The position numbers were made by a program, and so were the translations under genes. Source: an uncultured delta proteobacterium (GTDB lineage: Bacteria; Desulfobacterota; BSN033; UBA1163). From it: DNA of 64,000 nucleotides. Numbering within the stretch: the first letter of the stretch is position 1; the number at the start of each line of letters is the position of its first letter. Positions 1 to 64,000 of the stretch are shown in pieces. The notes beneath the pieces are model-generated. The model was not told where the DNA came from. It saw only the letters and a program-made list of their open reading frames with translations, and made no database searches. The DNA lies in the NCBI GenBank assembly GCA_963827685.1, contig CAWHBU010000005.1:288001-352000 (forward strand), written 5' to 3'.

Positions 1-771
1 CATGTGAAATTCATGTATGCCGAAAACTGGATTTATGCGCCTCCCCTTGCCAAGCTTAAAAGTTTGATTAAGGTGAGCGGGGGGACAATCCTGGACATCC
101 GGGCCGAGGGAAGCCATTCCGGTTCCGGCGCAGCATATTCGAGGAAATGGAAAACCTCCGGAGGAGGTTCGCTGATGCGCCTGGGGGCCCATCCGGTCGG
201 CGGGGCTCTCCACTTGAAACACTATGAGGGGATATTGAAGTATGGCGAGGCGATCCGGCCCAAATCAGTGACTGCCGAGGTGAGACAGCACACAAAGATA
301 GAGTCCTTCCTGAAAGAGAAGAAGAAGTATATCGTTTCCGCATGGGAAGACGTGGAAGATTGGGGTGTCATAGTCATACATTTCGGAGACAATTCCACGG
401 CCACGGTTTTTTCTTCTGATGGTGTTCTGGGAGGGGTCCGCAATACCCTCACGGTATACCTTTCCAATGCGGTTGTGAATATGAACATGAATCCCCACAA
501 TGTTCTGGAGGTGTATGCTCCGGAGCCTCATATTTTCGGAGAGGAGTACATCGCTGAAAGACTTGAGACCAAGGCAGGATGGAACTATCCAAGTCCTGAT
601 GAGGACTGGGTAAGAGGATATCCTCAAGAGTTAGAAGATTTTGTAGAGGCCGTCTTATTCGACCGAGAACCCATCTCCGGAATCGATTTGGCAAGGGATG
701 TGGTGGAGGTGATTTACGCGGGCTATGCCTCTGCGGAAGACGGGAAACGTATAGTCCTCAGACAACAATGA
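1..771 (+). CDS. Gfo/Idh/MocA family oxidoreductase (5'-partial; the frame is open at the window edge)
   Basis: YAENW motif, GGGSLMRLGAH, VEDW motif and C-terminal 'VVEVIYAGYASA' are typical of Gfo/Idh/MocA. Confidence 0.85.
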   Translation, partial: HVKFMYAENWIYAPPLAKLKSLIKVSGGTILDIRAEGSHSGSGAAYSRKWKTSGGGSLMRLGAHPVGGALHLKHYEGILKYGEAIRPKSVTAEVRQHTKIESFLKEKKKYIVSAWEDVEDWGVIVIHFGDNSTATVFSSDGVLGGVRNTLTVYLSNAVVNMNMNPHNVLEVYAPEPHIFGEEYIAERLETKAGWNYPSPDEDWVRGYPQELEDFVEAVLFDREPISGIDLARDVVEVIYAGYASAEDGKRIVLRQQ

Positions 772-804
772 AACAGAGATGAGATCAAAGATCGAGGTTT
801 TGTC

Positions 805-1815
805 ATGCGAGAGACGATGAAGCGATATGCTGAGAGGATTGAGCGAAATGAGATCAATCCACACCTTCGTTATGACGGTCAAATGAGCGGATTGCTCTTA
901 GATCCCCTTCGGGAAGAAGTGCCTCTTGAAATCTTGGGATTCGGAATCTATCCATTGGGAACCCATCCCATCATCAGGGAGACAAAGGATAAGGAGGTCG
1001 TCCTCGTCCTGCAGGAGGGAGAATTCGAAGCCGAAGTCAATGGAAAAAAGTTTAACGGAAGGAGAATCGGCGGACCCTTCTCAGCGGGACCCGGCCAGTC
1101 CAATGCGTCTGCCCTTTACGTCCCTTGCAACTCAAAACTGAGTATCCGGGGAAACGGCGAGGTGGCCTTCCTTGAGGCCCCTGCCCTCAAGGAAAAAATC
1201 CCGTTCTTTCTCCCTAATGAAGAGGTGAAGGTCTTATCAAGAGGAGATTGGATTTGGAGAAGGGACGTTACGCCCCTGATCAGCCCGAAGGATGCCAGTT
1301 CAAATCTCGTTGTTGGGGAAACCTACAGTCCCCCAGGATTCTGGTCAGGAACACCTCTTCATCAACATGATGGTCAATCTTCGGCAGAGTCAGATCATGA
1401 GGAGGTTTACTATCACCGCTTTCATTTGACTAAAAGCTCGGGAGATCAATTCGGGCCTTATGGCATTCAACTGCTCATGGACGGAATAACGCTGAGGAAG
1501 GCCTACCTGATTGGAGACAAGAGTATCTTTGCCATTCCAGGAGGTTGTCATCCCGTTGTGGCATCTCCGGTCTCCGAACTTCTGTATCTCTGGGGATTGG
1601 CAGGCAGAGGGGATGAGTTGATAATGAGGGATATCCCGGAATTTCTACACCTCAAGTCCTTTGAGGAAATTTTTAAAAGGCTGAAAAGGGATAGGACGAA
1701 AAAGAGACTATCAAAAAAGAGGTTTAAGAGCCTGTGCGAGCCCTATGCATTTACAGAAAAACAATCAAACCTTCTGTCAGTCATGTTGAGAGAGAAAGGA
1801 TATGAGATCAAATAG
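805..1815 (+). CDS. iolB: 5-deoxy-glucuronate isomerase / KduI-IolB family cupin
   Basis: LVVGETYSPPGFWSGTPLHQHD, HEEVYYHRF and GCHPVVASP match the IolB signature pattern. Confidence 0.8.
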   Translation: MRETMKRYAERIERNEINPHLRYDGQMSGLLLDPLREEVPLEILGFGIYPLGTHPIIRETKDKEVVLVLQEGEFEAEVNGKKFNGRRIGGPFSAGPGQSNASALYVPCNSKLSIRGNGEVAFLEAPALKEKIPFFLPNEEVKVLSRGDWIWRRDVTPLISPKDASSNLVVGETYSPPGFWSGTPLHQHDGQSSAESDHEEVYYHRFHLTKSSGDQFGPYGIQLLMDGITLRKAYLIGDKSIFAIPGGCHPVVASPVSELLYLWGLAGRGDELIMRDIPEFLHLKSFEEIFKRLKRDRTKKRLSKKRFKSLCEPYAFTEKQSNLLSVMLREKGYEIK

Positions 1816-1933
1816 ATTTGACCAAGCCGCCTCGACTCAGATGGAGGATGTTCGGCCACAATGCTTTTCAAGATAAAATGCTTTCTATGGTTCAGAGAAT
1901 GAGGAATTCATTATTGACGAAAGGGGGATTGTT

Positions 1934-2920
1934 ATGGTCGACGTGGTAACCTTTGGAGAGGCAATGGTGAGGCTCTCACCTCCTCACTTTCAAAGGTTGG
2001 AACAGACTCAAAGCCTTGATCTCAGTGTGGGTGGAGCGGAGCTCAATGTGGCAGTGGGTGTAACCCGTTTTGGAATGAAGAGTACATGGGTTTCAAAATT
2101 ACCGAAAAATGCTCTCGGTTATCTTATTCGCAACCGAGCTCAAGAGTTTGGAGTGGACTGTTCTCATGTCGTCTGGTCTGATCAAGGACGGGCCGGACTC
2201 TATTTTTTGGAATTGGGTGCATCGCCTCGAGCGTCGAGTGTCCTCTATGACCGGGCAGGTTCAGCCATCAGCATGATCAAGCCGGGTGAAGTGGATTGGA
2301 CAAAGGTCTTTACAGGGTCGAAGCATTTCCATATGAGTGGTATTACTCCCGCTTTGAGCGCCTCTGCTTCAGAGGTGACGGCCGAAGCTCTCAAGGCAGC
2401 CAAGAAAGCGGGGTGCACCGTTTCTTACGATCTCAATTATCGTAAGAAACTCTGGACCCCGGCAGAGGCAAAGAGAATTCAAGAGCCCATGATGGGTGAT
2501 GTGGATGTCCTGATTACGACCGAAGAAGATACCAATGTCGTCTTCGAAATTAAGGAAAAGGACTATGAAGCGGCGGCAGAGAAGCTCGCTCGCACCTTCA
2601 AATTCAAAATCGTAGCGATTACGGTGAGGGAAGACGTCTCGGTCTGGAAGAATCGCTGGACAGCCATTGCCTATCACGACGGAAAGGTCTTCAGGGACAG
2701 AAAGTATGAGGTGGAGATCGTGGACAGGGTTGGCGCGGGCGATTCGTTTACCGCCGGATTTCTTTATGGCTGGCTTAAATTGAAAGATGTAGAAAAAGGG
2801 GTTCAGTATGCAAATGCCTTTTCGGCACTCAAGCATACGATACCAGGCGATTTTAATTGGAGCACCCAGGAAGAAGTTGAAGCCCAGTTAAAAGGAGCGG
2901 GCCTGAGGATCTCAAGGTAG
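1934..2920 (+). CDS. kdgK: PfkB family sugar kinase, 2-keto-3-deoxygluconate kinase-like
   Basis: FGEAMVRL, GGAELNVA, DLNYRKKLW and DRVGAGDSFTAG; adjacent to eda. Confidence 0.88.
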   Translation: MVDVVTFGEAMVRLSPPHFQRLEQTQSLDLSVGGAELNVAVGVTRFGMKSTWVSKLPKNALGYLIRNRAQEFGVDCSHVVWSDQGRAGLYFLELGASPRASSVLYDRAGSAISMIKPGEVDWTKVFTGSKHFHMSGITPALSASASEVTAEALKAAKKAGCTVSYDLNYRKKLWTPAEAKRIQEPMMGDVDVLITTEEDTNVVFEIKEKDYEAAAEKLARTFKFKIVAITVREDVSVWKNRWTAIAYHDGKVFRDRKYEVEIVDRVGAGDSFTAGFLYGWLKLKDVEKGVQYANAFSALKHTIPGDFNWSTQEEVEAQLKGAGLRISR

Positions 2921-2931
2921 GAGGACGAGAG

Positions 2932-3582
2932 ATGGAAAAGAGAGAAGTTTTGAATCGGATGATTTCGGAAGGGTTGATCCCAGTAATCCGCGTGACCTCT
3001 GCTCAAGAAGCCATGGATGTGGCTGATGCGATCAAAGAAGGGGGTGTGACCTTTATCGAAATCACGATGAGCGTCCAGGGCGCCATCGATGTGATCAAAG
3101 AGCTGATGCAGAAATATAAAGATGAGATCGTCATGGGCGCAGGAACGGTCTTGGATCCTGAAACAGGAAGAGCGGCGCTTCTCGCTGGGGCTCAGTTCAT
3201 CGTCAGCCCTACCCTCAACCTCGATCTCGTCTATCTTGCACATCGCTACGGCGCCGTGGTCATTCCCGGGGCGATGACCCCAACCGAGATCCTCGCTGCC
3301 TGGAATGCAGGAGCGGATATGGTGAAGGTCTTTCCTGCCGCCCAAGTCGGGGGGCCTGAGTATCTCAAGGCGTTGAGAGGACCATTGCCACAAATCCTTC
3401 TCGTTCCTACAGGTGGCGTCAACCTTCAGAATGCAGGGGCTTTTGTCAAGGCCGGGGCCGCTGCCCTCGGAGTGGGTGGAGAGTTGGTGGATAAGAAAGC
3501 CATCAAAGAAAAGAAGTTTCATGTCATTACAGAGAACACACGTGCTTTTCTCAAGGCGATTCGAGAGGCAAGAGGAAAATAG
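2932..3582 (+). CDS. eda: KDPG/KHG aldolase
   Basis: EITM, GAGTVLD, FIVSP, PGAMTPTEI, VKVFPA and PTGGV motifs. Confidence 0.92.
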   Translation: MEKREVLNRMISEGLIPVIRVTSAQEAMDVADAIKEGGVTFIEITMSVQGAIDVIKELMQKYKDEIVMGAGTVLDPETGRAALLAGAQFIVSPTLNLDLVYLAHRYGAVVIPGAMTPTEILAAWNAGADMVKVFPAAQVGGPEYLKALRGPLPQILLVPTGGVNLQNAGAFVKAGAAALGVGGELVDKKAIKEKKFHVITENTRAFLKAIREARGK

Positions 3583-3621
3583 GAGTTAAGAATTAAGAGT
3601 TATAAGTTATGAATTATGAAT
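3582..3621. repeat. Degenerate heptamer tandem repeat (AGTTAAG/AATTATG-like); similar tracts at about 7403-7486, 23222-23287 and 39906-39972
   Basis: Direct reading: gagttaagaattaagagttataagttatgaattatgaatt. Confidence 0.55.
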
Positions 3622-3638
3622 TGCCAACTGTTCAATGA

Positions 3639-4943
3639 GTGGTTATGCGTATCTCTTTCCCCTATCCTGAAATCAAGTCCCTGGAAGTGCCGGAACAGAA
3701 TCTCCTCGGGCTCTTTTCCCCTTCCATCGTGAAGATCGAAGAGACTGAAGAGGCGATTATCGAAAAGGCATTCTCGCATCCCATCGGATCGGACCCTTTA
3801 TCACCTATGCTCAAAGGATGCCAGGATGTCCTGATCCTAGTAGATGACTATACCCGCACCACACCCGTCCAGAAGGTTCTTCCCCGATTATTGAACGAGT
3901 TGGAGATGGCTGGGATTAAACCCGGCGGGGCCAAAATCCTTGTTGCTCTCGGGACCCATCGCCCCATGAACCAAGAGGAGATAGTAAAAAAGTTTGGGAA
4001 GGATATTTCTGAACGATATTCCATTCTCAATCACAACTGGTGGGACCCCTCCCAACTCTCCTATTTGGGAGAAACAGAGGGAGGGACTCCCATTTTCGTC
4101 AATCGATTGGTCAAAGAAGCCGATTTCATTATTGGCGTCGGTCAGATCGTTCCTCATCGGGTGTCCGGATTCAGCGGAGGTGGAAACATTATTCAACCTG
4201 GAATCTGTGGCGAGGAGACAACAGGGAGAACTCATTGGCTCGGCGCTCAATTTACAGGACGGGAGATCTTAGGAAAGATTGAAAATCCAGTGAAGCAGGA
4301 GATTGAAAGGGTCGCTCAAAAAGCAGGGTTGAAATGGATCATCAATACCATCCAGGATGGTTCCGGCAGATTAATCAGTGTAGTGGCAGGGGACCCGGTT
4401 CAGGCTTATCGGATAGGAGCGAAGCGATCTCTTGAGGTTTATCAATCTCAACTCCCGCAGGAAGCTGACATCGTCATCGCTGACTCCCATCCTTATGACT
4501 CAGAACTCTGGCTGGCAGCCAAAGGGATATATGCTTCGGAACTGGCAGTCAAACAGGGAGGAGTGGTAATCCTGATCACTCCTTGCCCCGAGGGAATTTC
4601 TCCCAGTCACCCAGAAGTTCTTGAGTTGGGCTATCAAACATTTGAAGAAGTCGATCAAAAAGTCCGCCAAGGAATGATTCAAAAACTGACAGTTGCCGCC
4701 CATCTTGTCCATGTAGGAAGGGTGATTAAAGAGAGGGCAAAGGGCGTGATGGTTTCCTCCGGAATCTCAAGAGAGGATAAAGAACGTTTAGGTTTCATCC
4801 ACGCCGGAGAACCGGGGGAGGCTTTGGAAATCGCTTTTAGATTGATAGGGCGGAACGCAAAAGTCGCCGTACTTCAGAGAGGCGGCGAGATTTTGCCGGT
4901 GGTCCAAACCCAAAGCCCCCCTTCCCTTGGCGGGAAGAGATGA
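3639..4943 (+). CDS. larA: Nickel-pincer-dependent lactate racemase (LarA) family racemase/epimerase
   Basis: DDYTR, ALGTHR, PH..GFSGG and AAKG motifs, plus the GG..ILITPCPEG C-domain. Confidence 0.88.
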   Translation: MVMRISFPYPEIKSLEVPEQNLLGLFSPSIVKIEETEEAIIEKAFSHPIGSDPLSPMLKGCQDVLILVDDYTRTTPVQKVLPRLLNELEMAGIKPGGAKILVALGTHRPMNQEEIVKKFGKDISERYSILNHNWWDPSQLSYLGETEGGTPIFVNRLVKEADFIIGVGQIVPHRVSGFSGGGNIIQPGICGEETTGRTHWLGAQFTGREILGKIENPVKQEIERVAQKAGLKWIINTIQDGSGRLISVVAGDPVQAYRIGAKRSLEVYQSQLPQEADIVIADSHPYDSELWLAAKGIYASELAVKQGGVVILITPCPEGISPSHPEVLELGYQTFEEVDQKVRQGMIQKLTVAAHLVHVGRVIKERAKGVMVSSGISREDKERLGFIHAGEPGEALEIAFRLIGRNAKVAVLQRGGEILPVVQTQSPPSLGGKR

Positions 4944-5016
4944 AGGGGAGGGGGAGATCGATCCTCCTGTTCACCCCCACCCTCGCCCTCACCCTCCCCC
5001 GTCGATGGGGAGGGGA
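4913..5016. repeat. REP-like G/C-rich palindrome family (CCCTC(A)CCC...GGGAGAGGG); other copies at about 20575-20665, 29559-29622, 41945-42005 and 42675-42722
   Basis: Recurrent self-complementary C-rich/G-rich arms at gene ends. Confidence 0.65.
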
Positions 5017-5040
5017 TAAAAGTAAAAATAAGGAGATCCA

Positions 5041-6075
5041 ATGAAAGCTGTGGTCAAATATGGAAAAGGTAAAGGCTTGGTTGAAATTCGTGAGGTCCCT
5101 GTCCCAAAGATCAAGGATGATGAGGTCTTAATGGAAGTGAAGGCGGTTTCAGTCTGTGGAAGTGACCTTCACATCTACCATGACAGCCATCCTTACTGGC
5201 CTCCGGTGATTCTCGGACATGAATTCTCAGGAGTCATTGCAGAGGTCGGGAAGGATGTGAAAGGCTGGAAGGTGGGTGATCGGATCGTCACCGAGACACG
5301 AACAGGTTCCTGCGGGGTCTGTTATATCTGCCAAAGTGGATTCCCCCAAGCTTGTGAACAGAAGAGACCTTATGGCATCGGGATTGACGGTGCTTACACA
5401 AAATATGTGGCAGGTCCAGCCCGTCTCCTCCATCGCCTTCCCGATAGCGTTCCCTTTGAGACAGGGGCGTTGTTTGAACCCATCGCGGTCTGTATCACAT
5501 CCATCCTCGAACGATCTCAACTCCAGGCAGGGGAGTCCGTCGTCATCACCGGCCCGGGACCCATTGGCCTCATCGCCTTGGCGATCACAAAGGCGGCGGG
5601 GGTGAAGAGTGTGGGAATAACGGGAAGGAGCGCGGATGAAGAGGTGAGATTCAAAAAAGCAAAAGAATTGGGAGCGGATTTTACAATCAATGTGGATCAA
5701 GAGGATCCTGTCCGGAAGATTTTGATGTTGACCGAAGGTCTGGGGGTCGATGTTCTTATCGAGACCTCCGGAGGCGGCAAGGCCATCACACAGGCTTTCG
5801 AAATGGTGAGAAGATTCGGAAGAATTTGTGCGATTGGGATTTCCGGAAAGGATGAAGTGGCGATTCCTTATGACCGTGGTATCTTTAAAGCCCTTCGTTA
5901 CGATTTCTGTTTCTCCAGTAGCTGGACGGCCTGGGAGAAAACCATCGGCCTGATCGCGAAGGGCCTTCTCCCGGCTGAGAGATTGATTACCCACAAGCTC
6001 CCCCTCGAAGAATGGGAGGAGGCGTTCCGTTTATTAGAAAATCTTCAGGCAGCCAAGGTGATTTTGATCCCATAA
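5041..6075 (+). CDS. Zinc-dependent alcohol/polyol dehydrogenase (MDR family)
   Basis: CGSDLH, GHEFSG, CxxCxxC(7)C and GPGPIG motifs. Confidence 0.92.
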   Translation: MKAVVKYGKGKGLVEIREVPVPKIKDDEVLMEVKAVSVCGSDLHIYHDSHPYWPPVILGHEFSGVIAEVGKDVKGWKVGDRIVTETRTGSCGVCYICQSGFPQACEQKRPYGIGIDGAYTKYVAGPARLLHRLPDSVPFETGALFEPIAVCITSILERSQLQAGESVVITGPGPIGLIALAITKAAGVKSVGITGRSADEEVRFKKAKELGADFTINVDQEDPVRKILMLTEGLGVDVLIETSGGGKAITQAFEMVRRFGRICAIGISGKDEVAIPYDRGIFKALRYDFCFSSSWTAWEKTIGLIAKGLLPAERLITHKLPLEEWEEAFRLLENLQAAKVILIP

Positions 6076-6091
6076 AAAGAGAGAGGGTGAA

Positions 6092-7087
6092 ATGAAACAG
6101 TATCCCTATCAGGTGATCATCACAGACTGTGACCATGGATCCATCCGAGAGGAGAAAGAAGAGTTTGATCGAATGGGTGCCGAACTGATACTGGCTCAAG
6201 CCCAGAAAGAGGACGATTTGATCCGAGTATGCAAAGAGGCTGATGGGCTCTTGAACCAGTATGCCCTCTTGACCCGAAAGGTCCTTGAAAGCCTTCCAAA
6301 ATGCAAGGTGATTTCACGTTACGGCGTTGGAGTGGATTCCGTCGATCTTAAGGCAGCCACGGATTTAGGAGTTATCGTCGCTAATGTTCCAGACTACTGT
6401 ATGGATGAGGTGGCCAACCAGACCATCGCGATGATCCTAACATTGATAAGAAAAACTGCCTTTTTTGATCGAAAGGTGAAATCCGGCGAATGGGATTTTC
6501 ACCAGGGGATACCCATCTATCGAATCAGTGGAAAGACTCTGGGCCTTATCGGATGCGGAAAAATCGGTCTGGAAGTTGCAAAAAGAATTTCTGCTTTTGG
6601 CGTGCGGGTGATTGCCTTCGATCCCTATATTGAGAAGTCTCATGGGGTGGCCGAATTGAAAGACATCGATACCGTCTTAAAGGAATCCGATTTCATCTCC
6701 GTCCACTGCCCCTTGAACGATTCCACCCGACATTTGATCGGGGACAAGGAATTTAAAAAAATGGAGAAGAAACCCCTTCTCATCAATACCTCAAGAGGAG
6801 CGATCATCGATGAGAAGGCCCTCATCCAAGCATTGCGAGAAGGTCTCCTCTCGGGAGTAGGTTTAGATGTCTTGGAGAAAGAGCCGCCCGATTCTAAAAA
6901 TCCAATGCTTAAGATGGAAAACGTCATCCTCTCTCCCCATATTGGCTTCTATTCTGTGGAATCGATCAGTGAGTTGAAGTGGAGGACGGCGAAGAATGTA
7001 GCGGATGTCCTCATGGGGAAATGGCCGGGTTCTGTGGTGAATCGTGAAGTCCGGGGAAAGACCCGTGCGTCAATTTCCGTGTATTGA
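6092..7087 (+). CDS. D-isomer-specific 2-hydroxyacid dehydrogenase (CtBP-like)
   Basis: RYGVGVD, NVPDYC, GCGKIG, INTSRG, LDVLEKEP and SPHIGFYS motifs. Confidence 0.9.
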   Translation: MKQYPYQVIITDCDHGSIREEKEEFDRMGAELILAQAQKEDDLIRVCKEADGLLNQYALLTRKVLESLPKCKVISRYGVGVDSVDLKAATDLGVIVANVPDYCMDEVANQTIAMILTLIRKTAFFDRKVKSGEWDFHQGIPIYRISGKTLGLIGCGKIGLEVAKRISAFGVRVIAFDPYIEKSHGVAELKDIDTVLKESDFISVHCPLNDSTRHLIGDKEFKKMEKKPLLINTSRGAIIDEKALIQALREGLLSGVGLDVLEKEPPDSKNPMLKMENVILSPHIGFYSVESISELKWRTAKNVADVLMGKWPGSVVNREVRGKTRASISVY

Positions 7088-7100
7088 AAATGGAAGAGAG

Positions 7101-7391
7101 TCATTTTAGAAATTTGGTAATGCTCTTGACTTGATCGGCGGTCTCTTTAATCTGCTTGACTTCCTTCAGTCCTGGAATTTCTTCGACTTCTTTCTTTATA
7201 TCCAAAATCGGGTCCCTTTTCTGATCCCCTTGGTCTTTTTCCTTTCCTGCCTTTCTATCATCCCTAATTTTCCTGATCTCTTTCACCGTCTCCCCAAGCC
7301 CCTTCCCGATCTCTGGTAGTTTTTTCACCCCAAAGAGCAAAAAGAAGATGACAAGAATTAGAAGAATTTCCTGCAACCCCAAACCGAACAT
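7101..7391 (-). CDS. tatA: Twin-arginine translocase TatA/TatE family subunit
   Basis: MFGLGLQEILLIL...LFGVKKLPEIGKGLG. Confidence 0.85.
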   Translation of the reverse strand: MFGLGLQEILLILVIFFLLFGVKKLPEIGKGLGETVKEIRKIRDDRKAGKEKDQGDQKRDPILDIKKEVEEIPGLKEVKQIKETADQVKSITKFLK

Positions 7392-7486
7392 CTCTAAACC
7401 TCAACTTAGAGTCATGAGTTATGAACTAAAAAAGCTATTTATTCTTAATTCTTAATTCTAAATTCTCAACTCTTCATTCTTAACTA

Positions 7487-7792
7487 TCAGTGCTCCCAGT
7501 GGCCATCTATCCAGACCCAACCTCCTCTCCTCGGTTCCCAATAGCCAGGCACCCAATGTGCATGAGCCCTTGGAGGTCTCGCCCAATGGCCTGGAATCCA
7601 AGTCCACTCCCCTCCCCTATGGGCCCAGTGTCCGGGTCTCCAAACCGCCTCTGGATAGGGAGGTGTTCCATAGACCTCCACCCGAGGTTCAGGTGGTCTA
7701 ACTCTCACTATGGGAGGGGGACACCCTAATAAAAGGACTGCAATGACGCAGATAACAACTAATGAGCTGATAATAGCGACTTTTCTGTTCAC
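7487..7792 (-). CDS. YXWGXW-repeat lipoprotein
   Basis: GTG start after AAGGGAGG; lipobox LLLGC; repeats WRPGHW/WIPGHW/WVPGYW/WIDGHW. Confidence 0.8.
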   Translation of the reverse strand: MNRKVAIISSLVVICVIAVLLLGCPPPIVRVRPPEPRVEVYGTPPYPEAVWRPGHWAHRGGEWTWIPGHWARPPRAHAHWVPGYWEPRRGGWVWIDGHWEH

Positions 7793-7956
7793 CGTAATTC
7801 CTCCCTTCACTCCATAATTTTTATAGAAATTTGGACGATGATGCAAGAAAAAAATTCAAAAAATTTTACGGAGATACTAAAAAGAGAAAAAAATGGCTTG
7901 ATTTTTCTTAAGATTTTAAATATTGAAATCTCTATTAGAACCCAAGGAGGCAATTC

Positions 7957-8115
7957 ATGGCCATTGAATTAGAGTGTCCCATCTGTGATGCCGATATCCC
8001 CCTCGACGGAAACGAGAAGCCAGGGGATCTGGTCCTGTGTTCCTATTGCAAGGTAACCTTCAAGATAATAAGGACGAAAGATAAATGGACCCTTTCAGAG
8101 GATTTTGAGGAATAG
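7957..8115 (+). CDS. LysW-like zinc-ribbon small protein (52 aa, not in the ORF track)
   Basis: RBS AAGGAGG; MAIELECPICDADIPLDGNEKPGDLVLCSYCKVTFKIIRTKDKWTLSEDFEE has CxxC-17-CxxC and an acidic C-terminus. Confidence 0.85.
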   Translation: MAIELECPICDADIPLDGNEKPGDLVLCSYCKVTFKIIRTKDKWTLSEDFEE

Positions 8116-8129
8116 ATCCATTCCCACGG

Positions 8130-8287
8130 AATGGAAATTCCAAATCCCGAATTCCAAATTCCAAATAAATTACAATTACCAAATGTTGGAATTACCTAAA
8201 CCTTTTCTCCCTTCTTTGGATTAATAGAATTGGGTCATTGACCCACTGGTTATTATTTGGATATTGGTGTTTGAAGCTTGGTTATTG
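8130..8287. repeat. Inverted low-complexity repeat element ((A)TTCCAAA / TTGG(A)TTAT-type arms)
   Basis: Left arm aattccaaat repeats; right arm has complementary ttggatattgg repeats. Confidence 0.5.
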
Positions 8288-8365
8288 TTTCATTCCAAAC
8301 CATTATTTTACAATTTAATAATCAATTTCGACGGGCAGATTCGGAAGCTGTGAGCATCATTTGAA

Positions 8366-9241
8366 ATGAAACTCTTGTATACCTCAGATCTCCATGGGGA
8401 AATCCACCTCTTTCAGGAACTCTTATCGTTTGCTATTTCTTCCTCATCAGAAATCTTGGTGATAGGGGGTGATCTTCTTCCCTCCTTCCCTCCGACAAAA
8501 CGATACGAAGATATGATTCCAAATCAAAAAACATTCATTGACCAGTTTCTTTCTCCTTTTTTTAAAAGGATGTTAGAGACCACTTCTATTCAACAGATTT
8601 TTCTTATACCCGGAAACTGGGATCTGGGTTATCCCTTTCTCTTTAAGGAGTCTACAGCAAGGATAATCGATCTCAACCAGAGGAGTTATCGATTCAAAAA
8701 TGGATACGAGCTGATCGGATACCCATTTGTCCCTCCGACCCCGTTTCGACCAAAAGACTTTGAAAAGATGGACGATCGGGAATCCCCTTGGCCTCCTCAG
8801 AAGAATCCTTCCTATGTTCGATCTTCTGATCAACCTGACCAATTGAGACCCGTTGATCCCTTTCTCTATCTCAGAGAGCGGGAAACGATTGAGGAAGATT
8901 TAGATCAACTTCCAAAACCTCTCCATCCAAAAAGAGCGATCTATATCATGCATTCCCCTCCTTTTGGGACTCGATTGGATCTCATCCAAGGAGGGCAATC
9001 GGCAGGAAGTCGATCCATCAAAACCTTCATTGAAAGGAATCAGCCTCTTTTAACCCTTCATGGTCATATCCATGAGTCACCAGAGCTTTCTGGCACGTAC
9101 ATGGATCGGATTGGAGAAACTCTTTCCATCAACCCAGGACAATCTATCTGGACGACGAGAGATGTTTCCAGGCTTCATGCCGTTATCTTCGAAATGGAAA
9201 GGGCAGAACAAACACTTACACACAATTGTTTCCAGAGATGA
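8366..9241 (+). CDS. Metallophosphoesterase (Icc-like)
   Basis: SDLHG, GGDL, GNWD, HSPP and HGHIHE motifs. Confidence 0.88.
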   Translation: MKLLYTSDLHGEIHLFQELLSFAISSSSEILVIGGDLLPSFPPTKRYEDMIPNQKTFIDQFLSPFFKRMLETTSIQQIFLIPGNWDLGYPFLFKESTARIIDLNQRSYRFKNGYELIGYPFVPPTPFRPKDFEKMDDRESPWPPQKNPSYVRSSDQPDQLRPVDPFLYLRERETIEEDLDQLPKPLHPKRAIYIMHSPPFGTRLDLIQGGQSAGSRSIKTFIERNQPLLTLHGHIHESPELSGTYMDRIGETLSINPGQSIWTTRDVSRLHAVIFEMERAEQTLTHNCFQR

Positions 9242-9429
9242 AGAAGAGTTGTGGTTTGTGGATGGGTATCCGAAACCAATGGATTCCTTCATAGAATGGA
9301 TCAAAGCGAGTCGGGAACAGAGATACTCCTGCAGATGCTCTGGGATCCTAAGAATGCAATATCCTGAGAGGTAACTTAAAATTCATTTTCATACATATAA
9401 TCGGGTACTTATGCCCTTATTAAAAACAC

Positions 9430-9458
9430 TTGACATATAAGAAATAAAATGAAATAAT
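9430..9458 (+). promoter_or_regulatory. Sigma70-type promoter for the csp gene
   Basis: TTGACA-17 nt-AATAAT with a TG extension. Confidence 0.7.
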
Positions 9459-9495
9459 TGAGTTGTAGGTTGTAAGAAGTATCTGTTTGGATCAC

Positions 9496-9542
9496 AAAAG
9501 GTCGTAAAAGTGCTTCTGAAAACTTTTGCGGCCTTTTTTTTA
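9496..9542 (+). terminator. Terminator-like hairpin plus U-tract inside the csp 5' leader
   Basis: AAAAGGTCGTAAAAGT / ACTTTTGCGGCCTTTT followed by a T run. Confidence 0.55.
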
Positions 9543-9599
9543 GGACCAAAGGCTATTACAACTTACTTAAGTTTAAAAGAAGAAAGGAGGTGAGTTGTA

Positions 9600-9803
9600 G
9601 TGGCCAAAGGTCGTGTAAAATGGTTTAATGAGAAAAAGGGCTATGGATTCATTTCCAGAGACGACGGAAATGATGTCTTCGTACACTTCTCTGCCATTAA
9701 GAGAGATGGGTTTAAATCCCTCTATGAAGGCGATGAGGTAGAGTTCGAGGTTTCCGATGGTCCGAAAGGCCCACAGGCAACCAACGTTGTCGTAGTGAGC
9801 TAG
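9600..9803 (+). CDS. cspA: Cold-shock protein (CspA family)
   Basis: KGYGFI (RNP1), DVFVHFSAI (RNP2) and GPKGPQA; strong RBS AAGGAGGTGA. Confidence 0.95.
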
Positions 9804-9830
9804 ATAGAATTTCGTTAAACTGAAAGAGAA

Positions 9831-9866
9831 AGAAGACCCCAGGTTTTTCAACTGGGGTCTTTTTTT
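9831..9866 (+). terminator. Rho-independent terminator after csp
   Basis: AAGACCCCAG / CTGGGGTCTT plus T-tract. Confidence 0.85.
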
Positions 9867-10239
9867 ATCCCGCTTTCCGTCGTCCGGCACAATGTTGGAA
9901 ACCCGATTGAACTAACGAGTCCAAGCTAAATTGTTTTTATTTCGTGAGTACGGTCTTTTTCTTCATAAAATACAGTGCTCACCTTATTTTCTTTTAGCGA
10001 GATGGTTATTTAAATTAATACTAAAATCATTCTGTTTTCCAGATGAAGATCCGGAAGTCATTTAAAGGGCAGCTACGATCTATAAGAAATTCTATGATCC
10101 GTTTTACAACCATTTTTTTAGGATAGAATTGTATCTCTTGCGCAGAACTGGTTGAAGATGTGGTTTTGGAGAATCGACGCTTTATAAGAGCAGGACGAAG
10201 GGAAAAACACACGAAATGGGAAAAGGCAGGAGGACTGGT

Positions 10240-10404
10240 ATGGACAAAAGTTTTAATCCGGAAAAATACGGCATGGTGTTCTGCCCGGATTGTAAGGGGA
10301 AAGGTAGGTTACCCCAAAACCCTAAAGGTTCTAATGTCTGCTCAAGATGTGGAGGTAGCGGGCTTGTTATAAAAGAAAAGGAAACTTCTGAAGAACATAG
10401 ATAA
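10240..10404 (+). CDS. Small DnaJ-type zinc-finger protein
   Basis: Two CxxCxGxG motifs (CPDCKGKG, CSRCGGSG); RBS AGGAGG. Confidence 0.7.
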   Translation: MDKSFNPEKYGMVFCPDCKGKGRLPQNPKGSNVCSRCGGSGLVIKEKETSEEHR

Positions 10405-10443
10405 TAAACCGATTCTTACTGAGTCCAGTAATAAATTAGAAAT

Positions 10444-10626
10444 CTACACATCCACCTTTATAAAATAGATATTCTCGATATCTGCATTATTGCCTAAAAT
10501 CTTTATCACCCAATTCATAATAGATTCACCGCTTATTCTTTCTGGATTTGTCCTTCTCTCTGGCAGTATCCCAAATAAATGGGGTTGCCCGATTTTGTCA
10601 CATTGATAAAATTCATATGCAATCAT
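10444..10626 (-). CDS. Hypothetical small protein (GILPERRxNPERI motif)
   Basis: RBS GGAG; a sigma54 site lies upstream. Confidence 0.6.
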   Translation of the reverse strand: MIAYEFYQCDKIGQPHLFGILPERRTNPERISGESIMNWVIKILGNNADIENIYFIKVDV

Positions 10627-10762
10627 CGTTACTCCGTTTTACCTTGTTCTCTGAAGGAAATAACGATCAATTCACGGCTCAAAAAAATATTTTTTGAAAC
10701 ACTTTCACTATCGGTAGCCTGCAAATCCTGCCAACAGAAAAACACCCATTTGTGTTAAAATC

Positions 10763-10779
10763 AGCAAAATTGGTGCCAA
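10763..10779 (-). promoter_or_regulatory. Sigma54 (-24/-12) promoter
   Basis: Minus strand TTGGCACCAATTTTGCT has the GG-N10-GC spacing. Confidence 0.65.
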
Positions 10780-11018
10780 ATAGTGTCAAACACTGTAAAA
10801 TGCTGTAACACAACGATAACTCAGGTTTTCCTCAGACTCCCATCATTTTAAGGAAAATTAGAAATGGAAAGAATATTCATAAAATGTGAAAAGTCTTCCC
10901 TATTTTTTCCACAGAGTCAAAAAAATCCCTGATAAAAAGGATGAAATATGGACGGAATGCTCTTCTAACTCTCAAATAAAATTCTAAGAAAATGGGGCAG
11001 TCCCCCGCCTCATGAATA

Positions 11019-11287
11019 GAAGGTGGCATTAAGTCTGCATGCATTCTTAAGACGCATGGGGGATATCCCGGTATTGTTGACGGGATTAAGAACAAGGAAA
11101 TCCAACTGGTCATCGTGGTAAACCAAGTATCTACGACAAGTCCTATATCCGCAAAGCTGCCATTAAATTTAAGATCCCTTACATCACCACGTTAGCCGCG
11201 GCCATTGCTGCGGCTAAAGGCATTGCGGCCTACCGGCATGGAAAGGGCAGTGTCCGCTCCCTGCAAGACTACCATGGGGATATCTAA
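11019..11287 (+). pseudogene. carB: 3' remnant of carbamoyl-phosphate synthase large subunit (MGS domain), frameshifted
   Basis: GIKSACILKTHGGYPGIVDGIKNKEIQLVI, then after a shift SYIRKAAIKFKIPYITTLAAAIAAAKGI...VRSLQDYH*. Confidence 0.85.
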
Positions 11288-11487
11288 TAGGATTAGGGGG
11301 CTGGCTCGGTGTTAGATTAGATCTTTTTCACACAGGCCAGCACTCAAAGTGTAATACTCATGATATTTTCTATCGGCATTTTAGTAAGAAATTTTCGCTT
11401 GTAGTATTTGATTGGTATTTAAAATCCTGAGAATTAGTATTTTAAGTACTAATTTATTTAAACGATTTTGTTAATAAACATCTTCGA

Positions 11488-11650
11488 CTAGTGTGGCGTC
11501 TCAGAAATTCGAAGAATAAGTCCAGGGCCAAATCGGCCTCCCTAATAGACATGAAAAATAAAAACTTCTGTATAGTCAAGCAGTTGAAAAGGCAAAACTC
11601 AGCAAGATCCGGCGCGACTTATTCAATTTATTTGTAAGACGCGACGCTAG
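11488..11650. mobile_element. MITE with imperfect 21-bp TIRs bounded by CTAG (IS5-like ends)
   Basis: CTAGTGTGGCGTCTCAGAAAT ... ATTTGTAAGACGCGACGCTAG (17/21 complementary). Confidence 0.65.
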
Positions 11651-11773
11651 ATAGGATAAGTGAAGAGTTGAAGCAAGGAGTCAAATATGTTGGTTGGTAA
11701 AACAGATAGCGGATAATTAACTGAAATGTTTGGTAAGTTTTGTATTTATATCTTCTAATAACAAGGTTAACTT

Positions 11774-12955
11774 TTATGCTTTCCCCTGAGACTTCAGATA
11801 GTCTTTCCAGAAGGGTGAGATATCCCTCAACCTCTGAATAATCGGGGGAAGATGTTCGATGATATAATCCATCTCCTCTTTGGTGTTATAGACAGAAAGA
11901 CTAAACCGAATCGACCCATGAGCGGCCGTGAAAGGAACACCCATGGCCCGGAGGACGTGTGAAGGCTCCAATGAACCGGAGGTGCAGGCCGACCCCGAAG
12001 AAGCGCAGATACCGAGATCGGAAAGCAGGAGGAGAATCGATTCTCCTTCCACAAACTCAAAACTGAGGCTCACCGTGTTGGGAAGCCGATGGACCCGATC
12101 CCCATTGATTAGGGTATTTGGAATCTTTTCCAAAAGCTTCGCTTCGAGATAATCGCTCAAGGCCTTGACCCTTGTGTTCTCTTCATCAAGGTGCTTTTTG
12201 GCCACCTCGCAGGCCTTCCCAAGGCCGATGATGTATGGGACATTCTCTGTCCCTCCCCTTCTCCCTTTCTCCTGGTGGCCACCAATCAAGAATGGAGAAA
12301 ATTTAGTTCCTTTTCGGATGTAGAGTACCCCGATCCCTTTGGGCGCATGAAGTTTGTGGCCGGAAATGGAAAGCATATCCAGCTTCGATTTTTTCATATT
12401 GAGAGGGATCTTCCCTGCTGCCTGAACTGCATCGGTGTGGAAAGAAATTCCCCTCGCCTTTACAATCTCACCAATTTCTTCAATAGGAAAGATCACCCCG
12501 GTTTCATTATTGGCATACATGATGGTGACCAGAGCCGTCTCTTCGGTGAATGACTCTCTCAATTCATCCAGGTCTAACCGTCCCTCTCGATCTACAGAAA
12601 GTTCCGTGATGCGGTAGCCTTTTCTACCTAAATAGGTAGAGACATTTCCAACAGCAGGATGTTCCACCCGGGTAGAGATGAGGTGTCGCTTTTCCGGAAA
12701 GGAATCGAGTGTTCCTAATATGGCTGCATTATCACTCTCTGTTCCACAACTGGTGAAGACGATCTCTGAAGGCTCTGCTCCTAAAAAATCTGCCACCTTC
12801 GCCCTTGCCTCATCCACCTTTTTTTGAACCTGCCCTCCGAAGAAATGCATGCTCGAGGGATTTCCATAATACTCAGAAAAGTAAGGCAGCATCACTTCAA
12901 AGACCTCTGGAGCCACTTTTGTCGTCGCATTATTATCCACATAAACGGTCTTCAC
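11774..12955 (-). CDS. nifS: Cysteine desulfurase NifS
   Basis: DNNATT, SGHKLHAPKG and SSGSACTSGSLEPSHVL; follows nifU. Confidence 0.95.
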   Translation of the reverse strand: MKTVYVDNNATTKVAPEVFEVMLPYFSEYYGNPSSMHFFGGQVQKKVDEARAKVADFLGAEPSEIVFTSCGTESDNAAILGTLDSFPEKRHLISTRVEHPAVGNVSTYLGRKGYRITELSVDREGRLDLDELRESFTEETALVTIMYANNETGVIFPIEEIGEIVKARGISFHTDAVQAAGKIPLNMKKSKLDMLSISGHKLHAPKGIGVLYIRKGTKFSPFLIGGHQEKGRRGGTENVPYIIGLGKACEVAKKHLDEENTRVKALSDYLEAKLLEKIPNTLINGDRVHRLPNTVSLSFEFVEGESILLLLSDLGICASSGSACTSGSLEPSHVLRAMGVPFTAAHGSIRFSLSVYNTKEEMDYIIEHLPPIIQRLRDISPFWKDYLKSQGKA

Positions 12956-13794
12956 GGCCTGACCTCCTCCACTTCAATATCATCGCTGACAAATTCCCTT
13001 AGCTTCGATTCGACATACTGCTTTAAAGTAAACTCAGAGCTGGGGCAGAAGGAACACTTTCCCCTCAATGCCACCAAGACCTTGTTGCCCTCAATATCGA
13101 TTAGATCTAAATCTCCTCCATCCGCCTTCAAGGCCGGAATAATTTCTCTTCCTAATGTCTCTTCGATCAATTTGATTTTCTGAATGTTCGTCAACTTCTT
13201 TTTCTCTGGCTTGGGAGGAGGTGCCCCTTTCTCCATTTCCTTTCTTACTTTTTCAATGATGGCCTCAATCTTTGGATGGCACTGACCACATCCTCCACCC
13301 GCTTTGGTATAGTAGGTCACCTGTTCCACTGTCTTGAGATCGTTCTCACGGACCGCCTTGATAATCTCTCTATCCGTCACACCGAAGCAGTTGCAGATCA
13401 CCTCGAAATCTTCTTTCGTTACTTTCTGCCCGCGATAATTGGCAATCGCAGCATCGAGAGCTTCTCTTCCCATCACCGAGCAGTGCATCTTTTCTTCGGG
13501 AAGTCCTCCCAGATAATTAGCAATATCCTGATTGGTGATCTTCGCTGCTTCATCAAGGGTCTTCCCCTTGATGATCTCTGTCAAGGCAGAAGAGGAAGCA
13601 ATGGCACTGGCGCAGCCAAAGGTCTTGAATTTTACATCTTTAATCCGTTTCTTCTCATCCAATTTGAAGGTGAGCCTCAAAGCATCCCCGCATGCCAGCG
13701 ACCCGACCTCACCCGCTCCGTCTGGATTCTCAATCTCTCCGACATTCCTTGGATTAAGAAAATGGTCTTTTACCTTTTCTGTATAATCCCACAT
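12952..13794 (-). CDS. nifU: Fe-S cluster assembly scaffold NifU
   Basis: IscU domain (CGD, FGC, HCS), BFD-like CNC...CGQC, and NfU domain (CSFC). Confidence 0.95.
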   Translation of the reverse strand: MWDYTEKVKDHFLNPRNVGEIENPDGAGEVGSLACGDALRLTFKLDEKKRIKDVKFKTFGCASAIASSSALTEIIKGKTLDEAAKITNQDIANYLGGLPEEKMHCSVMGREALDAAIANYRGQKVTKEDFEVICNCFGVTDREIIKAVRENDLKTVEQVTYYTKAGGGCGQCHPKIEAIIEKVRKEMEKGAPPPKPEKKKLTNIQKIKLIEETLGREIIPALKADGGDLDLIDIEGNKVLVALRGKCSFCPSSEFTLKQYVESKLREFVSDDIEVEEVRP

Positions 13795-13967
13795 AGAAAA
13801 CCCCCGGTAGTTTTATAATTCATTATAAATTTAACCCCTCTCCACCGTCAACTCTTTTCTCAACTAACTCAGAGGTTCTCGAAGCGGAACAAAGATTCTT
13901 GAACTCCGTCGTCCCCTGGACGGGGGGCAGTACAGCGTTTCAATTCCAGGAACCGCTGTCAAATCGT

Positions 13968-14043
13968 CGTCTAGTTCACCGGCGTTTTGCGAGGGGGACT
14001 TTGCTCTCTTGTTAAACGGTCCGGGTTGAATGGTTCGTTAGGC
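13968..14043 (-). other. Degenerate solitary attC-like site after the methyltransferase gene
   Basis: Minus strand GCCTAAC-GAACC-ATTCAACC...GGTGAAC-TAGACG just after the stop codon; the R' GTT box is missing. Confidence 0.5.
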
Positions 14044-14047
14044 AGCC

Positions 14048-14788
14048 TCATTTATGCGCTGCTTTGACTTCGGAAGGAAAGAGCATTTGTTGGGAGTATT
14101 CCCTCGCTTCTACCTTGAACCCGTGCCGTTTCAACCTGTCCGTCAATTGGACCCCGCGGCACCCGCCCATCGCCTTGGGTGACAATTTGTAGATGAAGTC
14201 ATACAGCTTGCTGCCGGGCCTTTCGCCTTCGGTCATGCTGACCAATATCAGCCTGCCGCCCTTTTTCAAGACCCGCTTGAACTCCTCCACCACCTTGTCC
14301 ATGTCAGCATAACGGATCAGGTCGAACATGTAATTGTTCATCAACAAATCGACAGACTCGTTCTCCATTGGAAGATCAAACGCGGTTCCGGTGCGGAGGA
14401 CGTAATGGGCTCCTGCCAACTTACTCAACCGCTTTCTCGCCTTATCCAGCATTCCTTCGGATAGGTCGATGCCGACATTCTGACCATGAGGATTTCTTTT
14501 CACGATTTCATAAAAGGCGATCCCCGTGCCGACGGCCACTTCCAGAATATTTTGCCCATCTTTGATTGCCGCCAGTTCAATTGCCCGACTTCTTGCGCGA
14601 GACTCCGTCAGTCTTCCCCAGATGTCGTAAATGCGAGACAGTTTGTCATACACAGGTCCAATTTCGTCTTGAGAAACTCTTGCGTCTAGTTTTCCTTCTG
14701 ATGGATGGCGGGCGCTGCTGAAACAAGAAATTCCACAGCAGGAAAATGATCGCTTCATGATTTCACTCCTTTTCCGTTCTATGGCCAA
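14048..14788 (-). CDS. Class I SAM-dependent methyltransferase (UbiE-like)
   Basis: ILEVAVGTG, GIDLSEGML and RVLKKGGRL motifs; start uncertain. Confidence 0.85.
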   Translation of the reverse strand: MAIERKRSEIMKRSFSCCGISCFSSARHPSEGKLDARVSQDEIGPVYDKLSRIYDIWGRLTESRARSRAIELAAIKDGQNILEVAVGTGIAFYEIVKRNPHGQNVGIDLSEGMLDKARKRLSKLAGAHYVLRTGTAFDLPMENESVDLLMNNYMFDLIRYADMDKVVEEFKRVLKKGGRLILVSMTEGERPGSKLYDFIYKLSPKAMGGCRGVQLTDRLKRHGFKVEAREYSQQMLFPSEVKAAHK

Positions 14789-14815
14789 TATTGATCTTTG
14801 ACCCTTTTTCTCTCT

Positions 14816-15653
14816 TTAGCTCATTGCAGGTTTAATTGCTGAGACCTTAATACTGACCACCGAGTTCGCCAAATCCTCGGCTTTTTCACGGGAAAGCTTC
14901 AAATTTTTTGCAACCTCTCTGGCTGTCGGGTCATTGACCAGGAGGTCGACAGAAAAAGTGGCCTCGCCCAAGACGTTGGTCTCCTCAAATCCCGCTGCCC
15001 GGATCGCTTCCAGGTAATCCTTTTTGCCTAGTAGCACCCGCCACACAGCCAATGTAGGCTACTACGGAATTCCTGATTTCCTCGGGCAGCTCTTTGAGCA
15101 GCACAATATCAGAGACCATCAAGCTTCCACCCGGCCTAAGGACGCGAAAGGCTTCCTGGAAGACCCTTTTCTTATTCGGGGAAAGATTGATCACGCAACT
15201 AGAGATAATGACATCCACCTGATTGTCACCCACAGGTAAGTTCTCGATCTCTCCCAGTCTGAATTCCACATTGTCATAATTGCCCTTCCGGGCATTCTCT
15301 CTGGCTCGGTCAAGCATCTCCGCAGTCATATCCACCCCGATGACTTTCCCCGTCTTGCCTACCTGGTTGGCAGCGAGAAAACAATCAAAACCCGCGCCCG
15401 AACCCAGATCGAGGACCACCTCCCCTTCCTTTAATGACGCGAGAGCTATTGGATTGCCGCATCCGAGACCCAAATTTGCTCCCTCAGGAACAGCTTTCAA
15501 TTCTTCTTCGCTGTATCCTATCTTTCTACCAATATTCTGTGCTGAATTAGGGCTCCCACAACAGGATTTCTCAGGAGCACAACACGAGCTGTCTTGCTTC
15601 GCAATTTTGCCATAGCCCTCTCTTACGACTTTTCTTATTTCTTCCTTGTCCAT
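14816..15653 (-). CDS. arsM: Arsenite S-adenosylmethyltransferase ArsM, with a frameshift near 15030
   Basis: SSCC...[29 protein letters not shown] and GCVAGA; the C-terminus ([13 protein letters not shown]...SIKVSAIKP) continues in another frame. Confidence 0.9.
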
Positions 15654-15670
15654 TTTCGGTCACCTCCATA

Positions 15671-15964
15671 TTATTTGGTAGCATCGCTTCCTATCACTTC
15701 CTTCATCATCGGACCAAGCAGCCCCTTCACCATGTCTCCGAATTCATCGGCCTTAATCAAAGTCAAGCAGCACACTTTCCCGTCCTTTTCCCAGCCAACA
15801 AGCGCCAACTTATCGCCTGTGTGGATACCGGCTTTATCTCTAACCTCTTTAGGGAGCACCATCTGCCCACGCTCATCGACGCTGACTAGCGCTTCAACCT
15901 TACAGCAACTCATTTTCCCACAGGTAGGTCCGGAGCAGGATGCTTTTCCGGGCTTTTTGACCAT
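15671..15964 (-). CDS. AbrB/SpoVT-type DNA-binding protein of the HgcAB-associated (HgcC-like) family
   Basis: CCKVEALVSVDERGQMVLPKEVR...WEKDGKVCC: AbrB core plus vicinal Cys pairs. Confidence 0.8.
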   Translation of the reverse strand: MVKKPGKASCSGPTCGKMSCCKVEALVSVDERGQMVLPKEVRDKAGIHTGDKLALVGWEKDGKVCCLTLIKADEFGDMVKGLLGPMMKEVIGSDATK

Positions 15965-16000
15965 ATTTCTCACCTCCTCCATAGTTTTCAGTTTAGTTTA

Positions 16001-16059
16001 ATTATTCAAGTAAATCAGATTATGCTGAATAATATAAACAATCAGAATTTGTTTGTCAA
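16001..16059 (-). promoter_or_regulatory. Sigma70 promoter with an overlapping palindromic operator for the hgcC-like/arsM unit
   Basis: TTGACA-17-TATATT (minus strand); palindrome ATTATTCA...TGAATAAT at 16001-16033. Confidence 0.65.
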
Positions 16060-16205
16060 GTCTTTTTTTGGAAATATCCGACTCCAGAGCAGGGGAAAGG
16101 AAAGGTATCTTTCTATATACTCAAGACTAAGTCTCAATTAAAGCTTTTTGAAATACCTTGAATCATCTCAAATTTTAGATTACTATTTTGGCGAAAGGTA
16201 ATCGG

Positions 16206-16370
16206 ATGACATTAGATAAAGAGTCTTTGACCGATCTGATCTGTAAACGCTGCGATTTCTACAAAGAATCCGAAAAGGATCTGGAATGCGGGGCCTACAA
16301 GATCCTTAAACGGCTTTTGGAAAAGAAGATCATCACCCCTGAAGAGATTTCCGATGCCCTTCGAGAATAA
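16206..16370 (+). CDS. Small Cys-containing protein (54 aa) overlapping the radical SAM gene
   Basis: ICKRCDFY...LECGAY; its 3' end overlaps the rSAM start by 17 nt. Confidence 0.7.
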   Translation: MTLDKESLTDLICKRCDFYKESEKDLECGAYKILKRLLEKKIITPEEISDALRE

Positions 16371-17521
16371 ATTCATCATCCTGACCCCTCACTCCGTTTT
16401 GAAAAACCTCGAAGAACCCTACCTCTACGATATCGAGAAAGACGACCTTTACGAACTGAACGCGGATGCCCATCAATTTCTCCTCAAAATCTGCCAGGGC
16501 ATCAATCCGCCTATCCGAAAAGAGGATGAGGAATTTATCCGATTCTGTCTCTCCGAGAATTTGATCGCTTTCTCCGAAACCCCTCTCCAGAGAAAGGTGT
16601 CTCTGAATCCTTCTCCGACCCCCTCGCTCCGTTATCTTGAGCTCCAGATTACAGACCGATGCAATCTCCAATGCCGCCACTGTTATATCGGAGAAGGTTC
16701 TCATCAGGATCTTTCTAAAAAACAGATTCAAAGAGTGTTGGAAGAATTTGAAGAGATCCAAGGGTTGAGGCTCCTCATTTCTGGAGGGGAACCTCTACTC
16801 CACCCTCATTTTTGGGAGATCAATGACATCCTGCGAAACTATGCCTTCCGATCTGTCCTCCTTTCCAATGGCACGCTGATTACTAAAGAGGTCGCCAAAA
16901 AGCTCCGCGTCCAAGAGGTCCAGATCAGTCTCGATGGAATGAAAGAGGGTCATGAATCACTTCGAGGAAAAGGCATCTTCGGAAAAAACGATGGCGGCCA
17001 TTGACCACCTGCAACAGGCTAACTTTCGGGTCTCTGTAGCCACGATGATTCATCGTAGAAATCTATCTGAGTTCGACCAGCTTGCCTATCTCCTTCAATC
17101 AAAAAATATTGAGGAGTGGAATGTTGATGTCCCTTGTTTAGAAGGGAGACTAAAGTCAAATCAGGATTTTTCGGTTTCTCCCTCGGAGGCAAGCCGGTTT
17201 CTCAGTTATGGCTTTGGAGGGGGATTTCACGGTGCAACAAAAAATTCTACTTGCGGAGCGCATCTTTGTGCTATAATTCCAAATGGGACTGTTTGTAAGT
17301 GTGGACTCTTTAGCGATGAACCCGTGGGATCGATCGAGGAGGGTCTTCGGACCTGTTGGGCACGAATTCCTCGAATTGCCTTGAAAGACCTCACCTGCAA
17401 ATGTCCTGTGACGGAAGAGTGCCGAGGGGGATGTCGGTACCGGGCGAAAATTCAAGGTGATTTATTTCAACCCGACCTCTTTCAATGTTACGCAAGGGGT
17501 GTTTTGAAAGGAGGTGAATGA
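16354..17521 (+). CDS. Radical SAM/SPASM peptide maturase with an N-terminal RRE/PqqD-like region; +1 frameshift in the A6 run at 16983-16988
   Basis: CNLQCRHC, SGGEP, SNGT and SLDG; SPASM CGA...C...CKC...CxCxxxxxCRGGC...C lies in the second frame. Confidence 0.88.
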
Positions 17522-17522
17522 C

Positions 17523-17585
17523 ATGACCATCAAGAAGGTGGCCAAAAAATTCTCCGGTCTCTGCAAATGTAAAGCATCTTGCTAA
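17523..17585 (+). CDS. Candidate RiPP precursor peptide MTIKKVAKKFSGLCKCKASC (20 aa, not in the ORF track)
   Basis: Near-perfect RBS AAGGAGGTGA inside the rSAM 3' end; basic leader plus CxCxxxC core; hairpin immediately downstream. Confidence 0.8.
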   Translation: MTIKKVAKKFSGLCKCKASC

Positions 17586-17595
17586 GCTATCAATC

Positions 17596-17624
17596 GGGCT
17601 CCTTCCCAAGAAGGGAGGGAGCCC
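17596..17624 (+). terminator. GC-rich hairpin closing the rSAM-peptide unit
   Basis: GGGCTCCTTCCC-AAGAA-GGGAGGGAGCCC; the U-tract is weak. Confidence 0.6.
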
Positions 17625-17698
17625 CTATTCAACAAGTTAAATAATCCGCCCAAAAAAGGACAGGTCCTGAGACCTGTTTTTTTATTTCGTGATGATAG

Positions 17699-17843
17699 AA
17701 GGATTCCAGGATACAAGGGGTTAAGGATTCAAGTGGTACAAATTGATGACGGAGACAACAATCTTACTGATAAAAGAATAAAAATGGTTACGAGGTCAAT
17801 AGCATTTCGCCTCAACCCTTGAATCCTCGAATCCTTGAACCCT
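17699..17843. repeat. Inverted octamer-repeat element (GGATTCAA / TTGAATCC)
   Basis: Complementary repeat arms flank a unique core. Confidence 0.55.
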
Positions 17844-17880
17844 TTCTCCCAATTAATTGGCAGAAAAGCGATATTAAAGA

Positions 17881-18816
17881 ATGTATATCGGAATCGATTT
17901 TCTTATCACTTCCGAATTAAAACTCTATCTGGTGGAAGTGAATGTGGGTCTCCCCGGAGGAGCCCATGAATATCATCTTACCCATCTGGTCCATTTCGGA
18001 AAGCCCTCAGATATTTTTGGGCGGATCGAAGGGACCTCGCAAAAAGTTTACGGAAAGACTTTCAAGGATTACCTTCATTCCCTTCCCTTTATTGAAGCTC
18101 TAAAACCCTTTAAGATATGGATGGACGGAATGGGCCCCTTTCCAGAAACCTTCCATCCCGGATTGAGGCTTGAGGATAAATGGAATCAATACCAATTGCT
18201 CAAGTCCATCGCGCCCATGCCTGAGACGATGGCTTTCGACCCGGAAGACCGGGTGGAAGCTAACCGATTTATTGAGCGAACGAGGAAAGCAGTTTTGAAA
18301 CGTCGGGTTGGAAGGGGTGGAAGGGATTTGCAGGTGATCTCTGAACCGTCGTCTTTGTTGAAATCAAATCTTCTATCAAACCACTATCTCCTCCAAGAAT
18401 ATGTCGAAAGCAAGATCGACGGATATAGTTTATCCATCCGCTCGGTTGCCTTTGGCGGAGAGTTTATGTGCATGTATGCCAACCTTTCCCCAAGATCCAC
18501 CTCCAATCATGGGATATTGACCTTTGTCTCATCTGGGAATCTATTCGGACTAAACGCAATGGGGTTCAAGACTGAATCATTCAATCAGAAATCATGGGAA
18601 GCAGAGATATGGTTTGGTGAAAATGAACCTCAATACCTGAGACATAACCTATACGAAGAAGAGGTCGCCAAGGCAACCCTCATCATTCCCGAGCCTTTTT
18701 TAAGAACGATCATGGAATTATCTGTAAAGATAGAAAGACTTTATGATGGATTAGATCTTTTTGCCCTTCCAAAAGCATGCTTCGAAGAGCAACCGGGCCG
18801 TTCCCTCTCCAGATAA
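17881..18816 (+). CDS. Circularly permuted ATP-grasp-like protein
   Basis: GIDF..YLVEVN.GLPG sits at the N-terminus; DK..., PET, VLK..G.GG, LLQEYV and IRS come later. Confidence 0.7.
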   Translation: MYIGIDFLITSELKLYLVEVNVGLPGGAHEYHLTHLVHFGKPSDIFGRIEGTSQKVYGKTFKDYLHSLPFIEALKPFKIWMDGMGPFPETFHPGLRLEDKWNQYQLLKSIAPMPETMAFDPEDRVEANRFIERTRKAVLKRRVGRGGRDLQVISEPSSLLKSNLLSNHYLLQEYVESKIDGYSLSIRSVAFGGEFMCMYANLSPRSTSNHGILTFVSSGNLFGLNAMGFKTESFNQKSWEAEIWFGENEPQYLRHNLYEEEVAKATLIIPEPFLRTIMELSVKIERLYDGLDLFALPKACFEEQPGRSLSR

Positions 18817-18826
18817 TTAAAGTGAA

Positions 18827-18920
18827 CCCCGTTAGAAATTCCAGCGGGGCATTAAACCCAGCTGGAATTATTTAAAATGTAACCCCTCTGCAGAGTAGCA
18901 GGGCGTCATTTCTAACGGGG
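18827..18920. mobile_element. 94-bp MITE with 13-bp perfect TIRs and a TGAA direct repeat
   Basis: TGAA|CCCCGTTAGAAAT ... ATTTCTAACGGGG|TGAA. Confidence 0.8.
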
Positions 18921-19132
18921 TGAATTTAAAAAATATCTATGTGTATGATTTTTTTATCCTATGAAACATTATAAATTACAAGTAGTTATATAAAATAGCA
19001 ATGCCTATTACCTTATAAAATGTATATTCCTAATATACACAAAAAGTCTTTTGCCTTTTTTTTGTAAAATTTATAAGGTATATAATTTAGTATAATCAAT
19101 ATATTACAAACTTTTTGTACCCTTTCCCAGGG

Positions 19133-19149
19133 TTGGCATTGCGTATGCA
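19133..19149 (+). promoter_or_regulatory. Sigma54 (-24/-12) promoter
   Basis: TTGGCATTGCGTATGCA has GG-N10-GC spacing and follows an AT-rich stretch. Confidence 0.65.
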
Positions 19150-19206
19150 ATTACTAAGGTTGAGGTGACTCAAAAACCTCAACGGAAAAGAAAGGGGGAA
19201 TAGGCC

Positions 19207-19491
19207 ATGTTAGGAAGAAGACAAACTCTAAAGGTTGGGGTGATTGGAGCAGCGATGACACTTCTGGCGACTCCTGCATTTGCCAGGTCTATTGAATTGA
19301 AAGGAGCCGGCACTGCCCTCTGGATCTTCTTGATTATCGGTGCCATCATCGTTCTTCTCCAGTTGATCCCGGCACTGATCCTCTTCTTCAGCTTTATCGG
19401 TACCGCCACCACAGCAGCCATGAAGAAAGAGAAGAAGGTGGAGGAGGAAGTTACTCTTTCAGGTACTGAGCCTGTAGCCGTGAAGAAATAA
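19207..19491 (+). CDS. Small membrane protein with signal peptide
   Basis: RBS AAGGGGG; signal ...TPAFA; hydrophobic LWIFLIIGAIIVLLQLIPA. Confidence 0.7.
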   Translation: MLGRRQTLKVGVIGAAMTLLATPAFARSIELKGAGTALWIFLIIGAIIVLLQLIPALILFFSFIGTATTAAMKKEKKVEEEVTLSGTEPVAVKK

Positions 19492-19583
19492 GGGTGACAG
19501 AAGTTTATGGTTATGGTAAAAGGATTATATTTAGGCTGACAGTAAGATCTAATACCTGTCATCCTCAAAGAGAGGAGGGAGCA

Positions 19584-19805
19584 ATGAATATCAAATTAAG
19601 CGCCGCTAACATAGTGAGTATCATTATTCTTATGTGCATCCTGGCAGCCATGGTATCGATTGCCGTGATGCAGGTTGTACGGACTGTCGAGGATATAGGT
19701 CCCAAAATTTATGTTGTGGGAGGAGCCGTCGTTGTCGTCGGAGCGATCATTCCTATCATGTTAACCATCCTCGTTAAACATATGAAGAAAATGAATCAAG
19801 ATTAG
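19584..19805 (+). CDS. Small two-TM membrane protein
   Basis: RBS GAGGAGG; two hydrophobic helices. Confidence 0.65.
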   Translation: MNIKLSAANIVSIIILMCILAAMVSIAVMQVVRTVEDIGPKIYVVGGAVVVVGAIIPIMLTILVKHMKKMNQD

Positions 19806-19851
19806 GAAATCTTGTTTTGCAGTTGACAATTTGCTGTTCCCCCCGATATAT

Positions 19852-19888
19852 AAAAAGAGCAGGGAGAATTTAACCCCTGCTCTTTTTT
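19852..19888 (+). terminator. Bidirectional-type intrinsic terminator
   Basis: AAAAAGAGCAGGG / CCCTGCTCTTTTTT. Confidence 0.7.
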
Positions 19889-19891
19889 ATT

Positions 19892-20572
19892 ATGCCCGAA
19901 AATAATTTCATCGAATTGATTAACGCTACAAAGATTTATCACCAGGGCGAAAATCCGGTGGTCGCTCTGGACCACGTCAATTTAAACGTCTCAAGGAGAG
20001 AGTTTTTAGCCATCACAGGCAAAAGTGGTTGCGGAAAATCTACCTTGATTAACATCATTGGGGGGCTGGATTCTCCGGATCAGGGCCAGGTGATGATCAG
20101 CGGTGAAGACATCTCCTTGATGGATGACCGCCGGTTGACCCTTTATCGAAGAGACCGGGTCGGCATTATCTTCCAATTTTTCAATCTCCTGCCCATTCTC
20201 AACCTCGAAGAGAATATCGTCCTTCCTCACCTTCTACGAGAAGGCTCGAATCCTCCGGCCGATAAAATTGAACACCTCCTTCATCAAATGGATCTCTATG
20301 AAAGAAGGTATCATCATCCTCATGAACTTTCAGGAGGGGAGATGCAACGGGTGGCCATCTGCCGTGCCTTGATCAACGATCCCGAAATCATTCTCGCTGA
20401 TGAGCCTACAGGTAATCTCGATTCGACCTCAGGGAAACAGGTTTTGGAGATCTTGCGGCGACTACGGGAGGAGCAAGGAAAGACCATCATCCTGGTTACC
20501 CATAGCCAGGAAGGGGCAGCCATGGCTGATCGGGTCATCAAAATGAGCGATGGCAGGCTTCACACGGAATAA
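19892..20572 (+). CDS. ABC transporter ATP-binding protein (LolD/MacB type)
   Basis: GKSGCGKST, LSGGEMQR, ILADEPTGNLD and VTH motifs. Confidence 0.93.
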   Translation: MPENNFIELINATKIYHQGENPVVALDHVNLNVSRREFLAITGKSGCGKSTLINIIGGLDSPDQGQVMISGEDISLMDDRRLTLYRRDRVGIIFQFFNLLPILNLEENIVLPHLLREGSNPPADKIEHLLHQMDLYERRYHHPHELSGGEMQRVAICRALINDPEIILADEPTGNLDSTSGKQVLEILRRLREEQGKTIILVTHSQEGAAMADRVIKMSDGRLHTE

Positions 20573-20668
20573 ATCCCCCTTCAATCCCCCCGCCTACCGG
20601 CAGGCAGGCTTTTCCCAAGGGGGAAATCCTGTCCCCCTCTTTAACAAAGAGGGGCGAGGGGAGATTTC

Positions 20669-23227
20669 ATGACACTATTATACCTCCTCAAAAACATCAC
20701 CCTCCGCCACCTTCGCCACCATAAAGGAAGAACCATTCTTTCTATTATAGGGATCGCCCTTGGAGTCGCTGTCTTTATCAGCGTCCAGACGGCCATCCAC
20801 ACCGCCATCGAATCCTTCAATGCTTCCGTGGACCATGTCTCGGGGAAAGCCAATCTCCAGGTCACCTCTTTCGGAAGAGGTTTTACGGAAAAGGTTTATC
20901 TCAAGGTAAAAAAAGTTCCCGGAATCAAAGCGGCCACACCCGTCATTCAATATGTCACCAAGATGGATGAACCCATTGGAGAACCCCTCTACCTTCTTGG
21001 GATCGACGTCTTTAGTGATCGGCCTTTTAGAGAATATCAGTTTTACGAGCCCTATGACGAGGGCCTCCTTTTTTTGAAAAGCCGTAATTCAATCGCCATC
21101 ACAGAAAAATTGGCCAATCGACATGGATTGAAAAAAGGAGAAAAAATCACCCTCATCGTGGGTTCAAAAAAAGTGACTTTCGTCATCACAAACCTTTTAA
21201 GGATGGAGGGGCCGGCCAAATCATTGGAAGGAAATTTTGGCCTCATTGACATCGCCTCTGCTCAGGAAGCCCTGGAAAAGGTAGGCCTCATCGACCGAAT
21301 TGATCTAATAGTGGACAAATCCATACCTATAGAGGGGATAGAGAGAGAATTGAGAAAGGTGATCCCCGCTGGGGTCGAAGTTCGCCGGTCCGATACCCGG
21401 AGCGGGCAGATCGAAAAGATGGTTTCTGCCTTCCACCTCAATCTCACCGCCCTCAGCTTCATCTCTTTAATTGTGGGAATGTTCTTGATCTACAATGCCA
21501 TTTCGATCTCCATCATTCAGAGGAGGAGGGAGATCGGAATTCTAAGAAGCATCGGACTCACCCGCCCTCAGGTCCTCACTCTTTTCATCGGTGAGGCAGC
21601 ATGGATCGGATGTTTGGGAAGTCTGGTTGGAATAGGAGTCGGGTTAGGATTGGCAAAGCTTATGCTCTATCTGGTCTCCAGAACGATCACCGCCCTCTAT
21701 ATCCTGGTCAAGGCAGAGCATCTCATAATCTCTCCATCCGTTTTAATGGCAGGGTTTGGGATAGGAGTGTTTGCTTCCGTCCTTTCCTCGATCGGCCCTG
21801 CAAGAGAAGCCTCCAAGATTGCACCCAAGGAGGCCTTGGCGCTTGGAACCCTTGAAACAAAAATAAAAATCCGTCTCGGCCGTTTCAGTCTCATCGGCAT
21901 GGGTCTTCTCATCCTTTCACTCATCTTTGCGCTCCAGAAGCCCATCGATCATCAGCCTATCTTCGGCTTCTTGGCTGCCCTTCTCATCCTCATTGGAGTC
22001 TCCTTCCTGATCCCTTCTGTCACCACCCTCTTGAACCGTCTCCTTGCTCCGCTTCTCCACTTCCTATTCGGATCTGAAGGAAAACTGGCAAGTCGATACA
22101 TCCATGACTCCATGGCCAGAACCGTGATCACCATCGCTGCATTGATGACCGCCCTCTCCATGCTCATCAGCATCTCCATCATGATCTTGAGCTTCCGAAA
22201 GACGGTTGACCTTTGGGTGGAACAATCGATCAATGGGGATGTGTTCATCTTCCCCGGCTCCTATTCCATCACGGGTTATTCCGCTCTCCTCCCTCTTGAG
22301 GTCTCAAGGGGACTGCCTTTTCTTCCCGGAGTCAAAGCCGTGGATTCCTTCAGGGCCTTGGAGGTTGAATATCAAGGCCAGCCTGCTCTGATTGCCTCTG
22401 TGAATGGAGAGGTTTTTCTCAACATGAAGGTTATTCGTTTCACCCGAGGGAATCCTCGGACTATTCTCCGACAGTTCGCCGCTGGCCAAGCCATTCTCGT
22501 CACGGAGAGTTTCTCTCTCAGACATCAAGTCAAGGCCGGAGACCGGATTAAACTCAACACACCGCAGGGTGAAAAGGAATTTCTCATTTCGGGAGTCTTC
22601 TACGATTATTCCTCGGATTGGGGAATGGTCTTATTGGAGAAAAAACTCTTTCAATCACTGTGGAAGGATGAAACGCTTCATAGCGCTGGCATTTATTTAA
22701 AGGAAGGGTTTTCCCCTGAGAAATTTAAGGAGATCATTCGAGAGAGATATTCAAAACCTTATCGGCTCTTTGTGGTCTCCCATCGTGAATTGCGAAATGA
22801 GGTTCTGAAGATCTTTGACCAGACTTTTTCCATCACCTATGCCCTTGAATTCATCGCCATCATCGTGGCCATTCTTGGAATCATCAACTCCTTGAATGCC
22901 CTGATCATCGAAAGGCAGCGGGATATCGGGATCGTCCGGGCCGTGGGCGCATTCCGGAGGCAAATTGAGAAGACCATCCTGATCGAGGCAGGGATGATCG
23001 GTTTCTTCAGCCATATCTTCGGCCTCCTCTGTGGTTTTCTTCTCTCTATTCTTCTCATCTACGTCATCAATAAGCAATCCTTTGGATGGACCATTCAGTT
23101 CTCCATTCCGCTTTGGAGTCTTATAGAGTCCTGGTTAGTGGTGATGCTCACTTCCATCGGCGCGGGCTTCATCCCAGCCCGTCGGGCTGCAAAAATGAAT
23201 ATGGTGGAATCGTTAAGGATGGAATAA
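20669..23227 (+). CDS. FtsX/MacB-like ABC permease (tandem domains)
   Basis: Two FtsX repeats (RRREIGILRSIG; RQRDIGIVRAVG). Confidence 0.92.
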   Translation: MTLLYLLKNITLRHLRHHKGRTILSIIGIALGVAVFISVQTAIHTAIESFNASVDHVSGKANLQVTSFGRGFTEKVYLKVKKVPGIKAATPVIQYVTKMDEPIGEPLYLLGIDVFSDRPFREYQFYEPYDEGLLFLKSRNSIAITEKLANRHGLKKGEKITLIVGSKKVTFVITNLLRMEGPAKSLEGNFGLIDIASAQEALEKVGLIDRIDLIVDKSIPIEGIERELRKVIPAGVEVRRSDTRSGQIEKMVSAFHLNLTALSFISLIVGMFLIYNAISISIIQRRREIGILRSIGLTRPQVLTLFIGEAAWIGCLGSLVGIGVGLGLAKLMLYLVSRTITALYILVKAEHLIISPSVLMAGFGIGVFASVLSSIGPAREASKIAPKEALALGTLETKIKIRLGRFSLIGMGLLILSLIFALQKPIDHQPIFGFLAALLILIGVSFLIPSVTTLLNRLLAPLLHFLFGSEGKLASRYIHDSMARTVITIAALMTALSMLISISIMILSFRKTVDLWVEQSINGDVFIFPGSYSITGYSALLPLEVSRGLPFLPGVKAVDSFRALEVEYQGQPALIASVNGEVFLNMKVIRFTRGNPRTILRQFAAGQAILVTESFSLRHQVKAGDRIKLNTPQGEKEFLISGVFYDYSSDWGMVLLEKKLFQSLWKDETLHSAGIYLKEGFSPEKFKEIIRERYSKPYRLFVVSHRELRNEVLKIFDQTFSITYALEFIAIIVAILGIINSLNALIIERQRDIGIVRAVGAFRRQIEKTILIEAGMIGFFSHIFGLLCGFLLSILLIYVINKQSFGWTIQFSIPLWSLIESWLVVMLTSIGAGFIPARRAAKMNMVESLRME

Positions 23228-23297
23228 GAATAAGTTAAGAGGTAAGAGTTAAAAGGTAAGAGTTACGAGTTATGGATATGGAGTATGTGCTGTCCTC

Positions 23298-23460
23298 TGC
23301 CCTTCCTCAGCCGTAAAATTGGTGAGAAAGTCTGACGCCATTCCACCAAAGGACTTCAAAGAATTGCACCGAGAGATTTTGAAGGAAAGAAAACCCGCAG
23401 CATAACACAACGCTCACCGGGGGCCGGATTGATCGGCATCCGCTGGAAGCGTTGTTACCC
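23298..23460. repeat. ~160-bp direct repeat, copy 1 (gene remnant plus attC); copy 2 at 27342-27506
   Basis: Near-identical TGCCCTTCCTCAGCCGTAAA...CACCGGGGGCCGGATTGATCGGCATCCG...GTTA in both places. Confidence 0.9.
23400..23460 (-). other. Integron attC site
   Basis: Minus strand GGGTAAC-AACGC-TTCCAGCG...GGTGAG-CGTTGT-GTTATGC, 5 nt after the higA stop. Confidence 0.75.
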
Positions 23461-23465
23461 CGTCC

Positions 23466-23750
23466 CTATGCCGCCTTTTTGAGAGTGACATGCATGCCAG
23501 CTCTCGTCGCAAGGGTAATAATCATTTCGAGGCTAAATCTCTCCCATTTGCCTCTGATCAAGTCTGAAACCCTGGATTGACTAACGCCGAGGATCTCCGC
23601 AGCCTTGGCCTGCGTTAGCCTCTTGGCTTTGATGAATTTCCGGAGATCGGCCATAAGATCGGCACGCATCTGAAGAATTGCGGCTTCATCCGGAGAATAC
23701 CCGAGGTCAATGAATACGTTTCCAGAAGATTTAACAGCAACCTCGCTCAT
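23466..23750 (-). CDS. higA: HigA-like XRE/HTH antitoxin
   Basis: SSGNVFIDLG and TQAKAAEILGVSQSRVSDL; overlaps the toxin stop. Confidence 0.88.
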   Translation of the reverse strand: MSEVAVKSSGNVFIDLGYSPDEAAILQMRADLMADLRKFIKAKRLTQAKAAEILGVSQSRVSDLIRGKWERFSLEMIITLATRAGMHVTLKKAA

Positions 23751-24073
23751 AAATTACCTCCAATCTGCCTGTACCGCTGGCGAGCCAAATCAATATCATG
23801 CCGGCTCGTTTTTCGAGTCTTCTTTTGAAATGCGTGAAGCACATAAACCGCTTCGCGAAGCTTAGCAACATAGATTACTCGCCACTCGCCCAAGACGTGG
23901 ATACGGATTTCCTTCACGCCTGGGCCGATCACCTGCATTGGTTTCCAATCGCTTGGTTCAAGTCCGTTTTGGACCGCACGGAGTTCGAAGCCTGCGGCAC
24001 GGCGAGCTTCATCGGGAAAGTTCCGAAGATCATCGAGGCTCGATCCCACGAAGTTCAACGGCTTCATAGTCAC
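23747..24073 (-). CDS. higB: HigB/RelE-like toxin (Gp49/DUF891 type)
   Basis: PSDWKPM..IGPGVKEIRI...RVIY...VLHAFQKKT; toxin-first gene order. Confidence 0.88.
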   Translation of the reverse strand: MTMKPLNFVGSSLDDLRNFPDEARRAAGFELRAVQNGLEPSDWKPMQVIGPGVKEIRIHVLGEWRVIYVAKLREAVYVLHAFQKKTRKTSRHDIDLARQRYRQIGGNL

Positions 24074-24142
24074 CAGAATATTATATAAGTTTTTATATAT
24101 TTAGCAAGTCCAATGATTAAGGTCCTTATCGTGCGGGGTAAC

Positions 24143-25945
24143 GAGCCTGTAGAAAAAGTCGGTTTTTTAAAAACCGCTTCTTCTGCTGGATCAAAAATAG
24201 GAAATTATTTTCTGTCATCAAAAGTTTTTCCGATTCTTGGCGAAATGTTCGTCTTTTCATGATATTTTTCTTACCACAGTATCATATCACCTAATCCGAC
24301 TCCGTTCACGCAAGCTCCAGACCGTATCGATGCACTTTAAATAGATTGTGCACCGCACAGTAGAGTAACCACTGGGTGTTCACTTTTCGTTTCCCTCGAA
24401 GGGTAAATCGGTTCAACCCTAAGGTAGAGCAAATATTCCCAAATACAGGCTCTGCCGTTCCGAGTCTCCTGTCGTAGATGAGTCTGCCTTTTATCGAATC
24501 TATTTTGCGCTTCATCTTCTGGGTAAACGTCTCCGGCTTCGACTCCGCACTCCCCTGAAAGAAGTACACCTGTCTTGCCTCCGTTCTGTCCGGATGTCTC
24601 AGGCATCTCTCCCGTAGTCCGCAGATCCGACAGTCGGTCTTTCTCCCATGAAACTTGATGGCCCGCTGACCGTTGACCACCACATTCCCCCCATTGCGAT
24701 ACAGGCGCTTACCCCCAGGACAGATGCAATGAGTCTTGTCTTCGCTGATCGTAAAATCCCTGTGTGGCCTGTATAAGTCGGCCACTCCGTAGTACTCAGC
24801 CCTCTCCTTTCTGAATTGCTCTTTGTATTTGTCAACGTCCGAAAACCGCGGGTCCCGCTTCCGAAACTGCGTGTCTGCAATATAGGCATCGATCCCTTGC
24901 CCCATGACCTCCTTCATATTCGCCTCGGTATGAAACCCACTGTCCGCTGTGAGCTTTGCTTTCTCGAAGATATCCTGTTTAATGCCGACGGCCTCGAAGT
25001 TCTCCCTCGTCCCCTCGAGCATAGGAAGAAGAAGATCATGTTCCTGCGCTGCTCCAAATGCCTCCGCATGTACAACCACCTGGTGCTTTCCGTCTACCAC
25101 CGCTACCCCATCGTAACCCTGGATCACCCCGTGCGAGGTCTTCATCTTGGCGCTCTCATTGTCCGTGATGTTGCTCTTCACGGGCTTACCGCTCTTGCCA
25201 GGTTTGTCCTCGTTTTCTCGTAGCCATGCCTTTATCTTCTTTACCTTCCCCCGAAGGGTCTCCACATACTGCTCTTCTTGCTCCATCACTCCCCGGTCCG
25301 CCTCGGTAACATCCACCTCCCGATGCCGCTTGACAATCTGCCTGATCACCTTCTCCATCTTCTCTCTTTTCTTCTCCAGTTCTTTCTTCGTCCCGCTCCA
25401 TTCTTTCGAGGCGTTTGAAGGCAGCTTGCAGCCATCCACTGCAAACATCTCTTTCCCGATCAGCCCCATCTCATCGCAGATCAACAGTATCTCTAGAAAC
25501 AGATGGATGATCTCCTGGCCCGAGGTCGAAATGAAGTCTGAGATCGTCGTAAAATGCGGCTGCGTATCCGCCGAGAGCGCCATGAAGATAACATTCTCTT
25601 GACAACACTGCGCTATCTTTCGGCTCGAGGTGATTCCTCGTGAGTACACATACAGGATAATCTTTAATAGGACGGCGGGATCGTATGCCGGCGCTCCCAT
25701 CTCGTCGTTTCGGTACCGGCAATCAAAAATCGACAGGTCTATCTCGTTGTCAATGAGGTAATGAAGGCTATACTCAAACGTCCCGGGTAAGATCTGTCGG
25801 TCAAAGTGGATCGGTATGAACTTTCCCTGTGAATAATCAAACTCTTTGTATCTCGCCATCCAGTCCCTCCTAAGCGGTCTCCGCTCTCTTTGCCGCTACT
25901 GATATGGCGATTTTATCATGCTTTTAAGACTTTTTCTACAGCCTC
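24143..25945 (-). mobile_element. IS1182-family insertion sequence (1803 bp) inserted in an attC site
   Basis: TIRs GAGCCTGTAGAAAAAGTC / GACTTTTTCTACAGCCTC (17/18); AAC duplicated at 24140-24142 and 25946-25948. Confidence 0.9.
24306..25859 (-). CDS. IS1182-family DDE transposase
   Basis: GAPAYDP, SSRKI, PHFTTISDF, VDG, ADSGF and EPVFG motifs. Confidence 0.92.
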   Translation of the reverse strand: MARYKEFDYSQGKFIPIHFDRQILPGTFEYSLHYLIDNEIDLSIFDCRYRNDEMGAPAYDPAVLLKIILYVYSRGITSSRKIAQCCQENVIFMALSADTQPHFTTISDFISTSGQEIIHLFLEILLICDEMGLIGKEMFAVDGCKLPSNASKEWSGTKKELEKKREKMEKVIRQIVKRHREVDVTEADRGVMEQEEQYVETLRGKVKKIKAWLRENEDKPGKSGKPVKSNITDNESAKMKTSHGVIQGYDGVAVVDGKHQVVVHAEAFGAAQEHDLLLPMLEGTRENFEAVGIKQDIFEKAKLTADSGFHTEANMKEVMGQGIDAYIADTQFRKRDPRFSDVDKYKEQFRKERAEYYGVADLYRPHRDFTISEDKTHCICPGGKRLYRNGGNVVVNGQRAIKFHGRKTDCRICGLRERCLRHPDRTEARQVYFFQGSAESKPETFTQKMKRKIDSIKGRLIYDRRLGTAEPVFGNICSTLGLNRFTLRGKRKVNTQWLLYCAVHNLFKVHRYGLELA

Positions 25946-26006
25946 AACGCCAGCATAAGGGGCGCGGCGGCTTTTTGCTTTGTCCTTCTTTAGCGAATGG
26001 TTAGCT
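25946..26006 (-). other. attC site (remainder; its GTT end lies at 24136-24142 across the IS)
   Basis: Reconstituted minus strand CAGCTAAC-CATTC-GCTAAAG...CTTATGCTGGC-GTTACCC. Confidence 0.7.
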
Positions 26007-26007
26007 G

Positions 26008-26547
26008 TCAGTCGCTCAACCACACTCTTATAAAACGCTTCGTATTATTATCCCAATAGAAAAGGGATGCCGCGCTTTCAAACCTATAGTAAAGGATGGA
26101 GGGGGTCTTTATTGTGATCTTTGACCTCGGTTCCGTTTTTCCAACGCAGTCATTCCCAACCTCTATACAGAGATACTGGTGCGTGCCTGGTGCGAGTACT
26201 TTTAACCCCATCCCTAAGTCAACATTGGGGTACTTCGGTCCCCAATCAATTACGTCCAGGGTTACCCACCTGAAACCCCCCTTGCCATCGGACAACCATA
26301 CCAAAAGGCCTTGGCCACTGAACTTTGTGCTCTTAAACAAGAATGCCTCATCTTGCACCCCGTCACCGTTGAAATCGGCGGTGGCCCAGGCCAATTTCGT
26401 TGGTGACTTGCTCCGCTCTTGATCAGCTAATTCATTTTCAGTCGGATAGCGCCAGCCATCAGGAGGTCTGTCGGCTCCAACCGTATAATCTGGAGACCAC
26501 AGGAACAGGGCGCAGCAGACTGTGAGTGATAGAATAAATCCTTTCAT
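26008..26547 (-). CDS. Secreted hypothetical protein (cassette gene) with an FG-GAP-like motif
   Basis: Signal peptide; ADFNGDGVQD. Confidence 0.75.
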   Translation of the reverse strand: MKGFILSLTVCCALFLWSPDYTVGADRPPDGWRYPTENELADQERSKSPTKLAWATADFNGDGVQDEAFLFKSTKFSGQGLLVWLSDGKGGFRWVTLDVIDWGPKYPNVDLGMGLKVLAPGTHQYLCIEVGNDCVGKTEPRSKITIKTPSILYYRFESAASLFYWDNNTKRFIRVWLSD

Positions 26548-26561
26548 AAATGATAGCTAAC

Positions 26562-26721
26562 GAGCCTGTAGAAAAACCCCCTCACTGCGATTAAGGGATG
26601 GTTTTCTGGGGGTCTCTTGACCCCTCCTCAGCATGAGATCGTCGCATACAGAGCATCCCGAAGGGTCGTATCTTCTTCCAACTAACCGCATTCGTGCGAG
26701 ATTGACTTTCTCTACAGCCTA
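26562..26721. mobile_element. 160-bp MITE with IS1182-like ends, inserted in an attC
   Basis: TAAC|GAGCCTGTAGAAAAA...GACTTTCTCTACAGCCTA|AAC. Confidence 0.85.
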
Positions 26722-26779
26722 AACATCGCAGCTCCCCGGCCGCCAAGTTACTGGCGGTTGGGTGTAGCCGCAGGTAAGA
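26722..26779 (-). other. Degenerate attC site (GTT end at 26555-26561 across the MITE)
   Basis: Central hairpin CCGCCA-AGTTAC-TGGCGG; lies 10 nt after the stop of the upstream cassette gene. Confidence 0.55.
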
Positions 26780-26789
26780 AGAAGTTTTT

Positions 26790-27266
26790 CTAATCACGTT
26801 GCAGTGAGCGAAGAAATTTAAGGATATCACGAATTATTTCCTTAAACGTATACCTGTCAGTAGCGCTATCTACACATTCTTCCGCATGATTATTTGTAAT
26901 ATCAGTTTCTGACAGTTCGAATTTACCTTGTTCTATTTGACTCAAAAGGTCCTTGGCTTTCTCTACATCCTTTTCGTCAACCTGAATCGCAACAGGACCA
27001 ACTATTGGGTTAAACCCGGTACCTAAGCGGCCTCCTGCAAATAAGTCCTGCAACCCTTCGCCTTTAACATAATATTTGATACCTTCAGATTCGAAAAGTG
27101 ACTTGGCAAATGCAATATAAGCAGGATCGCCTGTTTCATACACAGTCACAAATCTAATAAATTCAGACTCTATTCCAGGAGGAGACTCATTAACAAGGGC
27201 CACATTGCACGTTGAACATACAGTAATTCCCTCGATATATTCAGCACCGCAATTTGGACAAAACAC
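26790..27266 (-). CDS. Zinc-ribbon plus DUF2007-like protein (cassette gene)
   Basis: CPNC...CSTC, AKSLFESEGI and VDEKDVEKAKDLL; RBS AGGAG. Confidence 0.8.
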   Translation of the reverse strand: MFCPNCGAEYIEGITVCSTCNVALVNESPPGIESEFIRFVTVYETGDPAYIAFAKSLFESEGIKYYVKGEGLQDLFAGGRLGTGFNPIVGPVAIQVDEKDVEKAKDLLSQIEQGKFELSETDITNNHAEECVDSATDRYTFKEIIRDILKFLRSLQRD

Positions 27267-27286
27267 TTATATCTCCTAATTCTAAC

Positions 27287-27356
27287 GAGCCTGTAGAAAA
27301 AACCCCTCAATACGATTGAGGGATGGTTTTCGGGGGTCGGTTGCCCTTCCTCAGCC
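27287..27356. mobile_element. Truncated copy of the IS1182-like MITE (left end only)
   Basis: CTAAC|GAGCCTGTAGAAAAAACCCCTCA...GGGATGGTTTTC, matching 26562 onward. Confidence 0.75.
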
Positions 27357-27449
27357 GTAAAGTTGGTGAGAAAGTCTGACGCCATTCCTCCAAAAGACTT
27401 TAAAGAATTGCACCAAGAGATTTTGAAGGAAAGAAAATCCGCAGCATGA

Positions 27450-27506
27450 CGCTAACGCTCACCGGGGGCCGGATTGATCGGCATCCGGTGGCGCCGCTTG
27501 TTAGCG
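27450..27506 (-). other. Integron attC site
   Basis: Minus strand CGCTAAC-AAGCG-GCGCCACCGG...CCGGTGAGC-GTTAGCG. Confidence 0.75.
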
Positions 27507-27597
27507 AATGGTTACCTATCTCCCCGTTCGCTCATTATCTTCTCTTGTCGTCCCTTTGTTCACGCAGTACGTAAATGGAGCCCTCATAGCCATAGAG

Positions 27598-27873
27598 TTA
27601 GTGAAAGAAAGCTGTAATCACAAACATAATGGCACATAACAGAAAGTTGAGGTGTGCCAGAAGAAAGAGCTTAAACCGAGCACTTAGTTTCTCATGGTTA
27701 TTTCTTAGATGCCTATAATATCGATAGACGTTTAGAGTTCCTGCGAACAATACCATTCGGAAGTCCGGTCGAGCCTTGATTTCTCTTTGCGCAAGAATTG
27801 CCGTTATTCCAAAAAAGGCCATCGTAAATACCAGATATATTCCAATCATGAAGTCCCAAGTGAGCATATCCAA
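27598..27873 (-). CDS. Small two-TM membrane protein (cassette gene)
   Basis: Two hydrophobic segments; bounded by attC-like sites. Confidence 0.65.
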   Translation of the reverse strand: MDMLTWDFMIGIYLVFTMAFFGITAILAQREIKARPDFRMVLFAGTLNVYRYYRHLRNNHEKLSARFKLFLLAHLNFLLCAIMFVITAFFH

Positions 27874-27886
27874 ATTTCTTATATCC

Positions 27887-27944
27887 CGCTAATGATCTGA
27901 ATCAGCGGGGCATATTACGCATCTGCCGAATTGTTTTGTCAGCC
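27887..27944 (-). other. Degenerate attC site
   Basis: Minus strand GGCTGAC-AAAAC-AATTCGGC...GCTGATT-CAGATC-ATTAGCG, 4 nt after the upstream stop. Confidence 0.5.
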
Positions 27945-27948
27945 ACAC

Positions 27949-29346
27949 CTAAACACTTTGTTTCCTTCTTTCGCCGTGTACATAATCTGGAATTCTACCG
28001 GTTCTTATGGCATCTTCGAGCCACATTGCCTTCTGTAACAATAGTTTGTTACCAGTCTTTTTAAAGATTTCTATAGATTGACTTACAAGTGCTAAGGCCT
28101 CATCTTTCTCTCCGAAGAATCTTATTTGGTTCGCAAGGTTATGAAGTACGTTTGCTACACCTTCTTCATCAGCAATTTGAGCGTAAATGTTCTTGGCCAG
28201 AAGAAGGCTTCTCTTGCAAAGGTCTCTTTCATACTCATATCTGTCAGAAACCTTCATCTGGCAATATGCCAGGGCACGCTGACCCGCTGCATTGCCGATT
28301 AAGAGTAGTACGCCTGCCAACATCTGAAGGTCATTACTTTTAGCTGTTAAATTAAGAGCTGCGTCAAAGGCAGAATTATACTCCTCTTGGGTACGTCTTA
28401 AACGACCAAGAGTGCTTTGCCGTTGTGCCTCAGTCACAAAAGGCAAACCACATAGATTGGATGCCATGATGGAGAAGAACATTCTCATATCTTCATTAAT
28501 ATAAGCAAAAGACAAAAAGGATGCTTTTTGAGCAAGGAAGAAAGCTTTAAAACGTTGACTCCCAATCGATTCAGTTAGGGCGATGCCTGATTTACAAAGC
28601 TCTATCATATCTGTAGGGGAGTCCTCTAAAGGATCAAACAGATCCAAGAGTCCGATCAACGCATTAAGTTGAGCCACGGTATCCTTACTTGCATAGTAAA
28701 TAGTCTTAAGCTCTTTCTTTGCATTGCCGGTGGCAAAGACCTGCCGTAATTCAATTACGCGCTTATTATCGTCACTATCACCAGCCTTTGATTCCATAAA
28801 AGGTGCAGCAAGTAGATGTTTCTGAATCGGACCCTCCTTCTTTTGCGTTTGTTTTAAATAACTCAAGATTTCGTCTAGTTTCTTATCTATACGCGTAACG
28901 TGTAGCTGTGGAAATGCTTCATATAAATGGGGATTTTTGTAAAGTTCATTGGCAAGAAATGTAGATTCCAGGTGATTTGCGGCAAACCCAAGGTCAGATC
29001 CAATCTTGCACATTTGGGCAACTACGTTGCTACTCAACTTTCTGGGAGTGATAAACGTCCACCGTTCCACTTCGTACTTGTCGGCATCTCGGAGTTTTGC
29101 TGCTTTTTGCATATCGCTCGTTATTTTCTCCAAGTAGTCCTTATCCGTCTTTTTCTCGGGCTTAATGGGGCAGTAAATGGCGAATATCGTTTTTTCTGAC
29201 CGCAAATATCCGTCATTTCCCTCATCACTCCGAGTTCCGTCAATTATTTGAAAATCCTCACCATAGATACAAGTAAGAATCAAATTAGACAATCGTGTGA
29301 ATTCTTGTGGATTGGTTATCAGGGCGATTTGGTCTTCCAGATACAT
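27949..29346 (-). CDS. Putative PD-(D/E)XK nuclease fused to a helical/TPR-like domain (cassette gene)
   Basis: FTRL...DEGNDGY...AIYCP..PE N-domain; C-terminal VANVLHNLA...ALALVSQSIEIF; low GC. Confidence 0.65.
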   Translation of the reverse strand: MYLEDQIALITNPQEFTRLSNLILTCIYGEDFQIIDGTRSDEGNDGYLRSEKTIFAIYCPIKPEKKTDKDYLEKITSDMQKAAKLRDADKYEVERWTFITPRKLSSNVVAQMCKIGSDLGFAANHLESTFLANELYKNPHLYEAFPQLHVTRIDKKLDEILSYLKQTQKKEGPIQKHLLAAPFMESKAGDSDDNKRVIELRQVFATGNAKKELKTIYYASKDTVAQLNALIGLLDLFDPLEDSPTDMIELCKSGIALTESIGSQRFKAFFLAQKASFLSFAYINEDMRMFFSIMASNLCGLPFVTEAQRQSTLGRLRRTQEEYNSAFDAALNLTAKSNDLQMLAGVLLLIGNAAGQRALAYCQMKVSDRYEYERDLCKRSLLLAKNIYAQIADEEGVANVLHNLANQIRFFGEKDEALALVSQSIEIFKKTGNKLLLQKAMWLEDAIRTGRIPDYVHGERRKQSV

Positions 29347-29360
29347 GTTAAATATTTTAT

Positions 29361-29367
29361 GGCTAAC
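29361..29367 (-). other. GTTRRRY core site (GTTAGCC) heading the cassette array; possible attI/attG junction
   Basis: 14 nt upstream of the first cassette ATG; no attC palindrome upstream of it. Confidence 0.5.
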
Positions 29368-29628
29368 AATTAATAGACCAAGTTCCAATTTGTTTCTAAT
29401 TGGCCCTTCTACCTGTACTTTTTACCACCTTTTTATTTTGGCGTCTATAGAATTCTTGATTCTATTTCGTTTTTTCCATTACAATAGCATAAAATTTAAA
29501 GCAACTTCTTTTGACAATTTTTATTGGGTGCCAGGAGTTTTCTTTCCGACAAATTGTTTCCCCTCACCCCATCCCTCTCCCCTGGGGGGAGAGGGGAAGG
29601 TGACAGAGGAGGGGTGAGGGGATGGAGG

Positions 29629-30777
29629 ATGAGATTGCTTCGCCTTCGGCTCGCAATGACCGCCTGCTTCGTAATTCTGCTGACCCTTGTTTCATTCACT
29701 CCTGCGCTTCTGAGCCAAGACTTCAAGCGGGCTCTTCCGGGAAGAACCTTTTCTTTTCCCCAGGACCATTTCTCTCATCGTGAATTCAAAACCGAATGGT
29801 GGTACTATTCCGGCCATCTCCAATCCCTTGGCGACGATGGAAAATCCTTTGGCTATCAGCTCACCTTTTTCAGAACGGGTTTAACAAGAGAGACAAAACA
29901 TCAAAAGTCAAAATGGTCCATTCAAGACCTTTATTTCGCGCATCTTGCCATCACGGATGAATCGAAAAAGAAGTTTGAATATCGTGAAAAGATCAGCCGT
30001 GGAAGCTTGGGAGAGGCAGGGGCTTCCCCTTACAAGACAGGTGAAAAGACCTTTCGAATCTGGATTGAGGACTGGTCCGTTGAAGGAAAGGGTCCTGGAA
30101 TGCAAAATCACCTTCTCAAAGCTGGAGATAAAGTTTTTGGGATTGAACTGATGCTTACGCCGGAAAAAAATCCAGTCATCCACGGGCAAAATGGGATCAG
30201 CCAGAAAGCCGAAGGAGAGGGATATGCCTCGCATTATTATTCCATCCCCCGCTTAAGAACGGAAGGGAGAATCTTTTTACAAAACAAAGAAATTTCTGTT
30301 CAAGGAATCGGCTGGATGGACCATGAATTTGGCTCCTCTCAACTCCGAGAATACCAGGTTGGATGGGATTGGTTCAGCATTCAATTGGATAAGGGGATAG
30401 AGTTGATGCTTTATCAGATCCGACAAAGCGATGGGAAAATAGATCCCTATTCCAGCGGGAGCATCATCTTTCCTGACGGAACATACCAGCATTTATTTGG
30501 GAAGGAATTCCAGATTGAAGTCCTGGATCACTGGAAAAGCTCAAAGAGCGGGGCCGCCTATCCCTCCAAATGGAGGGTGAAGGTCCCCGGTCGTCAGATT
30601 GATCTGATCATCTCCCCAACCGTTAAAGATCAAGAATTGATTACCAAGGAATCCACCCGGGTGATCTATTGGGAGGGAAGCGTTAAGGTGGATGGGAAGT
30701 ATCAGGGCGGTCCTATCAAGGGGATGGGTTATGTGGAATTAACCGGATATGCCGAGCCTCTTTCCGGAAAAATCTGA
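29629..30777 (+). CDS. Lipocalin-like / AttH-CrtC family secreted protein
   Basis: FPQDH, EWWYYSG, GYQLTFFR, SHYYS, WMDHEF, GWDWF, YWEG and GYVELTGY motifs; start uncertain. Confidence 0.88.
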   Translation: MRLLRLRLAMTACFVILLTLVSFTPALLSQDFKRALPGRTFSFPQDHFSHREFKTEWWYYSGHLQSLGDDGKSFGYQLTFFRTGLTRETKHQKSKWSIQDLYFAHLAITDESKKKFEYREKISRGSLGEAGASPYKTGEKTFRIWIEDWSVEGKGPGMQNHLLKAGDKVFGIELMLTPEKNPVIHGQNGISQKAEGEGYASHYYSIPRLRTEGRIFLQNKEISVQGIGWMDHEFGSSQLREYQVGWDWFSIQLDKGIELMLYQIRQSDGKIDPYSSGSIIFPDGTYQHLFGKEFQIEVLDHWKSSKSGAAYPSKWRVKVPGRQIDLIISPTVKDQELITKESTRVIYWEGSVKVDGKYQGGPIKGMGYVELTGYAEPLSGKI

Positions 30778-30941
30778 CCCAATCGCAGGTCATTGACCCT
30801 CTCGGGGACTTTGTCCTAAAGATTTCGAAATAAAGATCCACTTCTTCATTATTATCATCTCCTTTCATCGGACTTGAAAATAGCGCATATTAGGTCCTTA
30901 GGACATATTACTCTACCACTCGCTGAGTATCGAAAAAGGAG

Positions 30942-31469
30942 TCAGCTACCGCTGTCAGGTCTATCAGTCCCCAATGAGCGGACAGCTCTGACGAATCCTT
31001 TGGCGCGCTTCTTTGGAGTAGGGTATACCCTCGAGACCTCTTTCCCTTGAGAGGGACTATAGTTGAACGGGAGCAAGACAGTGGGGTCGGATGACCAATA
31101 GAGATCAAAATAGGCATAGACATCGCGTGAATGTCTGCGCATCATCAATTCGACAACCACTGCGGTGTCTCGTTCGTCAGGGTTGGGCAGACGCCAATCC
31201 GTATAGCCACCCACTCGTAGCGTCATACAGTACTTTTGCGCTTCCTCGAATGTGACCTCCTTTCCATTATCGCCTTTCTGCCACATTATTTTCCGCCTTG
31301 TGTCCGTAACCGTGCCATCTCCGTTGTCCACAAACCTTTTCTCTGCGACAAGAACGGGCGCCTTGCGCGGGGGGGGAAGGTGTTCGGCTGACTCAGCCGT
31401 GTGCGACCGGCTAAGAAGTAGTAGTACAGAGGCTATGAACATAAGCGAGAATCGCAACACATTTTGCAT
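30942..31469 (-). CDS. DUF1566 (Lcl C-terminal) domain protein
   Basis: RFVDNGDGTVTD...MWQ, DWRLP, YWSS and VRAVR motifs. Confidence 0.85.
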   Translation of the reverse strand: MQNVLRFSLMFIASVLLLLSRSHTAESAEHLPPPRKAPVLVAEKRFVDNGDGTVTDTRRKIMWQKGDNGKEVTFEEAQKYCMTLRVGGYTDWRLPNPDERDTAVVVELMMRRHSRDVYAYFDLYWSSDPTVLLPFNYSPSQGKEVSRVYPTPKKRAKGFVRAVRSLGTDRPDSGS

Positions 31470-31550
31470 CTTAGTGCCCCCTTCTTGGCTGCAGGAAACC
31501 CTCCCGGGCCACCAGCCCGACCTCACCGCCCCCACAAATAACTGTGCAGC

Positions 31551-32441
31551 CTAACCGCTGTGAGATCCCCGTGAGCCTTCGGGAAGAAGCTTGGCGATAC
31601 CCCAGGCTACCGCGTAGACCACGCCGAGGAGGACAACATCCGTCGGGCCGACGGGCAAATCCCATTGATATGCAATCCAGAAACCGAGGAAAGCAACCGC
31701 GCCACCGACCAGTGAGGCCAGTGCCGTGAACTGGCGCATATTGTGCGCAAACAAGTGTGCCGTCAGTGCGGGGATCAGCAAAAATCCAAACGCGATCAGC
31801 GGACCGACGCTGAGCACCGCCATCGAGACGGTCAGGCCGATCATCAGATAGAGCAGCACATCCCAGAAAACAACATTCTTGCCAAGTATAATGGCCATCT
31901 CCCGGTCAAACGAGACCAGGAGCAACTCCTTGTAAAACAGTCCCAGCGAGACGAGGACGAGCGCAAGCGTTCCTGCCGTCAACGCAAGATCGAAATTGGA
32001 GATGGTGATAACCTCTCCTTTCAGCATATCGAGCCAGCCGATCTCGCCGTATGGATTTTTTGCCAGCAACAATATGCCCAATGCGGCAGCCACGACATAC
32101 GCAGTGCCGAGTCGACCTTCAGGCTGGCCGTGCCCGCGCCGCTCCAGAAACGCCAGCACCAGGATTGCGGTCAGCGAAAATGTGATCGAGCCGACAAAGG
32201 CGAGGGCATGCGCACTGTGTGAGCCGTGGTCGGTCAGACGAAATCCCAGCCACAAGGGAAGCGAGAGCGCGACAGCGACGCCTGTCGAGGAGATCTGCGG
32301 TAGTGCTACGCCCATAAACACCAGCCGGCGCATCACGAGAAACACACCGACGAGCGGGCAAGCGAAGCCGACGAGCACGCTGGTATAAACCGAGTTACGC
32401 AGGAGAAAATCGGGAGAGAGAATCTGACGTAACGCTTCCAT
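31551..32441 (-). CDS. znuB: Zn/Mn ABC transporter permease
   Basis: GVFLVMRR, SFDRE, LLIPA and DLPVGP motifs. Confidence 0.85.
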   Translation of the reverse strand: MEALRQILSPDFLLRNSVYTSVLVGFACPLVGVFLVMRRLVFMGVALPQISSTGVAVALSLPLWLGFRLTDHGSHSAHALAFVGSITFSLTAILVLAFLERRGHGQPEGRLGTAYVVAAALGILLLAKNPYGEIGWLDMLKGEVITISNFDLALTAGTLALVLVSLGLFYKELLLVSFDREMAIILGKNVVFWDVLLYLMIGLTVSMAVLSVGPLIAFGFLLIPALTAHLFAHNMRQFTALASLVGGAVAFLGFWIAYQWDLPVGPTDVVLLGVVYAVAWGIAKLLPEGSRGSHSG

Positions 32442-32442
32442 A

Positions 32443-33159
32443 TTAGCCGACCCCTATTTCAAAAATCTCTGCCATCCGTTCCGGCGTAAGCAGTTCGTCC
32501 GTGGTGCCGTGGAACACCTCACCCTCGTGAAGCCAGATGACTTGCTGGGCATGCTCGCGCACTAACGCAAAGTCGTGCGTAACGAGCAAGACCGTGATCT
32601 CCCTTTCCTTGATGATCTGTGAAATGAAATCCAGTACCGCATGAGTCGCTTTGGGATCAACGCCCGCGGTCGGTTCGTCGAGCACAAGGACGTCAGGCCG
32701 CGTCGTCAGGGCGCGGGCGATGAGCACGCGTTGCTTCTGGCCTCCAGAGAGTTCAGCAAACCGTTTGTGGGCAAACTCCTCAGCACCCGCCGCGCGAAGG
32801 CATTCACGCATCAAGGAACGTTCGAGTGAGGGAACAAAACGCCCTGGCCGGACGCGTCCATACACGCCCATCAGAGCAACCTCGAACCCCGTCAGTAGAT
32901 AAATCGGATCGAACTGAATGGTTTGGGGGACGTAACCGAACACAAGCGGTGCGCCTGTCGATGGGGCGGTGACGATGCGGCCTGCGATTGGCGCAAGCAG
33001 TCCAATGAGCGTCTTGAGCAGAGTCGATTTACCCGAACCGTTCGCACCGAGAATGGCAGTGAAGCTGTCGCGGGCAATCGAGAGCGAAATCCCGGACAGC
33101 ACAGGCTGGCCGTTGTAGCCGATGCTCAGGTTGTCCAGTGTGATGAGCGCTTCATTCAT
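32443..33159 (-). CDS. znuC: Zn/Mn ABC transporter ATP-binding protein
   Basis: GANGSGKST, GYVPQ, LSGGQKQR and LDEPTAGVD motifs. Confidence 0.88.
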   Translation of the reverse strand: MNEALITLDNLSIGYNGQPVLSGISLSIARDSFTAILGANGSGKSTLLKTLIGLLAPIAGRIVTAPSTGAPLVFGYVPQTIQFDPIYLLTGFEVALMGVYGRVRPGRFVPSLERSLMRECLRAAGAEEFAHKRFAELSGGQKQRVLIARALTTRPDVLVLDEPTAGVDPKATHAVLDFISQIIKEREITVLLVTHDFALVREHAQQVIWLHEGEVFHGTTDELLTPERMAEIFEIGVG

Positions 33160-33230
33160 ATGTCTGTTATTGAGAATCTCATAATGGGGCCCGCCCGGAC
33201 GACGCACGGGCGGACCCGCTGTTTGCGTGT

Positions 33231-34163
33231 TTATTTCCTACTTTGTACGGCTGTAACCATAGTATGGATGATATAGTCCATCATTTCAATGTAAGTTCCT
33301 GTATGAGGGACGCCGCCCGGCATGATGGGCAGCGTTATCATCGTTGCGCCGGTCTGTTCGGCGATGCGTTTCGGCACCTTTTCGGGAAACTGCGGCTCGC
33401 GCACGACGATAGGAGCATGCTCGGTCTTCATCGCGGCGATCAATTCCTCAATGTGACGTGGCGTCGGATCGATGCCCGGCCTCAGTTCAATCGTGCCGAA
33501 GTAGTCCATGCCGAAGCGCTCCGCGAAGTATGGCCAATGTTCGTGATAGGACACGAACTTAACTCTCTTGAGCGGTTTGACTTCCTTCTCCCACTCGGCA
33601 ATCTTGGCGTCGAGCTTGGCAAGATAAGCATCGCGGTTGCGCGTGAATTCCGCTTGATCCTGCGGGGCGAACGCTACCAGCGCGTTGTAGATGTTCTCGA
33701 TTGCGGTCTTCGCTAACACCGGATCGAGCATGTAGTGCGGGTTGCCGTAGGGATGAACGTCGCCCGCGGAGTGATCGGTTGACTTGGGTACATCGCGAGG
33801 GATGATGCCCTTCGAACAGTCCACATAGCCGGACCTGTCTCTCTGGATACGCGGATTCTTGCTCGCTTCGATCAACGCAGGCAGGAAGGCGTGCTCGCAT
33901 TCAAACCCCACCAAGATCAAGAGGTCCGCCCGATTCATCATCGGCACGAAGCTCGGTTTCATCGGAACCCCGTGCGTGTCTTCCACGCCTGTGGCCAAGC
34001 TGTGAACCTCGACTTGGTCCCCGCCGATGGCGCGGGTAAGGTCCGCCAAGTCAGTAAGCGTTGTGACGATGCGGATTTTGGCCGCGTGAGCGGGCATCGC
34101 GCTCCCACATAACACCCCAGCAAGGGTGATGACAAACAACAAGCTGAATAGTTTCGACTTCAT
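33231..34163 (-). CDS. znuA: Zn/Mn ABC transporter substrate-binding protein
   Basis: DTH, GDVHPYGNPHY and YHEHWPYF motifs; signal peptide. Confidence 0.88.
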   Translation of the reverse strand: MKSKLFSLLFVITLAGVLCGSAMPAHAAKIRIVTTLTDLADLTRAIGGDQVEVHSLATGVEDTHGVPMKPSFVPMMNRADLLILVGFECEHAFLPALIEASKNPRIQRDRSGYVDCSKGIIPRDVPKSTDHSAGDVHPYGNPHYMLDPVLAKTAIENIYNALVAFAPQDQAEFTRNRDAYLAKLDAKIAEWEKEVKPLKRVKFVSYHEHWPYFAERFGMDYFGTIELRPGIDPTPRHIEELIAAMKTEHAPIVVREPQFPEKVPKRIAEQTGATMITLPIMPGGVPHTGTYIEMMDYIIHTMVTAVQSRK

Positions 34164-34185
34164 ATTCGATTCCTCCTCTCCAGAG

Positions 34186-35607
34186 TTAGCGTTCCTGCCA
34201 CCCATGCGCGTGTGACCCGATGATCCACGCCCATTGCAGGTAAATGGCATCATCGTCGCGCAGGCCGGACAGTGCATTGTGGGTGGTGTGGGTGTATTGA
34301 AGGCGCAGCTGATTCCAGTGGCTGATGGCCCAAGTGATCCACGCAGAGTACGCGCTGGTTTTGTCAGCATTGTTCTGCGGGTTCTCCATCCAGTCAAACA
34401 GACACCCGACTATCCACTGCCGATGGAGTTTGTAGGCGAGATAGGAGTAAAGACCAAAGGAGCCAACGTCTCGGTTGAACGCAGGGCCGCCCCCAGCAGG
34501 ATTATCGAGATAACGGTTGTCGCTGTAAAGGAGTTCTGTGCCCCAGGTGAGACTCCGGAACTGATTGTTACGCAGCGGCTGGTAGCGCAGCATCACGTCT
34601 GCTCCCACCACGATGCGCCTGCGTTCGGTGAGCGTGCTGCCATCGGGTTGAACGAACACGCCGCCACGGTCGATTTCCTTCTGGTTGTACAGGCCTGAAA
34701 CGCCGGTTTCGAGTGAGACATCGGGTGTCAGGTCAAAATACGTGGACGCGCGGCCCCAAGAGTTCAACTCGCTGAAGTGACGGAAGTTGCCGACATTGTT
34801 TGGTGTATCGCCAAACTGATCTCCCACCCCCACTGTCAGGCTCACGTAATGCGGGATCGGCAGCAGGAAGTTGAGCTGTAACCCGTCTGTCTTCGATTCA
34901 CCGCCGATGTAATTGTCGAGTACCAGCGGACGATTCACAAAGGGCAGTTCATGATCGTGGATGTACGACAACCGGCCGAATTCACCGAAGAACCGTCCGC
35001 CCTTAAGCGTCAGGTTCCACGGCAGTGAGGTCGTTTGGATCGCAGCCTCTTCCACCGTCGCTTTGGCTTCGCCAGTAACCGGGTCGGCAGAGGCGTTGAT
35101 CACAGCATAACCACGCGCAAACGGATCGACCGATCCGGCCAAGTTCAGTTCCACCGACCGTTGGTTGAAGTCGAACCCGCCAGGCCGGTCGCTGCCCGTC
35201 TGATTGGATCCCTTACTGCGATAGGAGAGGATTGACTCACCCACGAGCCCGATGGCGGGATTGAACACGCTGAGGATGTTCTTCTTCTGCGTCTCGACCA
35301 CCTGACCCACTTCCTCCTTCAACTGCTGTACCTGCTCCTGTACCTGCTCAAGGGTTGACTTTTTCTCGGATACCTGTCCTACAGGAGGTGGAGCCTCCTT
35401 GGGTTGCACTGCTACCTGTTGTTCCGGAGGCTTTATTTGTTTCATCTCAGCCTTTAAATCTTCAATCAGCTTTTGTTGCTCCTTAATGGTTTGCTCCTGT
35501 TTTTTAAGTGCCTCTTCCAATATCTTGATGCGCTCCTCCAAGGTCTGGGCAAACCCGCTGGAATAAAAGACAAAGAACATAACGATGGAAATAAGAATCG
35601 TTTTCAT
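34186..35607 (-). CDS. Outer-membrane beta-barrel associated with Zn uptake, with an N-terminal coiled coil
   Basis: NPAIG, VDPF, FGRL..IHDH and C-terminal IGSHAH motifs. Confidence 0.75.
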   Translation of the reverse strand: MKTILISIVMFFVFYSSGFAQTLEERIKILEEALKKQEQTIKEQQKLIEDLKAEMKQIKPPEQQVAVQPKEAPPPVGQVSEKKSTLEQVQEQVQQLKEEVGQVVETQKKNILSVFNPAIGLVGESILSYRSKGSNQTGSDRPGGFDFNQRSVELNLAGSVDPFARGYAVINASADPVTGEAKATVEEAAIQTTSLPWNLTLKGGRFFGEFGRLSYIHDHELPFVNRPLVLDNYIGGESKTDGLQLNFLLPIPHYVSLTVGVGDQFGDTPNNVGNFRHFSELNSWGRASTYFDLTPDVSLETGVSGLYNQKEIDRGGVFVQPDGSTLTERRRIVVGADVMLRYQPLRNNQFRSLTWGTELLYSDNRYLDNPAGGGPAFNRDVGSFGLYSYLAYKLHRQWIVGCLFDWMENPQNNADKTSAYSAWITWAISHWNQLRLQYTHTTHNALSGLRDDDAIYLQWAWIIGSHAHGWQER

Positions 35608-35748
35608 TTTGATTCCTCCATGCATTCGCTGCCTCGATTTAAGAGAGGACTATTTCCCATGTCATGCATCCATCAACAAGACAAAAAGAGAGAGGATGAC
35701 ATCACATGGTCCTGTACAAGGTGAAGAATTAAATTCTGGTCTTGTCCT

Positions 35749-36012
35749 TTATGCAGGAGGGGATCGATTTGAATAGGGGTGGTAATGTACGTATGAGATG
35801 TTGACCGTATTTTCTATGGAGATGAACAAAACATTGGAAGATAGTAACGAAATTTGAGGGTTATCCTGAAACATCAAAACTGAGTGGTGTGAGACATGAC
35901 AACAGAGAAGGCAGTCATCATGAGGAACTCCATCCGCATGGTGGTGAAATGCAAGTCCAAGAATAGAGAGAGAAAAGCAAATGAGCAAGAGATAAACAAG
36001 TCTTCTATTCAT
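35749..36012 (-). CDS. His/Cys-rich small protein (DUF2946-like) heading the Zn operon
   Basis: HHH..HDDCLLC and C-terminal RSPP. Confidence 0.7.
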   Translation of the reverse strand: MNRRLVYLLLICFSLSILGLAFHHHADGVPHDDCLLCCHVSHHSVLMFQDNPQISLLSSNVLFISIENTVNISYVHYHPYSNRSPPA

Positions 36013-36356
36013 TAGCCTAATAATCTACCAATATGTAGAGAAAAGTAAATGGGGTATACACTGTATTTTTTGACAAAAGATACTGTATTTTTAAGCGGGA
36101 ACATAACACAGATTACGAAATATGCAAGACCATCTATAAACCGAACCTGTTTCGGATATAAATCTTATTGATTTTAGGTTAAATTTTAAACCTTTGAATG
36201 AAGACTTGTCACCATCGCTTTCCATTTTTCTGTTGCTTTCCATTTTCTTCTCAAATTTCTGGCAGGCCTTTTGAACTCATTGGGGATAAACAGCCTCTTT
36301 TTTCTTGAAAACGTCTTTCCTCCAGGATATGATTCCCGAAAAGAGGGGGGTGAAAA

Positions 36357-38447
36357 ATGGACAAACTCTTCTATCCGAAATCTGTGGTTGTGATCGGCGT
36401 TTCAGAAAACCCTGACAACCTCGCTCGAATCATTGTCGAAAACCTCTTCAAATTCCAATTCAAGGGGGAGATTATATTAGTAGGCAAAAAAGAGGGAATT
36501 CTCTTTGGAAGAAAAACCTATACGTCTCCGGATGAACTCAGAGAAGGCATCGACGTCGCCGTGATCCTCACGCCTGCTCCCACTGTCCCCGGGATACTGG
36601 AGGCCTGCGGCCAAAAAAAGATTCCATGGGCGATTATTGAATCAGGAGGATTCAGGGAATATTCCGACAAAGGGGCAGAATTAGAAAAAGAGGTCCTTCG
36701 GATTGCCAAGAAATGGGGAATTCGCATCGCCGGACCGAACGGAATTGGAATCATCAATGTCGAGAACGGTTTCGTCGTCCCCTTCGTCAAACTGAGACCG
36801 GAAATGGTCAATAAAGGAAAAGTCTCCGTCCTGGCGCAGAGCGGCGGAGTAACCATCGGCTATTTCAACCTGCTTGCCAGCGCCAATGTGGGGATAGCCA
36901 AGATGGTAAGCATGGGGAACAAATTGGATCTCAATGAGATTGATTACCTCAAATATCTGATCCAAGACCCACAGACGGAAATCATCGGCCTTTACCTGGA
37001 GAGCCTTGAAAGAGGAAGAGAATTAATGGAGATTGCACGATCCACCCCCAAGCCGATCATCCTCCACAAAGCCAATATTGGAGAAGGAAGCCACCACATC
37101 GCCAAACTTCATACAGCGGCTCTGGCGAACGACGATAGAGTGGTCGACGCAGCATTGAAGCAGTCGGATATCATCCGGGCAAGAGATTTTCGATTCTTTG
37201 CCAGTGCGGTAAAGATCCTTTCCCTTCCGCCCATGAAGGGAAACAGCCTGGTCGTCCTCTCCCGCTCCGGAGGCATTGCCATCGTGGCTGCGGATTCTGC
37301 CGAACGCTATGGCTTTAAGCTTTTTCCCCTGGCAAAGAGTTTTACAGGACGAATTCAAAGTTACTTCAGAGCAAAAGTGATCCAGCCCACCAATCCTCTC
37401 GATCTGGGCGACCTTTTCGACTTCGACCTCTATACGAAGATTCTTGACCAGGCCCTACGAATCAGGGGGGTAGATGGAATCCTATTCCAGCATGGCTCTG
37501 CCGGCGATGAAAAAGAGCCTTCCCGGAGATTGATTCACGCAGTCAAGGAACTCTCTTTCCGCCATAAAAAGCCAGTGGCTCTATGCTACTTTACCGAAGA
37601 AGAAGAGTTGGCCTTTATCAAGAGGACTTTCGACTACCCCATCTTCACGGAACCCAGTGAGGCGCTAAGCGCTTTGGCAGTTTCAAGGGAATATTTTCGG
37701 AAGCAAAACATTTTAAAGGAAAAACCCCCTACCTATCGAGCGGACCGTGGCCGGGTAAAACACCTCTTCCAAAAAGCAGCAGGAGAGAAGAGAGATCTCC
37801 TCCTCCCTGAGGCGTACGAAGTTCTCCAGGCATACGGCATTCCAGCGGCAGATTATCAAGTCGTTCACCAAAAAGAGGATTTGAAAAAAGCAATGAATAA
37901 AATAGGGGTTCCTGTTGCCCTCAAGATCATCTCCCCGGAAATCTCACACAAGTCTGATGTCGGGGGGGTCGTACTCAATATCAGCCAGGCATCAGAAGCT
38001 GAACAAACCTATGACAAGATGCAAAGACTTGTCAAAGGCCCTTCCTCCGGAGTACTGGTTCAGAAGATGGTCTCAGATGGAAAGGAGGTTATCTTAGGAG
38101 CGAAACAAGATCCTTCTTTCGGTCCGGTGCTTCTTTTTGGATTGGGAGGAATTTATGTAGAGGTCTTCAAGGAGACTTCTCTCCGGGTGGCTCCGATCAA
38201 TCGTTCCGAGGCCGAGGAGATGATATCGGAATTGAAAACATCGGCCATTCTCAAAGGCGTTCGAGGAGAAAAACCTCTGGATATTAGGGCACTGGTTGAA
38301 AATCTTCTTAGGCTTTCCCAGTTGATGATCGATTTCCCAGAGATCGAAGGAATTGATATCAATCCGGTGAAGGTTCTTGAAAAGGGAGCCATTGCAGTCG
38401 ATGCACGGATCGCCTTGAGCAAAACACATTTGGAATCTGAAACATAG
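36357..38447 (+). CDS. Acetate/acyl-CoA ligase (ADP-forming), alpha-beta fusion
   Basis: PKSVVVIG, GPNGIG, QSGG, NPLDL, HKSDVGGV and DINP motifs. Confidence 0.9.
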   Translation: MDKLFYPKSVVVIGVSENPDNLARIIVENLFKFQFKGEIILVGKKEGILFGRKTYTSPDELREGIDVAVILTPAPTVPGILEACGQKKIPWAIIESGGFREYSDKGAELEKEVLRIAKKWGIRIAGPNGIGIINVENGFVVPFVKLRPEMVNKGKVSVLAQSGGVTIGYFNLLASANVGIAKMVSMGNKLDLNEIDYLKYLIQDPQTEIIGLYLESLERGRELMEIARSTPKPIILHKANIGEGSHHIAKLHTAALANDDRVVDAALKQSDIIRARDFRFFASAVKILSLPPMKGNSLVVLSRSGGIAIVAADSAERYGFKLFPLAKSFTGRIQSYFRAKVIQPTNPLDLGDLFDFDLYTKILDQALRIRGVDGILFQHGSAGDEKEPSRRLIHAVKELSFRHKKPVALCYFTEEEELAFIKRTFDYPIFTEPSEALSALAVSREYFRKQNILKEKPPTYRADRGRVKHLFQKAAGEKRDLLLPEAYEVLQAYGIPAADYQVVHQKEDLKKAMNKIGVPVALKIISPEISHKSDVGGVVLNISQASEAEQTYDKMQRLVKGPSSGVLVQKMVSDGKEVILGAKQDPSFGPVLLFGLGGIYVEVFKETSLRVAPINRSEAEEMISELKTSAILKGVRGEKPLDIRALVENLLRLSQLMIDFPEIEGIDINPVKVLEKGAIAVDARIALSKTHLESET

Positions 38448-38486
38448 AGTGCTTCAAAATTATTTTTTCCAGAGCGTTGGTCGTTA

Positions 38487-39074
38487 TTAATGGTTTGTGA
38501 GATATTTTTTCATCCCATCAGAATTCGCAGTCATAGTATCTTTCCCATCCTCCCAGTCTGCAGGACAGACCTGACCTTCATGGGAGCTGACAAATTGGAA
38601 GGCTTTCATGACTCGCGTGGCTTCTGTCACCGAACGACCAACGGAGAGGCTATTGATGGTAGAGTGCATGATCACCCCTTCAGGACTGATCAGAAAAAGC
38701 CCTCGAAGGGCAACCCCTTCATCCTCCATGAGGATTCCATAATCTCGTGCTGTCCCTTTATTCAGGTCGGAGAGGAGTGGATAGTTGAGGCTGCCGCCAA
38801 GGCCGCCGTCCTCCCGTTTTGTATCCACCCAAGCTTTATGGACATAAATGGAGTCGACGGAGATGCCAAAAATCTGGCAACTGAGTTTGGCAAAATCTTC
38901 TACTGCCGCAGAGAAGTTAAGCACTTCGGTGGGACAGACAAAGGTGAAATCAAGTGGATAAAAAAGAAGAAGAACCCATTTCTTTCTGTAATCTGATAAT
39001 TTGTACCGACTGAATTGTCCATTAAAATAACCCTCCAGTTCAAAATCTGGGGCAGGTCTTCCAACTAAAGACAT
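38487..39074 (-). CDS. ahpC: 2-Cys peroxiredoxin (AhpC/Prx1)
   Basis: FYPLDFTFVCPTE and VCPADW motifs. Confidence 0.93.
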   Translation of the reverse strand: MSLVGRPAPDFELEGYFNGQFSRYKLSDYRKKWVLLLFYPLDFTFVCPTEVLNFSAAVEDFAKLSCQIFGISVDSIYVHKAWVDTKREDGGLGGSLNYPLLSDLNKGTARDYGILMEDEGVALRGLFLISPEGVIMHSTINSLSVGRSVTEATRVMKAFQFVSSHEGQVCPADWEDGKDTMTANSDGMKKYLTNH

Positions 39075-39152
39075 CGTTAAACCTCCTCTCTAAAAAAATG
39101 CCCTCTCGTTTTATACTAACATCCATCATCCAAAAATCAAATAGCGCACCCC

Positions 39153-39872
39153 TTACTTTTTCGACAGCTCTGGAACAATTTTTTGATAGCCAGCGGGGGG
39201 AAGGAAGACTTCATCCTTTAATTCCTTCTTTTCGATTTTCTTGACTTCTACCCGATTAATCGCCCCTAACCCATAAGTGATCGTGTGGTCTTTAATTAAA
39301 ATGGGAAACCCATAGGGCTTGAGTTTCTCATAAATTTCCCGGCCTTCTTTCATCTCGACCCTGAAATCTTTTGAAAACCCCTGGGCCACTCGATCCATCA
39401 CCTTTTCTATCTCTTTCATCTCCACGTCACGGGTCACCCAGTTCTCCTCGATCAGCTCATCGTCTGCCAATATCTCAACCTGTTCCGTCTGAAAACCGTT
39501 GATGACAGCAGTTCTGCCGGTCTTTCTGACGGCGATCTTCCTCTCCTTGGGCTTTATTCCCGGGAATTCTTTCTTGAGCCGCTTGGCTACTTCTCTCTCC
39601 CACTGGGAAAGTTTGACTTCGACATAACTCTTGGACCGGTGGTCAATCATCATCAGTCCATCTCCCTTGAAGTCCAAGATCGTCGTCAGCCCGCTCTCCT
39701 GATGATCGGTTCGAAATCGGTAGTCCGAATAGTAAAGCGAGGCTTTTGAAGGACCTCCGTCCCTGTCTCTCACCACCTGCTCAACCACCACCCCTGCCAG
39801 GCCTTTTCCAGGCACCTCCAACAAAAGCACACCTATCAACAATATCAGAAAAAATAGAGTCTTTGTTTTCAT
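39153..39872 (-). CDS. Secreted DUF4412-like protein
   Basis: Signal peptide; KTGRTAVING and F.PPAGY motifs. Confidence 0.7.
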   Translation of the reverse strand: MKTKTLFFLILLIGVLLLEVPGKGLAGVVVEQVVRDRDGGPSKASLYYSDYRFRTDHQESGLTTILDFKGDGLMMIDHRSKSYVEVKLSQWEREVAKRLKKEFPGIKPKERKIAVRKTGRTAVINGFQTEQVEILADDELIEENWVTRDVEMKEIEKVMDRVAQGFSKDFRVEMKEGREIYEKLKPYGFPILIKDHTITYGLGAINRVEVKKIEKKELKDEVFLPPAGYQKIVPELSKK

Positions 39873-40010
39873 GACCCTCTCCTTAATCTCCCTGGCACCT
39901 ACTTGTCGAGTCATTGAGTTATTAGGTCATTAACCTATTCAATTTTTAAGTTCTCATTCCGCAATCCGAAATCCCTGCTTACCAGCAGGCAGGCGCGTTC
40001 CCAAATATCA

Positions 40011-41624
40011 TTATAGCTCCGATTCCAATTCCTCTAATTTCTTGCTGACCTCCTCCAATTCCTTCAACCACCTGGAATCGTAAACTTCCGCTCCTCTCTT
40101 CTTCTCCTGTTTCAATTTTCGACGAAGCCTCTTATAAGTCCGATCCAAATGCCTGAACAGGACAGAAAAAGACTCTTCAGCGGGTAGTCCTTCGTCCACC
40201 CTTTCTTCTGACACACCCTTCTCTCCATCACCAAAGAGAACTCTCTTCTCCCTCCATTGCGGCACGGCCGTTTTAAAATGAAATTGTTCACGGATGAGTT
40301 GACTCAGCTCCATTGAAATCTTCTCTTCTCCATGATTGACAAAAACCTCAAGCTGAGGATGACGGATGTGGGAAATCCAATCGAGAAGCCCTTTCTGGTC
40401 AGCATGGGCAGAGAATCCTCCCAAGGTATGGATATGAGCTTTGACGGCAATTTCCTCTCCAAAAAGCCTGACCGTGTTGGCTCCATCAACAAGCCTCCTC
40501 CCAATGGTGCCCTCGGCTTGGTATCCGATGATGACGATGTGGGATTCTTCTCGCCAGAGGTGGTGCTTCAAATGGTGTTGGATCCTTCCGGAGTCACACA
40601 TCCCGCTGGCGGAAATGATAATCCCAGATCTCGGATCTTCGTTAATGGCTTTTGACTCCTCGGTAGTCTGGGTATAGAGGATGCCTGGAATCTCTAATGG
40701 ATTTTCTCCTCCCGATAGGAGGTCTTGGGTCTCCTGGTCAAAACAATCTGAATTCCTCTTAAAGATCTCCGTGGCGGAGATAGCCAGTGGACTATCGATA
40801 TAAATGGGAATCTGAGGAAGAGAGCCTTTTCTGATAAATTGGCCAAGGGTGTAAATAATATCTTGAGTTCGCTCCACCGCAAAGGCAGGGATGACCACCT
40901 TCGCTTGATGTGCGATAGCCTCCCGAACGATCTTCAACAATTCCTGAACCGTCTCTTCCCTTGATTTGTGAAGCCGATTCCCATAGGTGGATTCCAACCA
41001 AAGAACATCCCCCTCCTCAACGATCGATGGATCTCGAACGATAGGTTGGTCGGAGTTCCCCAAGTCTCCTGAAAAGATGATCTTTTTCTCATCTCTTCCC
41101 TCCTCGACCCAGATCTCAATGATCGCAGATCCCAGAATATGTCCGGCATCTTGAAAACGTGCCTTAACACCATCCGCCAACTGAATGATTTCATCATAAT
41201 GAATCGTCTGAAAAGATCGAAGGCTTTTTTCTGCATCTTCCACGGTGTAAAGAGGAATGGCATCGCCCTTCCCTGCTCTTTTGCCCTTACGATTCTGCCA
41301 CTCCGCTTCCATCTCCTGAATGTGTCCACTATCTTGAAGCATCACTTCACAGAGATCGGAGGTAGCCTTTGTACAGATCACTTTTCCTCGGAATCCTTCT
41401 TTGACCAGTTTTGGGATGAGACCACTGTGGTCAATGTGGGCATGAGTGAGTAAAATAAAAGAGAGGTCTTTCGCCTGGTAGGGTTGGAGGTTCCAGTTTC
41501 TCTGCTCATATTCCTTATTCCCTTGAAACATTCCACAATCGACCAGCCACTTTAATGAACCCTTTTCCAAGAGGGTGGCAGACCCTGTGACTGTTCGAAC
41601 CCCTCCTAAGAATTCAACTCTCAT
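40011..41624 (-). CDS. MBL-fold beta-CASP ribonuclease family protein
   Basis: THAHIDHSG, AGHILGS, ESTYG, SASGM and FSAHAD motifs. Confidence 0.92.
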   Translation of the reverse strand: MRVEFLGGVRTVTGSATLLEKGSLKWLVDCGMFQGNKEYEQRNWNLQPYQAKDLSFILLTHAHIDHSGLIPKLVKEGFRGKVICTKATSDLCEVMLQDSGHIQEMEAEWQNRKGKRAGKGDAIPLYTVEDAEKSLRSFQTIHYDEIIQLADGVKARFQDAGHILGSAIIEIWVEEGRDEKKIIFSGDLGNSDQPIVRDPSIVEEGDVLWLESTYGNRLHKSREETVQELLKIVREAIAHQAKVVIPAFAVERTQDIIYTLGQFIRKGSLPQIPIYIDSPLAISATEIFKRNSDCFDQETQDLLSGGENPLEIPGILYTQTTEESKAINEDPRSGIIISASGMCDSGRIQHHLKHHLWREESHIVIIGYQAEGTIGRRLVDGANTVRLFGEEIAVKAHIHTLGGFSAHADQKGLLDWISHIRHPQLEVFVNHGEEKISMELSQLIREQFHFKTAVPQWREKRVLFGDGEKGVSEERVDEGLPAEESFSVLFRHLDRTYKRLRRKLKQEKKRGAEVYDSRWLKELEEVSKKLEELESEL

Positions 41625-41670
41625 CGATTTATCTTCCCTCCAAGCCTCTTGCAAAGTAGCTCGGAATTAT

Positions 41671-41806
41671 TAATATAAACGCATTAAATCCTTTTACCTC
41701 GTCATTGCGAGCGACCAAAGGGAGCGTGGCAATCTCTCTTCATAACTGCGAGATTGCTTCGTCATTTCATTTCTCGCAAAGACAATTTATTAATGCGTTT
41801 GCATTA
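41671..41806. mobile_element. Palindromic MITE-like element with a GTCATTGCGAG...GCAATCTC/GAGATTGC core
   Basis: Outer TIRs TAATATAAACGCATTAA / TTAATGCGTTTGCATTA (15/17). Confidence 0.7.
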
Positions 41807-42019
41807 GTTCAAAGTCTTATTTTTATTTCTTATTTTTTTTCTGCGAACTCTTAACTCCGAATCCAAAACTTCCCAATGGGTTGACAACGAACTCTCTTTC
41901 TCCTAATATAAAATCTCGAAATTATCAATAAAAATCAGCGACAGTCCCCCTCCCCTACCCCTTTAAAATGGGGAAGGGAAAGCCTGCCTGCCGCAGGCAG
42001 GGATGGAAAAGGAGGAAAC

Positions 42020-42673
42020 ATGACGGATGAATTGTATATGATCAATGAGACGGCTGCCAGCGAATCCTGGAGGACGTTCCACATCATGGCAGAATTTGTG
42101 GAAGGGTTCGAAGCCCTCGGGAAATATCATCCTTCGGTGAGCATCTTCGGATCCACAAGAGTCAAACCCGGGGACGAGGTCTACAAGAAGGCGGAGCAAA
42201 TTGGCCGAATCCTGGCAGAGAATGGTTTTGGTGTCATCACAGGAGGAGGCCCTGGCGTCATGGAGGCGGCTAACAAAGGCGCTGCCTCTGCCGGAGGTAA
42301 TTCGATCGGCCTCAACATCGAAATTCCTTTAGAACAGAAGCCTAATCCTTATGCCAATGTCACGTTGCATTTCCGCTATTTCTTTGTGCGGAAGGTCATG
42401 TTTGTCAAATACGCGGTGGCCTATATCATCCTGCCTGGTGGGTTTGGAACCATGGATGAGCTGTTTGAAGCAGTGACACTCATCCAGACACACAAGATTA
42501 AACCCTTCCCGGTGATCTTGGTTGGATCGAATTATTGGAAAGGTCTTTTGGGTTGGATGAAGGAAGTGGTCTTAAAGGAGGGAAAGATCTCACCCTCGGA
42601 TTTGGAAATCCTTCAACTGATCGACGAACCGGCGGAGATCGTCAAGACCATCAAAAAAACGGTTATTCTCTGA
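42020..42673 (+). CDS. LOG family protein (Rossmann fold)
   Basis: TGGGPGVMEAAN, FFVRKVMF and PGGFGTMDE motifs. Confidence 0.92.
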   Translation: MTDELYMINETAASESWRTFHIMAEFVEGFEALGKYHPSVSIFGSTRVKPGDEVYKKAEQIGRILAENGFGVITGGGPGVMEAANKGAASAGGNSIGLNIEIPLEQKPNPYANVTLHFRYFFVRKVMFVKYAVAYIILPGGFGTMDELFEAVTLIQTHKIKPFPVILVGSNYWKGLLGWMKEVVLKEGKISPSDLEILQLIDEPAEIVKTIKKTVIL

Positions 42674-42741
42674 TCCCCTCATCCTTCCCTTCCCCTCCAA
42701 GAGGAGAGGATAGGGAGAGGGACACTCCAAACTTTATTCTT

Positions 42742-43743
42742 TCACGATTCACTGCGGAAGTGATGCACCCCATCTACGACATAGTAGGTGAGGAGGGTGG
42801 TCAACTCAATTAATTTTCTTTCCTCCTCTTCCGGAAGGTACCCCAATGATTCATTCCTGCAGATGGCCTCCCAAAGGCGAAGCCTTTTTCGAACCGTATG
42901 TTTATTGGAACCTGAGATCCAGAGGCTGACGCGCTCCGTGAGTGGTCTTGCATATTTTCGGATCAACTTCCACGCCGGAAGGAGATTTCTCCACCCATTT
43001 CCCGGTTTGACGAAGAGCTCATTCATATCGGTGAGATATTCTTGCAGCTCCTGATCCAGAATCTCCCCATCTAATCCCCACCACTCCGACACGGTCTCTT
43101 CAATCGTTGTATACATTTCATCTTGTTTCTTTTCCAGGTTCGAAGGTTCTTCTCCGGCGATCTCCTCCATTAAACGATCCACATAGGATAGTTTCTCTAA
43201 GGCGGTGGGCCAGTTTCGATATTTTACTTTCCAATGGGACCGGGGGTCGAGCCAGATGGCGAAGGTCTCTGCCCAATCCTCATCAGGATGTTTTTGAGCG
43301 TAGTGAGGATCCCCTAAATAGTGGAGATGCCTGACATAACTCTTCGACCAGGGATTCACCCGGTAGAGATATCCATCCCGATACTTCTTATGAAAATCCC
43401 CAAAGGTTTCTTTCCAATCTTTCCGTTGCCAAAGTTTATAGGCATAATTCACCGCATGGCCTGTTTCGTGACGCAGGGTCTTCATCATCTCCTCATTCGT
43501 CGGTATATCTTCCTCGAGGTCTTTTAATTCAGGCATGGCCGAATAGAAAGGGATGCTAATCGAAATCTTCTTATTCACACATCCCCACTCATTCCCAAAA
43601 TAGAAATCAGGCCACAAGAGAATTCGATGTCCTCTTAATTCCTTCTTTAGTCTCTTGAAGGAAGAAGCTAAACTTTCATTGGCATCCAGTTCCAAGTCGC
43701 AGATCCTGGTCGTCAAAAATTTCTGATAACTGATCTCGTCCAT
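42742..43743 (-). CDS. Putative zinc-binding metallopeptidase
   Basis: HETGH (HExxH) and YAQKHPDEDWAETF motifs. Confidence 0.8.
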   Translation of the reverse strand: MDEISYQKFLTTRICDLELDANESLASSFKRLKKELRGHRILLWPDFYFGNEWGCVNKKISISIPFYSAMPELKDLEEDIPTNEEMMKTLRHETGHAVNYAYKLWQRKDWKETFGDFHKKYRDGYLYRVNPWSKSYVRHLHYLGDPHYAQKHPDEDWAETFAIWLDPRSHWKVKYRNWPTALEKLSYVDRLMEEIAGEEPSNLEKKQDEMYTTIEETVSEWWGLDGEILDQELQEYLTDMNELFVKPGNGWRNLLPAWKLIRKYARPLTERVSLWISGSNKHTVRKRLRLWEAICRNESLGYLPEEEERKLIELTTLLTYYVVDGVHHFRSES

Positions 43744-44155
43744 ATCTATCAGCCTCTGAAATTTAATCCTAATGTTGAACAAATTCTTAATTTCGGGTTT
43801 TTAAAGGAGGGAAAACCTTTTTAAACAACTCAATAAAAGCTACGAGAGCTTTACCACATTCAACATTAGAGTCAATCTAAATATAATATTCATTTTCAAG
43901 AAGGTCAAAATAATTTTTTTCACAAGCATATTTCCTATGATTTCAATGAGTTACATGATATATGTGATTAGCCAACCGCCCATTCCGCTATTTCTAAGGG
44001 TAGGATACCCTCTCGATTCCTCTTTAAAAAGGAGGGGGTTTGAGTTCTAAATCCGCCTGTTAAAATGAAATTTTTTGTTGTTAATGTTAAGATGAACGAA
44101 TGGGATCGGATGGGGAAGTTCTCACTGCCTATCATTTGTGAGCGATAAAAAGATT

Positions 44156-44593
44156 TTAAAAAGAAATGACCTGAGCCATCTGTTCTGCATAAATTACAAC
44201 ATATCGCATCGCGAATCCTCCGATGAGGACAGATGTTGTAATGATTCCAGAAATCCAGGGATTATGTTCCCTCAGCTCTGCTTGTCCAATATAATGGGGA
44301 ATCAACTCATAGACCTCGAGGGCCAAAGGAAGGAGGATCCCCACTCCTACAACAAGGGTCCAGAAAAGGATGGTAAACTCGCCTCCCATGATTAGGTGGA
44401 CTGCTTCCGCAGAACTTCTTGGTGATACATATAAGCCCAAGATGAAGAGAAAGATAGCGATAATAGAAAAGACCATGAGCGTGAAGTCAATGGAATGGAT
44501 CATGAATTTATTGGTGTTGATATTCTCTCGACTCATCCCCCGAAATCCTTTAATAAAACAGCCCACAAAACAGATTGCCGCCGAACCCGTCAT
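44156..44593 (-). pseudogene. C-terminal fragment of an NrfD/PsrC-type membrane anchor
   Basis: FWTLVVGVGILLPL and LIGGFAMRYVVIYA.Q; the N-terminal two-thirds and partner genes are absent. Confidence 0.7.
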
Positions 44594-44656
44594 TATGTGG
44601 CGTGTGCCTTTGATGGCTATATCAAATTCCCGTCGAGCATCCTCCGTGCCGGGCTT

Positions 44657-47600
44657 TTAATTCGTCTTCCTCAAATAGTCAATCATGGGCTGTGTGACCA
44701 GAGGCACTACATCACTGATCATATGGGGCATCAAATGATCCATCACTTTGGGCATTAACTCTCCCATCTGCTCCTGCATATAATCCGGCATCGGCACTTG
44801 TTCAGCCACCCGCCCGAGCATCACCGGCATCACCTTCGGCATCATCAAGGGCAGCAGCTTAGGGAACAGGATAGGAAACATCGGCTTCATCAAGTCCAGT
44901 GCCCCTGGGATCTTGCCCATGAATCGCATCATTGATCCCATCCCAAGGGGCATGGCATCGATAAGCTCCGGCCACATGGTGCTCATCAAGTTGGCGAAGC
45001 CCTGAGGTGTCATCAAGGGAATCATCGCTTCAAAGACTGCCCACTGCCTGTGCACTTCTGGATTAGGATCGGGCAAATCGTAGCCCAGGGCCGAAGCTGT
45101 GAAGTGTGCGAGGTCCACCACTTCAATCGGAATCTTTTTCTTATCGGCACTGACACGGAGCTGAAATTCACAACAAGGACACAGGCTGAGCACCTTCTCT
45201 GCGCCCACTTCGAGCGCCTCATCCAGTCTTGTCTTGCCCACCTCAGCGGCCACGGGTGGATCCTTAATCAAGGTCAAAACACTTCCGCAACAGTGCCCCG
45301 CTTCTCGATTGTGCCGCATTTCAACCAAATGAACGCCTGGAATCGCCTGAATCACCTCCCGGGGAGGCTCGTAGACTCCGGAAGCACGGCCGATGTGACA
45401 CGAGTCATGCCAGGTGACCGTGACTGCTTTCTGTTTTTCCTTGGAGGGAAATAAAAGCTCTCCTGCCTTAATCTTCTCAGCCAGAACCTCGCTATAGTGC
45501 CTGGCGGTGATGCCGTATTCTAAGCCCAGCTTCTCTGCCCAGGCAGGATAGACCTGCCGCCACATCATATCACATGCCGGGCAAGAAGCAATGACCGTAT
45601 CGACCCCAGCCTCTTTCATCACTTTAAGGTTCTTCCGGAATGTTTCTTCGAAAACATCCCATTTCCCCGCAACCAGCATGGGTATCCCACAACAGCTCTC
45701 TCTTTCCCCTGAATAGGTAAAATCCACACCCGCAGCATCCAGCAAACGCACCGTGGCCAAAGCGATATCGTTCTCCACATAGCTGGCGGTGCAGCCTGCA
45801 AAATAAGCCACCTTGGCACGATGTGGGGGACCGTGCTTCTCCTCCAGGTCTTTAGGAAACCATGCGGCACGGTTTCTGCGGTAGGCCGCCCAGATGTTCC
45901 CCTCTTTCTGAAGCGCGGCGCCCATCATCTCAAAAGGAGGGAAGGTCATCTTCTTCTTTTCATTCACGAGCAGGCCTCGCAGCTTCATCCACGATGGTTC
46001 AATGGGCAGAGAGGCAGAGCAGCGCAGGTTACAGAGTTCGCAAGTAGTGCAGACCAGGATCGTGTCCACCATGAACTGATCCCACTGTTCGCGGCCTTCC
46101 ATATACTCCCTCAGCCAGTACCACTTGCCTCGGGGGCTTTGGCTTTCCCACCCACGACCGTAAAACTGGTCGCATTCATCCACACAGTAACCACATTGGG
46201 AACACCCATAAGCATACCAGGCCACATCCGCGGGGATACCACGGACAGGCTTTGTCGGGTGCTCGCCTATCGCCATAACGACAGAGTTTCCCACGAGCCG
46301 AAGGAGAGGCTCAAAGACCCCTGCCAGCCCAATGGCTGCACCCAGAAGACCATTGGTAATGACTTTACCTGGATTCATAATCGATTTTGGATCGATCTGA
46401 GCCTTCAAGACTTTCAACTGCTTAACTCTGTTTTCTCCCAAAATTTTGGGAGCCTTAGTCCCCAAATAAATGCCTGTGGCGAAGGCCCGTCCCCCATGTC
46501 TCTCAGCTATCTTAATCACTGTCAGAACCAGACCAAAGACAAGGTTGTAGGCAAACTTCCGCTCATCACTGGGGATAAAGCCCAAAATAACAACTTCAGG
46601 CTGGCCACTCGCGCCCTGCCGAATAACAACGCCTTCTTTGACAAGGGGTTGATTGACTTTGTCTTCAATCTCCTCCATCACATCCCCCAGTGCAGCGAGA
46701 GGAACGACAATCTCTGAAGGAACCAAGCTCGGTCCAAGTCGCTTTACGAGCATCAGTTTGAAGCGATTCTTCCATTCGTGCTCTGCAATTTCATGAGAAA
46801 GCAACTCTCCATTACAGGATCTGAGGAGCTCCGGCAATTGACTGATCACGGCCTCTCGATCCCTCTTGCGAAACGCTAAGGTGGTGATGTAGGAAAGCGG
46901 CAAAATGACCCGTTTCTCCGCTGGATGACCGTTGTGTTCCATTAAAGGAGCCTTATTCTTGAGTTCTGCCATGCGTGGGTTGATGAAAATCAATGACCAA
47001 ATGGGAAGCTTCTTATCTATAAAGGACTGCGCAAGTTGCTGGAAATCATGGGCCTTGGGGGAACTGATCGAGACAACTTCAAGCTCCTCCAAGGGCTGAA
47101 CACGAAGGGTTACTTCGCTAATCAGGCCGGTGATCCCTTCAACTTCGGAGATCAGATCAAGATCCTGGCCTTTGAACTCTCTGACTTCGCCGTTTGGAAG
47201 AACGACCCGTGCGCTGATTACATTATCCCGCAACCAGCCAGCCTCGTAAGAGCCAATACCTGCCCCACCCTGAGCCAGCCACCCGCCAACCGTGGAAGAG
47301 GGATAACTGCTCGGATAGAGCCTGAGGGTAAGCCTCTGTTTTTCCAGCTCCCGATCCAGTTTTTCCCATACCACACCTGACTCGACTGAGGCTGTCAAAG
47401 CCTGGGGATCAATACGGACAATCCTGTTCATTCTGTAAAAGTCGACAACAACGCCTTGCTTCATAGGTAAGACGCCACCATAACCAGAAGATGCCTTGCC
47501 TCGTGGGGTGAGAGGGATGTTATTCTCTTGTGCCCAGCGAACCAGCTCAACCAGCTCCTTTTCCGCCTCAGGTTGGACCACTGCATCCGGGGTCGTGTTT

Positions 47601-47737
47601 CCCAAAAGAGGCTTTATAAGGCTGGGAAGGGCCGCAATATCATGGCCATAGAGTTTCCGTTCTATCTTATCAAAAGATACTCTGCTTCCAAATTTTTCCT
47701 CAAGATACGATTGGTGCTTTTCACCGAATTGGCTCAT
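44657..47737 (-). CDS. FAD-linked oxidase (GlcD-like) fused to Fe-S/CCG domains (GlcF-like), with a Met-rich C-terminal tail
   Basis: PDAVVQP, STVGG, two CxxCxxCxxxC clusters, two CCG domains and WHDSCH. Confidence 0.88.
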   Translation of the reverse strand: MSQFGEKHQSYLEEKFGSRVSFDKIERKLYGHDIAALPSLIKPLLGNTTPDAVVQPEAEKELVELVRWAQENNIPLTPRGKASSGYGGVLPMKQGVVVDFYRMNRIVRIDPQALTASVESGVVWEKLDRELEKQRLTLRLYPSSYPSSTVGGWLAQGGAGIGSYEAGWLRDNVISARVVLPNGEVREFKGQDLDLISEVEGITGLISEVTLRVQPLEELEVVSISSPKAHDFQQLAQSFIDKKLPIWSLIFINPRMAELKNKAPLMEHNGHPAEKRVILPLSYITTLAFRKRDREAVISQLPELLRSCNGELLSHEIAEHEWKNRFKLMLVKRLGPSLVPSEIVVPLAALGDVMEEIEDKVNQPLVKEGVVIRQGASGQPEVVILGFIPSDERKFAYNLVFGLVLTVIKIAERHGGRAFATGIYLGTKAPKILGENRVKQLKVLKAQIDPKSIMNPGKVITNGLLGAAIGLAGVFEPLLRLVGNSVVMAIGEHPTKPVRGIPADVAWYAYGCSQCGYCVDECDQFYGRGWESQSPRGKWYWLREYMEGREQWDQFMVDTILVCTTCELCNLRCSASLPIEPSWMKLRGLLVNEKKKMTFPPFEMMGAALQKEGNIWAAYRRNRAAWFPKDLEEKHGPPHRAKVAYFAGCTASYVENDIALATVRLLDAAGVDFTYSGERESCCGIPMLVAGKWDVFEETFRKNLKVMKEAGVDTVIASCPACDMMWRQVYPAWAEKLGLEYGITARHYSEVLAEKIKAGELLFPSKEKQKAVTVTWHDSCHIGRASGVYEPPREVIQAIPGVHLVEMRHNREAGHCCGSVLTLIKDPPVAAEVGKTRLDEALEVGAEKVLSLCPCCEFQLRVSADKKKIPIEVVDLAHFTASALGYDLPDPNPEVHRQWAVFEAMIPLMTPQGFANLMSTMWPELIDAMPLGMGSMMRFMGKIPGALDLMKPMFPILFPKLLPLMMPKVMPVMLGRVAEQVPMPDYMQEQMGELMPKVMDHLMPHMISDVVPLVTQPMIDYLRKTN

Positions 47738-47779
47738 CGCGTCACTCCATCCATTAGCAGATTTGATTTGCTTTGCGGC

Positions 47780-48124
47780 TCAGACCAAATGAGAGCCTCG
47801 CTTGAAGTGTCTGAGACTGGAGACCATCTTCCCCTTTTCCCGAAATTGTTCGAAGAGAACTTCTTTTATTAAATGGCAGGCCTGAATGATCTTGGGGTTT
47901 GCGATACGATAATAAATATTGACGCCTTCCCGCCTGGTTAGGATCACTCCTTTCGATTTTAACACGCTCATATGCTGGGAAAGGTTGGCTTTGCTTAGGC
48001 CAATTCTCTCGACCAACTCGCTGGCCGACATCTCTTTACCATTCAGCAAATTGATGATCTCAAGTCGTTTGGCATTGGAAAAAATCTTGCAAAGATCGGC
48101 GTGAAGTTCGTATATCTTTTCCAT
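47780..48124 (-). CDS. ArsR/SmtB family transcriptional regulator
   Basis: KIFSNAKRLEII, NLSQHMSVL and RREG..IYY motifs. Confidence 0.9.
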   Translation of the reverse strand: MEKIYELHADLCKIFSNAKRLEIINLLNGKEMSASELVERIGLSKANLSQHMSVLKSKGVILTRREGVNIYYRIANPKIIQACHLIKEVLFEQFREKGKMVSSLRHFKRGSHLV

Positions 48125-48289
48125 TATTTCTCCTTTGCTTCAGGCTGACTCGGCTCGATAGATTCCTTCTGAGACAAAGCCAATTTCACCCGTATTTCCC
48201 TTCTGAGCTACCATCCAAAACGAGATAAAATACTTCAGAGTTAAGTGGCGGTTTATCGATCGGTTCCCCATTTGTTTATAAGTTTATTA

Positions 48290-48334
48290 GTTTCATATCT
48301 CCTAAACTCTAATATCTTGAAACATATTTGTCAA
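48290..48334 (-). promoter_or_regulatory. Sigma70 promoter with an inverted-repeat operator (probable ArsR site)
   Basis: TTGACA-17-TAGAGT (minus strand); GTTTCA...TGAAAC palindrome spans the -10. Confidence 0.55.
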
Positions 48335-48549
48335 GTTCTTTTGGGGAAAGCTCTGAAAAACTACTTCACGCTTTCTCGATTGCACAGATTTCAAAAAACG
48401 ATTACGCAGACTTTTATTTAATTCCAGTGTTTCTAATCTATGTAATCGATTTGATAATCGGTGCAATCAGAGATTTCTGGACTCTTTCAGAAATCTCTTG
48501 GATTCTGGTGTGCGGAACTCTTTACCCGCTGGACCTTTTATCTTCTTCT

Positions 48550-49359
48550 TTACCTGTCTTTGTGCCCACCTGTCCAATGCAGAATACTGTCTTTTTCAAC
48601 ATTCAACCTTTTTGAAAGATCTTCTGCCCTTCTCTGGACGAAACGGGCATGAAAGACGCTGAAGACCGCGAAAGGGGGATATAAGATAACAACCACCTGA
48701 AATAGGTGGAGGAGAGCCTGCACTTTTGAAAATTCACCAAAGAAGCTGAGCACCCCGTAAAGCCCGAAGACAATGGGCATAAGTGTCCCCACATATTTCC
48801 CAACCATTTTGATTTCATAATCCTTCCGGTTGAAGTGCCTGATTCCCAGATCATCCATGGTCCAGAGCGTCGATAGGAGGAGAGCGACGAGAATTGTGAT
48901 CCCTGTGGCAATCAAAAGTCGTCCCGGTTGAAACTGGCTTCGGGGCAAAAAGAGGGGGGCTGTGGTGTTCGATCCTGTAACGATCTGAAGAATACCCAGG
49001 AGTTTTGTAGCAAAAAGAAGTCCGATACCAATACCCTGAAAAGGCCGGAAGAGCCAGTGTTTTATAGGATGGATTTCCAATTCTTTCTTTCCTTTAATTT
49101 GAACAAAAATCCCTTTTCTCCTTCGCATAACAGAACCAAGCTTACTGAAGATTGGCGATAATAAAAGGAGTGGAAGGCAGAGGAAAAGAGCAATTCGGAA
49201 AAACCGGAGCAATCCCCTGTAGATTGCCTCCCAGCCTCTCATAAACGCAAACTCCCCTAAAAGAACGGAGACGACAATGGTGATAATCAACACCAGGAAG
49301 GCGTGCCCGAACTCCTTTGTCCAGCGATGAAAATTCTTTGAAGGCATCAAATGGACCAT
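48550..49359 (-). CDS. Hypothetical multi-pass membrane protein
   Basis: About six hydrophobic segments; no recognised motif. Confidence 0.65.
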   Translation of the reverse strand: MVHLMPSKNFHRWTKEFGHAFLVLIITIVVSVLLGEFAFMRGWEAIYRGLLRFFRIALFLCLPLLLLSPIFSKLGSVMRRRKGIFVQIKGKKELEIHPIKHWLFRPFQGIGIGLLFATKLLGILQIVTGSNTTAPLFLPRSQFQPGRLLIATGITILVALLLSTLWTMDDLGIRHFNRKDYEIKMVGKYVGTLMPIVFGLYGVLSFFGEFSKVQALLHLFQVVVILYPPFAVFSVFHARFVQRRAEDLSKRLNVEKDSILHWTGGHKDR

Positions 49360-49553
49360 CCTTCTTGCTCCCTATGAAGCAAAGCATCTATAGGACAATA
49401 AAGATACTTTTAGTTAGTGCCTATACTTTGTCTTGATCAGAACATCGGTGTTGGCACAGTGCCTAACCACTTCCTGAGGGTGTAGCTTGGGGCGAGAATC
49501 AGAATTTCAAGGGGCCCCGCAGACATGTCTCCTCCCCTTTCAATCTCCTTCAT

Positions 49554-49784
49554 TTACTTGATCCATTCCTCGATCTGTTCCACTTTTGGAACCTTACCTG
49601 TCGTCTTGACTACTCCGTCTATCACCAAGGCGGGAGTTGACATCACTCCGTAAGCCATAATTTTCTTGATGTCCTCAACCTTGGTGACTTCGACCTCGTT
49701 GCCGCTCTGCTTAACTGCGTCAAGGACGTTTTGATACAATTTGTTGCAATTCGAACACCCCATGCCCAAGATCTCGATTTTCAT
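49554..49784 (-). CDS. Small redox-active disulfide protein (MTH895-like thioredoxin family)
   Basis: MKIEILGMGCSNC and YGVMSTPALVIDG. Confidence 0.9.
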   Translation of the reverse strand: MKIEILGMGCSNCNKLYQNVLDAVKQSGNEVEVTKVEDIKKIMAYGVMSTPALVIDGVVKTTGKVPKVEQIEEWIK

Positions 49785-49833
49785 TTTACATTCTCCTTTC
49801 ATTTGGGTTCTAATTTTCTTTCATAAATTGGAA

Positions 49834-50537
49834 TTACAAAATGGCATTGAAAAGGTAGCCTACGATAATAATCGCTACAGACACAATGCCCGCAAAAATA
49901 CCGATGAGCTTCGGCTTGATGACCTTCCGTAAAATAATCATCTCCGGCGTAGATATTGCCACGATGGACATCATGAAAGCAAGCGCCGTCCCCATGGGTA
50001 ATCCCTTCTCTACCAGAGCCTGAACAATAGGGATCGTTCCAGCGGCGTTCGAGTAGAGAGGAATACCTATCAATACTGCCACAATCACAGCGAAGGGGTT
50101 ACCCGGGCCTGCATACTTCAACACAAAATCCATGGGGACGTAACCGTGAATCCATGCCCCAAGTCCAATACCAATGAGAACAAACAACCATACTCGCTTG
50201 AGGATGTCTTTCGTATAGTCTCGGGCGTACCCTAACCTTTCCTTCCAAGTGGGGACAATCGTTTCGCTTTCACCCATCTTGATCTGGTAAACATAGTCTT
50301 CGACCAGATGTTCCAGCTTTAATTTCCCAATAATGATGCCACCGAAAAAGGCAAGGGTGACTCCAGTGGTAGTGTAGATAAAAGCAATCTTCCATCCGAA
50401 CAGGCCCCACAGCATGATCATAGCCACTTCGTTTACGGTGGGGGAGGAGATCAGAAAAGAGAAAGTTACTCCTAACGGGAGTCCTGATTCTACAAAGCCG
50501 ATGAACATGGGCACTGCCGAGCAGGAGCAGAAGGGCG
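49834..50537 (-). pseudogene. 5'-truncated ArsP/DUF318-type permease
   Basis: PFCSCSAVP, SFLISSP.VNE, IPLYSNAAG and GTALAFMM; the N-terminal part is replaced by arsC sequence. Confidence 0.8.
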
Positions 50538-50660
50538 GGACCCCGCACTAAAAACTTCTACCCTTTCTCCTCCAAAGACTTCAGCAAACCCCTGCGCCAT
50601 TTGACTTCGGCAGGCATTCTCAACACAGACAAAAACAATTTTCGCTTTTTCTTTCTTCAT
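50530..50660 (-). pseudogene. arsC: 3'-truncated arsenate reductase (LMWP type)
   Basis: FVCVENACRSQMA...VFSAGSRPS, then runs into permease DNA. Confidence 0.8.
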
Positions 50661-50733
50661 ATAGGCAGTAGAGCCCACTTTTCTCTCAAACAACTCGCCT
50701 CTCTGGGCCTTGATGCCACGAGAAGCGCACTCT

Positions 50734-51036
50734 TTATGGGGTTTTATCTTTCCGGTCGGCAACATAGTCCCTGTATTCCTTAAGAAGGACACTTTTGTAC
50801 TCCCGTCTGGCAGAGGCCGGAATATAATTATTATGTTTCTCCAACCTATCGAGGATTTCTTCGGCCGTCTCGTTATTCGGCTGTCTGCCTTCAGAGTAAA
50901 GTTCGGCCAGTATCTCGTCTAAGCAATTAACACGGACCTGTGTTTTGTCAGGAAACTTCAGCATGCGCCAACGAACTGTTGGCCGGTCGGAATCGTCTCC
51001 TCATGTTAATCAACCTATATTTTCAGACGGTGACAT
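50734..51036 (-). CDS. Candidate di-selenoprotein with a UxxU motif (100 aa): MSPSENIG-U-LT-U-GDDSDRPTVRWRMLKF...NYIP...
   Basis: RBS GGGGAGGTG before ATG 51036; in-frame TGA at 51010-51012 and 51001-51003; the frame continues into ORF 50734-50964, whose ATG lacks an RBS; SECIS-like hairpin GCCAAC-AGTTC-GTTGGC. Confidence 0.72.
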
Positions 51037-51289
51037 ATTGCACCTCCCCAATTGTTTTTTCCGGCAGGCAAGCTAAATAGCGACGAGAAAGACGTTCAGT
51101 GCGAAAGCCAGGACCGGTCTCCTTTTGAATTTCGAGTTAAGAAATTATCAACTCCGGAGGATGCGTGCCCCTGCTCCGCATCGTGATGGTACTCCCATGC
51201 CTTTCCCCACACATGCGACACCGATAAGAATAAAAGACCATTCTCGCATGGGAGAACATCCGAAGTTTTGACTTATTATATCCGCCGTG

Positions 51290-51511
51290 TCAGGCTTTCT
51301 GCTTGCCCGTCATGCCCATCATTTTCATCATGCCCTGCATATCCATACCGCACGATTTCATCATGTCCCCGCAGAAGGGCATCATCTCTGCCATCATCTT
51401 TTCAGGATTCTTCGTGAAAATCTCTCTGAAAGAGGGCATTATTAACTTCATGAATTCAATTTTCTCCTCATCGCCAAGATTGTCGAACTGGTGTTTCAGG
51501 TCTTCTATCAT
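51290..51511 (-). CDS. Small Met-rich protein
   Basis: RBS AAGGAGG; MMAEMMPFCGDMMKSCGMDMQGMMKMMGM. Confidence 0.75.
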   Translation of the reverse strand: MIEDLKHQFDNLGDEEKIEFMKLIMPSFREIFTKNPEKMMAEMMPFCGDMMKSCGMDMQGMMKMMGMTGKQKA

Positions 51512-51587
51512 GATTTTGCCTCCTTTCATGGCATGCGTACTTGCTGGCCCTTTGCCATTAGTACCACCATAAATCTCTTAACCAGGT

Positions 51588-52385
51588 CTACTTCACTTTT
51601 GGATGTTCCGTGCCAAGGTTGAAATGGCATTGACCGCATTCCTGGATTCCACGAGTATTCTCCAACACACTGCCTTTGTCATGACAGCTCCTGCAGGATT
51701 CTGCCGCCGCTGATAAGTTGTAGTTCCGTTGAAAGGTGCCCGCAAAATAATCATTTAAAAGCTCAACCGTATGCATTGCTACGCTTGCCGCAAGTCGTCC
51801 GCATCTTTCATTCCGGGCAGGGCTGAAGGACTTAAACCCGGAAGCCTTGCACCAGTTTGTAACGGAAACATGACATAAAGGAGAACCAGATTTACTTTTA
51901 ACTATTTCTCCATCATAAATTTTCGGTTTCGCAGGTTTATATATTGGAAGTCCTGTCTGTTCGTACCAGTGGTATAGGTCTTTAACAATATCAAAAGCCT
52001 TCTCCCTTTTTTCGATACTACCTGTAACTAAGAATATCGCAAAGGAAGCTCCGTTCAGCGCCCCACAAAAATTTGAAGTCCCAGCCATTCCTCCTTCCCC
52101 CACTACCCACATTTCAGTGGGGATAGAAGTATAAGGAGACCCTACATTCTTTGCTAACTCATTGATGATGGCCGAAAATGCTCCATAACAGCAAGCCCCT
52201 TTTAAATATCCCTCATAACCTCGTTTTCCAACGGCGTTTACATCCAGCTTTTTATACGGCCATGGTAATGCGGCTGCTTCCTCAGCCCTTACCCCAAATA
52301 CCTCTTTTGTCGCCAACCCTGTAATTGCCGTGCCTAATACGAGACCGCTTAAGCCCCTTAATACATCTCTTCTTGTAACCTCCAT
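51588..52385 (-). CDS. Split-Soret cytochrome c-like / C-GCAxxG-C-C family protein with Tat signal
   Basis: TRRDVL twin-Arg; CCYG, CGALNG, LCHVSV and RCG motifs; C-terminal CRSCH and CGQCH heme motifs. Confidence 0.8.
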   Translation of the reverse strand: MEVTRRDVLRGLSGLVLGTAITGLATKEVFGVRAEEAAALPWPYKKLDVNAVGKRGYEGYLKGACCYGAFSAIINELAKNVGSPYTSIPTEMWVVGEGGMAGTSNFCGALNGASFAIFLVTGSIEKREKAFDIVKDLYHWYEQTGLPIYKPAKPKIYDGEIVKSKSGSPLCHVSVTNWCKASGFKSFSPARNERCGRLAASVAMHTVELLNDYFAGTFQRNYNLSAAAESCRSCHDKGSVLENTRGIQECGQCHFNLGTEHPKVK

Positions 52386-52552
52386 TTCTTAACCTCCTTC
52401 TATAGTTTTCTGATTTGATTCAATTTCAACCTGATTCCCACGTGAAAACTAAGAATTAGATTTTCACGTTCCCAATTTTTGGATGAAACCGAAACCCTTA
52501 CTGAACATACTTTGCTCTCCCCTCTTTTCGATCTCAACTGTTCGTGCCCCCT

Positions 52553-53647
52553 TTATGGCTTACAGGATACGTGGCAGACCCCAGCCGGAGTCTCCACGGC
52601 ATAGGGGAAATATTTTTTCTTAAACCAGAGAGCCACGTTGACAAGGCTGATCAAGACAGGAACCTCTAAGAGAGGGCCGATGACGGCAGCAAAGGCTTGC
52701 CCCGAATTGACCCCGAACACGGCAACCGCCACAGCAATGGCGAGCTCAAAATTATTTGACGCCGCCGTGAAGCTTAGCGTGGTGGACTGTTCATAGGTGG
52801 CCCGCACCTTCGCCGACAGATAAAAGGAGACGAAGAACATGACTACGAAATAGATGAATAATGGAATGGCAACCCGGACAACATCCAGCGGGAGCTGTAC
52901 AATAAACTCACCCTTAAGAGAGAACATAACCAGAATGGTGAAGAGAAGGGCAATCAGGGTGATGGGGCTGATCTTTGGGACGAATTTCTCCTCGTACCAC
53001 TCCCGTCCCAGTGTTTTCAGGCCGATGAGTCTCGAAAGGACACCCGCGATAAAAGGTATTCCAAGATAAATGAATACACTTTCAGCAATCTGCCCAATTG
53101 TGATTTTGACTGCCATTCCTTTTAGTCCCAGCCAGGGGGGTAGCACGGTGATAAAGATATAGGCATAGATGGAGAAAAAAAGAACCTGGAAAATAGAATT
53201 AAATGCAACAAGCCCGGCGCAGTACTCTCTGTCACCAGAAGCCAGGTCATTCCAGACGATGACCATGGCGATGCAGCGGGCCAGACCGATCAAGATCAAC
53301 CCCACCATGTATTCATGATAGCCGGAAAGAAAGGTAATGGCTAAAAGAAACATAAGGATGGGTCCGATGATCCAGTTCTGGACTAAAGAAAGGGCAAGGA
53401 CTTTATAGTTGCGAAACACCTGGCCAAGTTGTTCGTATCTCACCTTCGCTAAAGGCGGGTACATCATTAGAATAAGCCCGATGGCAATCGGAACATTGGT
53501 CGTCCCGGATTGAAACTGATTCCAGAAGCCGACCACACCAGGGAAGAGATATCCCCAGCCCACACCCACAAACATCGCCAGAAAGATCCACAAAGTCAGA
53601 AACCGATCCAGGAATGAGAGTTTTCGAGTCACCTCTTCTCCAGCCAT
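52553..53647 (-). CDS. acr3: ACR3 family arsenite efflux transporter
   Basis: [28 protein letters not shown] and [12 protein letters not shown] motifs. Confidence 0.95.
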
Positions 53648-53732
53648 TTTCCATATCCTCCTTTTCTTCCTGTTAATTCATCCAATATCCAAAGGAACTA
53701 CTTCTTCCAATGTCAATCTTCTGAAAAGAAAA

Positions 53733-55010
53733 CTATGGACACTGAATCACACCCTGCGCCCACAGACAGCCACCACAAGTGGGAAAGGGGTTGCCAAAAC
53801 AATCCTCTTCATTTGACTCGATCAGATCACAGCCTCCACAGAAGGTACAGTATGAAAAGTCAAATTTCTGTACGCGTTCCCGGAAGGTGACATATTCCGG
53901 TGCATTCCATAAGACCTTCAGGTCGCGCTCACTGACATTCCCAATGACATATCTTTTTAGGTAACGAACCCAACTATTCAAGTACGTTTTATAGCTATGA
54001 AGAAGTGGTAGACACGGGCTGAGATTACCTTCCCAACCTATTGCTGTTGCCCCACTCTCGACAAATGGACAGCGGTCGTTTGATTCGTCAAAGCCGGCCC
54101 CTGCGAAGATGATGCTATGACCTCCTCGCATGGCCTTAAATAGGGATTCTTGGGTGGTCTCGTTCACATCCATCTTGGGGAGTCTCATCCGAGCACCCCA
54201 GGATGTAGGAAGATAGATTGCATCGGTCAAAGCGCGCGAATATAAAATCTCATCACACATTTCCACGCTGTAGGGGAGAACATTGGTCACAAGGAAGCGA
54301 CTTGCGCCTAATTGGCTCCCAAGGTGAATCACGGCAGGAAGGTCAGCAATATTGCGCTTCATGGCCACAAAGACGACGCCGATCTGCGGGTTCAAATGCT
54401 GATCAAAACCGAAGGGCGGAGGGTAGTCGCCCCAACGGATTCTTCGTAAATCGGCAAGATTGGCGAGCACTTCAGGAAGGGCAGCCCCCAGCCGCACGTC
54501 TGCGTAACTCTCAGGCGTAGCGCCATCCAGTGAAACCCAGAGCATGTCGAGGCCGGCTTCAATCAACCGGAGTGACAGCTCCTGGGTTAGAAGTGTCCCG
54601 TTGGTGATCAGTTCGACTGTTATGCCAAGAGCCTTGACCCTTGCTACCATTTCGACAATGCCTGGATGAGACAGGGGCTCACCAAACCCACCAAAAAAAA
54701 CAGTAGGCGGAGGAGAGAAGACTTTCAAACCCGTGATGATCCGCGAGAAGGTCTCGTTGCTCATCTGGCCTAAGGGTTCATCCCAAACATTTCGCATACA
54801 GGTACGGCACCCCAGGTTACAGGCATTTGTTGGTTCAATGTACACCTTAGAGAGTTGCGTCACAGGCTGGCGAAGATGCAAGGCATTTGACCTTTCATCG
54901 ATATAAACTTCGGCGCCAGGCTTCAGTCCGTAGAGGGACACCACCTCCCGCGGCAGAATCAGTCGCCCTTCATCATCCACATAAGCCCGTAATTCTGATT
55001 TCAGCCTCAT
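53733..55010 (-). CDS. Radical SAM/SPASM-type protein with an N-terminal AbrB-like domain (resembles tungsten/metalloenzyme maturase rSAMs)
   Basis: VDDEGRLILP N-terminus, CNLGCRTC, GGFGEP, and C-terminal CTFCGGC...DC...PTCGGCLWAQGVIQCP. Confidence 0.85.
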   Translation of the reverse strand: MRLKSELRAYVDDEGRLILPREVVSLYGLKPGAEVYIDERSNALHLRQPVTQLSKVYIEPTNACNLGCRTCMRNVWDEPLGQMSNETFSRIITGLKVFSPPPTVFFGGFGEPLSHPGIVEMVARVKALGITVELITNGTLLTQELSLRLIEAGLDMLWVSLDGATPESYADVRLGAALPEVLANLADLRRIRWGDYPPPFGFDQHLNPQIGVVFVAMKRNIADLPAVIHLGSQLGASRFLVTNVLPYSVEMCDEILYSRALTDAIYLPTSWGARMRLPKMDVNETTQESLFKAMRGGHSIIFAGAGFDESNDRCPFVESGATAIGWEGNLSPCLPLLHSYKTYLNSWVRYLKRYVIGNVSERDLKVLWNAPEYVTFRERVQKFDFSYCTFCGGCDLIESNEEDCFGNPFPTCGGCLWAQGVIQCP

Positions 55011-55016
55011 GTGATC

Positions 55017-56129
55017 TCAATAGGGAATCGGTCTTTTAAGTTGATCCTTTGAAGAAATGATCAGCTCTTCAATTTCTGGATCAGACTCCATCCCAGGGTG
55101 CATAAGGGGGAGATGGTTCTCAAAAGTATTCTTACCCTCTGTACTTGGCATTTTCTTCAGTTGTTCATTAAATTGTTTCATCATCTCTTTGGGGTTTTCG
55201 ATTTCTTTGGCATGTTGAGGCTCCTTCATCCTCTTTTGGATTTCTTTGATGTTTTTTTGGATCATTGTCTGTGGGAGGACATCCACAAATTCGTTAGACC
55301 CCTTTAATAGTCTTAAATTCATTTTTCCAATATGAGCCCCAAAAGCATCCGTCTGAACATAGATGGAATTATGGAACTGCTTCGGGAAAATGAAAGAGCG
55401 ATCATTTCCCCCAATGACAACCGATATTTTTGGAATTCTTTCCGTAAAAGTCTGAATCTCCGTAGGGGTGAGATGGGCAAGGGCAATGATATGGTCGCAG
55501 CCGGCCAAGTAACGATTGATTGTTTCCAGTGAGGCTTTTATGGGGTCTTCAACAAAATAGCTCTTTAATTCCTTCTGAATAAAGGGGTGAATATCAGGAG
55601 TCAGAAGGCCGATGATTCCTATTTTCATGCCATCCACTTCTATTATGAGGTGGGATTTAAAAATGGGGCTTCCCGTCTTTTTTTCTTTCAGATTTGCAGA
55701 GAGAAAGGGAATTTTGGAATTTTTTTGAAGGGCCTTCAAATATTCAATACCTAACCCGAGATCTGTATCCCCAATGTTGATCGCGTTATATCCCATCTTT
55801 TCGTAAACCCTCAAAACGAACTCTGCCCTTTTTCGGGCTTTCTCTCTTTCACTCGGTCGATCGAAGTAGCTCATTATCAACGCGTCCCCGCCGTCGAGAA
55901 GGAGAAGGTTTTGGGCTTCCTCTCTGACTTTCTTGATATAGTGATCTCTTCTTGCCAGCCCCCCGTTATTTCCTGTTTCAGGACAAGTGCCGCAGGGTTC
56001 CAATTCTCCTAAAGTGTTCGAAGTATAGATCAGCGTCATAGAGGTCTCGCTTCCGAGGACTGAAGAGGAAATGTAATGTAAAGTAAAAAAGGTAAGGATG
56101 ATACTAATCGAGATTATTCTTCTCATCAT
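55017..56129 (-). CDS. Secreted UshA/5'-nucleotidase-like metallophosphoesterase-fold protein (Cys form)
   Basis: GELEPCGTC...GGLARR, LDGGD, FLSANL and IIALAH motifs. Confidence 0.75.
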   Translation of the reverse strand: MMRRIISISIILTFFTLHYISSSVLGSETSMTLIYTSNTLGELEPCGTCPETGNNGGLARRDHYIKKVREEAQNLLLLDGGDALIMSYFDRPSEREKARKRAEFVLRVYEKMGYNAINIGDTDLGLGIEYLKALQKNSKIPFLSANLKEKKTGSPIFKSHLIIEVDGMKIGIIGLLTPDIHPFIQKELKSYFVEDPIKASLETINRYLAGCDHIIALAHLTPTEIQTFTERIPKISVVIGGNDRSFIFPKQFHNSIYVQTDAFGAHIGKMNLRLLKGSNEFVDVLPQTMIQKNIKEIQKRMKEPQHAKEIENPKEMMKQFNEQLKKMPSTEGKNTFENHLPLMHPGMESDPEIEELIISSKDQLKRPIPY

Positions 56130-56200
56130 CTTCCCTCTTTCTCAATCAATTCCTTTCGGTGCCGCCATTAGGCAATATCGAGAGCCTCAGAGTAGTAGGT

Positions 56201-57022
56201 TTAATCTTCCAGGATTGCTTTCACGATCAGGTCTTTTGCCCGCTTCACATCATCCTGAGAGACATATTCCATCAGCCCCTTCATATTCTGCCCGATATCT
56301 TCGTGAAGAGCTTTCTTTTTCATGCCGATGTCTCTCGCCAGGACGATACTCTTCGTCACCTTAAATCCGGCTTCCTCCGTTATCTTCCGGCTACATTCAA
56401 AAGGACAGCCATCCACGGTCACGACCTTTTTGGCTGCCTTCGTTTTTCCCATAACAGGAGGAATCCTCTCCGGTAATGCTCCCAGGCATCCAATTGCCAC
56501 CTTCTCCAGCCCCAGTTCTTTCACTGCTTCGAGGCTGGCTAAGGCACTGGTAATGCCAGTATTGGACAAACCTCCAAAACAGGAAAAGATGATGTTCTCA
56601 TGGGTCTTCATTCCTTCCTGCCAATGTTTTTGTTCTTCTGCCATCTTCGTTTCTCCTTTCCCTCTGTTTTTCCCTTCCAATAGTTCTTTCACCGCCTTCT
56701 TCAATAGCGAAAGGTCGGAAGATTTCAGTATGAAGGCACCTGCCGGTGATGTTGTAGATTGATTCCTGTATTCGGGATAGGCGGTATGGAGGATAACTGG
56801 GGTTTTCTTATATCGACTCGCAATCTTTCGCAAGGTTTCAATACCGTCCATCTCCGGCATACGAATATCCAATATAATCAGGTCAAACAGGGCCCTTTCC
56901 AGGCACTTCAAAGCCTCTCTCCCACTCTTTGCCAAGACAACCTCATGACCTTCCTCTTGAAGTTCTTCCTGATAGAGGAACCGCTGGGACTCATCGTCTT
57001 CTACGATCAGGATCTTAGCCAT
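56201..57022 (-). CDS. Response-regulator receiver in frame with a DGC-domain putative zinc-binding protein (the DGC part has its own RBS/ATG at 56644)
   Basis: ILIVEDD and LDIRMPEMDG; then FSC.G.SN.G...C...VDGCPFEC. Confidence 0.75.
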   Translation of the reverse strand: MAKILIVEDDESQRFLYQEELQEEGHEVVLAKSGREALKCLERALFDLIILDIRMPEMDGIETLRKIASRYKKTPVILHTAYPEYRNQSTTSPAGAFILKSSDLSLLKKAVKELLEGKNRGKGETKMAEEQKHWQEGMKTHENIIFSCFGGLSNTGITSALASLEAVKELGLEKVAIGCLGALPERIPPVMGKTKAAKKVVTVDGCPFECSRKITEEAGFKVTKSIVLARDIGMKKKALHEDIGQNMKGLMEYVSQDDVKRAKDLIVKAILED

Positions 57023-57035
57023 AAAGAATTCAGCT

Positions 57036-57272
57036 CTATCGTGTCAAGATAAACTTCTTAATCTCATCCAACGGAGGGAGAGGAAGTCCACTGTGAGCCA
57101 TCTTGCCTTCGATCAACAAAATGGGTGGATCCCCTCTGTATTTTGATATTTCTTTATCCTCCACTATCTTCACTATCTTTGCTTCACGTCCCGTCTCTTT
57201 TAGGGCTTGGGCAACTAAAATCTCAAGTTTAAGGCAATTAACGCAGGCAGGTCCTAAGATCTTGATATCCAT
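57036..57272 (-). CDS. Small thioredoxin-family protein (MTH895-like)
   Basis: MDIKILGPACVNC and P.LLIEG. Confidence 0.8.
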   Translation of the reverse strand: MDIKILGPACVNCLKLEILVAQALKETGREAKIVKIVEDKEISKYRGDPPILLIEGKMAHSGLPLPPLDEIKKFILTR

Positions 57273-57329
57273 AATGCACCTCCCATTTCAAATGCTTTCA
57301 GCATTCTCCTTATTTGAACTTTTTCTCCG

Positions 57330-57645
57330 TTCCGGGCATTTCTATGTTTAGCTATAGTTTCAGTTCTTCCGTCACCATCCTGACCTCATTTTAATCTTCC
57401 AGCTTCGTCAACCCAATCTGTCGGGGCCGAAAGGTGATGAGTCGTCCTCCTTTTTTTGCGGTCGGGGTTTTTTCTTCTTCGAAATACTGGAGTCCCTTGA
57501 GGGCCGTATTGAGATAGGGGAGCATATCGCTAATATCCGCAGAAAGATCAGCCATCGCATTTACCTTCTGGGATGAAAGATTACAATCTGAGAGAACGAT
57601 CCTTAATTGATAGTCTTTCATGAACATGTTTCCTATTTTTTTCAA
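57330..57645 (-). pseudogene. Degenerate paralog of the adjacent Fe-S-binding protein, with a nonsense codon at 57391-57393
   Basis: LPYLNTAL...TKLED*NE aligns with the paralog's AKIEDENE (GAA to TAA). Confidence 0.65.
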
Positions 57646-58196
57646 CTCCCGGGAGACACCGAAGGGACATCATATCCGGCCACATGGAGAAGTTCAAGCA
57701 GGACGTTACGTTTCTCCTGATATTCTTCTGAAAAGAGAGGGATGCATTTCTCAATGTTAATCTCCTGGCCTACTAATTTAACAGCGAAGGCGAGACAGGT
57801 CAGCTCATCACATTTTCTGCAATTTGTCCCGGGGAGGAGTCTGAAAATATCCAGGGCCTTGAGCTCCGCCCCTTTCGAATAGTTGGGCTCGATCTGGTCT
57901 CTTTTTTCATAAGTTTCATTGATGAGATCTCTCAACCACCTCAGAATTTCTTCAGCCTCATTTTCATCTTCGATTTTGGCTAAGGTAATATGGCGGGCAT
58001 GCAGGGTAAACAATTGTCCGTCCTTTTTGATGGTTAATGTCAACGCTGGGTGATTATAGATACATCCTTTGAGGGTGGCATTCAGATAAGGGAAGGCCTC
58101 ATAAATCTCACCCGATACCTCTGCGATCACCCGGATCTTCTCCGGGTCGGCCAGACAAGGAAGGGTGCGTGTGATTTTGTATGAGTTAAGTAACAT
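57642..58196 (-). CDS. Fe-S-binding protein with a C-terminal FeS (CxxCxxxxC...C) domain
   Basis: PCLADP, FPYLNA and LPGTNCRKCDELTCLAFA...C motifs. Confidence 0.8.
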   Translation of the reverse strand: MLLNSYKITRTLPCLADPEKIRVIAEVSGEIYEAFPYLNATLKGCIYNHPALTLTIKKDGQLFTLHARHITLAKIEDENEAEEILRWLRDLINETYEKRDQIEPNYSKGAELKALDIFRLLPGTNCRKCDELTCLAFAVKLVGQEINIEKCIPLFSEEYQEKRNVLLELLHVAGYDVPSVSPGS

Positions 58197-58203
58197 GGTT
58201 TTC

Positions 58204-59760
58204 TCATAAGAAAAGGGTTATCAATATACCTGCCAGGGCAAAGAAGAACAGGGCGGTGAACAATTTGATGGTCGAAGTTCTCCTCTGGAGAAAGAAGGAT
58301 AATTGTTCCGAGGTTGTTCCCCAATAGACAATACCGAAAATGGCCACCAAGGGCAGGACATAAACGATATTGTATAGAATAAGGTAAAAAATAGCGCTGT
58401 CTCGAAGGGATGGGATATTGGTAACAAATAGGATGGTGGGGAAATAGACCTGACTTGTACAAGTGGATTGCAACAGGGTAACGATGAAACCAATCACCAT
58501 CGCAGCAAACAAAAAGCGAGTGGATTTGCCTTCTTTGTTCGCCTCCAATTCTCCCTCTCTTGTCCGGATAATACGGTGAATCCTCTTCTTTAAAGAATCC
58601 GGCACCTGGAGTGTCATCCTGGAGGGTCGGCCTCTCTTGAGTTGGACATAATCGTAGAGGCTGAAGATCCCAAGGAATACGGAAAAAACAAAAGTGATTA
58701 AATAGACGATTCGGGAGAAGAGGGGTAGAAATGAAAGATGCTGAACGAAACCAAGAATTCCAAGGCCAAGCAATAAATGGGTGACAAAGCCCGCCCCGGT
58801 AAAACCCATTCCTACCCAGAAGATCTCTTTTCGTGTCCGGCCTACCATGGTGAGATAGGAGATAAAAAAGACGAGCGTAGCCAAAGCACAAGGATTCAAC
58901 CCTTCGATCAAACCTGCGAGGAGGATGGCCAGGATTCCAAAGGATTTGAACCGCTCTATAATCGATGCATCTGCTTTTTTGATTTCATCAGGTGTTAGGG
59001 ATAGCGATGGTGAAATGGATTTCCGGTCACCAACACGGACGCCTTCGCTATACTTTTGGATCAGCGCTTCGAGCCTGGATTCCGTGACCTCGTCTGGAGA
59101 AAGGTAGTCGTTTCCAATAAAGATACTTGGGGCGATCAAACGTTTTTCCGAAGGGAGATTGAGACGGTTCGACAGAGTTTCGTTCAATCGTTTTCCGTCA
59201 GGGGTATTGAGGTCAATGTCCTTAATTTTTAAATGAGGATATTTTTTTAAAAAATATTTCAACAGATAATTTGCCCGATCACAATAGGAACACCCTTTTT
59301 GGTAAAAATAGGCAAGCTCTACCGAGGCCGTGCTGGTGATCGGTGTTGGTGAATGGCGAATGTCTGAAATCTCAAGAGGAGGCAGAGGAGGGATAAGATC
59401 CCCCTTCATCTGGTATTCGAGAATCAGGGGATCCAATCTTTCCACAACCTCCCGTTCTCCGGAGAGCATTTGATCTCCAATAAAGATGACCGGGAGTTCG
59501 TTCCCCCTGCGATTGAACTTTTTCTCGATCTTTGCAAGGGCTTCATAATAGGTCGGATTCGCCAAATCAAAGGTCTTGATTTCAAGAAAGGGGTAGATCG
59601 ATTTGAGGGTGGGGACATAGCTTTGAAGAATGGCCTGGCAGTTGGGGCAGTCATCCGCATAGAAGATGTACATTTGAATCGAAGTGGCTTGCTGCCCCTC
59701 TCCGGGGGCGGAAAAGGGAAGAAGCAAGATATAACATAGAGCGATCGTCCATTTTTTCAT
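58204..59760 (-). CDS. Two thioredoxin/glutaredoxin domains fused to a DsbD/CcdA-like membrane domain
   Basis: CPNC and CSYC; GLIEGLNPC and CTSQVY motifs. Confidence 0.8.
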   Translation of the reverse strand: MKKWTIALCYILLLPFSAPGEGQQATSIQMYIFYADDCPNCQAILQSYVPTLKSIYPFLEIKTFDLANPTYYEALAKIEKKFNRRGNELPVIFIGDQMLSGEREVVERLDPLILEYQMKGDLIPPLPPLEISDIRHSPTPITSTASVELAYFYQKGCSYCDRANYLLKYFLKKYPHLKIKDIDLNTPDGKRLNETLSNRLNLPSEKRLIAPSIFIGNDYLSPDEVTESRLEALIQKYSEGVRVGDRKSISPSLSLTPDEIKKADASIIERFKSFGILAILLAGLIEGLNPCALATLVFFISYLTMVGRTRKEIFWVGMGFTGAGFVTHLLLGLGILGFVQHLSFLPLFSRIVYLITFVFSVFLGIFSLYDYVQLKRGRPSRMTLQVPDSLKKRIHRIIRTREGELEANKEGKSTRFLFAAMVIGFIVTLLQSTCTSQVYFPTILFVTNIPSLRDSAIFYLILYNIVYVLPLVAIFGIVYWGTTSEQLSFFLQRRTSTIKLFTALFFFALAGILITLFL

Positions 59761-59773
59761 GAAGCCTCTTCTC

Positions 59774-60469
59774 CTATAGCGTGATTCCCAGGTAAATCAA
59801 GTAGATCCCGGCAAAGACGACGATCGACCCTCCGATGCGTTTGCCCCATGCGGTTACGTTGGAGATCCCTTTGGATTTAACGAAGTTTTCCACAAAGCCG
59901 GTTGCTGTCCCGGCTAAAAAGATCAGGGCACAGTGTCCGAGGGCGTAAATGAACAACAAGGAGGTCCCATAAACAACCTCTCCCTTTGTGGCAACAAAGG
60001 TCAGAATGAGCGCGAGGACGGGCGTCGCACAGGGAGAGGAGATGATGCCGAAGAAAAGACCAAGAAGGAAAGCCCCCAGGATTCCTCTCTTCTTTGGCTG
60101 AAGATGAACAGGAATGGGCAAATTCCACTCAAAGAGGCCGATCAGATGAAGACCGATGGCGGCAGCAATTCCTCCTACGACGAAGTACCAGGTCCGGCTG
60201 ATGATGCCAAACAGGCCCCCGATAACGGAAGCGATGGCTCCAAGAACAGTAAACGTGAGCGAAAGACCGAGGATAAACGTTAGAGAGTAAAGGACTGCCT
60301 TGCGACGGTCTCCCTCTGAATAACCTCCCACATATCCAATGACCAGAGGAATGGTGGCCAGAACACAAGGACTTGAAGAGGAAAGGATGCCCCCAAGGAA
60401 GACACCGAAATAGGCAAGAAATGGGTTTTCAGAAAGAGATTGTGAGAGATAATTGAGAAAAGTTTCCAT
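59774..60469 (-). CDS. ccdA: Cytochrome c biogenesis / disulfide transporter CcdA
   Basis: SSSPCVL and SPCATPVL motifs; six TMs. Confidence 0.88.
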   Translation of the reverse strand: METFLNYLSQSLSENPFLAYFGVFLGGILSSSSPCVLATIPLVIGYVGGYSEGDRRKAVLYSLTFILGLSLTFTVLGAIASVIGGLFGIISRTWYFVVGGIAAAIGLHLIGLFEWNLPIPVHLQPKKRGILGAFLLGLFFGIISSPCATPVLALILTFVATKGEVVYGTSLLFIYALGHCALIFLAGTATGFVENFVKSKGISNVTAWGKRIGGSIVVFAGIYLIYLGITL

Positions 60470-60472
60470 CGT

Positions 60473-60886
60473 CTATTTTATCCCCATCGTTTTGAATACG
60501 TTCTTGATCTGCTCCTTGTCCATAAATCCCACGTGCCGGTAAACTTCCTGATTCTTTGAATCGAAGAAGATCTGTGTCGGGATGAGCTGAATTCGATTCG
60601 CCCGGGTGAGTTCACGTTCATTGTAAATTTCTATTATCTTAATTACCACGCGCCCTTTGTATTCCTCTGATAGCTCTTGAAGAATAGGAGCCATTTTCTT
60701 ACAGGGGATGCACGTACCCGCTCCGAAGTCGAGGAGTTTGGGGAGGGTAATTTTGGCAATCTCTTTTGGAATCTTTCGATCCGTTGAAGATTGCGCTAAA
60801 CACGCTTGATGTGAGAATAAAAGTATGAAGAGGATCAATAATTTGATCAATGAAATGAAAAGGAAACTCCGCCTTTTTTTGCTCAT
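60473..60886 (-). CDS. Exported thioredoxin-family protein
   Basis: DFGAGTCIPC and IPTQIFFD...RHVGF. Confidence 0.85.
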   Translation of the reverse strand: MSKKRRSFLFISLIKLLILFILLFSHQACLAQSSTDRKIPKEIAKITLPKLLDFGAGTCIPCKKMAPILQELSEEYKGRVVIKIIEIYNERELTRANRIQLIPTQIFFDSKNQEVYRHVGFMDKEQIKNVFKTMGIK

Positions 60887-60889
60887 GAA

Positions 60890-61063
60890 TTATTTCTCCT
60901 CGAAAGCCCGGACCATATGGCCACGGCTCGCCTGGTCCAGTTGTGGCTTAAGACATTCCTTTAGAAACAAGAGAGCTTCCTCTTTATCTTGGTCGAGAAG
61001 GATTCTCGTTAGTCTCAGTGTCTCCTCTGGCGTCAGTTTCAGTAATATTGAATCGATCGTCAT
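60890..61063 (-). CDS. Small hypothetical protein (57 aa), Met-containing paralog of the adjacent candidate selenoprotein
   Basis: RBS AAGGAGG; MTIDSILLKLTPEETLRLTRILLDQDKEEALLFLKECLKPQLDQASRGHMVRAFEEK. Confidence 0.8.
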   Translation of the reverse strand: MTIDSILLKLTPEETLRLTRILLDQDKEEALLFLKECLKPQLDQASRGHMVRAFEEK

Positions 61064-61137
61064 TCTTTTACCTCCTTCACCCACTTCTCGATTACCAGTA
61101 GGAAGAGTTTCATTCCCCCCATTAATTTTAGACATAT

Positions 61138-61353
61138 TTATCCACTATTTTTACCAAAGGCATCTTTTTGAGAAGGCTTATACGAAGCCTCAAAGACCGG
61201 CACTCAATGATCCCGTGTCGCCTGCTCCAGTTGGGGTTTGAGGCACTCTTTAAGAAAAAGGAGCCCCTCCTCCCTGTCTTCATCCATGAGAATTCTTGTC
61301 AGTCTGAGGGTTTCCTCAGGACTAAGGCTTATGACAACGCTCTTGATCGTCAT
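61138..61353 (-). CDS. Candidate selenoprotein (71 aa, Sec50; not in the ORF track)
   Basis: ATGA overlap with the upstream stop; RBS GAGGAGG; MTIKSVVISLSPEETLRLTRILMDEDREEGLLFLKECLKPQLEQATRDH-U-VPVFEASYKPSQKDAFGKNSG; TGA at 61204-61206; SECIS-like hairpin follows. Confidence 0.75.
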
Positions 61354-61856
61354 CTCTGTTCCTCCTCAAGCCATTTCTTGATCATCGACTTCGAAGGCAC
61401 TCTTCCGGAAGATTTCACCTTCCCATTGATAATGAGTGCTGGGGTAGGAAGGATGCCATATTGAGCCATCAGACTTGGATCGGAGATGTGATTCAATCCC
61501 GTCTTGATTCCGGTTTCGGAAAGAACAGCCATGACATCCTGCTCCAGTTTGTTGCAGGAATAACAGCCCGGCCCGAGGATAGCCACTTCAAGGAACTCAC
61601 CTCTCTCTTCTTCCACTTTCTCTCCCAAAGACTTTTTGAATTCCCTAAAAAGTGCTTTGGCATATCCCTCCTTAACGGACTGCGGGATATAGTTTTTTTC
61701 CCCCACCATCTCGATCAGCCTCTGCTTCAAATCAGACTCACCCATTCCTCTTTGAGCCTTCAACTCCTCAAACATTCCCTTCAGTCCCATGAGACCGACC
61801 TGTGTGTTGCCAACAAGTACGAGACGATAGTCCTTTTCTTCCATAAATCTCTCCAA
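61350..61856 (-). CDS. NYIP-motif domain fused to an MTH895-like thioredoxin
   Basis: VGLMGL...NYIP...ALFREF, then LGPGCYSC...TPALIING. Confidence 0.82.
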   Translation of the reverse strand: MERFMEEKDYRLVLVGNTQVGLMGLKGMFEELKAQRGMGESDLKQRLIEMVGEKNYIPQSVKEGYAKALFREFKKSLGEKVEEERGEFLEVAILGPGCYSCNKLEQDVMAVLSETGIKTGLNHISDPSLMAQYGILPTPALIINGKVKSSGRVPSKSMIKKWLEEEQR

Positions 61857-61862
61857 ATGATA

Positions 61863-61961
61863 TTAGATTCCGCTTCTCTTGGAAAAACGAGAGGCCAAAT
61901 GATTGGTTACCTTTTTAACATCAGAAAGATTCAGGTTGAAATTACCATTTTTTTCAATCCC
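61863..61961 (-). pseudogene. Probable C-terminal remnant of the split DGC gene
   Basis: GIEKNGNFNLNLSDVKKV...* resembles a DGC tail (compare DIGMKK...DDVKRA in the 56201 paralog). Confidence 0.55.
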
Positions 61962-61962
61962 C

Positions 61963-62742
61963 TCATATAATCCCCAGGAGCTTCACCAGGAGCTGGCCCG
62001 CAAGGGCCCACATCAAAAGGCCGAGCCCGACCCTGATCATTTTAGTCTTGACTTTCATGCTGACTCTCGCCCCGAGATTTCCGCCGATTAGAACGGCAAC
62101 ACCAGTTATCAAAATCAATAGAATATCAAGACGGTGAGATGCCGCATGGCCTATTATCCCGGCGAGCGCCGAGAAGGATATAATCAAATGCGACGCCCCC
62201 GCTGCGAACTTCGTCGGGTACTTGCAGACATAAACCATGAAAGGAACGATGAGTATACCACCACCGACTCCTAACAAGCCGGAGATGACTCCCACGGCGA
62301 AGCCGAAAAACGCAATGAGGGCGTACATGCCAGTAGAAAAGTTTTTTGGGGGCTTTTCTTCAACCTTCCCCTTTTCCCAATAGGCATAGACCATCCTTGC
62401 TCCCACACCAACCAGGAAAAAAACGAACAACCATAATAAAATGGCAGTATTAACAAATTTGGCCAGCGCCCCTCCCATAAAGGCGCCGATGGAGATACCT
62501 GGTGCGAATATCAGGGACGTTTTGAAGTCAATCATCTTGTTACGGTAGAAAATATAACCTGCAGAAACCGAGGTTATCAGGTTCAACACCAGAGATGTGG
62601 AAGTCGAAAGCAATACCGGGTAAGCAAGAAGAATCAGCAGCGGGGAGTAGACCGACCCCCCGCCCTGGCCAAACATGGAGAATATAAAAGCTATCACAAA
62701 GACAAAGGTGACGGCTAACAGAAGCGTAAGATTAATTTCCAC
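61963..62742 (-). CDS. Sulfite exporter TauE/SafE family protein
   Basis: GQGGG and SGLLGVGGG repeats; about eight TMs. Confidence 0.9.
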   Translation of the reverse strand: MEINLTLLLAVTFVFVIAFIFSMFGQGGGSVYSPLLILLAYPVLLSTSTSLVLNLITSVSAGYIFYRNKMIDFKTSLIFAPGISIGAFMGGALAKFVNTAILLWLFVFFLVGVGARMVYAYWEKGKVEEKPPKNFSTGMYALIAFFGFAVGVISGLLGVGGGILIVPFMVYVCKYPTKFAAGASHLIISFSALAGIIGHAASHRLDILLILITGVAVLIGGNLGARVSMKVKTKMIRVGLGLLMWALAGQLLVKLLGII

Positions 62743-62773
62743 TGTTGGTCCTCCGTCGCATGACAAAGGTTAT

Positions 62774-62889
62774 AAGCCCCGCCTTGTATGCGGGGAACTT
62801 CATTTAGGTGGTCAAGAGGGTGTCTCCCTGCCGCGGGCGGGGTTTAATGCCCCGCCCGCGGAGCTGAGCATCCCAAGTAAGTGGGATGC
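62774..62889. repeat. Three-hairpin GC-rich intergenic element
   Basis: CCCCGC/GCGGGG, CCGCGGGCGGGG/CCCCGCCCGCGG and GCATCCCA/TGGGATGC stems. Confidence 0.65.
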
Positions 62890-62893
62890 AAAT

Positions 62894-63496
62894 TTACTTC
62901 ATGAAGCCGGAGCATGGTATGCATACTGGCTGTCCATCTTTCATATGCACATATCGCTCAAATACGTACTCACCGCAGATACTGCATTTGGCTTTGTTGA
63001 ACGAGCCTTTCACAGGAGTAAACTTAAACTCAGGCTTCGGCTCAATCTTGAACATGAAGTCATCTGATTGTTCATAAACCCAGTTGATAACCTCATCTCC
63101 TAACTTTTGAGGAATCTGAGATGGCTCAACCCCCTTTTTTCGATAGGCAAAGAACTCAAATTTACCAAAGCCATCGATAAATTCAGGGTTAAGTGAATAG
63201 CGCACGGCACCCTTCTTGGGATGAAAGAAGGTGGCAGCAAGCTTGCCATAGAAGGTCTTTGCTACCAAGACCTTGCCATAGGTCGCTCCGGTTGCTACCT
63301 GCATACCGTCAACCATACAGGCTTGCGGATGCCCCTCGCCAATTTCAGGAAACACAAAGAAGCCGTGGTCCTTCTCGCGCTCTACTTTAAGGTATTCCAT
63401 TGCAAGCTTGCCCATCCGATAGCCAACTGGCATGAAAGGACAGCGATGACCGTGGAACTCAAATGCCCAATCAGGTGGAACGTATGTTGTTGCCAT
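62894..63496 (-). CDS. FmdE family protein with a C-terminal zinc finger
   Basis: FHGHRCP..G.R, C.VDG.Q..TG.T.GK and CSICGE...CIPC motifs. Confidence 0.88.
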   Translation of the reverse strand: MATTYVPPDWAFEFHGHRCPFMPVGYRMGKLAMEYLKVEREKDHGFFVFPEIGEGHPQACMVDGMQVATGATYGKVLVAKTFYGKLAATFFHPKKGAVRYSLNPEFIDGFGKFEFFAYRKKGVEPSQIPQKLGDEVINWVYEQSDDFMFKIEPKPEFKFTPVKGSFNKAKCSICGEYVFERYVHMKDGQPVCIPCSGFMK

Positions 63497-63635
63497 ATCT
63501 TTTTGCCTCCTTTTTACTTTTAACAAAATGTCGCCTAACAATGGCCCCAATTAACTTACCCGCCTTCGCCAATTGAATCACTCCACTTACATGACTTCCA
63601 CAATACCCCTCCTTTCTTTCGTTTCTATTCTTCTT

Positions 63636-63815
63636 TTATAGGGATGCCATCATTCCGCTGATATGGCCTCCGATACCAGCCAAGCAGAAAAACTTGCCCA
63701 TTCTGTCTTGAGTCAATTTAACTCCTGCTTGATTAGCAATCTGCCCGACATTGGAGCCACCCGAACACGGAAAGATCAATATCTCCGTTGGTTCGCATAA
63801 ACATTTCTCTTCCAT
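63636..63815 (-). pseudogene. 5' half of a DGC-domain putative zinc-binding protein, truncated
   Basis: IFPCSGGSNVGQIANQA...CLAGIGG, then a stop before the DGC motif. Confidence 0.8.
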
Positions 63816-63832
63816 TTTCGTTCCCTCCTTCT

Positions 63833-64000
63833 TCATTGAATCCATCCTTTGATCTCTTCCACTTTTGGGACTTTTCCCGCCACTTTCACCACGCCGTCTA
63901 TCACCAGTGCAGGTGTGGACATCACCCCATAGCTCATGATTTTTTTTATGTCCTCGACCTTGGCGACTTCGGCCTCTTTACCACTCTGTCTCACTGCTTC
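63833..64000 (-). CDS. MTH895-like small thioredoxin (5'-partial), paralog of 49554-49784
   Basis: ...KVEDIKKIMSYGVMSTPALVIDGVVKVAGKVPKVEEIKGWIQ*. Confidence 0.88.
   Translation of the reverse strand, partial: EAVRQSGKEAEVAKVEDIKKIMSYGVMSTPALVIDGVVKVAGKVPKVEEIKGWIQ

What the first reader, a model, noticed from the sequence alone, without database searches (positions are those of the whole stretch)
24136..27356. An IS1182 element and its MITEs insert at the same nucleotide of integron attC sites
Seen: three insertions begin immediately after (C/G)TAAC with the same end GAGCCTGTAGAAAAA, in the same orientation. They are the full IS (24143-25945), a 160-bp MITE (26562-26721) and a truncated MITE (from 27287). 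The two complete ones are flanked by an AAC duplication, and removing them rebuilds attC palindromes. The AAC is the complement of the conserved GTT of the R' box. Established: attC targeting is described for IS1111-attC (IS110 family) elements and group IIC-attC introns. I do not know of it for IS1182 DDE elements. Inference: an attC-specific IS1182 subgroup that recognises the folded attC and may freeze or remodel cassette arrays.
Basis: partly seen in the sequence, partly recalled or inferred. Interest (0 to 1): 0.8.

Follow-up and report, generated by a model that had tools for sequence, protein, structure and literature searches.

The report
IS1182-like elements that target integron attC
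A jumping gene and its miniature derivatives insert, always in the same direction, at the exact three bases where integron gene cassettes are joined, and relatives in many environmental bacteria do the same, which adds a new kind of transposon that homes in on integrons.

Summary
Window 24143-25945 is a 1803-bp IS with an IS1182-like DDE transposase. 26562-26721 is a 160-bp MITE, and 27287-~27355 is a truncated MITE. All three start after TAAC, and the two complete ones carry an AAC/GTT 3-bp duplication.

The pattern is general:
- 28 of 31 complete elements (14 in this genome, 17 in other genomes) have a perfect 3-bp duplication, GTT in 27.
- 84 of 92 terminal-repeat occurrences in 80 metagenome contigs abut GTT, AAC, AAT or ATT.

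I built a covariance model from the flanks. It finds arrays of like sites next to full integron integrase genes in three other genomes. There the IS sits inside the cassette array, directly 3' of a model hit, with the transposase gene pointing the same way as the cassettes. A 44%-identical relative lies about 6 kb from intI in a cultured Pseudoalteromonas.

The target is therefore the R' GTT at the 3' end of attC. The known attC-targeting elements (IS1111-attC, group IIC-attC introns) insert near the 5' end and antisense. Nine full-text searches found no report of this for IS1182.

Within the window itself the two interrupted attC sites are weak or decayed. Whether the transposase reads folded or duplex DNA is not settled.

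The parts
24143..25945 (-). Complete IS (1803 bp), IS1182-like. IRL (transposase-proximal by convention) is 25928-25945 and IRR is 24143-24160.
   Evidence: sequence; terminal-repeat matches; 5 full copies at 99-100% identity in the genome.
24306..25859 (-). Transposase, 517 aa.
   Evidence: Pfam DDE_Tnp_1_6 (80 bits), DUF772 (53 bits), DDE_Tnp_1. NCBIfam IS1182 equivalog at 255 bits, just under its cut-off of 270.
24140..24142 (.). AAC copy of the 3-bp target duplication on the next-cassette side. With 24136-24139 it reads GTTACCC on the cassette strand, the R' box.
25946..26006 (-). Decayed attC of cassette ORF 26008-26547. Its last three bases (GTT on the minus strand, 25946-25948) are the other copy of the duplication and abut IRL.
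   Evidence: model R1 at 12.4 bits, E 0.15, ending exactly at the IS; no significant fold; intact canonical relatives of this attC type in G018, G006 and G031.
26008..26547 (-). Cassette ORF, 179 aa, no family match.
26562..26721 (-). 160-bp MITE in the same orientation as the IS. It shares only the terminal repeats with the IS. AAC is duplicated at 26559-26561 and 26722-26724.
   Evidence: three other full-length copies at 79-86% identity and one partial copy in the genome.
26722..26790 (-). attC-like imperfect hairpin downstream of ORF 26790-27266. It ends in the GTT that abuts the MITE.
   Evidence: -12.6 kcal/mol, z -2.1. No R1 hit.
26790..27266 (-). Cassette ORF, 158 aa, DUF2007.
27287..27355 (-). 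Truncated MITE (IRR-side 69 bp only). It abuts AAC at 27284-27286, which is the GTT 18 nt upstream of the start codon of ORF 26790-27266.
27454..27506 (-). Uninterrupted attC.
   Evidence: R1 at 23.9 bits; fold z -4.4.
27891..27944 (-). Uninterrupted attC (R' reads ATT).
   Evidence: R1 at 27.9 bits.
23409..23460 (-). Uninterrupted attC, the last of the array.
   Evidence: R1 at 21.6 bits; fold z -3.1.
23466..24073 (-). Two-gene cassette downstream of the IS: a Gp49-like protein and an HTH_37 protein (toxin-antitoxin-like pair).

Best explanation
The window holds a short integron cassette array without an integrase (about 23300-29400, cassettes on the minus strand). A divergent IS1182-family insertion sequence and non-autonomous MITEs that share its terminal repeats have colonised it.

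The DDE transposase inserts these elements at one position of attC sites. That position is the GTT core of the R' box at the 3' end of attC, where cassettes are joined. Insertion makes a 3-bp staggered cut that duplicates GTT. It always occurs in one orientation, so the transposase gene points the same way as the cassette genes.

Shown:
- the position
- the duplication
- the orientation
- the attC identity of the targets
- the spread of the behaviour across a clade down to 44% protein identity

Inferred:
- The transposase, not IntI, does the insertion.
- It recognises the L'-R' half of attC (consensus CCGSTKA, 7 bases, C, GTT, AG) either as duplex or as a folded hairpin. Hairpin recognition is described for IS1272 of the same family.
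- The upstream attC keeps its GTT, so the element becomes the leading part of the next cassette and could travel with it when IntI moves cassettes.
- A hairpin plus T-run overlapping IRR may stop read-through into downstream cassettes.
For: 1. Position and duplication.
- 28 of 31 complete elements have a perfect 3-bp duplication, GTT in 27 and ATT in 1.
- 21 of 21 transposase-proximal ends in other genomes follow GTT. 21 of 22 distal ends follow AAC.
- In metagenome contigs the counts are 41 GTT, 37 AAC, 5 AAT and 1 ATT of 92.

2. attC identity.
- Model R1 was built from 17 flanks.
- It finds same-strand arrays next to full intI genes (TIGR02249 at 403-447 bits) in L062, L063 and L064.
- In L062 and L063 four elements sit directly 3' of a hit.
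- In metagenome loci not used for the model, 22 of 38 scorable GTT junctions have an R1 hit ending at the terminal repeat (21) or 3 nt away (1). The whole search gave only 82 hits in 373 kb.

3. Orientation.
- In tnp-oriented loci, 21 neighbouring non-junction attC hits are on the tnp strand and 1 non-mirror hit is on the other.
- 6 of 6 elements in four complete integrons point away from intI.
- Distal flanks often read GTTAG, then a ribosome-binding site, then ATG.

4. Specificity beyond a short motif.
- An L' box is conserved at -18 to -12. C is at -4 (84%), A at +4 (82%) and G at +5 (72%).
- The genome has 825 CGTTAG and 4609 CGTTA sites but only 33 R1 hits.

5. Independence from IntI.
- G001 has 7 copies that are 99.94-100% identical at 7 different attC sites, and only a truncated intI.
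- This genome has 5 copies at 99-100% identity and only a truncated intI.
- The ATT/ATT duplication of IS_C1 co-varies on both sides.

6. Family context. IS1272 (IS1182 family) targets hairpins (PMC4923244, PMC5678879, passages).
Against: - R1 is my own model, trained on the insertion flanks. It is not the IntegronFinder model. It is tuned to short (50-65 nt) attC sites and misses many: 16 of 38 scorable metagenome junctions had no hit.
- The two interrupted sites in the window are weak: 12.4 bits with no fold, and a fold with no hit.
- One full copy, IS_C1, lies at a site with no detectable attC (ATT duplication). No R1 hit on contig C1 appears and no anchored hairpin was found. So the local motif alone can sometimes suffice.
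- 3 of 31 duplications are imperfect.
- 8 of 92 metagenome terminal-repeat matches abut other triplets. Some are probably chance matches to the 17 specified bases.
- No orthologous empty site was found.
- No experiment was done. Transposase action, folded versus duplex recognition, retained attC function and hitch-hiking are all inferences.
Confidence: 0.85

Rival explanations
1. The elements recognise only a short duplex motif (about C-GTT-AG). They land in attC sites because that motif is the R' consensus. attC structure plays no part.
For: The bases next to the cut are the most conserved: C at -4 in 84%, A at +4 in 82%, G at +5 in 72%. IS_C1 sits at C-ATT-AG with no detectable attC. Duplex sequence differences could by themselves explain why R' is hit and R'' is not: C precedes GTT at R', whereas TT precedes it on the mirror side in the R1 consensus.
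Against: The genome holds 825 CGTTAG and 4609 CGTTA sites against 33 model hits. Even so, most insertions are at attC-like sites. A second conserved block, the L' box, sits at a fixed distance of 12-18 nt from the cut. 22 of 38 independent junctions carry a full-length attC model hit ending at the element.
Confidence: 0.1
2. The elements are captured by the integron integrase like cassettes. A circular form recombines at G|TT, which would also leave GTT on both sides.
For: GTT on both sides of an insert at the cassette junction is also what IntI-mediated cassette insertion produces (established knowledge of integron recombination). Four of five other host genomes searched have a full intI.
Against: - Seven near-identical copies lie at seven sites in a genome of two large contigs that has only a truncated intI. 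This genome is similar.
- The elements carry terminal inverted repeats and a DDE transposase, and the MITEs share only those repeats.
- At the ATT target both sides read ATT. Exchange at G|TT with an element-borne GTT would be expected to give ATT on one side and GTT on the other (inference).
Confidence: 0.03
3. Insertion is unspecific. Copies survive only in attC sites because those are neutral.
For: Cassette arrays tolerate insertions. Cury et al. 2016 report an IS in 23% of complete integrons and 12% of CALIN (PMC4889954, passage).
Against: Selection cannot produce the same nucleotide position, the same 3-bp duplication and a single orientation across about 100 independent insertions.
Confidence: 0.02

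Closest known systems
IS1111-attC group (ISPa21, ISPst6, ISKpn4; IS1111/IS110-type DEDD transposases)
   Same: Insertion sequences that form a clade associated with attC sites and insert at one defined place and in one orientation (PMC3001079 and PMC11187229, passages).
   Different: Those elements use a DEDD transposase guided by a seekRNA (PMC11187229). They insert near the 5' end of attC and antisense to the cassettes (PMC3001079, passage). Here the transposase is a DDE IS1182-like protein. Insertion is at the 3' R' GTT with a 3-bp duplication, sense to the cassettes, and there are MITE derivatives. I could not read Tetu & Holmes 2008 (not held). I did not request Post & Hall 2009.
Group IIC-attC introns (e.g. 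S.ma.I2)
   Same: A monophyletic subgroup of a mobile-element family specialised on attC (PMC3001079, abstract and passages).
   Different: These are retroelements that insert into the bottom strand, opposite to cassette transcription. They have no terminal repeats, no duplication and no DDE transposase.
IS1272 / TnSha1 (IS1182 family, staphylococci)
   Same: Same IS family. The target is chosen by a hairpin or inverted-repeat structure (PMC4923244, PMC5678879, passages). Both papers quote Siguier et al. 2015 as saying that some IS1182 members target palindromes.
   Different: IS1272 shows no primary-sequence specificity and no duplication, deletes part or all of the hairpin, and inserts in both orientations. 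Here one nucleotide position of one class of hairpin is used, with a 3-bp duplication, a single orientation and the hairpin kept.
Classical IS1182-family members on plasmids (annotated ISPa22-, ISBusp4-, ISPmo1-like)
   Same: Same Pfam architecture. A Sulfurimonas member shares a CTGTAG core in its terminal repeats.
   Different: Only about 24-28% identical to this transposase. The one whose ends I inspected (L192) shows no GTT/AAC flanks.
MITEs associated with integrons (MITE-flanked integrons, integron mobilisation units)
   Same: Small non-autonomous elements with terminal repeats found at integrons (PMC3575428, search listing only).
   Different: As far as I recall, those bracket whole integrons and are not attC-specific. 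Here the MITEs sit inside arrays at the R' GTT.

Membership tests
IS1182 family | DDE transposase with DUF772 N-terminal and DDE_Tnp_1_6 C-terminal Pfam domains | tested here: met
   PF05598 at 53 bits, PF13751 at 80 bits, PF01609 at 40 bits.
IS1182 family | Score over the NCBIfam equivalog cut-off (NF033551, 270 bits) | tested here: not met
   255 bits over positions 34-486 of 488, just under the cut-off. The next family, IS5_4, scores 35 bits. The protein is therefore a divergent IS1182-like one. It is about 25% identical to annotated IS1182 transposases.
   one 517-aa ORF, 18-bp repeats matching at 17 of 18, 3-bp duplication.
Integron attC site (the target) | R''(RYYYAAC)-L''...L'-R'(GTTRRRY) imperfect palindrome of about 55-140 nt | tested here: met
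   Alignment A1 consensus. Reconstituted sites inspected. Weak for the two interrupted sites in the window.
Integron attC site (the target) | Arrays on one strand, between short co-oriented ORFs, starting beside a divergent intI | tested here: met
   met in L062, L063, L064 and Pseudoalteromonas W01. The window itself has the array but no intI. Only a truncated intI exists elsewhere in the genome, so the window array is an integrase-less cluster of attC sites (CALIN).
Integron attC site (the target) | Passes the IntegronFinder attC covariance model | not testable with these tools
   That model is not available here. I used a model of my own (R1).
IS1111-attC group | DEDD (IS110/IS1111-type) transposase; insertion near the 5' end of attC, antisense | tested here: not met
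   (DDE IS1182-like). (3' end, sense). Family features taken from PMC3001079 and PMC11187229 passages.
Group IIC-attC introns | Group II ribozyme plus reverse transcriptase ORF | tested here: not met
   the only ORF is a DDE transposase. I did not run an Rfam search.
MITE (non-autonomous derivative) | Short, non-coding, same terminal repeats and same duplication as an autonomous element in the genome, several copies | tested here: met
   158-160 bp family with 5 complete copies. There are also IS deletion derivatives: two of 304 bp, one of 405 bp and one of 586 bp.

The most novel reading that the evidence does not exclude
A DDE transposase lineage has converged on the integron integrase's own substrate. 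It reads the folded attC (or its L'-R' half-site) and cuts around the same GTT at which IntI exchanges strands. The upstream attC stays usable, and the IS or MITE becomes the head of the next cassette. IntI can then excise, capture and spread it between integrons, so this would be a transposon that uses integrons as its vehicle. By seeding identical repeats in many attC sites, it would also break large integrons into the scattered integrase-less arrays seen in this genome.
Probability: 0.3. Interest if true: 0.85.

Novelty: new variant of a known kind. Interest (0 to 1): 0.72.

Why it matters
attC sites were known to be targeted by two kinds of mobile element, IS1111-attC and group IIC-attC introns. 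This adds a third, mechanistically unrelated kind: a classical DDE transposon with MITEs. It hits the opposite end of attC, at the cassette junction, in the sense orientation.

It is common:
- At least 120 protein clusters are over 80% identical to this transposase in public metagenomes.
- It occurs in Thermodesulfobacteriota and Nitrospirota genomes from metagenomes and in a cultured Pseudoalteromonas. One 85%-identical protein is labelled Dehalococcoidia.

Practical consequences:
- It gives a concrete case for studying how a DDE transposase reads a structured recombination site.
- It matters for integron annotation, because interrupted attC sites and IS-containing cassettes will be mis-called.
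- It offers a testable route by which arrays are silenced, fused, scattered or mobilised.

In this genome roughly 18 element ends abut attC-type flanks, against about 27 uninterrupted model hits. This ratio is rough because the model is insensitive.

Tried and rejected
- A crude pattern-plus-fold attC finder of my own gave 135 scattered hits over the genome, dominated by ordinary palindromes. I dropped it as unspecific.
- BLAST of the flanks against the genome showed that the attC sites are too diverse in sequence to be found that way. Only one subfamily recurred.
- The test of anchored hairpin energy against random GTTA sites was significant (Mann-Whitney p 2.6e-5; 6 of 31 below the control 5th percentile). 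It is a poor measure because longer spans always win, so I do not lean on it.
- RNAalifold on A1 recovered only the L-box stem (6 pairs). I supplied the structure by hand.
- I looked for an orthologous empty site with the cassette 25946-26560 in 60 relatives. Only the attC part matched, in 3 genomes, and no empty orthologue was found.
- I considered whether 27287-27453 is one complete variant MITE. I rejected this. The 113-bp part 27341-27453 recurs only once, at 23298-23406 in this window, each time after a near-identical attC. It is not a genome-wide repeat.
- Inverted-repeat search on a P. aeruginosa plasmid IS1182 (L191) gave no clear ends.
- Literature: nine full-text searches found no paper linking IS1182-type elements or MITEs to attC targeting. 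A 2025 Xanthomonas integron paper cites only the two IS1111 papers for attC targeting (PMC12444791, passage). ISfinder and TnPedia could not be consulted, and subscription papers are not in the library, so a prior description cannot be excluded. I did not ask for any supplementary files.
Full report
WHAT IS IN THE WINDOW. Reading 23800-27700 confirms the finding's coordinates.
- An 1803-bp element lies at 24143-25945. It has 18-bp terminal inverted repeats (17 of 18 matching) and one 517-aa ORF on the minus strand (24306-25859).
- The ORF carries DUF772 and DDE_Tnp_1_6. It scores 255 bits against the NCBIfam IS1182 equivalog, just under the cut-off of 270. I therefore call it IS1182-like.
- AAC lies immediately outside both ends (24140-24142 and 25946-25948).
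- A 160-bp non-coding element with the same ends lies at 26562-26721, again between two AAC triplets.
- A third copy of the same end starts at 27287 after AAC. Its similarity to the 160-bp family stops near 27355.
- All three lie in one orientation.
- The surrounding ORFs (23466-23750, 23747-24073, 26008-26547, 26790-27266, 27598-27873) are short and all on the minus strand. They include a toxin-antitoxin-like pair.
- No integrase lies in the window. The neighbours are an FtsX/MacB-type permease and a CrtC-like protein.

THE PATTERN IS GENOME-WIDE.
- The genome (5.2 Mb, 14 contigs) has five full copies at 99-100% identity, several internally deleted derivatives (304, 405 and 586 bp), and a 158-160-bp MITE family.
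- I listed every match to the 15-base end with at most 2 mismatches. The end far from the transposase start is preceded by (C/T)TAAC. The end next to the transposase start is preceded, read outward-in, by ...CGTT.
- Of 14 complete elements, 11 have a perfect 3-bp duplication (10 GTT, 1 ATT). Three differ at one base.
- By the usual convention, IRL is the transposase-proximal end. On the cassette strand the arrangement is: attC body, GTT, IRL, tnp, IRR, GTT, then A(G)..., then the next cassette.

THE PATTERN HOLDS IN OTHER ORGANISMS.
- A scan of one genome per species found 22 loci encoding relatives (65-91% identical over the full length). They lie in Thermodesulfobacteriota/'delta proteobacterium', Nitrospirae/Thermodesulfovibrionia and Desulfobacteraceae genomes from metagenomes.
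- All 21 proximal ends follow GTT. 21 of 22 distal ends follow AAC. All 17 complete elements there have a GTT duplication.
Of the 92 with at least 8 flanking bases, 41 abut GTT, 37 AAC, 5 AAT, 1 ATT and 8 something else.
- The interiors behind these ends are very varied. They include transposases 57-95% identical to the window's and many short non-coding elements.
- A protein search returned at least 120 clusters over 80% identical. None has a specific name.
- In the plasmid/chromid collection the nearest relatives are 44% identical, in two Pseudoalteromonas chromids. Annotated IS1182 transposases are only about 24-28% identical.
- The P. piscicida copy has ends beginning GAGGCTGTAGAA, a GTT duplication and an attC-like flank.

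THE TARGETS ARE attC SITES.
- The flanks on the IRL side look like textbook attC sites. They have an R'' of the RYYYAAC type 50-110 nt upstream, an L''/L' stem with an extra base on the 5' arm, and GTT at the end.
- I aligned 17 short ones (A1), wrote the R and L pairings by hand, and built covariance model R1. This is not IntegronFinder's model, and it was trained on the flanks themselves. The test is therefore whether it finds integron arrays elsewhere.
- It does. Four of five other IS-bearing genomes have a full integron integrase (TIGR02249 at 403-447 bits, cut-off 265).
- In L062, intI lies at 2379-3317 on the minus strand. On the plus strand there are 9 hits. Two are followed at the next base by an IS (4126-4176|4177 and 9226-9285|9286). 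Seven more run from 11460 to 17717, six of them 350-750 bp apart.
- In L063, intI lies at 18135-19067 on the plus strand. On the minus strand there are 8 hits. Two abut elements (14774-14829 beside 12964-14773, and 4730-4787 beside 3341-4729).
- In L064, intI lies at 18683-19633 on the plus strand. There are 11 minus-strand hits, and an IS at 2966-4798 further down the array. That IS's own long attC is missed by the model.
- Two of these junction hits were training sequences (L039, L042). The others were not.
- In Pseudoalteromonas sp. NC201, intI (100077-101009, minus) lies 6.3 kb from the co-oriented IS homologue (107304-108698, plus), with model hits on the plus strand beyond it.
- In the metagenome loci, none of which was used for training, 22 of 38 scorable GTT junctions have a hit that ends at the terminal repeat (21) or 3 nt before it (L078). 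The search gave only 82 hits in 373 kb on both strands.
- In this genome the model finds 33 hits at E of 1 or less. They are clustered in about ten small same-strand arrays, nearly all with IS or MITE copies.

THE WINDOW'S OWN SITES ARE THE WEAK EXAMPLES.
- With filters off over 23200-29600, the model gives three clear uninterrupted sites: 27891-27944 (27.9 bits), 27454-27506 (23.9 bits) and 23409-23460 (21.6 bits).
- The fourth-best hit, 25946-26006 (12.4 bits, E 0.15), ends exactly at the IS. There is no hit for the MITE flank.
- The IS-side site does not fold better than shuffles (z +0.76). The MITE-side site does so modestly (z -2.1).
- The IS-side site has intact relatives in three related genomes. 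Each is a canonical attC, followed by GTTAG and a ribosome-binding site plus ATG. The window copy is therefore a decayed member of a common attC type, which is also the target in L037, L073 and L078.

ORIENTATION AND WHICH END OF attC.
- In loci oriented with tnp on the plus strand, 21 neighbouring non-junction attC hits are on the plus strand. Only one non-mirror hit (15 bits) is on the minus strand.
- All 6 elements in the four complete integrons point away from intI.
- Insertion is therefore at R', the 3' end of attC, and sense to the cassettes.
- The passages I read state that IS1111-attC elements and group IIC-attC introns insert near the 5' end and antisense (PMC3001079).

WHAT IS RECOGNISED.
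- The logo of 70 IRL-side and 72 IRR-side flanks shows CCG(C/G)T(G/T)A at -18 to -12, C at -4 (84%), GTT, then A (82%) and G (72%). The triplet itself was partly fixed by how I sorted the metagenome ends.
- This is the L'-spacer-R' half of attC.
- The genome has 825 CGTTAG sites, so the short motif alone does not explain the concentration in attC. However, one copy (IS_C1) sits at C-ATT-AG with no detectable attC.
- The mirror R'' side differs in duplex sequence: TT rather than xC precedes GTT, and there is an extra base in the L box. Duplex recognition could therefore explain the single orientation as well as hairpin recognition could.
- IS1272 of the same family chooses hairpins (PMC4923244, PMC5678879). 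That makes structural recognition plausible but not shown.

WHO DOES THE INSERTION.
- GTT on both sides would also result from IntI-mediated capture.
- Against that, G001 (two large contigs) has seven copies 99.94-100% identical at seven attC sites and only a truncated intI. This genome is alike.
- The MITEs share only the terminal repeats. At the ATT target both sides read ATT.

LIKELY CONSEQUENCES (inference).
- The upstream attC keeps its GTT and gains GAGG/GAGC from IRL, which is close to the RRRY of R'.
- The distal GTT has no attC body. The element therefore becomes the head of the next cassette and might move with it.
- Both the IS and the MITEs carry a hairpin followed by a T-run that overlaps IRR, on the cassette strand. 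This could stop read-through.
- Identical copies in many attC sites offer substrates for rearrangement, as Cury et al. 2016 proposed for integrase-less arrays (PMC4889954, passage).

NOVELTY.
- Nine full-text searches found nothing linking IS1182-type elements or MITEs with attC targeting.
- I could not consult ISfinder/TnPedia. Tetu & Holmes 2008 was not held, I did not request Post & Hall 2009, and I know Siguier et al. 2015 only through citing papers.
- I rate it a new variant of a known kind. attC-targeting elements and hairpin-targeting IS1182 members are both known. The new features are their combination, the R' position, the sense orientation, the 3-bp duplication and the MITEs.

Noticed in passing
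window 23298-23460 and 27341-27506: A unit of one attC plus the following 113 bp is present twice in the array (94% identity over 109 bp), and nowhere else in the genome. At the second copy it is fused to the truncated MITE. This suggests a deletion that removed the MITE's other half together with an attC.
   Followed up: partly
G000:C3:782919-783275 (locus L024) and G001:C1:720662-721045 (L058): This genome and its close relative G001 both have only the C-terminal part of an integron integrase (model positions about 190-315, 191 bits). Both nevertheless have many scattered attC arrays. The same truncation in both suggests an old loss.
   Followed up: no
L078:12906-12988: One metagenome junction reads attC...GTT GTT | terminal repeat, with the model hit ending 3 nt before the element. 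This may be a footprint of an earlier excision followed by re-insertion.
   Followed up: no
window 24160-24176, 26578-26598, 27302-27324 (minus strand): The IS and the MITEs each have a terminator-like hairpin whose T-run is part of the IRR terminal repeat. It is conserved in position although the stems differ in sequence.
   Followed up: partly
G000:C2:594504-594583; also C2:421299-421370, C2:980587-980658, C3:1074655-1074728: The flank of one 304-bp derivative is the end of another repeated element, 72-74 bp and 100% identical at four places. A second mobile element therefore lies in or next to these arrays.
   Followed up: no
L072:5424-8187: Three IRL-type ends lie in a row, each after an attC-like flank and each followed by a similar short sequence and then a cassette-sized ORF. 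This looks like another small element family that uses the same end. Its other end did not match the exact pattern.
   Followed up: partly
window 23466-24073: The cassette just downstream of the IS encodes a Gp49-like (HigB-type) protein and an HTH_37 protein. This is the kind of toxin-antitoxin cassette common in chromosomal integrons.
   Followed up: no
G000:C1:62730-64531: One full IS copy has an ATT duplication at a site where neither the model nor an anchored fold finds an attC. It is a probable off-target insertion at a C-ATT-AG motif.
   Followed up: partly
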